Shown: one piece after another, positions 1 through 64,000 of the stretch | Layout of the letters: each line of letters begins with the position of its first letter | Numbering within the stretch: position 1 is the stretch's first letter | NCBI RefSeq assembly: GCF_009914755.1 | Contig: NC_060934.1 | DNA: 64,000 nucleotides | DNA from: the human T2T-CHM13v2.0 reference genome, Homo sapiens | Reading direction: 5' to 3' (one strand) | Translations under genes and position numbers: made by a program | Notes under the pieces: model-generated | Databases searched by the model: none | What the model was told of the DNA's origin: nothing | Seen by the model: only the letters and a program-made list of their open reading frames with translations

Positions 1-38
1 CCTTTCTCTCCCTTTCCTTCTTGTTTCCTTATATCTAG

Positions 39-150
39 GTTGGAGGCACAAATTGTCTGTTAAACTCAGTGGAAGCGAAGTCACTCAAGGAACTGTCTTT
101 CTTCGTGTAGGCGGGGCAATTGGGAAAACTGGGGAGTTTGCCATTGTCAG
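39..150 (+). CDS. PNLIPRP3: PNLIPRP3 third-last coding exon (start of the C-terminal PLAT/colipase-binding domain)
   Basis: Pyrimidine tract + AG at 37-38 and donor GTAGGC at 151. Translates (R)WRHKLSVKLSGSEVTQGTVFLRVGGAIGKTGEFAIV(S). Confidence 0.95.
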
Positions 151-1570
151 GTAGGCAGAGTGAGCAACTGACGCTTTGCACAGTGCTGGGGGCTCAGTAA
201 CACTAAGTGAGACTGGCTCAGTAAGCTGTTTAGTCTTCTCTTTTCCTACAATTCCACAGGCTACCATGGTATCTTTGATTTTTCTTTTTACTTCATGTTT
301 TCCAAATATAAAGTAGAAATCATAATATGTATTTTCTCTACAGTTCCAACTAGAAACAGAAAATGTTAGGAAGTGATAACATGAAAATACAGATCTAGAT
401 AATAGAGCAAGTGGAAAAAACTGACGGTATTCAAGATATATTTTTAATCCCATTCACTTAATATTATACAAATATAAGCATATATTTTTATTTGTGTCAG
501 TAACAAATAAGACATTTATATAAATTGCTAAATTTCTAATAAGCTGTGTAAGCATTACCCACAGATACAGGACATGTGTTAGAATAGTCAGAGGTTAAAA
601 ATAATCCAGTTCAGATGTTCATTTTGTATCTTTTGCTAAACCCTCCTTTTATCTTGAAATTTTCTTAATCTTTTATTTGTTCAGCCTTAGCATTTTTGTA
701 TTATGTTCATGTCCATTATTTTATTCTGTAATTTATGTCAGAATTAACATTATACCTACTAATTAGATGCAACCTTTTCTGCAAACAGATGAATGTATTA
801 GGTGTTTTATCTCTGTGATTTCCATCATCCTCAAACACTGGGCACAGGCACGAAAAGCAGAGATTTTGTGGTTATTTTGTCAGTTGAGAGATGCATCCGT
901 TTTATCACTGGCAGAGTTTCTGCAGGTCATCTTGCCTTGGTCCAACTGCCTGTAAATATAAGCTCAGTGAATGATGATCTGGATCCTGATTGGTGCACAG
1001 GCTCCAGCCCACCCTTCTCCTAACCATGTCTCCCACCATTTGACTTTATTCCACCTTCAGTTCAGCGAGGCTACACTGTTTGCACTACCCAGTACTGAAT
1101 AGATCCTACCCTTACCTTTCTGCAGGACTTCACCCATGCTGTTTCTTTGCTGCAGATACTTTTTCCTGTCTGCTATTTTGTTTCTACCTCTTCTTCATGG
1201 CTCCATCAAGCCTCCCTCTGAGAGCAGTTCAGCATAATCATGTGCCTGTGGTTTTGAGGCTCACAGGACGCTGGGTAAAGCTGTGTGATTTGTGCCCTGC
1301 ACAGAGGCATCTAACCTGGGGCAGCTGGTGATGAATATGCAGTTTCTGCCTCTTTTAAGATTTGTGAGAGCGTTTCCACATCTCTGTTCTTTTGATAACG
1401 GCCGAAGAAGCTGTTTGTAATGCTGTTGCATAGTTACCCAATCCTCTTTTAAGAATAAGTAAGCATTGAAGGTTCACAGCAGATGTGTCATCTTGAAATG
1501 AAGTCAGCTAGCTAAATTTGTATGCTGGTTTAGTTCTATTCTTCAAACAAGTTTTATAAGTCCAGCTTCT

Positions 1571-3701
<2,131 letters not shown>

Positions 3702-4923
3702 TGTCCAGCTTCACCATAGGTTATATCTTAGCTAATTGGGCTTCTAGTGACATAAAGGGCTGCAATGTATGGGCAATGGGTGAAGATAGTTCTTGGAATA
3801 ACAGAAAGATTACCCTTAAGAACTTGGAAGAACAGTTTCCTCTGGTAATTAAATCAATTAATTCTACTAGTAATATAATAAGACAGACCCTAGGAATAGC
3901 AATATTCATTCGTTAATTCATTCAGCAAATATGTAGGTGCCTACGCTGTACCAGGAACTGTTCTAATTGCTGGGGATGCAGACACAGGTCCGTCTTTCAC
4001 AGAGCTTATATTTGCAGTTTGAGTAGACAAATGATACATTAACAGAAGAATAGTTATAAGTTATGAAGAAATAAGGAAAGGTGATACAGTATGGAGCAAC
4101 ATGGGGACAAATTTAGATTGGATTGTAGCTTAATCATTTACTAACTATAGTTTAATTTATTTTACCAACACAACAAAAAAAGGGACTGTTTCATCAGAAG
4201 GAGAATATTAGCAATAGCCATAGGAAATGGGAGTCAGGAAGCTCTTATGGGTAAGAGATGTTGGTTTGGGTGCCACGACCAATCTGGGTCACAGTGGAGA
4301 ATTTTTGCATGATGGGGAAAAAACATGTCATTGGTTTCACTTTGCCTTGGATGGAACATACCTTATGCCTTGAGATATGGCACCTCTCTCTGCTCTATTG
4401 CCGTGATCAACAAAATGTCTTTTGATCACTAGTTTAGTTACCCAATTCCTTTTATGTGGTTAAAGAAGGTACCAGAAAAAGGGCAGGGGGGCACTCTGGT
4501 TAATCGAAGGGAGGTATTTCCACACTGTGAATTGGTGAACAGGCTCCTGGTTTGTAGATAAGTCTTGTGTACATTTAGTCCACTATTGAGAGTTTCTTGA
4601 TTTCCTGGTGTCAGTATAATCTGGTTTCTGATACTACAAAGCCAAGACCAGATCTTTCACTATGGAGAAATCACAATAATGCCTCTCTAGGTATTCTCTA
4701 AAAATCACCTAGCCAAGCTTTCCATTTACTTCACCCTTCTTTCAAACTTCAGAACCATGCTATTCTGAGATGCTGATCAATACACATGGAAAGAATAAAT
4801 CTCCTACAAGCAAATGCTAGCAAATACAAGTTTCTCTTCCATAGTGCATACACAGATGTGTTTTCTTTCATTCAGTGCTGTGAATACCCAGTGCAAACTT
4901 ACGAGTCTTATTTTTGTTTACAG

Positions 4924-5091
4924 TGGAAAACTTGAGCCAGGCATGACTTACACAAAATTAATCGATGCAGATGTTAACGTTGGAAACATTACAAGTGTTC
5001 AGTTCATCTGGAAAAAACATTTGTTTGAAGATTCTCAGAATAAGTTGGGAGCAGAAATGGTGATAAATACATCTGGGAAATATGGATATAA
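4924..5091 (+). CDS. PNLIPRP3: PNLIPRP3 penultimate exon
   Basis: tttacag acceptor and GTAAGT donor; phase matches both neighbours. Translates GKLEPGMTYTKLIDADVNVGNITSVQFIWKKHLFEDSQNKLGAEMVINTSGKYGYK. Confidence 0.96.
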
Positions 5092-5361
5092 GTAAGTATT
5101 GCTTTTTCCTTTTCATTTTCGTAGTTTACATTTTATAAATGGTGTTTAAACCCACAGATAATTTGAAATGTGCAAGTAGCATAAAAATTTATAGACTTTG
5201 AAATTTTGCAATTAAAGAAAGGGAAAAGTTAAGAAACCAATGCTATATGTGCAGAAGTGTTAGAAAATAAGAATTACTCATTAAATCGGGGGATCTACCG
5301 TGTCTTTTTCTTCCCTGGCATCAGGTTAAAATTCCTTTTTTTTTTCCTTAAAAACTTTCAG

Positions 5362-5425
5362 ATCTACCTTCTGTAGCCAAGACATTATGGGACCTAATAT
5401 TCTCCAGAACCTGAAACCATGCTAA
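5362..5425 (+). CDS. PNLIPRP3: PNLIPRP3 last coding exon
   Basis: tttcag acceptor. Translates STFCSQDIMGPNILQNLKPC*, the typical lipase C-terminus; TAA at 5423-5425. Confidence 0.96.
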
Positions 5426-6265
5426 TCTCAGATACAGTCTTGATGGATTTCTTTAGTAGGAGCAATGAAGAAAAGTGTCTCCTTCCACCTGGCATCCAGA
5501 CCAAATTTGACCCTTGTAAATGACTTAGTCATTTACAAGGGTCTTACTCAGAGTCAAGTACGGGTTTGCTTTTTTTCTGTGTAGAATGTTCATCTAACTG
5601 CACCTTAAAAACACACTGAACCCTGGGACAAAAGATAATTACTATGATCTGTAGGAATCTGGATATCATTGACAAAATAGAGCTGTTTTGGAATTTTCCT
5701 GAATAAGAGGAGGTGATGCAAATGTATGTTGAGTGTATAAACTCACTGGACAAAAGTAAGCCTCTGGCTTGCTGAGTTTTTGAAGTATATTTTCAGGTAT
5801 AATAATCATTGTTCTAAAATTATATAAAACTATTTGTTATGTTGTTAAATCTTGCTGAGACAAATTATGACTATAGTGCATGATATATAGTAGATTATAA
5901 CCTTGTGGGTTGATGTGTCTATCTAGTAATAATAAAAACTAATGAGATGGCACTAGTATTTCCAAGGTGTTCCTTGGTGTTCAGGGTGTGCACAAGAGAG
6001 ATTTTGGAGCTTATCTGTTATGTGTTCATCAGTTAGCAATGGGACCTGAAGTTCAACAACCCAGGGTATAGCCCCCTTCCTCCAAAGTCCCTGCCACAGG
6101 AGAATTACTCCTCTCTCTGGGTCTTGAATGCTCTATGGTGAATTTGTATTTAGCCTCAAGGCAGCATTTCATTTGTAAAGCACTTGGGTAACCCTTTGTT
6201 CTTGCAATAACAATATTATAATATTTAAATATGTCCATTGTGTTTCTTTTTTCTTTATGTTGCTT
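5426..6265 (+). other. PNLIPRP3: PNLIPRP3 3' UTR / polyadenylation region (end approximate)
   Basis: AATAAA at 5931-5936; an AT-rich stretch near 6206-6230 followed by a GU/U-rich element at 6237-6265. Confidence 0.55.
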
Positions 6266-7659
6266 CAATTTCTTCCAAGTCGGTTGTCCTTAGCCAGCGA
6301 AAGGGAGAAATTTCATACTTTCATTTGCTCTGTTTTCTATCACTAGGCTCAGTGTTTAGCCTATAGGTCTGCGCTATAAATATTGTTGGAAGGAAATGAT
6401 GACAGATACTCTGCAGAGGGTTTCTCGATTCTCCTTGGTGCCTCGCTGCCAGCTGAACCTTCAGAAAGACCCGTGGGTGTACATAAATAAATCTGTGCTG
6501 TGGTGGAAAGCAGAGAAGCATGTGGGATGACTCTCCCATTTTGCAAGGAAGGGATGGAAGATTGCTGGGGAGAAGGAGGAAAGCAGGTTCAGGGACATTG
6601 GCATGATGTAGTGGTGTGTACTGCTCTCACTGGTGGGCTGCACATATTCACACCTAGGCCAACCTAGGAGCACAGTGTCTATGAGTAAGCTCAGTAGAAG
6701 GGACTGAGCCATACTGAGTAATTGTGTCGCAGTCCAGCATTCATTAGCAAGCTGGTGGTGGAGTCAGCACAGACCCTGGGGAGAGAAGTCTTCCTGAGAG
6801 CAGCTGTCCCGAGCCTGCACAGGTCCCAAGGTAGAGGAAGAGTTATGCATCCGGCCGTGGCCTTAGGCAACGTGAGTACTAGCTGCCTCCTCACCCAGGA
6901 GATCTCTAGGCTGGCTCCTTCAAGGTTTGAAAAGACTAATGGGAGTCAATTAACTTCTGAGAACCCTATTTTAATAAAGTATAGACTTACTGTCCTATAG
7001 TTCTTAATATCTGTCCCCTTTTTTGCATTATAAGAATGTATGAGGATGAATAATAGTGCATGAACTATCTAGGCAAAGGAATTCCAAAAGTTCAAGGTGA
7101 CGCCATTATTTTCTGTGTGTGCTTTTCCCTAAGGAAGCACCAAAAAAAAATGATTCCCTTTCCCTCTGAGTGCCCTGAATTATTGTAGCAAGCAATTGTG
7201 GCCTACTACTGTTTGGGCAAGGACTGTTAGGGAATTGTTCTGCTTCCTAGATGAATGCTGAAAATGCAGTCCAATTACCCATTACTCCCTCCACTCTCTG
7301 TGACTATTGACCCACACTCATGCCTTGTCATCATATCACTCAAAAATGCGCACCTCCAAACTCGCCACGCGGAATGTCCTCTTTGACCACAGTTGTCTCC
7401 CCTTCCGGCTTGCTGACTTTTTTTTTTTTTTAACTGTTAGGCAAAATCTTAACCTTGAATACTTTCAGATTTCTTTTCTCTGGGCCAGCACCTGAAGTGC
7501 TGTTGGGACAGTGGTACCACAGAGAAGACGGATGTAATTAGAATGTATATGATATGATGTATATTGTGATCAGCACTGTCCTGAAATGCGTTTCTTTTGA
7601 CACCTCCTGCCCCAAACTCTTCTGCTACTCCTACTTTATATAGAAAACAGATGCCATGA

Positions 7660-7943
<284 letters not shown>

Positions 7944-8400
7944 AGCAATCTCTACTCTTTTTGATCCAAACACATCAACTACCTACATCTGCATCCATTC
8001 TATCCTTTTTCTTTCTAATAAGGAAGCTGCCTCTTCTTTCCCAGGCTAATCCCTGCCTCTGTGCAGTGGCCTCCACCCTCTCCTGCTTTCTTGGGAACAC
8101 TGCCCTGCGGGTTACTTTTTCTTTCTTTTGTATATTCAACTTATCATTGCATCCGGTTTTTAAAATCTGAAGTCCCTGCCATTACAAAATAAAATAAAAT
8201 AAATCCTTCCCCATCCTAAATTCCTCTCTGCTCCCATCTGACTTTAGAACAGCTCTCACCCAGATTTCCAATGACCACCAGTCACAAAGTCAAATGGGAA
8301 ATTCTACTCATTTGCTCCGTCCCATAGCAGAGTTCAACACTGTTGTCAACTCCCTGCCACTCTCTCTCTTTTTAAAAATTAAAAAAAAAAAATTATTTTT

Positions 8401-8690
8401 GGCCAGGCGCGGTGGCTCACACCTGTAATCCCAGCACTTTGGGAGGCCGAGGCGGGCGGATCATGAGGTCAGGAGATCGAGACCATCCTGGCTAACACAG
8501 TGAAACCCCGTCTGTACTAAAAATACAAAAAATTAGGCATGGTTGCGGGTGCCTGTAGTCCCAGCTACTCGGGAGGCTGAGGCAGGGGAATGGCGTGAAC
8601 CCCGGGAGGCGGAGTTTGCAGTGAGCCAAGATCGCGCCACTGCCACCACACTCCAGCCTGGGCGACACAGCGAGACTCCATCTCAAAAAA
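8401..8690 (+). mobile_element. AluY
   Basis: GGCCAGGCGCGGTGGCTCAC start and AluY-type diagnostic bases. Confidence 0.9.
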
Positions 8691-8945
8691 ATATATATAT
8701 TTGTAGAAACTTTTAAATATTCACAACAGCAAAAAAAGCAGTAAACTAGCACCCCCAGGTGCCTGTCAACCAGTTTATCAATTTTCATATATTGCCAATC
8801 CTATTTTATGAGTGTGCACACAAACACACTCCCTATTTTTGTTTTGTTTGTTTTTGCTGGAGTATTTTAAGCCAAATCCTAGACATAATGCTGTTTCTCC
8901 CATTTATACTTTAGTATGTATCTGTAAATGATAAACTTGCTTACC

Positions 8946-9356
8946 TGTCAGGCCTCTGAGCCCAAGCTAAGCCATCATATCCCCTGTGACCTGCACGTAC
9001 ACATCCAGATGGCTGGTTCCTGCCTTAACTGATGACATTCCACCACAAAAGAAGTGAAAATGCCCTGTTCCTGCTTTAACTGATGACATTGTCTTGTGAA
9101 ATTCCTTCTCCTGGCTCATCCTGGCTCAAAAGTTCCCCTACTGAGAACCCTGTGACCCCCACTCTACCCGCTAGAGAACAACCCCCCTTTGACTGTAATT
9201 TTCTTTCACCTACCCAAATCCTATAAAACGGTCCCACCCCTATCTCCCCTCACTGACTCTCTTTTCGGACTCAGCCCACCTGCACCCAGGTGATTAAAAG
9301 CTTTATTGCTCACACAAAGCCTGTTTGATGGTCTCTTTACACGGACACGCATGAAA
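8946..9356 (+). promoter_or_regulatory. 5' LTR7 of HERV-H (promoter/enhancer)
   Basis: TGTCAGGCCTCTGAG...CATGAAA, intact TATAAAA box near 9222, ACAAAAGAAG SOX-type motif near 9045. Confidence 0.9.
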
Positions 9357-9358
9357 TT

Positions 9359-9376
9359 TGGTGCCGTGACTCGGAT
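9359..9376 (+). other. Primer-binding site (tRNA-His)
   Basis: TGGTGCCGTGACTCGGAT immediately after the 5' LTR. Confidence 0.95.
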
Positions 9377-11461
9377 CGGGGGACCTCCCTTAGGAGATCA
9401 ATCCCCTGTCCTCCTGCTGTTTGCTCCGTAGAAAGATCCACCTACGACCTCAGGTCCTCAGACCCACCAGCCCAAGAAACATCTCACCAATTTCAAATCC
9501 GGTAAGCGGCCTCTTTTTACTCTCTTCTCCAACCTCCCTCATTATCCCTCAACCTCTTTCTCCTTTCAATCTTGGCGCCATACTTCAATCTCTCCCTTCT
9601 CTTAATTTCGATTCCTTTCATTTTCTGGTAGAGACAAAGGAGACACGTTTCATCCATGGACCCAAAACTCCGGCGCCGGTCACAGACTAGGGAAGGCAGC
9701 CTTCCCTTGGTGTTTAATCATTGCAGGGACGCCTCTCTGATTATTCACCCAGGTTTCAGAGGTGTCAGACCACGCAGGGACGCCTGCCTTGGTCCTTCAC
9801 CCTTAGCGGCAAGTCCCGCTTTTCTGGGGAAGGGGCAAGTACCCCAACCCCTTATCTCCATGTCTCTACCTCTTCTTCGCCTTTCTGGGGGGCAAGAAAC
9901 CCCCAACCCCTTCTCCTTCACCCTTAGTGGCAAGTCCCACTTTTCTAGGGGAGGGGCACGTACCCCAACCCCTTATATCTCTGCATGCTGATCCCTTATT
10001 TCCATGCCCCAACCCCTTATATCTCTGTGCCCCGATCCCTTATTTCTGTGCCCCAACCTTGTATCTCTATGCCCCGACCCCTTTCCCGCTTTTCTGGAGG
10101 GTAAGAACCCCCGAACCCCTTCCCTCCATGTCTCTACTCTCTCTTTTCTCTGGGCTTCCTTCCTTCACTATGGGCCACCTTCTACCCTCCATTCCTCCTT
10201 CTTCTCCCTTAGCCTGTGTTCTTAAGAACTTAAAACCTCTTCAACTCTCACCTGACCTAAAATCTAAGCAACTTATTTTCTTCTGCAATGCCACTTGATC
10301 CCAATGCAAACTCGACAGTAGTTCCAAATAGCCAGAATATGGCACTTTCAATTTTTCCATCCTACAAGATCTAAATAATTCTTGTCATAAAATGGGCAAA
10401 TGGTCTGAGGTGCCTGACGTCCAGGCATTCTTTTACACATCAGTCCCTCTCTAGTCTCTGTTCCCAATGCAACTCATCCCAAATCTTCCTTCTTTCCCTC
10501 CCACCTGTCCCCTCAGTCCCAACCCCAAGCATCGCTGAGTCTTTCTAATCTTCCTTTTCTACAGACCCATCTGACCTCTCCCCTCCTCCCCAGGCTGCTC
10601 CTCGCCAGGCCAAGGTAGGTCCCAATTCTTCTTCAGCCTCCGCTCCTCCACCCTATAATCCTTTATCACCTCCCCTCCTCACACCGGGTCCGGCTTACAG
10701 TTTTGTTCTGCGACTAGCCCTCCCCCACCTGCCCAGCAATTTACTCTTAAAAAGGTGGCTGAAGCTAAAGGCATAGTCAAGGTTAATGCTCCTTTTTCTT
10801 TATCAGACCTCTCCCAAATCAGTGAGCGTTTAGGCTCTTTCATCCAATATGAAAAACCCAGCCCAGTTCATGACTCGTTTGGCAGCAACCCTGAAACACT
10901 TTACAGCCCTAGACCCTAAAAGGTCAAAAGGCCGTCTTATTCTCAATATACATTTTATTACCCAATCTGCTCCCAACATTAAATAAAACTCCAAAAATTA
11001 AATTCCGGCCCTCAAACCCCAAAACAGGATTTAATTAACCTTGCCTTCAAGGTGTACAATAATAGAAAAAAGTTGCAATTCCTTGCCTCCACTGTGAGAC
11101 AAACCCCAGCCACATCTCCAGTACACAAGAACTTCCAAACACCTGAACCGCAGTGGCCAGGCATTCCTCCAGAACCTCCTCCCCCAGGAGCTTGCTGCAA
11201 GTGCCAGAAATCTGGTCACCAGACCAAGGAGTACCTGCAGCCCAGGATTCCTCCTAAGCCGCATCCCATCTGTGCGGGACCCCACTGGAGATTGGACTGT
11301 CCAACTCACCTGGCAGCCACTCCCAGAGCCCCTGGAACTCTGGCCCAAGGCTCTCTGACTCCTTCCCAGATGTTCTTGGCTTAGCGGCTGAAGACCGATG
11401 CTGCCCGATCGCCTCGGAAGCCCCCTAGACCACGGACGCCGAGCTTCGGGTAACTCTCACA

Positions 11462-12584
11462 GTGGAGGGTAAGTCTGTCCCCTTCTTAATCAATACCGAG
11501 GCTACTTACTCCACATTACCTTATTTTCAAGGGCCTGTTTCCCTTGCCTCCATAACTGTTGTGGGTATTGACGGCCAGGCTTCTAAACCTCTTAAAACTC
11601 CCCAACTCTGGTGCCAACTTAGACAATACTCTTTTAAGCACTGCTTTTTAGTTATCCCCACCTGCCCAGTTCCCTTATTAGGCAGAGACACTTTAACTAA
11701 ATTATCTGCTTCCCTGACTATTCCTGGATTACAGCTACATCTCATTGCTGCCCTTCTTCCCAATCCAAAGCCTCCTTTGCGTCCTCCTCTTGTATTCCCT
11801 TACCTTAACCCACAAGTATAAGATACCTCTACTCCCTCCTTGGCGACCGATCATGCACCCATTACCATCCCATTAAAACCTAATCACCCTTACCCCGCTC
11901 AACTCCAATATCCCATCCCACAGCATGCTTTAAAAGGGTTAAAGCCTGTTATCACTCACCTGTTACAGCATGGCCTTTTAAAGCCTATAAACTCTCCTTA
12001 CAATTCCCCCATTTTACCTGTCCTAAAACCAGACAAGACTTACAGATTAGTTCAGGATCTGCGCCTTATCAACCAAATTGTTTTGCCCATCCACCCTGTG
12101 GTGCCCAACCCATACACTCTTTTGTCCTCAATACCTTCCTCCACAACTCACTATTCCATTCTTGATCTTAAAGATGCTTTTTTCACTATTCCCCTGCACC
12201 CCTCGTCCCAGCCTCTCTTTGCTTTCACCTGGACTGACCCTGACACCCATCAGTCCCAGCAGCTTACCTGGGCTGTGCTACTGCAAGGTTTCAGGGACAG
12301 TCCTCATTACTACAGCCAAGCTCTTTCTCATGATTTACTTTCTTTCCACCCCTCCGCTTCTTACCTTATTCAATATATTGATGACCTTCTTCTTTGCAGC
12401 CCTTCCTTTGAATCTTCTCAACAAGACACTTCTGCTCTTTCAGCATTTATTCTCCAAAGAATATCAGGTATCCCCCTCCAAATCCCAAATTTCTTCTCCA
12501 TCTGTTACCTACCTCGGCATAATTCTTCATAAAAACTCACGTGCTCTCCCTGCTGATCATGTCCAATTAATCTCCCAAACCTGA
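11462..12584 (+). pseudogene. HERV-H pro-pol remnant (protease + reverse transcriptase)
   Basis: Degenerate protease site LINTEAT; RT motifs LDLKDAFF, QGFRDSP, YIDDLLL; interrupted by a stop and a frameshift. Confidence 0.9.
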
Positions 12585-15500
12585 ATCCCTTACAAAACAA
12601 CAACTCCTTTCCTTCCTAGGCATGGTTAGTGCAGTCAGAATTCTTACACAAGAGCCAGGACCACACCCTGAAGCCTTTCTGTCCAAACAACTTGACCTTA
12701 CTGTTTTAGCCTAGCCATCATGTCTCCGTGCAGCGGCTGCTGCCACCCTAATAGTTTTAGAGGCCCTCAAAATCACAAACTATGCTCAACTTACTCTCTA
12801 CATTTCTCATAACTTCCAAAATCTATTTTCTTCCTCACACCTGACGCATATACTTTCTGCTCCCCGGCTCCTTCAGCTGTACTCACTCTTTGTTAAGTCC
12901 CACAATTACCATTGTTCCTGGCCCGGACTTCAATCTGGCCTCCCACATTATTCCTGATACCACACCTGACCCCCATGACGGTATCTCTCTGATCCACCTG
13001 ACATTCACCCCATTTCCCCATATTTCCTTCTTTCCTGTTCCTCACCCTGATCACGCTTGATTTATTGACGGCAGTTCCACCAGGCCTAATCGCCACACAC
13101 CAGCAAAGGCAAGCGATGCTATAGTACAAGCCACTAGCTCGCCTCTTAGAACCTCTCATTTTCTTTCCATCGTGGAAATCTATCCTCAAGGAAATAACTT
13201 CTCAGTGTTCCATCTGCTATTCTACTACTCCTCAGGGATTATTCAGGCCCCCTCCCTTCCCTACACATCAAGCTCGAGGATTTGCCCCCACCCAGGACTG
13301 GCAAATTAGCTTTACTCAACATGCCCCGAGTCAGATAACTAAAATACTTCTTAGTCTAGGTAGACACTTTCACTGGATAGGTAGAGGCCTTTCCTATAGG
13401 GTCTGAGAAGGCCACCGCAGTCATTTCTTCCCTTCTGTCAGACATAATTCCTCAGTTTAGCCTTCCCACCTCTATACAGTCTGATAACAGACCAGCCTTT
13501 ATTAGTCAAATCAGCCAAGCAGTTTTTCAGGCTCTTAGTATTCAGTGAAACCTTTATATCCCTTACGGTCCTCCGTCTTCAGGAAAAGTAGAACGGACTA
13601 AAGGTCTTTTAAAAACATACCTCACCAAGCTCAGCCACCAACTTAAAAAGGACTGGACAATACTTTTACCACTTTCCCTTCTCAGAAGTCAGACCTGTCC
13701 TCAATGCTACAAGGTACAGCCCATTTGAGCTCCTGTATAGATGCTCCTTTTTATTAGGCCCCAGTCTCATTCCAGACACCAGACCAACTTAGACTGTGCC
13801 CCAGAAAAACTTGTCATTCCTACTATCTTCTGTCTAGTCATACTCCTATTCACCATTCTCAACTACTCATACATGCCCTGCTCTTGTTTACACTGCCGGT
13901 TTACACTGTTTCTCCAAGCCATCACAGCTGATAGCTCCTGGTGCTATCCCCAAACTGCCACTCTTAACTCTTGAAGTAAATAAATAATCTTTGCTGGCAG
14001 GACTATGCTGAATCTCCTTAGGCACTCTCTAATCAGATGTCCTGAGTCATCCCAATTCTTAGACCTTTTATACCTGTTTTTCTCCTTCTCTTATTCCATT
14101 TAGTTTTTCAGTTCATACAAAACTGTATCCAGGCCATCACCAATAATTCTAAATGACAAATGTTTCTTCTAACAACCCCACAATATCACCCCTTACCACA
14201 AAATCTTCCTTCACCTTAATCTCTCCCACTCTAGGTTCTCACACTGCCCCTAATCCCGCTCGAAGCAGCCCTGAGAAACATCGCCCATTATCTCTCCATA
14301 CCATCCCCCAAAATTTTCGCTGTCCAAACACTTTACCACTATTTCATTTTATTTTTCTTATTAATATAAGAAGACAGGAATGTCAGGCCTCTGAGCCCAA
14401 GCTAAGCCATCATATCCCCTGTGACCTGCACGTACACATCCAGATGGCCGGTTCCTGCCTTAACTGATGACATTCCACCACAAAAGAAGTGAAAATGGCC
14501 TGTTCCTGCTTTAACTGATGATATTGTCTTGTGAAATTCCTTCTCCTGGCTCATCCTGACTCAAAAGCTCCCCTACTGAGCACCTTGTGACCCCCACTCT
14601 GCCCGTCAGAGAACAACCACCCTTTGACTGTAATTTTCCTTTACCTACCCAAATCCTGTAAAACAGCCCTACCCCTATCTCCCTTCGCTGACTCTCTTTT
14701 CGGACTCAGCCTGCCTGCACCCAGGTGATTAAAAGCTTTATTGCTCACACAAAGCCTGTTTGATGGTCTCTTTACACGCACGTGCATGAAATTACCGTTA
14801 ACTACAAAATGAATTTCATAAAAATTAACAATAATCATTTTTAAGTGAATTTGAGATTAACTGAAAAATTAAGTCATTTAAAAATATCATTTTATATTCA
14901 AGTTGTATTGAAATTTCCCAGATTGTCTCAAAAATGGCTTTTGGCAGTTAATTTGTTTAAATTGGGATCCAAGCAAGGTCCACACACTGTGTTTGATTGA
15001 CATGTTCCTAAATCTCTTCCTCTGTAGCAGCTTCCCCTCTCGCTTCTTCCACACTAATTATTAAATAAACCAGGTCATTCATCCTATAAAAATGCTCACA
15101 TAAAACTGATGGAATTCCCTTGGTATCATTTAAAGTATTTCTCTATCTTGTATATGTACTGTAACTAGTAGTTCGTTTGAGAGGCTTGGTGAGATTCAGG
15201 TGTGTCTTCATTAGGCCCTGGGGACGGGCCGCATGCCTGGTAGCCTACAGCCCTGGTAATTTTCACACCTTGCTTACTGCTCTCAAGTTAGCTGCAGACT
15301 CCCTTTTTTTTTTCTTAAAGGACTATGTATGTAATAGCATTTTACACATTTGAAAAGGCTATACCAATTCAAATTGTAGGTAAAATAGAGTATCGAATGG
15401 CTTGGAATCTGGTTGCTCAATGGCAGGCTAAGAGGAGAAAGGTACCTGGGAGAATGTTTACAAGGGTTTGTGCTCCAGGACTGGAGGAAAGAAAGGGGCA

Positions 15501-17136
15501 AATATTAGAGTTGTGTAAAGATCCAGTTACTTCAGAAGCACTGACCTCTGTACTATGCCTAGGGCTAGGGGAAATAAAGCAGAAGCTAAAGGAAGATTCT
15601 GACACCGGGTTGAGTTGCATGGCTATTTATTTCCCCAGGCTCATCATTGATGGCAGTGATGGGAGTGAATAATAGAAATTCTCCTGTTCAATACAGCCTT
15701 CAGATTTTGTTGACTCTGGAACTCTCCAGAACAAGCAGGGGGGCCTTAGGAACAGGAGAATAATAATTCATGCCAAGTTATTGTTTCTCAGTCTTTTAAA
15801 ACCTAAGCTCATGTTAGATAAACAAAAAATTCTCATGTCCCTCCTGGGGTCTTCTCCACTTGGTAAAAGCAATCTTTTCTTTCATAGACCCTCTGGCCAA
15901 GAAGATTTTGTAAATCTTCACTTTCTGTAGATTGTGTAATAAAAATGATAGATGTAGCTTGTGTTGTGTTGTTTTATACTTTTTCCCAAAAATACATACT
16001 TATAACACTAGATGGGCTTCTTTCTTTTATGCATGCTTTTCTGTGAGTTCTGCCCTATGGGATTTGAGTGTCATACTCAGGAGAGTAGAGTCTACCAGAT
16101 TTTATTCCAATAAGGGAGGCCAAATGTCTATATAGTCAGGGCCAAAGATTTTTGGCAGATGTTTTCTTCCTTATACAGCCTATTTTCTATGTTTGAGTTT
16201 TGCAAACATTTAGCCTTCACATACTCATATATTTCTCTTTACTTTTATAGGCTTTTCTCCCATTCATTTACTTAACAAGCATTTATTGAGTTATCCTTAT
16301 GTGCCAAGCATTGTGCTAAATAATGAGGCTATATAATAAAAAGATATATAGTCCCTATTCTCAAGGGACACACAGCATTGAAGAGGGCACAGGAGAGGAG
16401 ATCACTGATTTTAATACTGCATGACAAGGATTATAACAGAAGCAGACACAGGGGTGAGAGAAGCACAGAAAAGAACCAGCTTTCTCAGCTAGTCTTAAGA
16501 CCTTTGCTCTCCACACATTGATCTCCTATGGGAACAATAACTACAGAGAGAGAAAACAGTGGGTTTTCTTTTCTGAATTCTGTGGTTACCACACATATGT
16601 TGTCATAAGCAATCTCACTTTGGAATTCAGAGTACTTTATTTTTCTGGAAGCTATGGTCCTGGAGAATAGAACTGACATTTCATTCATCCGTACACACAT
16701 ACATCTACCCATCAAGGATGTATTGACTGTCATCTGAAGCCAGAGAAGCAGTAATTTCCTTGAGGGTGCTAGACCAAGGGAGCAAAGGCCATGCCCAATA
16801 GATTTAGGACAAATCCAACCAGACCATGACTAACCCACTCACCTCAGGCTCCTCTCGGACATAGTCCAGTGGCCCTAACTGGGTCAATTGCAGAACAGTG
16901 TCCATTGAGCATGAAGACAGATGCAATTACCAAACTTTAATCCATCATTTAGGAATAATCACAGCAAACCTAACATTTAAAATAACTTAAGGCTAGAAAC
17001 GTGAGTGTGTGAAGGAAGAAAAAAAAGTCACTTAAAGATAAAGAAAAGAGCATATTGGCAGCGGGCAATGCTTCCCGACGGTTCCTTTATGTCAGACAAG
17101 ACTCTCACACTCTTTATTCAACTAAGAACTCGGTCC

Positions 17137-17462
<326 letters not shown>

Positions 17463-17815
17463 TCAATCCAAGTCGCTATATTGCAAGTGTGGGAAAAGGG
17501 AAGAGAGTGATTCTCATCTGGCTTAAAAATGAAAATATATGCGTATATATATAGCTTCTGGAGAGCAGAAAGGAATTTAAATTTTATTTCTACAGCAAAA
17601 CATTTTTAAGTCAACCAATCAGAATTAGACCTTTCATAAGATGAGGGCTACATTCATAGACTATAACGTCAATATCTAAAGTCCAGGTGTTTTACCAAAG
17701 TCTTTTTAGCATTTGGAAATAGCACTTACAGCAACATTTTTATTATGCATGATGCCATTTACTTTTTCTCTGAAGCTGCAGGGGAAATATGCAACATTTT
17801 CTGTCTTATTTACAG

Positions 17816-17930
17816 AAGTTTCTTTCACCAGCACTTACAAAGGCCCATGAATTTTCGAGGCCAAAAACTGTAATTCCATTGGTTATCACAGAGAGAAAGA
17901 AACAGGCCCAAGGCACCCAAAACAAAAAAC
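17816..17930 (+). pseudogene. Relic A, candidate PNLIP exon-4 equivalent
   Basis: Good acceptor ttatttacag. KFLSPALTKAHEFSRPKT resembles LSDPSTIEASNFQMDRKT, and it lies in the correct order. Confidence 0.4.
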
Positions 17931-18532
17931 TTGAAAAAAGAAAAATGCAAAAGACAAATGGAACATTTGGCCGGAAGACAAATGGAACATGTTGATATTT
18001 TGTACCAGCAATGCAGATGACATTTTCTGAAATCTTAGAAACAGAAGTTTATTTCTGTTTGAACTTCCACAATATCTTAGAATCTAATATAGTGAATAGA
18101 GCATAGAATGGTGAATTAAGAGGATCTGGGATCTAGTTCTGATTCCAGCATCAATTAATGAAGTGGACTTGAGCAAATCTATTCTCCCCTTTAATCTTCA
18201 GTGTATCCATCTGTAAAACGAAGATAACATTCATGATTTCTGGGGTTACTTTCTTATTGTGAAATCCTTGAGGAAAATTAGGTTACAGAATGTGTACAGG
18301 AATGACTGGATAGATGGATGAATGAATGAATGACTCAGTCAATCAATACAAAAGAAGCTTTGGATTTTCATGTGTGGTCATAATTCTCCCCAATCATATG
18401 CAGCTATAATTACATATTTTTATGTTTTAGTGATGTTTACTGATTGCACCAAATAAATTCTAATTTTCCAAAAGTTTGATTTGTCTTTTTATTGTGGAAA
18501 GCCTTAGTTGACTTTAATAGATTTATTACAGT

Positions 18533-18549
18533 GCCCTCTAGTGGAAGAA
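18533..18549 (-). promoter_or_regulatory. CTCF-like motif in relic A intron 4
   Basis: The minus strand reads CCACTAGAGGGCAC; the same 17-mer occurs at 49623-49639. Confidence 0.65.
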
Positions 18550-18922
18550 TGAGCATATTGTGTCATCCTGCCGCTGCTTAGTAATCAACAAACCTCTACA
18601 TTTCACACATTTTTAATGAATCAAACCTCTATGCTTCTTGCAGTGAAATTTTCAGTTTTCAAGATCTCACTTGGATTAAAATTCTGGTTTATAACCAATC
18701 TTGAAATTTAGCAACAACAACATGTATTAAGGTAGAATATCATTTTTTAAAAAAACCCTCTCCTAATTATTGACTGATGCTCTTGGAGTAAGTGTACATT
18801 GGGCTATATAAAACATAAAGGACAAACCTCAATGCGTTCTCCAAATGCATGAATTACAACCAGGAAAGAAAGAAGATTCTGATATCCTGAACTCTTTGCT
18901 GGTTTACCATGTATGTTTCTGT

Positions 18923-19054
18923 CACATGTTTCAGGTGGGACAGGGACAGTACCCGTGGAACGCAGAAGAGGAGCACCAGGATGGAGAAACTCTAGCCTCA
19001 CCGACTGTTTAGGTTGTGAGAGCACACGGGGCATGTGCTGTGGGAGTTCTTCAG
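18923..19054 (+). pseudogene. Relic A, PNLIP exon-5 equivalent
   Basis: MFQV...LASPTV*VVRAHGACAVGVLQ vs LFKV...QASQNIRIVGAEVAYFVEFLQ; 132 nt; donor decayed to ctatct. Confidence 0.75.
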
Positions 19055-19762
19055 CTATCTGTCCTCAGGTTACATGGGAACTTACCATCTTACTCACTGG
19101 CCTCGGCTTCAATGTAATTGCTGTTGGTGTAGTAATCAATAGACATTTCTCCCCAGAAATTGAACTTTCCTCTTGATTGATCAGCAACTGAAAGCATATG
19201 AGGGAAATATTTAAGCTCTGCCTACAAACCAATTTCACACAATTAACTGGTCAGTTTTGTTTTTAAAAAGTGACAAAGGCATTTTAGTCAAGCAACAAAG
19301 ATGATGTTTTAAAGCAGAATTTCTCCAGTTACTGATTTCAATTTTAATATATCAACATACCAGATACCAACATACCAAAATATAACATTGGTTTGTATGT
19401 ACAGAGAGTGTTATGGAGTAAATAAAAAGCTAAAAAGAGATGTGATAACTTGAATTCCATAGGATTGAATAATTACCTTAATTAGTACCTTCTAGGACAA
19501 CATCTGATGTGATTAGTTTCTATAACAACTCTTCATGTTAAATTTAGATCACTCCTCATAGCAAAAGGATAATAGAAAGTTCTATGTCAACTGGCTTAAA
19601 AAATATATTTGCATTTTTTAATGTAACTATGGAAAAAAATCCATGAGTAATAAATCTTTGGGGTGCTGAAAATTCTTGCATTGAACAGAGCAAAATCCTG
19701 CCATCTCTCTAGCTTTTGTCACCTGAGTAAATCACGTTTCCAGAGGTTCCCTATATCTTTAA

Positions 19763-19871
19763 TTCTAACACTTCATATTCTTTTTCCCTATTTACATCAT
19801 TGGCAACAGGATAGGCTCCTACCCCATTGAGGAGGATAGGAGGATAAATGAGAACAGTGGGTGAATCACAG
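19763..19871 (+). pseudogene. Relic A, PNLIP exon-6 equivalent (nucleophile elbow)
   Basis: IYIIGNRIGSYPIEEDRRINENSG*ITG vs [29 protein letters not shown]; intact phase-1 donor G|GTGAG. Confidence 0.85.
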
Positions 19872-19936
19872 GTGAGCAAAAACAGTGAGCACTGGAAAAT
19901 GTATGACACTAATATACTCAGTGTAGTCCAGGCTAA

Positions 19937-21460
<1,524 letters not shown>

Positions 21461-21469
21461 GTTATTCTT

Positions 21470-24045
<2,576 letters not shown>

Positions 24046-25579
24046 AATTCTAATAGCTTTGGGCATTTTCTGATTGAGTTTTCATGACAACCCTATGAGG
24101 TATATACAGATGAGGCACCTGAGACTCAGAGAGATTAAGTAACTAGCCAAAGATCAGACAGATGGTTAATGGCAGAAACAGGGGGCAGACCCAAGCAGTC
24201 TGGCCCCAGTGTCAGTGGTACTGCAAAAAGGTGAATGTTTTACACATTGTGGACCACAAGAGTGATAAGAATCAAAAAAAATCTGGAATCTGACCAAATA
24301 GAGCACAGGGTTTTACTAAACCTAAAATGAGGGTTCACCATTTCTAGTTGCCATGGCAATGAACCACTTTAATGACAAGGCAGGCAAAATGAGGGGTGGG
24401 GGAATGATGTGCAAATGAAGTAATAGTAGTAAGGCAGAGAAACTAGGGGAGTGAAACTCTACTTGGGGGGAAGTTTGTGGATCCATTTGGGAAAGAATCT
24501 GCCACCAACATGTCATAGCAGCATCATAGGGAAGGATTTGCGTTCTAAATAATGGAACTAAATGAACGGTGATGCTCCAAAACACATATCTGTATATCTA
24601 TTGTCTCTCTCACTGGTTTGGTCAACAGAGAGTCAATAAATCAAAGAGTGAAAACCCACAGGGTCTGATTTTTTCTACCTGTCTTCATTTGTATCTTGAT
24701 AGGATGACTGTAGAACTCATTCTCCAGGTGCCCTATGCAAATTGGCTTTTGGAGGCTCTCCCTGCCATGGCACTGGGTGCCTGTGCGGTTAAATGGTAAT
24801 ATTTGCTGAAGAAAAATGTATGCTTTCAATTTTATTTTTCAGAGACAGGGCCACACTCTGTCACCCAGGCTGGAATGCAGTGACATGATCATAGTGTGTC
24901 CAGAATTGGTTCCTTCCGGTGGGTTCTTGGTCTCGCTGACTTCAAGAATGAAGCCACGGATCCTTGCAGTGAGTGTTACAGTTGTTAAAGATGGTGTGTC
25001 CAGAGTTTGTTCCTTCAGATGTTCAGATGTGTCTGGAGTTTCTTCCTTCCTGTGGGTTCATGGTCTTGCTGACTTCAGGAGTGAAGCCGCAGACTTTTGC
25101 AGTGAATGTTACGGCTCTTAAAGGTGGCGCGTCCAGAGTTGTTTGTTCCTCCCTGTGGGTTTGTGGTCTCACTGACTTCAGGAATGAAGCCGCAGACCCT
25201 CGCAGTGAGTGTTACAGCTCATAGAGAGCGTGGACCCGAAGAGTGAGCAGCAGCAAGATTTATTGTGAAGAGCAAAAGAACAAAGCTTCCACAGCGTGGA
25301 AGGGGACCCAAGTGTGTTGCTGCTGCTGGGTTGGGTGGCCAGCTTTTATTCCCTTATTTGGCCCCACCCACATCCTGCTGATTGGTCCATTTTACAGAGT
25401 GCTGATTGGTCTGTTTTTACAGAGTGCTGATTGGTGTGTTTTATTGAGCGCTGATTGGTGCATTTACAATCCTCTAGCTAGACAGAAAAGTTCTCCAAGT
25501 CCCCACCCGACCCAGAAGCCCAGCTGGCTTCACCTCTCAATCCCCCCTCTAAACAGGACACCCCAACTGCTGTTGGGAA

Positions 25580-26150
25580 TTAGGTGGTGACTGCTCTAGC
25601 TACTTCCTGCTGGATGGGGCAAAGAAGGGGCCCTGCAGATGTAGTGTCCTCCAGAGGGGAACTCTTTAGGCCAGTGGAAGGGCCAGCAGGTTGGTCCAGG
25701 GGTCCTCGGTAGAAGCTGCTAGTTGAGCTCATTTGGGGTTCCATTTGTAAGACCATCTGTAGCTTGATGGCATTGATCCTAGAGGAAACAAATTTGACAA
25801 GGAGGCTAAAAATACAGGGCCTGAAGATGAGTAATAGTAAGATGGCTGTCATGGGACCTAGAAAGGGGAGAAGCCATGTTGCCTAACTTCAGAGGTTGGT
25901 ATAAGAGTTTGAAGAGCATTGTCTGGTTTCAGAAGACTTTTCCTGTAAATGCCGGGCAGCGTCTTGTACTATCCCTGACTGGTTAGTGTAAAAACAACAC
26001 TCTTCCCCTAAGAAGGTGCAGAGTCCTCCTTTCTCAGCAGTGAGGAGGTCTAGGCCTCGGCGGTTTTGGAGAGTCACTGCTGCCAAAGAGTCTATTTGGG
26101 ATTATAGAGTAAGGATAGATTATGTTATTTCTTGCAAACTGTCTGAGAAA
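25580..26150 (-). pseudogene. HERV9 env transmembrane-subunit remnant
   Basis: [28 protein letters not shown] (immunosuppressive domain + CX6CC); broken by stops/frameshifts and lacking SU. Confidence 0.9.
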
Positions 26151-26759
26151 TCCTTTGAGAGCATGTGGTAGGAGGATAATACATGTTACACTGTTAGCAA
26201 ACTTTACTTTTGTTGAAAACCTTGTAAGCTTGGGATTTCAATTATTCTTTGCTATTAATAAGACCTCATTCAGTCCATATTAACTTAGAATTGGTATAGA
26301 TGGCTTCTTCCTGATTCTGTAAGTACTTTAATGTTTGGCTGAGTGCAAACAGTTCGCACATTTGAGCAGACCAATTATTAGGCAATTTTCCTAACTCTGC
26401 TTCTATAAGATTTTCCTTATCACTTACTGAATACCCATTGTGTCTTTTTCCCTCAATCACCTGGGAGGAACCATCTATTGTCCTGTCCTGAAGGGAGTTC
26501 TTCCTAGGTCTGGTCAGACCTTTGTATGGTAATTAATTAAGATTTAGATCCCCTGTTAGGAAACCTGCTGGGTTAAGGATTTTTGATAGGAAGGTTACGG
26601 GTTGTCAGTGGACTCAGTGCTTTTGGGCTACATTTACACTGACAACAAGGTGGTATTGGAGTGTAATACGGTCACGGAGAAGACCTTCAATTATCAATTA
26701 TAGGTTTTAAATTTACCCTGGCTTTTAAAGGAATAGGGTACACTGTTTTTTCTTTACTA

Positions 26760-27132
26760 CTTCTATCTCTCTTTCTTTCTCTTTGACTTCTTCTTTGTCT
26801 CTTTCTCTCTTTCTGACTCCCTCTTTGTCTGTCTCTTCCTCTCTCTCTTTGACTGTCTCTCTCTTTCTCTCTCTCTGACTCCCTCTTTGTCCCTGTCTCT
26901 TCCTCTCTCTCTCTTTCTGACTTTCTGTCTCTTTCTCTCTTCCTCTCTGTCTGACTCCTTCTTTGTCTGTCTCTTCCTCTCTCTTTCCTTCTCTTTCTTT
27001 GACTTTGTCTTTCTCTTTCTGTCTCTCTGACTCCCTCTTTGTCTCTCTGTCTCTTCATCTCTGTCTCTTTCTCTCATTGACTTCCTGTCTTTTTCTCTCT
27101 TTCTCACTCTCTGTCTCTGTCTCTCTGTCTCT
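26760..27132. repeat. CT/GA-rich low-complexity tract inside HERV9
   Basis: Degenerate ctctctctttctgactcc repeats. Confidence 0.9.
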
Positions 27133-30100
27133 GCCAGCCGCTTATGCTGCTGTTTCCACGTCCTTGGGTTTTTGCACTGTGTGCAATAACTCCATGGTTG
27201 CCTTGTGATATTTAATGGAGTTTCCCCCAGAGCTTAGGAACTCCCTTTCTTTCCATATTGCAGCATGGGCATGTAGGATTAGATAAGCATGCTTACTATC
27301 TGTAGGAAAGTCTCCCAGTTACAACTGAGGAGGTGGGAGAAATACCTGGTTACAGGCTGTCCCAGGATTCCTCGGATGGTAATGGACCTTGAGGACAGCT
27401 GTCTGGGACAAGAGTTTAACACTGAGAAATCCGCACCAGTGTCCAGGAGGAAGTCAATTTTCTGGCCCTCAGTGGTTAAACATACCCGGCACTCAGTGAG
27501 GGTGATGAGGTGAGCTGGTGCTTCCCCAGGCACCCTCAGTCCTGTTGTTGGATCATCTGGTTGGGGGCTTCTGGCCCGGAGAACCTTTGTCCTCTGGGGC
27601 AGTGCACCTTCCAGTGATTGCCTCAGCATTGTGGACATGGGCAAGGGGACAGCTTGTTTCTTGTTGGACAATCTTTTTTTAAGGTTTCCTTGCAAACAAC
27701 ACTGGTAACAAGCCCTACCGCGTGATTGGCCTGCTCCATTTTCTCTGAACCAGCAAGGTTTGTTTGTTTGTCTGAGGGCCATGACTAAGGCTACGGACTT
27801 TCTCTGATCTCGCTTTTCCTTTTGGGCCTCTTCCTTTTGGTCCTTATTATAGAACACTGAGGTTTCCAGGTTTAATAATGCCTCCAGATTTTGTTCAGGG
27901 CCCAGGGCTCGCTTTTGGAGCTTTCTCCTGATATCTGTGGCTGATTACCCAATCAGAATAAACTTATCTTTTAGGATCAATTGACCCTCAAGTGAGTCAG
28001 GTGATGGGAGTATATTTTCTTAAGGCCTCCTATAGCCACTCAAGGAAGGCAGAAGGATTTTCTTCCTTTCCCTGAGTTATGGCGGACATCATTGAATAAT
28101 TCATGAGCTTTTTCCTAATTCTCCTTAGTCCTTCTAGAACACATGTCAACAGATGTTTATGACTCCAGTCCCCATGATCTGAGTCAAGGTCCCAGTGGGG
28201 ATCCATACTGGGGATGGCTTGCTGACTGGTAGGGAATCTGTCTCTTTCTTCGGCTGTTATTCCATCATTTACTTGACTAAGATACCAGGTATCTCCAAAA
28301 TCTCAGGCTGCAGCTAAAGCCACATTCTTTTCATTAAAGGCCAGGGTTTGATCTAACAATAGCATGACATCTCTCCAGGAGAGATCAAAGGTTTGCCCTA
28401 GACCCTGTAGGACATCTATATACCTATCAGGATTATCTGAAAACTTCCCCAGATCTACCTTGATCTGCTTTAAAACAGAGAGGGAGAAGGGGACATGTAT
28501 GCAGATTAGGCCAAATTCCCCTTCCCCTACAGCTTGAAGGGGACATAACTGACAGCCCAGGGATTTTTGTGGTCCTTTGGAGATTTCTTTGCGTGTTTCC
28601 TTCTGGGAGGGGGAGATTAGAGGAGGCTTATCATTAATAGGAAGGGGAGCTATGGGGGTAAGCTGAGAGGTCCTCCTGTGGGATGTAAATTGCAAGCACA
28701 ACTATTCTGACCAGCAGGGTCCAGGGACCGTTGCATCTTCTTGGATAAGAGGTGTTTCTGCTGCTGCATCAGTGAGCGCAACTATTCCGATCAGTAGGAT
28801 CCAGGGACTGTTGCGGGTTCTTGGGCGGGGGAGAAACAAACCAAAACTGTGGGCTGTTTTGTCTTTTAGATGGGAAACACTCAGGCAGCAACAGGCTTAC
28901 CCTTGAAATGCATCCTAAGCCATTAGGACCAATTTGACTCGCACACCCTGAAAAAGAGGTGGCTCATTTTTTTCTGCACTGTGGCTTGGCCCCAGTATTC
29001 TCTCTCTGATGGAGAAAAATGGCCACCTGAGCGAAGTATAAATTATAATACTATCCTGCAGCTTGACCTTTTCTGTAAGAGGGAAGGCAAATGGAGTTTA
29101 TTTCCAAGCTTTCTTTTCATTGAAGGAGAATCCACTAGTTGGAATAGTTGCACTCACCAACGCAGCAGCAGAAACACTAGTTTTCCTCCTAGACCACAAG
29201 GAGGGCCAAGGAATGTCAGATTTAGTGGCCCTTATGGCCGCATTCTCGAAAACCTGTTAGAGTCCTAAGCATTCTCCTGTTAGTGTTGGGACATTACCCC
29301 TGTCCTATAAAGATGTTATGCCCTAAAAATGAAATGGAGGGCCATACCCTGAGGGAGGGAAGGCATCTCCAGAGTTGGAAGAGTGATGCCTTTTGTCCTC
29401 ACTTATATGAATAGGAAAGATACCATTTCTGAAGCTCCCCATATCCTAGCTTCAGGAATAGCTTTTATTAGGCCTGCTAGTCTCAGGAGGGATCCTAAAA
29501 TTCCAGATAGTAATCCCCACCACCGATGGGGCTTTGGGCAAAAATTGTGTCTTTCTGATTGGTGAGCCTGAGTGCCTAAAGAAGGGAATAGAGTCCTGAG
29601 GTTTATACTAGAAATCACACTTAGAGGAGAAACTACAAAAGCACCAGAGACAGGGAGTGGTTTTTGGAAGTGGGACTTGTCACGGAGAAGAGAGGCGAGA
29701 GGAAGTTTGTCTGACAGGCATTAGGACCCAGGAAGCAAGGGTCAGGATAGATAGGATAGATGGGCGAGTCTCACTTGGGCAACGTAACTTTGAGAGTTCT
29801 GCTTACGGTCGCAGGGTCAACCAACTTGTTGTTGGGACCCCGGAGCTGAATGGCTTTCCTCTCTGTCGACCCTCAGCTCAGCCCAGAAGTACAGGAAAAG
29901 CGGAAGCTGGTTCCAGGCAAACCAACGCTCCCAACTCCGAAGAGTCAGGGGTTGTTACAGAGCCCTTTCCCAGAAAGTCTGACACCTGTCTTTAGTGCGG
30001 CCGCCGTGCTAATCACTTTTAACTGGCCAACAGGTGCCCGGTATTTAGCCCCCGAATTGTAAGTAAAAATAGGACAGAATAGCAAGCGAAAGGGGTGGTG

Positions 30101-31289
30101 CTCACTGCTTGGCAATAGTCCCATCTGGGTTGCCAAAATGTGTCTGGAATTGTTTCCTTCCAATGGGTTCTTGGTCTCACTGACTTCAAGAATGAAGCCA
30201 CGGACGCTCGTGCTGAGTGTTACAGTTGTTAAAGATGGTGTGTCCAGAGTTTGTTCCTTCAGATGTTCAGATGTGTCTGGAGTTTCTTCCTTCTGGTGGG
30301 TTCGTGGTTTCGCTGACTTCAGGAGTGAAGCCGCCGAACCTCGTAGTGAGTGTTACAGCTCTTAATGGTGGCACGTCCAGAGTTGTTTGTTCCTCCCAGT
30401 TGGTTCATGGTCTCGCTGACTTCAGGAATGAAGCCTCAGACCCTCACAGTGAGTGTTACAGCTCTTAAAGGTAGTGTGGACCCAAAGAGTGAACAGCAGC
30501 AAGATTCATTGCAAAGAGCAAAAGAACAAAGCTTCCACAGTGTGGAAGAGCACCCGAGCGTGTTGCTGCTGCTGGGTCAGGTGGCCAGCTTTTATTCCCT
30601 TATTTGGCCCTGCTCACATCCTGCTGATTGGTCCATTTTACAGAGCGCTGATTGGTCCACTTTACAGCGTGCTGATTGGTGCATTTATAAACCTTTAGCT
30701 AGACACAGAGTGCTGATTGGTGTGTTTTTACAGAGTGCTGATTGGTGCATTTACAATCTTCTAGCTAGACAGAAAAGTTCTCCAAGTCCCCACCCGACCC
30801 AGAAGCCCAGCTGGCTTCACCGCTCAATAGCTCACTGCAACCTTGAACACCTGGGCTCAAATGATCCTCCCATCTCAGCTTCCTAGGTAGCTAGGACTAC
30901 TGGAACATGCCACCATGTCCACGCATTTGACTTTTTAATTTTTTACTATTTTGTAAAGACTGGATCTCTCTAAGTTGCCCAGGTTGGTCTCAAACTCCTG
31001 ACCTCAAGAAATCCTCCTGACTTGGCCTCCTAAAGTGCTGGGATTACAGGCGTGGCCCATCACACCTGGCCAAAAAAAATTATATATATATATAATTTTT
31101 GAACTAAATATTGAACTCAATATTATATATATATATATATAATTTTTATATATTTTACCTAAAGAATATGCCTTTTGTGTTTTCAATTTGTGGCTTTATT
31201 TTTCCAAAACATATTAACAAGAAAATGGAATAAATATATATATATATAAAATTGTTTAACTGCACTTAGAAAATGGAAGTAAAATTTTT

Positions 31290-32560
31290 TAATTAAAAAA
31301 AATATTACCAATGGTATGGAGAGAAATAAGGTGGGAAAAGACAGAGAAAGTCTGACTTTTCTGAATCTACTTTGTTTTGTAGATTTCATTTTGGAAACAT
31401 GTAGGTATTTTACATGATTATATAACAAAATAAACTAATAGAAAAAAATCCCTAAATATTGGACTCAATATGAAATAAATGAACTTCAGTGTGTATCTGG
31501 CTGATTTGCATAATCATATAAACGACTGCAAGTGATTTTATGGCAGTCATTTGATTTATATCCCCAGTGGGATAACCTGAAGGATAAAAAGATCTGCGAG
31601 GAAAAACCACATAAACTCTTTCCAGTATTTATATTGTTGTTGCTGGTGTTGATATTGCCATTTTGAGACTGATGCCTGTGTTGTTATTTTGAGATGATTG
31701 TAGGATAAAACAAATGAAAATTAAGTTGATGTCATTGAGAACCAGTACTTCTGGCACGGAAAAAAAAGGGATATACAGATGCAAGGTTAATGAGATTACA
31801 TAAAATCCTTTCGTACTGAAGTGGAATTCCAGTGGGAACTCATAATCCATTTTTTCTTTTTCTAAAATAAAAAGCTTTTGTACAGTCTAGAAACAATAAC
31901 CAGTCCAGTACTGATGAACACCCTAACACCCAAATTGTGACCCCCACTTGCCATTTCCCAATAAAAATAACCAAAGCTTCTTAGAGAAATGGCTGACTTC
32001 AGATTGAAGATGAGGCCAGCACATCTTGTCTGACCTGAAAGCAAACTGTCAAGGATTACAGGGTCATGTTAAAGAGACTAAGGAGCTGACTTAAATAGGC
32101 TCATACTTATTGCAGATGGGACGCTATGAGCATCAATAAATCATCAATAAACAGTAGTTATATGGCAATGGCCACAGATGGAAACATTTAAAAATTTGTT
32201 TACTCATAAGTTCAAAACGATACTAGAAATCAAAACAAAAAGTTTATTCATCACCTTTGGAGGATGATAAACTCATTACTTTGAAAATTGGCAAATAAAT
32301 GGTAAATCATTGATCCTGTTTTTCCTATATGAATTGTAACTCACAGTAATTAGTTATTAAAGAGACAAGTAATAGTAAATAGAGAGGCAAATTCCTCTTT
32401 ATAGAAATATTCTAGCTAATACATGAAATAGAAATTACATAATTAGGATACCATTATTTTCAAACCTTAAAGAATTATAGTATCTAAGCAATGATTATCA
32501 TTGGCTACTAACATCACAAAAAGAGAGACAACCAGATATCTGGATATCAGAGTCGTGAAA
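31290..32560 (+). mobile_element. Old L1MC-type 3' region
   Basis: Diverged L1M 3' UTR-like sequence, recognised by eye. Confidence 0.55.
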
Positions 32561-33164
32561 TACACTACCTACCATTGCTGCATAGAATCCTAAGGAGGAG
32601 CTTTGACAAATAGCTTCCTAGTTATCTTACTGGGAACGATTCAGATTTCAGTTCCCCCCAGTAGATGTCTATCACTGTTTCCCAAATTTGTATGTGCATT
32701 TGAGTAATCAAAGAATTAAAAAAAAAATGAACCCAAAATACTGCCCCTGATCATGTGATCTAATAGATCTCAGTTGAGGAATTGATTTTATAAAATTTCA
32801 CAGGTATTTCTGATGTTCATCCAGGTAAGAGAACCATTGGCCTGTCTTTTATTGTCCCCAAAGCCTCATCTAATACCCTGTATGGAGCAGACTATAGGCA
32901 GGTAAAGCCTTGGGATTTTTGGAGAATCCATCAAAAGGCTGGTATCTTCAATCACTCCTCCACCTTATTGCTGGCACCTTCAATTCCACCATCAGCGTTT
33001 AAACTGTTTAGCTTTTTACTGTCAAAATAACCCACTAAAGACGGGAATGGAAAATGCATAGCCAATGTAATACCATTTTTTACTCCCAACCAATAGCCCT
33101 GCGACTAATTGATCAACGTCCTCTTCCCACTGAAATCAAATGTGACCTCAGATTCCTTCTCACT

Positions 33165-33279
33165 CCAATGATCTGGGCAGTTACAACCAGTTAATTATTA
33201 TTGACACACAAAAATGATTTGTCATCCTCGGCTCGGGTGTTACTATTATCCCCTGTGCACTTTGAGTAGGCGGAAAAAG
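33165..33279 (+). pseudogene. Relic A, candidate PNLIP exon-9 equivalent
   Basis: DLGSYNQL vs DFAACNHL and VILGSGVTIIPCA vs SILNPDGFAAYPC; ends AG|GTGA at about the expected distance. Confidence 0.45.
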
Positions 33280-34118
33280 GTGATTTGTTTGCATCTCCTT
33301 AACATGCACTAAGGGCCTGAGAGTGGCAAGTGATGATAAAGTGAGAAATCACGAACACTTCCTGTATCTCAGGCTGATAATGGCGCGTGTGTTCATTACT
33401 TCAACAAGTATTTATAGAGTTGCTCTTGTCCAGGCCCCATGTTTGGCAGCAGGGTTCAAAAGAAGAAAATAAACATGGCCCTCAGCCTCATGAGGTTCAC
33501 TGTCCCACACTTCACAGAGAGGGTTCCATCAAGAGGTGAGCATTTAGCTTGGAAGTTTCAGAGGAATGAAGGAATGAAACAATGTTGTTTGCATGCACTT
33601 GACAAATAGGAAATGTAACATTTACTATCATTTCCTTGGAACCCCTGCTTCCTTCTTAACAATGTGCTCTGAGGATGGAATCAATCCTTTGGCCTCAGCA
33701 AGCATTTTACTTAGTAGCAAGCCTTCTCAGCTGATGTCTTCTCGCACCATTTGTGGGTTTATTCTTCAATTGAGCTCGTTAATTTGTACAATTTCTTGTT
33801 ACTCCTGTGTTTGTTTCCTGTGTTTGTTACATCCCCACTTCACTAGAAAGAATCAGTGGCTCCAAAGTTGTTCAGTGAGAGGCGAAATCAGAGATGACAA
33901 TAGCAGCGTAAGTACCAGGCACAGAAGCGTGTAATAAACCAAAACCCAGCCTTGGTTCAAATGAATCTGAAAGCATGAGAGAAGCCAACTGAACAGCAAA
34001 ACTTTTTCCATCTTCCTTCAGGTCTATAGTGTGTGAACATTTCTCCAGCAGTAGCGTCAAGTTTTTGACATTCTCATGACATTTTTAAGCAAAATATGGT
34101 GGCCTCTTGATTAAGTGT

Positions 34119-34437
<319 letters not shown>

Positions 34438-34499
34438 TAAGTGTATTATTTTTTAAACAAGCAGAAAACAATACCTTCCAGAATTAGGTTTATAAATAG

Positions 34500-35345
34500 G
34501 ATATGAGTTCAAGAGTACACAGGCATCATTCAATGTTGCAGCCCTTATGGCAAAAACAGGTGCAAGTCGCAGTATCGCAGAGGAGCTTGTAAAACCAGTC
34601 TCAAAGTCAGTGACAAATATTTTTGAGAAAACAGAATAAGCTATCGGTTAAATGCCTTTTCAGATGAAGCTGTTGGATGTTGCATCATATCACTAGTATA
34701 CCATGTGGAATTACTATCACTTGTGCACACCAACAGGCTTATACAGTTGTACAAAACCATCGATACGTAAAGTAGCACGAGGGAGAAGTGTGATGACCTT
34801 TTGTCCTCTGTATTGTGGAAAGCCCATGCCAAAAGGAGCAAAGATTTCCACCTAGCTCAATGGTTGGTGTGTGAGCCATAAGATAAACTGGAAGAGGTAT
34901 ACTGGGATCAATACAGACAACACCAGCTGTGTTTGCAGCAAAGAGGCTGGAGGACACAACTGAAAAATATGGCACCAGAATGCCAGTTATGCATGGCTGA
35001 ATGTGCAAAGAACAGTTGGTCTACAAAATGCCTTCTGATCCTGAAATGGTGTTGAGAAAGATTGTGAAATTTTTGATATGACAATATTGTGGCCACGGAA
35101 TATGTGTTTAGCATGCTGTATGAAGAAAAGAACTCCGGTTCTGAAGGGAAGTGTGTTCATGTTGAAGAAGAAAAAAGTGTGTTCAATATCCCTGATGATG
35201 TCTGTTCCGTTATTTCCAATGAATGATCTTAGCAATAGATTTATTTTCTTGAATAGACTGAACCTCTCACTTCTTGGATAAAATACCACAGTTTTTAATG
35301 CTGAGGGGAAAAAATATAATTTTTAAGAAGAGAAAAATATGGTGA
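34500..35345 (+). mobile_element. hAT-Charlie/Buster-type transposase remnant
   Basis: DLSNRFIFLNRLNLSLLG*NTTVF resembles hAT LADIFxxLNxLNLSLQGKNTTIF; further degenerate DE, TD and HC-x-H-like motifs in order. Confidence 0.6.
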
Positions 35346-37084
35346 GAAACTGCTTGATGCCCAAGATTGGATTCTTTCTAATTACTCAATAATTTTCCCC
35401 ATTTGCCCCCTCCAGCCCTATGCCCTGCTGCCAAATAGGCATATTTTTAAGAATAAAGAAGAAACCTCAATATCCTCAATTGAGGATGTTAAGAATGGCT
35501 GGATTCTCAGATATTCGTCACTCTCTTTGTAAAACATCAACAGGTATCTGCAGCACGGTGATTCCACTGTGACTCAGTATGTCTGTGTGTTCTCAAACGT
35601 ATTTACCACTTACACTGTTAACATAGGTGTATAATTTAATCAAACATTACACCAGCCAATGATATAAAGATATACACCAGACTCTCTTGGGAAGCTTTAA
35701 AAATCCCAGCCCATCCTCCAGCCCAATTTCACCAGCATCCCTGGGAATGGGTCCCAGGCCTCGGTGTTTTCTTTAGAGATCTTCAGGTCATTCCAATATA
35801 CAGCCAAAGCTGAGAAACAGAGATTGATCACCCAGCTATCTTAGGTATGGAACAAAAGAAACAGTTGGCACAAATTATTAGTTTAGACTTTTTTCCTTCC
35901 TTTTTTTTAGCATAGCTCACAATGACCAAGCTACCTCCATAGATTCTCAGGAATTTTATCTCTTTCCTTTTTTGACTCCTTTTACTAAGTAGTGGCATTT
36001 GAGAAGACGTTGTCATTTTAGGGGTCTAGGATGTAGCCTACCTTTATATAACTGCAGCTGATTTTTTTCTTTTTGAGATATTGTGAAAAAAAGGCCCTGT
36101 GGCACCTCCCATCCTGATGAAGTCCTGAATGTGTGGGCATATTCAGACATCTTCATAGCTCACTAAGCAAATAGAGACTACTCAAAAGATGCTTGAAGCT
36201 AGGCACAGGGTAGTTCCAGGTGCTCGGGAGGCTGATGCGGAGGATTACTTGAGCCCAGGTGCTCAAGACCAGCTCAGGCAATATAGCAAGACCATGCTGT
36301 AAAAAATTATTTTCAAAAAAAAGAAAGTCGGGGAAAAAATTAGCACAGTGAGGGTGGGACTGGAGGACAGCACCAAAGGGGAAGATTTCATGCTCAGGAG
36401 GGAATTATGATACAGATAGATAGATACCGATTGAATACCAGGGTCGCTGGGTAGGCCATTGGTGAGTGTTGCCAGGTGTGTGGGTGATGGGGGAATATGA
36501 GGGTAGGGAGTGTAGTGGGGAGGAAATAATGTTCCTGACCGAGCAAAAGAAAAGTGAGAGGAGAGCTGAGCAACTCTGCCGTGAGTCCCCAGGGCCCTTG
36601 GGGAATTCCACTAACCAATCATTCTTGGAATCTCTTTTGTTATCCTCTCTGGGGTCCAGATGGGAAGACACAGGAACAACTGTTTCTCTGCAAGTCCTTG
36701 TTTCTCAGGCTTTCAAACTCATGCTCATTTGTCCATTCAGCAAAAGTTTGCCTGAGGTAGGAGCCTCTTTGGCTTATCTGAAAAACAGCAGCGTGGCCAG
36801 AGCCAGAGTGCAAGGCAGAAAGTGAGAAGAAACGACGTGAGGGAGCAAAACAACCAACCTTGCAAGCCATGGGAAGGAACTTGGAACACGTCCCAAGGAA
36901 GCTGGGAGACGCGTGGAAGATCTTGAGCACATTCTCTAAGTTAGCTCCCTAAGAGGAACACCTTTACCCTTAACTTTTGCAGAGCTCTTCACTAAAGACA
37001 TAGCCTCATTTTTGTGACTGTGATTGACGTTAAAAGACTAATGTAAACCTGGTGGCAATCTGGTGTTTCAATATCTGTTGGGGA

Positions 37085-37830
<746 letters not shown>

Positions 37831-39429
37831 CTGTTGGGTGTTTTACTTAATGGACCAGTTTTCTAAAGAATTACTTCCTTGACACTTCTTTGCAAGGAGT
37901 CTTTTCTTTCCTAAGTGATTTTGTTCCTAAGTCATGCTTCCACACAGCACACAGGCATTAACAAGATCCCTGGAGTCAGAAAGAACAGACCCTGGAGACC
38001 TGCCTTCCTTCCTGTGGGCACCTGTGACTGATGGGGACCTAAGCAAGTCAAGGGTGACCATAGTTGAGCTATCTCAAGATGTGATGTGCTGTGGAGACTG
38101 GAGAAGAATAGGTTTAGGGGGCAAGTTCAAGCAGCTCCCCATGGTATGTGAGTGCCCTCTGTGTACTAGCCCCTTGGGCAACTTCGGCCTCATATAAATG
38201 ATATCTGGGGACCCAGGGAGCACTGGGTAAATCTGCACTGAGATTTTGGGTTTCAATTGACCTCAAGCTGCCTAGAAATCACAATTCCCGTAGGTATGAT
38301 AACTAACAATGGATATATTCAAGCACCCTACCAAATCATGAATTTTAGATAATTTAGGGATAGCAAATGGAGAAGGATTTTTTTCTAATATAGAAAAGCT
38401 CTTTTAGGATATTATGGCTATGCACAAATACTATATCTTCAGAAATATTCATAAATACTGCCCAAGCCATTAAGGATGTTGGCAGCCCAGTAGATTTTTT
38501 TTTTACTTAAACTTTTAATGGACTTTAGAAGGAAATCAGTGAATAATGAAATACTGAAATACTCTAAACTATTTTTCTACTGGGAAATAAAGGGCACTCT
38601 AGAGGCCTAAATAAATCATTACAGCTAATAAAATTTCCTGATATTGCCTCTAGTGAATTTTCACCAGGAAGATTGAATTTGTACAGATTTATACAGTCAA
38701 ACAAGGTCAGTCTAGGAAAGGAAAGCTGTTTATCCAGCATGTGGGCAACATAAATTCAGACTATTCATTATGTAACCACACCTTTGGTAGATGCCCTTTG
38801 TAGCTTTCCCGTGAGATTGGAGAAGAGAAGGCTTACGTTGCTGGAAATAGATATGACTGCTAGTGAGAGAGGACACTGTAAGATTCGTTCCTAGGATATC
38901 GGACTGAAAATCCTGTGCTTTCAGTCATTGCAGACTTTCAGTTTTATCTCTTGCCAAAATCATATCTCACTTTAATTTGCATTGTCATTACTATATTTAA
39001 TTCTATTTTATGTGTAATTTTTCATATGTATATATATTTCAGTTCTGAATTTCTTGTTTGTGTATTTTACCTCTTTTCTTATTTATTGTATCTGGATGGT
39101 TTGTCTTTTCCTGATTGATTTGTAAAAACTCCTTTTATATCATGGATATTGTTTCGATTGACATATATATTGCAAATATTTTTCCTAGGTTGTGGTTTGC
39201 ATTTTGTCTTTGTTTTTATCTTGTGGAGATGTTTTTTATTTTTATGCGCTCATCATTCAACTGAGGTTAAGATTAGCTTTATTTTTAAAAAATACCATTC
39301 ACTAATTATCCAAAATCCATCAATTTCCATTTAATTGATTTAATGATATCTTTATACTAGTTTATATTGCTATAGATGCTTAGGTCTAATACTAGATTCA
39401 CTACTTTGTGCTGTTCATTTGTCTATTTT

Positions 39430-39660
39430 AGTTTCTCAGCCTTGGCACTATTGACAGTTTTGGGCTAGTTATTCATTGGCAGGTGGGAGTGGGCGGCTGT
39501 CCTGCGCATTATTGTAGGATGCTTAGCAGCATCCCTGGCCTCCATCCTCTAGATGTCAGTAACACACAACTAAGCATCCCTCAACTGTAACAAAAAAATA
39601 CCTCCAGCCATTGCCAAACGTCTTTGAGGAGCAAAATTGTCCGCAGTTGTGAACCCTGGT
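39430..39660 (+). mobile_element. MER20 DNA transposon
   Basis: gtttctcagccttggcactattgac...tgtaggatgcttagcagcatccctggcc. Confidence 0.8.
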
Positions 39661-41239
39661 CTATGTCTATCCCTCTACCTCATTATTTTAATAATAACTG
39701 TGGCTTCCAGCATACTCTGGTATTAGGTAGGGCAAGTTACCCCCTTTTATCAGAATTTCCACATTCAGAATTCCAAAATTTAGAATCACCCAGTGAATTA
39801 AGAAAAAAAATCCTGATGTAAATTATGTATCAATAAAGTTGTTATATTTTTAAAATCCTGTCAACATTTTATTGAGTTTGCATTTAATTCAAATATAATT
39901 TGGTAGGAACTGACACCTTTTATGATACGCAGCCATCCTCTTCAAGACATGTCTCCACTGTGTCAGGTGCTTGTATAATACTTTAGTGGAGTTCTATGGC
40001 TTTTTTTTTGTAAAGGTAGAGCGGCAGTCTGTAGCCATTAAGACCACAACCTTTGGTGCAAATCCTGACTCTCTTGTGTTCTGGAAATGATTTTGGCGAG
40101 CTGGTGATGCTTTTTGAAGCTCAGTTTTCTCAGTTACAAAATGATTGTAATAATGTTAATGCCAACCCCATAGTTTGTTTTAAGGATTAAGTGATAAATG
40201 TAAAAAAAAAAATCCCCATTTCAACAGGTGCTTGTTATTAGCTACCATTGCGATTCCTAGATATTTTGTGTCTTGTTTTTGTGAGTAGAACTTCTTCTTT
40301 CATCATGCGAATTGTTTCTGTAGCATGAAGTTTGTTGACTCTTGCATATAAATTTTACAACTCACCACCTTACTGAACTCTCTTATGGTTTTCAATGGTT
40401 TTTTTTTTCAATATAGTGATAGCATCTGGAAATAAGGGAATATTGCCTCCTTCTTTCCACCTGGTTTTAACTGCTTGTTATTGAATTGATGAGTTATTTA
40501 GCACTTTCAGAACAATTTAAATTATAATAAATGACAAGCATCCTTGCTTCATCTGGTGTAAATGAAAATGTAAATGAAAATGCTTCTAGCCTGTCATCAT
40601 TAAACATTGGTTCCTGAGAAGTATTATCATTCTGTTGAAGTAGTTTTGTATTCTTCCTTTCAAAATTTTTGTTTGTTCATTTTTTTAATCAAGAATAAAT
40701 ATTGACAGAGTAGAATAGTGGTTGCCATTCTACTATGGCAAATGCGGAGTTGCTCATCAGTGGGCATGAAGTTTCAGTTACGCAAGAGAGAGAGTAATGC
40801 TAGAGAGCTGCTGTACAACACCGTGCCTGTGGATAATGATACTGTATCATGCACTTAAACATCTGTGAAGAGGAAGATCTCATGTTAAGTGTTCTTGACA
40901 CAATACAATAATTAAAAAAAGTAATAGACAAGGAAACCAATGAAACAAAATAGACACAGACCCACACAAATATAGGAATGATGCATTATTGAACTGGCAG
41001 ATGCAGATGAGTGGGGACAGATTGGGCAGTTCAACAAATAGTGCATGGACAGCTGATTAAACATATGAAGTTTGACCCCTTACACCATACGATACCTAAA
41101 GAAATTAACTGTAGGTGGATTCGAGACTCAAATGTAAAAGGAAGAACTATAAAACAATTGGAAGACAGTATCAAATATCTTTATATTTTCTGAATTGAGA
41201 AGGATGGTTTTAAGGTATTAAAAAATATAGACCATAAAG

Positions 41240-41759
41240 CAGTGGTCCCCAACCTTTCTGGCACCAGGGACCGGTTTTGTGGAAGATAATTTTTCCATGG
41301 ACCAGGGCGGGAGGATGGTTTCTGGATGATACAAGCGCAGCACATTTATTGTGCACTTTATTTCTATTATTATTATATTGTAATATGTGATGAAATAATT
41401 ACACAACTCACCATAATGTAGAATCAGTGGGAGCCCTGACCTTGTTTTCCTACAACTAGATGGTTCCATCTGGGGATGATGGGAGACAGATCATCAGTCA
41501 TTAGATTCTCATAAGGAGCATGCAACCTAGATCCCTCTCATGCACAGTTCACAGTAGGGTTTGTGCTCCTATGAGATTAATGCTGCCACTGATCAGACAG
41601 GAGGCAGAGCTCAGGCAGTACTGTGAGCAATGAGGAATGGCTATAAATACAGATGAAGCTTCACCCATTTGCCCACCACTCACCTCCTGCTGTGAGGCCT
41701 GATTCCTTACAGACTATGGACCAGTACCAATCTGTGGCCCTGGGGGTTGGGGACCCCTG
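41240..41759 (+). mobile_element. MER1A (hAT-Charlie) inside an old L1ME
   Basis: CAGTGGTCCCCAACC...GGTTGGGGACCCCTG terminal inverted repeats and 8-bp TSD ccataaag. Confidence 0.9.
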
Positions 41760-43345
41760 CCATAAAGGGAAACATAATATATTCAATTACAGTAGTATTA
41801 AGAACTTCTGTTCATGAAAAGAAAACATAAAGAAAGTGAAAATCCAATCCTTTAACTGGGAGAATATATTTCAAAACATATAACTGGAAAATTATTTATA
41901 TCCAGAATATATAAGTGATGCTTACAAATTAATAAAAAGGAGAAAACCAACCCAATAAAAAATAGTCAAAAGGCACTTTATTGAGGAATAAATCCAAATA
42001 ACCCAAAAAGAAGTTCTAGCTCATTGGCAATCAGGGAAACTAATTGAAATGACCAGACTGTTTTACTGGCAACAGATTACCAAAACTTTTAAAAGCCTGA
42101 TAATATCAAGTTATTGTGAGGATGTAGAACAACTGAAACAGTTTTACAGCTCTCATGGGAATGTAAATTGGAACAACCTCTTTGGAAATAATTTGACACT
42201 ATCCAGTAAAGACTAAGGCCAACCTATGAAGACCCTACATATCAAGTTCGCTCCTAGATATGTAACCTGAAAAAATCATATACAATTGCACAGGGTCATG
42301 TATAAGAATGTTCACAGCAACGAGTTTTGTGCCAAAACTAGGAACACTACAAATGTCCACATATGCCCAGATAATTAATTGTGATGTAATCATACAACAG
42401 AATACTATACAGTGGTGAACACTGGATCCAAGCTACACACAACATGGACACACAACATGGATGAGTTTTGGAAACTGTTGAATGAAAAAGCTGAGTCACA
42501 GAAGAATGCATGTAGTTTGCTCCATTTATAGAAAGTCAGAAATATGCAAAACCAAACAGTATGTTTTTAGAGATACAAACATATTGTAAAACACACAAAG
42601 TATGAAGACAGCAGGGGAGAGATAAACGTATTTAGATTTGTGACCACCTGTGATGGGGGAGGGAAGTGGGTAGAATAGAGGAGGGTCACTCAGGAGGTTT
42701 GTCCTGATCCTTCAACTGGGTGGTAGATTTGTGAGTGTTTGTTCACACATGCATTCAACAAATGTTTGTTCAGAGCCTCCCCCCTGTATCAGGAGAGAGA
42801 GCAGCTGTTCTGCCCACCAGAGCTGATTTCTGATGCTGAGAGATAATTGATTAATAAATAATATATATTCTATAGTGATAAATGCTAAGGATTTTTTTAA
42901 ATGAAGAATAGAAGAAGGAGAGGAAGTATTGGCTGGGATGGGTGCTGAAATTTTATATTTGGTGGCAGGGGAAGGGCTCACTGCAGAGGTAGCAGGCATT
43001 TGGGAGAATCCCTGGAGGAAGTGAGGCTCAGCCCTGTGGCTGTGTGGGGAAGAGAGCTGCGGGCTGAGGAAGGGCCAGGGCAAAGGCCTTGAGTGTGAGG
43101 GCCAGGGGAGGGGGCAGCGGTCAGCTCTGCTGTAAGGACAGGATGGAGGCAGGTGACTGGAGCCCAGCTGGAGAAGGGTAAAGAGGAGGCCAGGTCTGAG
43201 GTGGTGGGTTGGAGAGTAGATCATGATGAAGACTTTGGCTTTTCTTCTAAGGAATATGTGACACTATAAGGAGGTTTTCAGCAAAAGAGCAACAGCCACT
43301 GCAACATGATTCTTTCTACCCTAGACATATCTTATCAGGATTTCC

Positions 43346-43705
43346 TATGGTCTGAATGTTTGTGTCCCAGCAAAATTCCTATATTAAAATCCTAACACCC
43401 AAGGCAATGGTATTAGGACTGAAGGCCTTTGGGAGGTCATTAGGTCATGGGGGCAGAGGCCTCATCAATGGGATTAGTGCCCTTATAAATGAGGCCTGGG
43501 AGAGACCCCTCACTCTTCTGCTCTTTAAGGATGCAGCAAGAAGACGTCATCTATGAACCAAAAAAGGGGCCCTCACCAGACTTGGAATCTGCTGGCACCT
43601 TGATCTTGGACTTCCCAGCCTCCAGAACTGTGAGAAATCAATTTCTGTTGTTTGAAATCCACCCAGTTTATGATATTTTGTTATAGCAGCCTGATTGGAC
43701 TAAGT
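43346..43705. mobile_element. MLT1A-type MaLR solo LTR
   Basis: ctatggtctgaatgtttgtgtccc...ttatagcagcctgattggactaag. Confidence 0.82.
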
Positions 43706-44221
43706 ATTCTTTTCTGAAAATTCAATATTAATTTGTTATAAAGGTATTCAAAGACAAAAGTGGGTTTTTCTCCCACCTCTATCTGCCCACTTTATTCCCA
43801 TGGGTTAATAGAAGAGGAAGCAGGCGAGCTTACAATTCAAGTGTTTCAATTAGTAAATAAGCTTAGAACTCAAGTATAAACAGCTAAGCCTGCAGTAATT
43901 AGGCATTCAATGTTGTATTTCCTAAATAGCAGCCAGGAGCTGCTGTGCAGACCTAGTCTCTGGCTGTGACCATAGGGTTAACTTGACACTGGTATGAACA
44001 CATGCCTTGAAGAATTAGGACTCTGGTTCTCAGAAGTTTCTGTTCTCCAATGTTTTAGCCCAGTTTTGAGATAATGAGAGCTCATTAAAGTCCTAGTGTA
44101 AGATTTTACGAACAGCTGATGTGACCAGGCCTACTAGACAAAATAATGTATTCTTCTATATCCATAACTAATCTAATTTTTACAAGAACTGGTCTTTTTC
44201 TTTGTGTTGTGTCATCACAAG

Positions 44222-44390
44222 AACATCACTCGAGCCTCTTGGTCAGTCATTACACACAAAGGTCTCTGCCTCCTTATTGGTCCTGCTTTCTATTTTCTGT
44301 ACCTGCCATTTTACTTGGGCACTGAATATCTCTTTTTAGGGACACACAGGCAAGCCACAATGGCTCTAACTATTTCTTCTTAACATACCA
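44222..44390 (+). pseudogene. Relic A, candidate PNLIP exon-12 equivalent
   Basis: Phase-2 start A|TSLEPLGQSLHTK vs GKLEPGMTYTK; later FTWALNI vs FIWYNNVI. Confidence 0.4.
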
Positions 44391-44504
44391 CAAGGCCCTG
44401 CTTCTGGCCTCAAGAACTTAGGAGCTGATGGACAAGGCAGACGCTGTACACACAATCTCCAATTCTCTTCTCCAGAAGATCTTTTCTGACTCCTTTTTTC
44501 CTAG

Positions 44505-44569
44505 ATGGAATTTTCCAAGTTGAATCTCAGTTTACTTTCCTTCTCATCATTTCATTGGGCAGCCTGTAA
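44505..44569 (+). pseudogene. Relic A, candidate terminal exon
   Basis: Strong acceptor ttttttcctag; WNFPS vs FNFCS; ends ccTGTAA after 65 nt (PNLIPRP3 last coding exon here is 64 nt); AATAAA near 44904. Confidence 0.5.
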
Positions 44570-45261
44570 CTTATTTTTCCTTTATTATTTGACCACGGCT
44601 CCTTCTGTTAGCTCACTTTTTTCCCTACATTAGTGCTGAGAGGTAAATGCGCTGGTTATATGTTATTCTAAGCTAAAATAACACCCGTTTTTCTAGAATG
44701 ACTGAATGATCTTGCTGGGTTAGCAGTGAGTGAAGAACTATTGCTAATTTTCTGTTTTTGACCTTGCTATGAGTTAGACAAGCTGTTCATAGAAAAAGTA
44801 TGGGCAGGTAATTTCTTCATATTTATTTTCCAGGCAACCCTAATGGGCTTTGTGGTCACAAAACCCTTTCAGCCACAAGGATGTATATGCTGGAAATTGT
44901 GGAATAAAAAAACAACTACACTGAAAAAGTGACTCATTTAAGCACTGATTACCCAGTTTTAAAAATAAATTTTATGTGTGCATTTATGACCTTTCCTCAA
45001 TTGTTATTGATGTAAGCTTTTCAGTGGTTTAAATTGGAAATATATCCTGGAAACCTCTCTTTTCTTGATCTTTTTCTATGGAATTATAGGAAAAAGCAAA
45101 CATTTACCTATAAAAGGGCATTTATACTCTGGCATGGTATCTGAAACCTCCTGGAGCTACTTGGTGAGGTGAAAAATGTGCCATACTTAATTAGGTAATG
45201 GCAAATGTTTTTTACATATAAAATTTATTTCATATCTATTTATCTATATTCAAATTAAACT

Positions 45262-46840
<1,579 letters not shown>

Positions 46841-46899
46841 TTATGTAACGGATAAAACTGAATATACTGAGTATTTTCCTTTGATATCTATTTTCATAG

Positions 46900-47053
46900 A
46901 GTAGTTTTAGAAACTCGAAAGAACTCATATTGTTTTGCTCATAAGTAGCACTTGCATCCAGGGGACCCTCAAACTCAAGCCAGAGATGGAAAAGCTCAGA
47001 CATGCATGAAAAGGAAAAACTTCTGGTCACAACGGGAACCTTAAGTGCTCAAG
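46900..47053 (+). pseudogene. Relic B, PNLIP exon-3 equivalent
   Basis: ttttcatag acceptor and GTAAAG donor, 154 nt. ER..CFAH..GTLK..LLVT.GN vs ERLGCFSD..GTLQ..LLYTNEN. Confidence 0.55.
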
Positions 47054-47276
47054 GTAAAGCCTAAACCATTAATGAATTGACTGAATTAATGGCAATGGCC
47101 ATCTATCTTGAATGGTAAAAATGAGTCTGAAAGTATGGCTGATCTGAGAAGTGGCAGGAAAAAGACAGCTTACTTCCTTAGAAAAGAGCATTCCTGCCAC
47201 CCATACAGAAGTGAAATTGTTGAAGCACTGGTTTGAATGATTGTTTGTGGGGTCCTGGGAGAAAAGCCAGAAGGGA

Positions 47277-47348
47277 AGAAATACCTGCTATGAACTTCAT
47301 TTTAACTCATCATGGATCATTTGACAAAGTCACATTCTAGAAAACTGT
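47277..47348 (+). pseudogene. Relic B, candidate fragment of exon-4 equivalent
   Basis: agaaatacctgct...catcatggatcatttgacaaag resembles the coding sequence of RKTRF-IIHGFIDKG. Confidence 0.35.
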
Positions 47349-49622
47349 TATCCTTGAAATTCATTTTCGGAGGTTTTCCAAAGACCCCCGAGTGGGAAAG
47401 ATATTAACACCTGCTTACCTAATGATAACAAAAATAACTTTCCAGGAAAACTACTAATTAGTCTTATATTTTATGCCTGTATATTGTATCTAATCAAAAC
47501 AAGCTAAACATGCAACTTTAAAACATTTATGACACTGCAATCTTATCTTGATATATGCGTACCAGAAATTATGGCCCCATTCTCACCAAAAGATGTGTTC
47601 AAAAATGTTATAGTGGCTTTATTTTAATAGCCCAAAGTCAGAAACAACCCATACCTATTAGTAATAGGTGGCTAAATAAATTGCGGTATATTCATGCAAT
47701 GAAATACTACATAGCATTGAAAAGAAGCATCTAATTAATATGCACAACAGCAGGAATGATTTTCATAGACATGATATCGAGTGAAAACTGTCAGACCCAA
47801 GAGTACAAATCATATGATCTTTAGAATCAGTAAACTCAAGTATTGTGTTCTATAATTTAATTTTAATTGATTTATTGTGTTGATATTATTCTTTTTTAGT
47901 TGATATTATTCTTGTTCTCCCATTTAACAAATATATTCCATTATTAGTTGCTTTTTTTCCTATGAAATAGGGATTTTAATAGCACCTGCCTCATTGGGTT
48001 GTTTTTTAAAATCAACTTTGTTATAAACTTTATTATTTAAAATAAATGGCACCTATTCAAAGTGTCCAATCTGAAGAAGTTCAAAAACGATAAAAGTAAT
48101 AGTCAAAGGTGATGTAGGTCAGAATAGTGACTCCTGGGAGTGGTTACTGAATGGGAGGGGTCCTAAGGAAGTCTTCTCATTGTTAGAATCTTCTATATCT
48201 TTATCTGAGTGATAGTTACATGGGTGTTTACATGTATAGAAATTAATCAAAGGATGCATTTAATATTTGGGTACTTTACTGTACTTAGCCCTTAATTTTA
48301 AAATATGTTAATTTTTTAAAAATCTAGATGGCTTTAGATAATGAGATTTTATATTTAGAAATCTTTAGAATCAGTAAACTTGAGTGTTATGTTATATAAT
48401 TTAATTGTAATTGATTTATTATGTTGATATTATTTTTAAGTTGATATCATTCTTGTTCTCCCATTTAATAAATATATTCCATTATTATTTGCTTTTTTTC
48501 TATCAAATAGGGATTTAAATAGCACCTGCCTCATGGGGTTATTTTTAAAAACCAACTTTGCTATAAACTTTATTTAAAATAAATGGCACCCATTTAAAAT
48601 GGCCAATCTGATGAGTTCGCACAGTGTGTTAGCCCGTGAAACCATTACCATGATCAAGGTAGACTCCCGGGAGTCTCCTCTTGCCCCTTTGCAGTCCATT
48701 TTTCCCTCCACCTGGTTCCAGGCAACCACAAATTTTCTTTTTGTGCAAAAAGATTCGTTTCCATTGTCTAGGATTGTAGATAAATCGAATTGCGGTGTGT
48801 ATTCTTATGTGTCTGGCTCCTTTCACCCAGCATCATGCTTTCAAGATTTGTCCATGTTGTTGCATTTCACAATAGGCCACGCCTTTATATTGTGGAGTGT
48901 TATTCCATTGTATGGATATGCCACATTTGTTCTTCTGCTAACCTGTTGATGGACATTTGGAGAAGCCAGGGACATCATGGGAGAACAGAAGTGTGTGGCT
49001 GTAGGAACACAGTTCCACATAACAGTGAAGAAAATGGCCATCCTACCTGCAGTATTACCCAAAAGTCAGGTGGTATGGGACTTTTCCTAGGACTTGAGAA
49101 TCAGAGGTAAAATTATTTATTGTAGATGGTAGATAGGTGGATAGGTAGAGATAGAGGATGCTATTACATTAGAGAATAGTGGATGCTTAGGGCACCTGGC
49201 TCTGCCCCCACAGAGTAACTGGTGATCTTGTCCCGGGCAAATTATTTCCCTTCCTTGAGCCTCAGTTTCTCCATCTATAAAACTGAGAATGTTTAGGATT
49301 ATTTCCAAGACTCTTTCCCTTAAAAATATAATAATATTTAAACAGGTAAGAGTGTTTGTAAGTTATGTTATTATTCTTTTAAAAGTTTCCATTCATCATT
49401 AACACTGTACATTTCTATTTTTTATTTTGTTGACATTGTCTTCTAGTCATAGTTCTCTGCCTTATAAAGCTCTAATCGAATATCTGCATGCTTTTCTGTG
49501 AAATAACTTTCCGCCAATGTACCATAATGGTATAGATTCAAAAGCCTTTTTGATTAAAGAGAATATTGATCTTTTCATCTTAAAAAAAAATTTCACATCC
49601 CTTCAATGTATTTAGTTGAGGG

Positions 49623-49639
49623 GCCCTCTAGTGGAAGAA
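49623..49639 (-). promoter_or_regulatory. CTCF-like motif in relic B intron 4
   Basis: gccctctagtggaagaa, identical to 18533-18549. Confidence 0.6.
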
Positions 49640-49983
49640 GGTGGACATAGCATGACAACAGTGGCTGCTTACACATTTAATAGCCAGTGATACGTTTTAT
49701 TCATTTAAAAAAATCCCGTGCCTATATTACAGTAAAATTCTCAATACTCAAGTTTTCACTCAGGTTGAACTTCTAGTTTGGATTCCGTATTAAAATGTAT
49801 CAGAGACTACATATATAGGAATATGACATTTAATTTTTTATCCCGACTATTGGTTGTTACTGTTAGATTAGCTTTGTGGGCAAGAATGTAAAAAATCGAT
49901 GAAATTTTATCTTATCCTCAAAAATGTATTAAAGGAGAAAACACCTGGGTCCTGAATGATTTTCCAGTTTTGTAGATGGTTCC

Positions 49984-50075
49984 TGCGTTTTTCAGGTGAA
50001 AAAGATGAACACGTGTGTGGGCTGGAGCAAAGAGTGGTGGGAGGCAATGAGGCATTTCTTGTGAGTGTTTGCCAG
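49984..50075 (+). pseudogene. Relic B, PNLIP exon-5 equivalent (internally deleted)
   Basis: FQVKKMN..CVGWSK..VVGGNEAFLVSVCQ|GTAAC vs FKVESVNCICVDWK..IVGAEVAYFVEFLQ|gt. Confidence 0.8.
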
Positions 50076-50838
50076 GTAACTATATCGCAGTCACATGGGA
50101 ACCCACAGGCTCTGCTCTCTGGGGTGTTTCCTAAAGCAATGCTCTAGGTGTGATCAATGACACAGTCACTCCCCCAGGAGCACTGGCTTTACCCATTATT
50201 CAACAGGAAAATACTGTGAATGACAACTATTTTTAGCTTCAGTCAGAAGCCAATTTGACCTCATTTACTAGTCTTTTCTGTTTTTAGAATTGTAAATATA
50301 GCTAAGGCAATTTAATTAAGGAATTAATCTCATCTTTAAACTGAATTTCATGTGTTATCAGTGTCAATTCTAATAAATTGGTATAATTCATCCAAAATAT
50401 TAAATAGGTTGTGTTATAGGAAACTCATGGAGTAAATGAAAAGCTAAACTTCCTATAAGAAACAGATATGCTTGAATTTCATGGGGTTAAGTCATTATTC
50501 TCATTATTGTTTTCTTGAAGAAATTCTTTCTAATAACAATTTCCTGCAATGATTCTTATTAAATTAACTCCTTCTTCATAGCAGAGGGACAAGATAATGA
50601 CCCATGACAACTACCTTAAGAGTTAGATGTACTGTTATTTTCTCATATGACTATGAAGAAAAATAGCTAATGAATATTTGGAGTGCTTTTATATCTTCCC
50701 TTAATTGGACCCAAATCCCATTATTTCTCTGTAGATGTTATTGTCAGGTTATCTTGGCAAATCAAGGAGCCAGAGGCTCCCATTACATACACTATTTTAT
50801 TACTGGCTCATTCTGGCACATTCTGAAACCGTTTACTC

Positions 50839-50949
50839 TCCAAAAGTGGACACTGGTCTTCTGAGATTCACATCGTTGGAGACCACTGGGCTCCCACTCT
50901 CCTGGGGAGGCTGGAAGGAGAGCAGATGAGGCCATCGGGCGACTCACAG
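50839..50949 (+). pseudogene. Relic B, PNLIP exon-6 equivalent
   Basis: SEIHIVGD-(1-nt frameshift)-LGSHSPGEAGRRADEAIGRLT vs [30 protein letters not shown]. Confidence 0.93.
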
Positions 50950-51966
50950 CCTGTTCATCTGGCAGCCCAGGGCAGAACAGGCAGCACATTTAACTTCAAA
51001 TAGTTACATATTCGCCTGGGAGAGTGGTTCCCAAGTGTTTTCAGTACAGGAACACAGGATCCAGTTTTGAAGGGTTGAGAGTGAGCATGATTGTGTTTTA
51101 TTGATACCGATAGCGGGGTTGGCAGAACATGTTTCACACATAAATACTATCTGAGACTCAAAAGTGATTTGGGGACCTCATCTGCATCCACGCCCACTCA
51201 GCTGGCCATTCCCAGTGTCCCAGTTCCATGATGTAATTTAAGTGGAATTAAACTTGTAGAGCTAGAAATTGTATAGTTCTTCACAGCCAGCTTCCACTGC
51301 AATCACTCATAGATGCAGAGCTACCAGCTGAACTCCAGGTAGTGTCAATTACTCAAGAAGGAAGGAAAGGAGGTCAGACCCTTCTGGTTCTTATTCCCTG
51401 AATAATGACATTAAAATGGTGTGGGCTGCAGAATCCCTGGGCCATCTGTAGGCAACCGAGGGCTACCTGTTATCTGCTACTCTGGCTAACAATGTCAACT
51501 TCGTAGATACAAATCACATGGATGCAACTCCCATAATCCCCCAGTGGATGAGGGGCACTTCGGGAACCAGTAACCCTCTTCCTGTTACTTCCTCTCTGTG
51601 CTTATGTGAGTCTCTTATCTCTCTGTGGCTTTCCTAAAACTCATCAGTTCTTCAGGAAATTTGGTTGTCTTCACATATCCTAGAAGAGATATTTGATATT
51701 TAGAATTTCTAGCAGGTTATTAGCTGAAGAGGCGTTCTCCATCACAGCTGAGCTGCTTTTATGGAACCAGCATCTCCCACCTTTGGCAGAATCTTAGTAA
51801 TTGCCCAAGGAGGAGATAATCCTCAGAGTTAAGCAGCCTTAGATATTTGCAGCAGCTGCCCCTTCTTGGCCACTTAGCAGGGGCTGTGCTAAGCCCTTAC
51901 ATGCATTATTTTATATATTCCCCACAATAACTCCGTGATGAAGTTACCATTATTGTTCTTACTCTA

Positions 51967-52488
<522 letters not shown>

Positions 52489-53069
52489 CTATTAACATGA
52501 CGAGTGTGTCTGGCTCGAAGACCCAGCTACCCAATCCAAGTAAGGACACCAAAGACCATAGCAATGCCAACCACCAGAAATCAGAGCCTACTGCATCTTC
52601 TATAGGTTTGGAGAGGCCAAGGAGGACTCAACACACAAGGCACTGGTTGGATCAATGCTTTACTCACAGGAAGAAGAGACCAGCATCAAGGGTACCCTGT
52701 GGTGTGCACCCACCTCCCATGGCCAGAAGTCCTTCCCAATAGCCAACGCAGGGTGAAGGGCTGAACACAGATCTCTTGGGCTGCTGGAGAACACCCACAT
52801 TCCCTTGGGTGGTGTGGTGGTAGAAGATATACTGGTGAGGCTGGCCATGTAGCACACACTTGAGCAATACAAGGAAGCTCACTCTGTACCCAGAACAGGG
52901 GCGAGTTTTCTCCTAATTAGGAAAAAGCATCAGAGAACAAGCAACAGCTCAGCACTTAGCTTCCATATAGAGGAATGTTCCACGCCCAGGGCTCTGATGG
53001 AGCAATCCCAGAGAGGGGCAGGCAGTTCTCATGATGGTTGCTTTCCCAGCAGTGTAAATATTTCTTTAG

Positions 53070-53168
53070 AATTGGATCTTCCCAGCTTGAAGAAGCCTGA
53101 AGATGCCGCTGATGCTCTATCTGTAGATGCAAACTATGTAGAGGGTGGTACCATAACCCCCAAATAGA
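53070..53168 (+). pseudogene. Relic B, PNLIP exon-7 equivalent
   Basis: tttctttag acceptor; LD...ADALSVDANYVEGGTITPK* vs LDP...SDAKFVDVIHTDGAPIVPNL. Confidence 0.82.
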
Positions 53169-53249
53169 GGAGCTCCTGGACCCCAGTTTCCAAGGATGAT
53201 CAGCTATTATTGCTCAGATGGCAATTTTATTAACTTCCCCTTCTCCTTC

Positions 53250-53550
53250 TTTTTTTTTTTTTGAGATGGAGTCTTGCTCTGTCGCCCAGGCTGGCTGGAT
53301 CGCAGTGGCACTGCGTTGGTTCACTGCAACCTCTACCTCCGAGGTCCAAGCAATTCTCCCTTCCTCAGCTTCCTCAGTAGCTGGGATTACAGAAGCCTGC
53401 CACCACGCCCAGCTAATTTTTGTATTTTTCAGTAGAGACGAGGTTTCGCCATGTTGGCTACGCTGGTGTTGAACTCCTGACCTCAGGTGATCTGCCTGCC
53501 TCAGCCTCCCAAAGTGCTGGGATTACAGGCGTGAGCCACTGCGCCCGGCC
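53250..53550 (-). mobile_element. AluS in relic B intron 7
   Basis: Full reverse-strand Alu. Confidence 0.9.
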
Positions 53551-53568
53551 CCTTTTCAAGTATATTAG

Positions 53569-53855
53569 GTTTGGGGATAAGTCAAATTGGGGCCATCCAG
53601 ATCAGCATCTCTCAAACTTCAATGTGCTCACAAAGTCCTATGGAGATCCTGTTAAAATACAGATTCCCATTCAGCAGGAACAAGTAGCTTTTGCATTTGT
53701 AACTAGCTAGCTCTCAGGTTCTGCCAAGGTTGCTGGTCTGCAGACCTCACTTTGAATAGCAAGAATCTATATTTCTTCCAAGTAAAGGAAAAGAAATATC
53801 ATATGCAAAAAGAATTCTCTCTTCTATTCTGTAAATAGAGAATGAGTCTGGGACC
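53569..53855 (+). pseudogene. Relic B, PNLIP exon-8 equivalent, interrupted by MER5A1
   Basis: [11 protein letters not shown] [MER5A1] FFPSKGKEIS-CKKNSLFYSVNRE*VWD vs [40 protein letters not shown], allowing frameshifts. Confidence 0.9.
53603..53764. mobile_element. MER5A1 (hAT-Charlie MITE)
   Basis: ~160 bp, cagcatctctcaaactt...cactttgaatagcaag; decayed 8-bp TSD atccagat / atctatat. Confidence 0.82.
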
Positions 53856-54305
53856 ATAAAACCATTTTGTGTGTAGAAAGATTTTTTCCAGGAAAATATT
53901 GTTTTGCCAAACTTGCTAAATATTATCTAGTTCTTATTTTATTTAATGTATAAGGACTTCAAACATTGTTCCAAAGACTGCCAGTGTTCTGTGAGTATTC
54001 TGCCAGGGTGAATGAAGAAAACTGTTGGAGAAAGAATGTTTATTATAAACATTTCATTGAGCTAATCTAGACTATCCATTAATGAGTAAGACTCATCTAA
54101 ATGAATCAATCTTTTTCTCTAAGTTTGTTTCACACTTTTATCTATGACCTATTTGAAACAGCTCTTGGGAACTACAAAATGAGTCCTAAGGCTGTAATGT
54201 CACAGTGTGATTCTGATCCAGTTGCAATAATGCCTATCTCGTTATATCCTGAACAGGATACTAACTAGAAAAAAAATGGTCATTAATGTGTAATCAAGTC
54301 CGATT

Positions 54306-54414
54306 TTATAAGAGAATTTATAGTGTGTCAACAGCTAAATGATTTTTCCAGTAATATTCTCAACACAGATATCTTTGCAGGATATCCTTGCCCTTCCTGT
54401 AAAGTTTCATAAGG
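54306..54414 (+). pseudogene. Relic B, PNLIP exon-9 equivalent
   Basis: REFIVCQQLNDFSSNILNTDIFAGYPCPSCKV vs [35 protein letters not shown]. Confidence 0.87.
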
Positions 54415-56292
54415 GAAAGTGTCTTGACATGGCAGTGACTAGGGAATAGTATCACCCATAAAGAAACAGGATATTATTTTCAGTAATTTTTATGACTCAT
54501 ACAATTTTCTGCACGTTATGCATGTAAGAACTATTTTACATACTGCTTATCCAGGAAAGGATATTTTAGAGAAAATTTAATTTAACTTTAAATTTAATTT
54601 AACCTCAGTTATTCAAGTTACTGACTCATCTGAAATATTTACTTTTCATCTACATGTTTGATACTCTAGACAAAGTTATAGTCACCAAATGAACAAAAAA
54701 ATGTAACTGGTTTCATTTTCACGTGTTGTAATTTTCATTATGCAATGTTAATTATCAGTTATTTCTTATAATCATATTTTTAAAATATATATTTATTAAA
54801 CTCAGACTTGGTGATATACATCATTTCACAATGAAAATATCAAGTTATACGTTAAGTGTGTGGTATTAATCAGAGGTGAGCTCTATTCACTTAGAAGAGG
54901 GGAGTATTGAGATTGACTCAAAGAAATAAAATAGATTAAGTTAGTAAATTCTGCAAGACCTTATAGGAATACAAAACAGGAAAAATTAATCATGATAACA
55001 ATAATGATAATATTTATTATTTACCTGCAATGTGCCATGCCTTATTCTGTATGCTTTTCCTGTCTCATTTATTCTTTACGGGAACCCAGTGAGGTAGCTT
55101 CTATAACATTCGTCTTTTATAGATGGAGAAACTAAGATACAAGGAGCTTAAGCAACAAGTTTAAGAACACATTAGCATGTAGTGGAGCTGGGATTCACAC
55201 CAAGGAAATCTGATTTCTAATCCCACATACATCACCACAAAACTGTAGAAGGTTTTGCATTCCTTAGGCCAGGGGTCTGCACCTTAAGCCTGCCACCTTA
55301 AGCCTGCAAGCTAAGAATGGTTTTTACATTTTTCAAACATTGAAAAAATATCTTTGTGAAATATGAAAATTATCTGAAATTAGAACTCCAGTGCCCATAA
55401 ATAAGTTTTATTGAAACACAGTACATTTTTTTGTTTATATATTGTCCATGGCTATTTTCATGTCACAGCAGCCAGGGAGGGTAGTAGCTACAGAGACTCT
55501 CTGGCCCATTAGAGAAAAAAATTTACCAATCTCTGCCATAGACCACAGGGGTGAAGGGAACTAAGAACATAGTTGGAATTTGAGCAAATGCAACAGAGGG
55601 TCCATCCAAAATGGCCTCTGTGTCGTGCAAGGTTACCTGGCCATGGGACCTCATGTTATGAAAATGATAGTGTAATGAGAAAAACTACATACAATCGAGT
55701 AAGTAGCAATTAGAGGCAGAAAAAGTGGCTGTCTAGCCTGCTTTTTACTGGGGCATAGGTGTAGGAAGGAATTTGGGAGGCGTCTGGGCAAAATGATAAG
55801 ATCAAGAGGGGCAGAATTATGTCCCAAGCTTTTGGATACAGAACACACCTGCCATTTCCTATATTGACTTGGTAAAAATCAGAGACAGTAAATCAAGGAA
55901 AGACAAAGTCTAATTTTTTCTACCTGTTGTCATCACTGCCCGAAGGGATTTTGGACTGGAGACCTGCAGAGTATTTCCAGGTTAGGGCTGGGTTAGGGGT
56001 GGGATGGGGTGTACATGGGCTTGGGTGCAGACTACCTGGTCATGGGGGAAGGAAGGCAGGGAACATTCCTGTGTCTCTAATTAGGCACTAAACTCATGTG
56101 CCCCTGTTATAAAGGGCAATATTTGCTGGAAAGCTATTCATTCTATATGTGTTTTGCCAAGAAAATGGTCTTTCAGGAGATGATGTTTTTAAAACGTTAT
56201 TAAGATCACTTTTTACCTCCCAAATAGTGATGACTTGAGACCATTCCAATTCCTGAAAAGGTAAGACCCCAAGATTTATTTATTTTCATTAG

Positions 56293-56401
56293 AACAAGAA
56301 CTTCCCACACCAGGCATGGTTGCCCAGATGGGCCTGTGGCTGAGGCCTGTGAAGTGAGTCAGGTCAGCTATCAAACGCTGGAGATACCTGTCATTTTCTT
56401 C
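56293..56401 (+). pseudogene. Relic B, PNLIP exon-10 equivalent
   Basis: cattag acceptor; NKNFP..GC.QMG..NAGDTCHF vs NKCFPCPSGGCPQMG..DTGDASNF; donor decayed to ctaaat. Confidence 0.87.
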
Positions 56402-56517
56402 CTAAATTCCTGTATACTTTCTCAAATGATTAAGTTCTGTGCTATGATGAAAGATGTCCTCTGTAGTATCATGTTTATGGATAAAAATACATCTGTTGGT
56501 ATCATTGGCTTGGATAG

Positions 56518-56848
<331 letters not shown>

Positions 56849-56873
56849 GGGATTTGGGTTCTTAAACTACTAG

Positions 56874-57395
56874 TGAGAATGGCAGGAGGCAGCCAAATGC
56901 CTAGGCAGATAGGGGCGGGTCCCCGGTGAAATCCCACCTCCAAGCTGAACACAGTTTAAAGCCTGAAAGCCAAGATACAAACTAAATCCTCGGACTGGAT
57001 TGAGAACTTGTCTTCCTGTTTGGTGCGTTCTCCTCTGATTGGTCCCCACCCTTCATCTATTTTACATATACCTACCTTTTCCTAATTGGTTTTCTACACT
57101 GTCATGCCAACCTTTGAGGGTGTCTTCACCTTAACCTTTTTTGCATACTCACAAACCTACCAGCATTCACTCCCAATTCTGAGTCCATAAAAGGCCCCAG
57201 ACCCAGTCACACCGGGGACTTTCCTGCCGTTGGGTAGGGCAACCCCTCAACCTGCGTCCCTTCTTGGCTAGGAGCTTTCCTTTTGCTTAATAAATTCTAT
57301 TCCACTCACTCTCTGGTGTCTGCATGCCTAATTCCTCCTGGCTGCAAGACAAAAACTTGGACCTAGCTGAGCTAAGAAGCAGAAAGACCACAACA
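56874..57395 (+). mobile_element. ERV1-class solo LTR (MER61-like; family uncertain)
   Basis: TG...CA termini, 4-bp TSD ctag, internal CATAAAA and AATAAA. Confidence 0.8.
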
Positions 57396-58794
57396 CTAGA
57401 TGATACAAAAATGAACGTCTTTATATTCAAGTTTGGTTTGGTGAGGTTCTAGGCTTTTCTTTTTGGAACAGATTTTGAAATACACAGCAGTTTCACTGAA
57501 CACATTGAGATGTCTGTGTGGGCAAGGTGAAGTGTCCGCTGGAGAAAATGCAGTGCAGCATTGCTCTGTGGAATCCCTGGGCAGCAACTCTGCAGCTCCA
57601 TGGGCAGCCTGCCCCGGGGAAATAACATTTCAGTCAACACCCCAAACCCAATACGTTGTATCAGTGTTCCCCCCAAGCGTGTGTGCCGTGAGTCACCAGG
57701 GGAGGTTCTGAAAAATACAATTCCTCAGTACCACCCCCGAAGAGTCTGATTTAGTAGATAAGAGTGCATCCCAGGAATCCAAACTTTACAGAAGTTCCCC
57801 GGATTTGGAGCTATTGATTGATGTGCCTCTTGTTTTTGCAAATGCCTTATTGGATACTCTATGTAAAGCTATGTGTGAGCAAGACAAACCCTACCTTTTC
57901 AGAGAAATCAGTCATAATGGACTCAAAAAGTCATCATAGCTAATAAAATCCTAATAGTCTCAAAAAGAAACTTCCCAACACCTACTCAGAGAGGCCTGAT
58001 TCCCCCTTCAGTACTTAAAGGCTGTGATCAGCAGAATAACAGTCCCCTCTGCCCAGATGTCTGCATCCTAATCTGAAGAATCTGTGAATATGTCATGCTA
58101 CATGGAAAAAGGGAATCAAGATTGCAGGTGGCTTTTTTTTAAAGCACTGCATTTCTCTGCAGAGAATAGCACAATACCACATGTGAATGCTTAGTAAATG
58201 TTTACAATTATAATTACTATGAGGACTTCATGAAATTTTCTAAACATTCATGATAATGATGAAAAATGAATAATAAAAAACAATGAAGAAATAGGGTTAT
58301 GTGCAAATTTTCTCATTTAATAAGAAGACAAAGGAGTGTAAATTTTTTTATATATCAGTTAAAAATCCTTTTGTTAAGAAAGATATCCACTTTTATCATA
58401 ATGAAGTCATTTACAAATTGGTTTAATTGTTTCAAATGAATGGTTTACTCAAATAATTTAAGTATTTCTGAACTTGGTACTTTTTTTGAAAATACTGCTT
58501 TTAGAGTCCTAACTCAAATTTTTTTCCTCCCTTAAGAGATGAGCTTTATGTCAGTTTGAAAGGATGCTGATAATGTTAGAATACATGATGTAAAATGGTG
58601 GTAGAGATGATGGTAAGGAGTTGATAGATTCATTAATTCAGTAAGTGCTTAGAGAGTGTTGACAATGTGCCAAACCCTAATTTAGATATTGGAGAGCTAG
58701 AAGTTGAAAATACAGACATGATCCCTACACTCATGAAGTTTTCTGATTCTTTGATGTTTCTTAAAGTGTGGTCAATCAAACAGAAGACAGATGA

Positions 58795-59280
58795 TGAATC
58801 AGTTGGCTAGCACTGCATAACAAGCCACCCCAAAAACTCAGTGACTTGAAAAATAATCATTTATTATTGTTCTATGAGTCAACTAGACTGTTTGGCTGAT
58901 CTGGGCCAGGGTTGGCTGATCTTGCTCGGTCTCACTCGTATGTTTGTGGCTGGTTGGCAGAGGCCTGAATGGTTTAGGGCAGCCTTGTGTGCATCAGCTT
59001 TCCTCCACATGATCTCTCATGCTTCAGCATGCTAGCCTGTGCTTTTGAACTTGGACTCCCAGGGGTCCAAGAAAATGAATATAAGTAAGAATGACCTCTT
59101 GAGGCCCAGGCTCAGAAGCAAAGTGTCATTTTCACGACATTCTACTGGAGAAGGAGGTCACCTGGCAAATTCAAATTCAAGGATAAATTCTACTTATTGA
59201 TGAAGGTAGCTAAAAAGCCATATTGCAAAAGACATGGATACAGAGAGAGGTAGGCAGTTAGAGCATTTTTGGAATCAATC
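58795..59280. mobile_element. Old MLT1 LTR
   Basis: tcagttggctagcactgcataacaagccacccc...; recognised by eye. Confidence 0.65.
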
Positions 59281-59595
59281 TAGGTGGCTTGTTAGTTTTA
59301 GTAGAGAATGTGATGAAACCATTTTGTTGACCTACGTTTGACAGATCTGAGTTGTGAAAATTCTTATGCTTTTCACAGAAATCCTTTTCACTTCTTAATA
59401 ATTGTGGCCATCCATGGTGCAGAGGCCTTTGACAGTTTGCCTCAGCACCATTTCCTCACCTGAGAAGAGTTCTCATGGGCCAATGTATTTTCACAACCCT
59501 TGTGTACTGGCTCATTATCATTTGTCAAATTTCTATTTTATATTATACCTATTCTGAGTTAGATTCTCATTTTGGGGTATTTAAAAAAAGGATAG

Positions 59596-59964
<369 letters not shown>

Positions 59965-60526
59965 CTAGCTCAGAAACCTAAATAGTGAACAATAAGTTCA
60001 TAACCTAAATAGTGGACAAGACTCAAAGGAGAATCCCCCATATGAATCTCTGTCTTGAAACAAGCGGAAAATGGGATGGTGCTAACAGGGTACACAGCAA
60101 TGATGAGCTAAACTTGGCTGACAGTAGATCCATATTCATTTGTCCTGTAGTGTCCTGCCCACTACTCCCAGTCTGCCTTGCTTTTGTCATGAATATTTAT
60201 CCTAAGTGGAGTTGATGATGTTGCTGTTTTCATAATATTTTGAATAATACTAGAGACTGTTCAGATAAATAAATTTAGTCACTTTTTTTTCCAGAACAAA
60301 CAACAAATAATGCTTTGCAAGAAGAAATGAATTAATTTTTTTTCTAGTTTAGCCACTGATTACAAGGAATAATTTAAAGGATACAAATGAAACAGTTAAA
60401 TGAAGAGACACACAGGGCAAGGTTTGGAAGGGTCCCAAGCTCAGTAAAATTGATTAATTTTGTGGCTAACAGTGAAAATCAACCCAAGAGTACACAGACA
60501 TTATTCAAACTTAACATTTCTTGTAG

Positions 60527-60811
60527 TGGAAACTTGCAAATCATGCTGTCACACGGAAGCTATAAAACCAGCCAAAATGATAATGATACGATATTGCGAG
60601 AGAAAAGGAAGAATGAGTTATCAGCCAAATTCCCTTATCAGATGACCACCTTAAACGTTACATGGTATCATTGGCATATTGTTTAAAATTACTCCCCAGA
60701 GTGTGCTGGAGAGATGTCTCACATTGCAATCGGATGGCCCCATTCGTGCAGATTTGGAATTGGTTCCTGGCACACAAGGCACAAGGAAGAGTGCTTTACA
60801 CTCTTTTTTGT
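60527..60811 (+). pseudogene. Relic B, candidate exon-12 and exon-13 equivalents
   Basis: ttgtag|T GGA AAC TTG has the same phase and start as the PNLIPRP3 exon at 4924; TWY..LPRV vs IWY..LPRV; VLYTLFC vs VLLTLTPC. Confidence 0.55.
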
Positions 60812-61531
60812 CTACTTGATTTTGTCTACTTGATCATTGAATTTTCACAATTAAACATTGTTTTGTGAGCCATAACACAGACTGAAAACAAGGCCCTGGG
60901 ATCTGCAGGTTTAGAACCCCAACTGTGTTTGCATCAGGGAAGAATGTGGCTGTTAAGATATAAAAGGTGGCAAAGAATTCTAAATCTCAGAGACCAACTG
61001 ATGATCAAGTAAATGCTTCATGTTCCTGATTGAATGTTGAAAGACATAGTGAAAATGGTAAATTCAATAGAAATCTCTCTTAACCTCTGCCTACCCAAAT
61101 CACTGTTTTCACTCATGTTCCCCATTCTTACGGTCAACTCCTTTCTTACCTCTGAGTCTTTTGATTGTCTCACCTCCTTGAAACATTTTCTTCTCTCTGT
61201 CTCCAGGACACCACTTTCTCTTGGTTCTCCTCTGTCCTCACTGGATGCTGTTTTTCAAATCCTTAATTTCCCTGTGCTTGTAACATTGCAGAGCCTCAGT
61301 ATTTAGTACTTAGAAACATCTTTCTAAGAGATCTCATCTACACTAATGGCTTTATGTAAAACCCAAGTTGGTATTTCTTACATGGACCTCTCTTCTGAGC
61401 TACAGATAACTGCCACCTCTCCATCTCCACTTAGACTCTAAGAAGACATTTAATTTTAACCATGCCCAAAACTGAACTTCGGATCTCCACCCCAAGCCTA
61501 CTCCACTGACGTGCAGCCTTCCCCATCTTAG

Positions 61532-62115
<584 letters not shown>

Positions 62116-62354
62116 TAAATAATCCCCTAATTCACCCTCAACCCTAGACAGACACTGATCTGTTCTTTGTAGTTAACATTAGTTTTGCCTGTTTTAGAAC
62201 TTCATGGAAGCCTAATAATATAGTTATATGCTCTTTTTGTTGGGTTTCTTTCATTTAGTTTAATATCTCTGAGATTTGTCTATGATGCTACATGTACTCA
62301 TAGTTCATTTCTTTATATAACTGAGTAGTATTCCACTGTATGAATATTGCATAA

Positions 62355-64000
62355 TTTTTTTCAACTTTTATTTTAGATTCAGGGATACATGTGCAGGTTT
62401 ATTTCCTGGTTATATTGCATGATGCTGAGGTTTGAGTATGAGTGATGCCGACACCCAGGTACTAAGCATGGTACCCAACAGTCAGTTTTCCAACCCTTGC
62501 CCCCCACCATTCCCCTGTCTAATAGTCCCCAGTGTCTATTTTTGCCATCTTTATGTCTACGAGTCACTGAGGTTTAGCTCCCACTTATAAATGAGAACAT
62601 GTGGTATTCAGTTTTCTGTTTCTGTGTTAATTCACTTAGGATAATGGCCTCCAGCTGATCCATGTTGCTGCAAAGGACATGCTTTCATTCCTTTTTATGG
62701 TTGCTATTTTTTACTTCTTATTTGTTTACTTTTAAACTTTTATTTTAGGTTCAGGGGTACATGTGCAGGTTTGTTATTAATATACAGGTAAACTGGGTTG
62801 CAAGGGTTTGGTGTGCAGATTATTTCGTCACCCAGGAAGTAAGCATAGTTAACAGATACAGTTTTTCCATCCTCACCCTCCTTCTACCCTCCACCCTCAA
62901 ATAGGCACCAGTGTCTGTTGTTCCCTTCTGTGTGTCCATATGTACTCAAAATTTAGCTCCCACTTATAAGTAGTATTTGGTTTTCTGTTTCTTTGTGAGT
63001 TTGCTTAGGATAATGGCCTCCAGCTGCATCCATGTTGCTGCAAAGGACATGATCTCATTCTTTTTTATGGCTGCATAGTATTACATTGTGTATATGTACC
63101 ATTTTTTTTAATCCAGTCTACCATTGATGGGCATTTACGTTGATTCCATGTCTTTGCTATTGTGAATAGTGCTGCGATGAACATATATATGCATGTGTCT
63201 CTATGGTGGAATGATTTATATTCATTCGGGTATATACCCAAGAATGGGATTGTTGGGTCGAATGGTAATTCTGTTTTAAGTTCTTTGAGAAATTACCAAA
63301 CTTCTTTCCACAATGGCTGGAATAATTTACATTTCACCAGCAGTGTGTAAGCATTTCCTTTTCTCCACAATCTCGCCAATATCTGTCTGATATTTTTGAC
63401 TTTTTGATAATAGCCATTACGGCTGTTGTGAGATGGTATCTCATTGTGGTTTTGATTTGCATTTCTCTAATGATTAGTGATGTTGAGCATTTTTTCCTAT
63501 GCTTGTTGGCCACATGAATGTCTTCTTTTGAAAAGTGTCAGTTCATAATCTTTGCCCACTTTTTATAGTGTTGTTTGGTTTTTGCTTGTAAATTTGTTTA
63601 AGTTCCTTATAGATTCTGGATATTAGACCTTTGTGGGATGCATAGTTTGCAAATATTTTCTTCCATTCTGTAGGGTGACTGTTTATTCTGTTGATAGTTT
63701 CTTTTGCTGTGCAGAAGCTCTTAGCTTAATTAGGTCCCATTTATAAATTTTTGTTTCCATTGCAATTACTTTTGGCATCTTGATCATGAAGTCTTTGCCA
63801 TGTCCTATGTCCATAATGACATTTTCTCAGCTGTCTTCCAGGGTTTTTGTAGTTTTACATTTAAGTCTTTAATCCATCTCGAGTTAATTTTGGTATACGG
63901 TATAAGGAAGGGATCAAGTTTCAATCTTTTGCATATGGCTAGCCAGTTATCCCAGTATCATTTATTGAATAGGGAATCCTTTCCCCACTGCTTGTTTTTG
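62355..64000 (-). mobile_element. Two tandem L1P 3' ends (62355-62705 and 62735 to window end)
   Basis: Reverse-strand L1 3' UTR twice; the second continues into ORF2. Confidence 0.88.

What the first reader, a model, noticed from the sequence alone, without database searches (positions are those of the whole stretch)
18533..18580. Identical CTCF-like motif kept in intron 4 of both dead genes
Seen: gccctctagtggaagaa (minus strand CCACTAGAGGGC) is identical over 17 nt at 18533 and 49623, and gctgctta follows 23-24 nt later in both, while neighbouring exons and introns are heavily diverged. Known: CCACTAGAGGGC fits the CTCF core. Inference: gene duplication multiplied a CTCF site that outlived the coding function. 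The result could be a same-orientation insulator array separating PNLIPRP3 from the highly active acinar PNLIP locus.
Basis: partly seen in the sequence, partly recalled or inferred. Interest (0 to 1): 0.75.

Follow-up and report, generated by a model that had tools for sequence, protein, structure and literature searches.

The report
CTCF-type motif in two lipase-gene relics
Two very old, decayed copies of a pancreatic-lipase-like gene between PNLIPRP3 and PNLIP each keep the same CTCF-type DNA word at the matching spot in an intron, but the sequence alone does not show that it was preserved by selection or that CTCF binds it.

Summary
GCCCTCTAGTGGAAGAA is exact at 18533 and 49623, with 0 expected by chance in the window and 5 copies in the whole genome.

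The two "dead genes" are also real, though RefSeq does not list them. Both sites lie in colinear relics of PNLIP-like genes, which align to PNLIP and PNLIPP1 across exons, introns and flanks. A Pfam Lipase search sees nothing in the window. By my exon count, the motif sits about 340-365 nt upstream of the exon-4 relic. That puts it in intron 3, not intron 4.

The word is a good CTCF consensus. Its 12-nt core is printed as a CTCF-matching motif. Site A is the best match in 220 kb to a published 20-mer, at 17 of 20 positions; site B scores only 13 of 20.

Excess conservation is not shown. A 17-nt run has P of about 0.12-0.35, and two other equally old paralogue pairs have runs of 18 and 15.

CTCF binding, cross-species conservation and insulation could not be tested here.

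Verdict: a plausible inherited pair of CTCF sites and an ordinary kind of feature, with function unproven.

The parts
18528..18549 (-). Site A. CTCF-type motif: the shared 17-mer at 18533-18549, the 12-nt core at 18533-18544, and the 20-mer match at 18528-18547.
   Evidence: Exact 17-mer. 17 of 20 positions match the published CTCF 20-mer (PMC7946360 Table 3); this is the single best match on both strands of 220 kb. 3 mismatches to the published 14-mer. No CpG in the 17-mer (read directly).
49618..49639 (-). Site B. The same 17-mer at 49623-49639 and the core at 49623-49634, with a weaker flank.
   Evidence: Exact 17-mer. 13 of 20 positions match the 20-mer and there are 4 mismatches to the 14-mer; both are my hand counts on the sequence. 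319 positions in the 220 kb also score 13.
18573..18580 (.). GCTGCTTA, 23 nt after site A.
   Evidence: One of four 8-nt runs in the A-B alignment, with six runs longer than it, so it is unremarkable.
49664..49671 (.). GCTGCTTA, 24 nt after site B.
16520..19888 (+). Relic A of a PNLIP-like gene, detectable part. Intron-3 pieces at 16520-16593 and 18436-18526, exon-4 relic at 18914-19054, intron-4 piece at 19425-19684, exon-5 relic at 19790-19888.
   Evidence: Lenient blastn to PNLIP and PNLIPP1. Exon-4 mapping with indels. The exon-5 peptide is 38% identical, has an in-frame stop, and reads GNRIG where PNLIP has GHSLG (E 0.03).
44459..54409 (+). Relic B of a PNLIP-like gene. Upstream homology at 44459-44721 and 45028-45123; possible exon 2 at 47385-47441; intron-2 piece at 48342-48475; exon-4 relic at 49975-50075, which has a deletion of about 40 nt; exon 5 at 50818-50949; exon 6 at 51488-51541; exon 7 at 53767-53921, with an in-frame stop; exon 8 at 54243-54409.
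   Evidence: tblastn: exon 5 E 1e-5, exon 6 E 0.009, exon 7 E 4e-4, exon 8 E 2e-5, exon 2 only E 0.08.
18512..19751 (+). Main A-B homology block, A side. It starts 21 nt before the motif.
   Evidence: 59.6% identity over 1289 columns, 189 bits.
49601..50781 (+). Main A-B homology block, B side.
33392..35069 (+). Distal colinear blocks of duplication unit A. They are homologous to B 58629-61054 and to DNA 3-4.5 kb downstream of PNLIP.
58629..61054 (+). Distal colinear blocks of duplication unit B.

Best explanation
Shown: the PNLIPRP3-PNLIP spacer holds two tandem, very old, decayed copies (A and B) of a PNLIP-like gene unit. In both, the 17-mer lies at the same position of the intron before the exon-4 relic. 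The two copies were therefore inherited from one ancestral sequence through tandem duplication. The word is a CTCF-type core, read on the minus strand in both.

Inferred: at least site A, which also has the flank of the 20-mer consensus and no CpG, is probably occupied by CTCF in some cell types. It would then act as a reverse-oriented stop for cohesin arriving from the PNLIPRP3 side. Site B would be a weaker second stop.

Not shown: that selection preserved the word. Paralogue comparison cannot tell mild constraint from lucky survival.
For: - Paralogy: colinear same-strand blocks link 18.5-35.1 kb with 49.6-61.1 kb.
- Both copies align to PNLIP and PNLIPP1 exons, introns and flanks.
- Exon peptides are recognisable and carry stops and indels.
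- The motif flanks are homologous in all four copies.
- Motif quality: the exact 12-mer CCACTAGAGGGC is printed as a HOMER de novo motif matched to CTCF, score 0.861 (PMC6909351, table passage).
- Site A matches 17 of 20 positions of AYAGTGCCMYCTRGTGGCCA (PMC7946360 Table 3). That is the top score among all positions on both strands of 220 kb.
- A recalled degenerate 12-position core occurs only 3 times in those 220 kb. Two of the three are these sites.
- Genome-wide, the 12-mer occurs 619 times against 43 for the reversed control word. The control contains a CpG, so the excess is overstated.
- A perfect forward match to CCACNAGGTGGCAG (PMC5291250) lies in PNLIPRP3 at window -27009. It is the only zero-mismatch site in the 220 kb, and it is convergent with A and B.
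Against: - No occupancy, cohesin, Hi-C or cross-species data could be consulted.
- The 17-nt run has P of about 0.12 to 0.35.
- A-PNLIP shares an 18-nt run and B-PNLIP a 15-nt run at the same depth of divergence.
- The flank that raises A's score is not shared by B, which scores 13 of 20.
- Against the rigid 14-mer, A has 3 mismatches, as do 47 other positions in the 220 kb (48 in all, A included), and B has 4.
- Local G+C is low, 0.32-0.39 within 50-250 nt either side.
- PNLIP and PNLIPP1 tolerated a repeat insertion at this very point.
- RefSeq lists no functional element at either site (hub table).
- Literature searches found nothing on CTCF at this locus.
Confidence: 0.5

Rival explanations
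1. Neutral survivor. The ancestral intron happened to hold a CTCF-like word. Both copies kept it by luck, and it is unbound, or bound without consequence.
For: The run-length tests are not significant (P 0.12-0.35). Comparable runs of 18 and 15 nt occur in A-PNLIP and B-PNLIP. The flanks of A and B differ. The context is AT-rich. The site was disrupted by a repeat in the active paralogues without apparent harm.
Against: The longest A-B run coincides with a high-information motif that occurs only 3 times in 220 kb. My estimate for joint retention of all 12 core positions at 55-66% identity is about 0.001-0.007, computed by hand. That figure is post hoc.
Confidence: 0.38
2. The motif belongs to an old interspersed repeat, so the two copies are repeat copies and not a kept regulatory word.
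For: PNLIP and PNLIPP1 carry a dispersed repeat exactly here (40 genome matches). By eye, the A and B flank looked vaguely similar to the end of that repeat. One of the three other genomic copies of the 17-mer has a flank that I recognised, from memory only, as transposon-like.
Against: A profile built from 29 genomic copies of that repeat finds 22 places in the 220 kb, but none at A or B. It still finds none with all filters off and E up to 100 on the two sites alone. The unique-sequence flanks on both sides are colinear with PNLIP. The genome holds only 5 copies of the 17-mer.
Confidence: 0.04
3. The patch is a different conserved element of the ancestral intron, for example a site for another factor, and its likeness to a CTCF motif is incidental.
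For: The 15-nt B-PNLIP run lies 8 nt from the motif. A patch of about 40-45 nt is better kept across paralogues than its surroundings.
Against: A is only about half identical to B in that neighbouring patch (read). PNLIP and PNLIPP1 split the patch with a repeat. No Rfam family matches either region.
Confidence: 0.05
4. A short gene-conversion patch between A and B made the 17 nt identical recently.
For: The identity drops abruptly on both sides of the run.
Against: The copies are 31 kb apart and about 55-65% identical, which is a poor substrate for conversion. The next-longest A-B run is only 11 nt. A 17-nt tract would be unusually short.
Confidence: 0.03

Closest known systems
Clustered CTCF sites at domain boundaries (Kentepozidou et al. 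2020, PMC6945661; abstract read)
   Same: Several CTCF-type sites lie within tens of kb of one another, between differently regulated neighbouring genes. Extra sites near an existing one are the pattern that paper describes.
   Different: Here the copies arose by duplication of a whole gene unit, not by new acquisition. Binding, cohesin and a boundary are all unverified. The spacing of 31 kb is wide for a 'cluster'.
Canonical CTCF core motif (CCACNAGGTGGCAG, PMC5291250; AYAGTGCCMYCTRGTGGCCA, PMC7946360; CCACTAGAGGGC, PMC6909351)
   Same: The 12-nt core is letter for letter a printed CTCF-matching motif. Site A adds the flank of the 20-mer.
   Different: Site A has 3 mismatches and site B has 4 to the rigid 14-mer (the B value is my hand count). 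Site B lacks the flank.
Unprocessed pseudogenes of the PNLIP cluster (PNLIPP1 in the hub's table)
   Same: A and B are tandem, same-strand, intron-containing remains of a PNLIP-like unit. They align with PNLIP and PNLIPP1.
   Different: They are far older: about 54% identical to PNLIP, against 79% for PNLIPP1. They are invisible to a Pfam Lipase search and are not in the RefSeq table.
Transposon-borne CTCF sites
   Same: A CTCF word multiplied by the copying of DNA.
   Different: Tested here and not met. No repeat profile covers the sites, and the copying agent was tandem gene duplication.

Membership tests
CTCF binding site | Match to the core consensus | tested here: met
   The exact 12-mer is printed as a CTCF-matching motif. 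It is one of only 3 strict-core matches in 220 kb (the core pattern used there is recalled).
CTCF binding site | Match of the extended 20-mer, including the flank | tested here: inconclusive
   Site A scores 17 of 20, the best in 220 kb. Site B scores 13 of 20 (hand count), as do 319 other positions.
CTCF binding site | Occupancy by CTCF in cells (ChIP-seq, footprint) | not testable with these tools
   No ChIP data were available. Literature searches found nothing. One supplement was searched without a hit.
CTCF binding site | Constraint on the motif beyond its surroundings | tested here: inconclusive
   Only paralogues could be compared. P is 0.12-0.35, and other pairs show runs of 18 and 15 nt. 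Cross-species alignment was not available.
Insulator / domain-boundary CTCF array | Several sites in one orientation, with a convergent partner | tested here: met
   Met at the motif level only. A and B are both on the minus strand. A perfect forward site lies at window -27009 in PNLIPRP3.
Insulator / domain-boundary CTCF array | Cohesin retention and a drop in contacts across the sites (Hi-C or Micro-C); an effect of deletion | not testable with these tools
   No data available.
PNLIP-family unprocessed pseudogene | Colinear homology to the exons and introns of a lipase gene | tested here: met
   For B, five exons (4-8), plus a doubtful exon 2 (E 0.08), two intron pieces and the upstream region. 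For A, exons 4-5 and intron pieces.
PNLIP-family unprocessed pseudogene | Disabling lesions | tested here: met
   In-frame stops in A exon 5 and B exon 7. A deletion of about 40 nt in B exon 4 and indels in A exon 4.
PNLIP-family unprocessed pseudogene | Recognisable Lipase (PF00151) domain | tested here: not met
   0 of 65 genome-wide exon matches fall in the window. 0 of 148 scanned ORFs hit Lipase or PLAT. An intact control exon scored only 16 bits there, so sensitivity is low.
Transposon-derived CTCF site | The site lies inside a copy of an interspersed repeat | tested here: not met
   The only repeat family tested was the one inserted at the homologous point in PNLIP. Its profile gave no hit at A or B. 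No Dfam library was available.

The most novel reading that the evidence does not exclude
Tandem duplication of a PNLIP-like gene multiplied an intronic CTCF site. The genes then decayed beyond Pfam recognition, while selection kept the two reverse-oriented sites. Together with the perfect forward site inside PNLIPRP3, these sites form nested convergent loops of about 45 and 77 kb. The loops confine PNLIPRP3-side cohesin and keep the very active acinar PNLIP domain apart. On this reading, gene carcasses survive only as architectural anchors.
Probability: 0.15. Interest if true: 0.55.

Novelty: new member of a known kind. Interest (0 to 1): 0.3.

Why it matters
If CTCF does bind here, the locus would be a clean natural example of regulatory architecture outliving the genes that carried it. 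It would also show a boundary built by gene duplication and not by transposon spread. The idea is easy to test, because the two anchors are single, well-defined words. Independently of that, the spacer between PNLIPRP3 and PNLIP is not anonymous DNA. It holds two unannotated ancient lipase-gene relics, and this refines the history of the pancreatic lipase cluster. If the sites are unbound, the case shows that a 17-nt identity between old paralogues needs no selection to explain it.

Tried and rejected
1. Pfam scan of + strand ORFs. I sent 148 ORFs plus 2 control exons. Those 148 came from 456 kept ORFs, out of 579 of at least 30 aa; 123 were dropped because at least half of each was self-repeat. 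The scan covered 9294-28534 only. It gave no Lipase or PLAT hit. Sensitivity was poor: one intact control exon scored 16 bits and the other scored nothing.

2. Whole-frame Pfam scans. I did not resend either.

3. tblastn of the PNLIPRP3 C-terminal exons against the window. Nothing was found beyond the gene itself.

4. A remote protein search with that spliced peptide, typed in.

5. Genome search with PF00151. No hit fell in the window, so the relics had to be found at nucleotide level.

6. Genome DNA search with 18450-19800. It returned only itself, so there are no near copies elsewhere.

7. Repeat origin of the motif. Rejected.

8. Rfam on both regions. Nothing.

9. Earlier findings of this scan.

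10. Literature. Searches (lipase cluster pseudogenes; CTCF at this locus) gave nothing relevant. One search, a recalled 15-letter IUPAC string, matched 0 papers. The supplement of PMC13399162 had no mention of the locus.

11. The GCTGCTTA 8-mer as a second module. Rejected as an ordinary run.

Full report
**The observation**

The 17-mer GCCCTCTAGTGGAAGAA stands at 18533-18549 and 49623-49639 on the + strand. Even with up to 2 mismatches allowed, these are the only 2 matches in the window. None were expected in 100 shuffles.

GCTGCTTA follows 23 nt later in the first copy and 24 nt later in the second.

In the whole genome the 17-mer occurs 5 times, and the reversed control word 0 times. The three copies elsewhere have unrelated flanks. 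The word is therefore not part of a common repeat.

**What surrounds it**

- A stringent self-comparison of the window shows only Alu- and L1-type repeats between the two regions.
- A lenient one (+1/-1 scoring) shows that 18512-19751 aligns with 49601-50781 at 59.6% identity over 1289 columns, 189 bits.
- Five further same-strand, colinear blocks reach 35069 and 61054.
- I rebuilt 220 kb of chr10 from the window and 16 fetched stretches, then compared these blocks with the annotated lipase genes.
- Copy A aligns with PNLIP intron 3, exon 4, intron 4 and exon 5.
- Copy B aligns with the region upstream of PNLIP, intron 2, intron 3, and exons 5, 7 and 8.
- Both copies also align with PNLIPP1.
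- At protein level, B keeps recognisable exons 5, 6, 7 and 8 (E from 1e-5 to 0.009; exon 7 has an in-frame stop).
- A keeps an exon 5 with an in-frame stop, in which the catalytic-serine motif GHSLG reads GNRIG.
- The exon-4 relics are 18914-19054 in A and 49975-50075 in B. B's has a deletion of about 40 nt.

- A genome-wide six-frame search with the Pfam Lipase model finds 65 exon matches and none in the window.
- A Pfam scan of 148 ORFs finds none either. That scan has low sensitivity, because an intact control exon scored only 16 bits.
- The RefSeq table lists nothing there.

In a four-way alignment, A-B, A-PNLIP and B-PNLIP are each 53-54% identical, while PNLIP-PNLIPP1 is 79% identical. 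A, B and the PNLIP lineage thus separated at about the same remote time.

**Which intron**

The exon just downstream of the motif corresponds to the PNLIP exon that encodes Lipase-model positions 92-139. I counted back from the hub's statement that the three PNLIPRP3 exons in the window are exons 10-12 of 12, and placed the eight Lipase-model exons before them. Seven of the eight are seen for PNLIPRP3. By that count this exon is exon 4. The motif lies 365 nt (A) and 336 nt (B) upstream of it, which puts it in intron 3, not intron 4. This numbering is my inference. I did not see a transcript table for PNLIP.

**The homologous point in the living paralogues**

With A, B, PNLIP and PNLIPP1 aligned, the flanks on both sides of the motif are homologous in all four. 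PNLIP and PNLIPP1, however, carry a segment of about 125 nt exactly there (window 78660-78785 and 110435-110557) and have no CTCF core.

That segment belongs to a dispersed repeat family: it has 40 matches on many chromosomes, which is a lower bound. From memory it looks like the tail of an old LINE or SINE. That name comes from no call.

I tested whether the A and B word itself derives from that family. A profile built from 29 genomic copies finds 22 places in the 220 kb, but none at A or B. It still finds none with all filters off on the two sites alone. I reject the repeat origin. Rfam finds nothing in either region.

**Is it a CTCF motif?**

On the minus strand both sites read CCACTAGAGGGC.

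- That exact 12-mer is printed in a table of PMC6909351 as a de novo motif matched to the HOMER CTCF matrix, score 0.861 (passage read).
- Against the 20-mer AYAGTGCCMYCTRGTGGCCA, given for CTCF in Table 3 of PMC7946360 (passage read), site A matches 17 of 20 positions.
- That is the single best score on both strands of the 220 kb. Three positions score 16, fifteen score 15, and 319 score 13.
- Site B scores 13 of 20 (my hand count), because its flank differs.
- Against the rigid 14-mer CCACNAGGTGGCAG (PMC5291250, passage read), A has 3 mismatches. 48 positions in all, A included, have 3. B has 4.
- The only perfect match to that 14-mer in the 220 kb is a forward-strand site inside PNLIPRP3, at window -27009.
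- A recalled degenerate 12-position core occurs three times in the 220 kb: A, B and that PNLIPRP3 site.
- Genome-wide, the exact 12-mer occurs 619 times, against 43 for its reversed control. The control contains a CpG. By base composition I estimate about 150 expected (hand calculation), so the true excess is a few-fold.
- The 17-mer has no CpG.
- Local G+C is low, 0.32-0.39.

**Is it kept more than chance allows?**

- In a global A-B alignment of 1616 ungapped columns at 65.6% identity, the exact runs are 17, 11, 10, 10, 9 and 9 nt.
- An independent-sites model at that identity gives P(longest run at least 17) = 0.35.
- A geometric fit to all other runs gives P = 0.12.
- The equally old pairs have comparable outliers. 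A-PNLIP share 18 nt in intron 4 (19522 / 79737). B-PNLIP share 15 nt, ending 8 nt from the motif (49600 / 78630).

Run length alone therefore does not show selection.

What remains striking is that the longest A-B run is a high-information motif that is otherwise almost absent from the cluster. My hand estimate for joint neutral retention of all 12 core positions is 0.001-0.007. That figure is post hoc, because the motif was noticed precisely because it survived. Cross-species data, which would settle the matter, were not available.

**Mechanism**

Shown: one ancestral intronic word was copied with the gene unit, and both copies point the same way.

Inferred from the motif and from the general loop-extrusion model (recalled, not tested here): reverse-oriented sites stop cohesin coming from the lower-coordinate side. 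They would pair with the forward PNLIPRP3 site to give convergent loops of about 45.5 and 76.6 kb, leaving PNLIP (from 73962 of the extended coordinates) outside. Sites in a single orientation make a one-sided barrier, so full "insulation" of PNLIP would need more than these two sites.

I put the chance that CTCF binds at least site A at about one half. I put the chance of a selected boundary function at about 0.15.

**Comparison with what is known, and novelty**

CTCF sites clustered near boundaries are well described (PMC6945661, abstract read). So is the higher rate of differential expression between tandem genes that are separated by CTCF sites (PMC13399162, passages read).

A site multiplied by tandem gene duplication and surviving in pseudogene remains would be a new member of that known kind.

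My searches found nothing in print on lipase-gene relics in this spacer or on CTCF at this locus. The library does not cover most subscription journals.

**Verdict**

The feature is plausible but ordinary in kind, and its function is unproven.

Noticed in passing
L027:8992-9005 (window coordinate -27009, outside the window, inside PNLIPRP3): This is the only perfect match in 220 kb to the published CTCF 14-mer CCACNAGGTGGCAG. It is on the forward strand, about 200 nt downstream of the PNLIPRP3 exon that encodes Lipase positions 90-139, and it is convergent with sites A and B. It scores 16 of 20 against the 20-mer.
   Followed up: partly
window 10300-14320 (+): An ERV-like stretch. ORFs there hit Gag_p30 (E 0.0011), retroviral protease RVP (1.7e-9), reverse transcriptase RVT_1 (3.8e-18), zf-H2C2 and integrase rve (6.5e-4), and the frames are broken. 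I only observed it.
   Followed up: no
L016:4660-4785 and L019:6435-6557 (window coordinates 78660-78785 and 110435-110557): An old interspersed repeat is inserted in PNLIP and PNLIPP1 intron 3, exactly at the point homologous to the motif in A and B. It therefore entered the PNLIP lineage after that lineage split from A and B, or was lost from A and B.
   Followed up: yes
window 19522-19539: An 18-nt exact identity between relic A and PNLIP intron 4 (window coordinate 79737). It lies within a block of 64.6% identity over 274 columns. It is longer than the run under study and is unexplained.
   Followed up: no
window 23729-24040 and 48720-48928: These stretches are 63-68% identical to DNA in the 3' part of PNLIPRP2 (window coordinates 168946-169258 and 172550-172754). 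I did not resolve whether they are old shared repeats or further remains of the duplication units.
   Followed up: no
window 25553-25666 (+): A 38-aa ORF gives a weak sub-threshold Pfam match to Toxin_35, a knottin family: 19.6 bits against a cut-off of 26.8, E 9e-4 for a single protein among 150 scanned. It is most likely chance.
   Followed up: no
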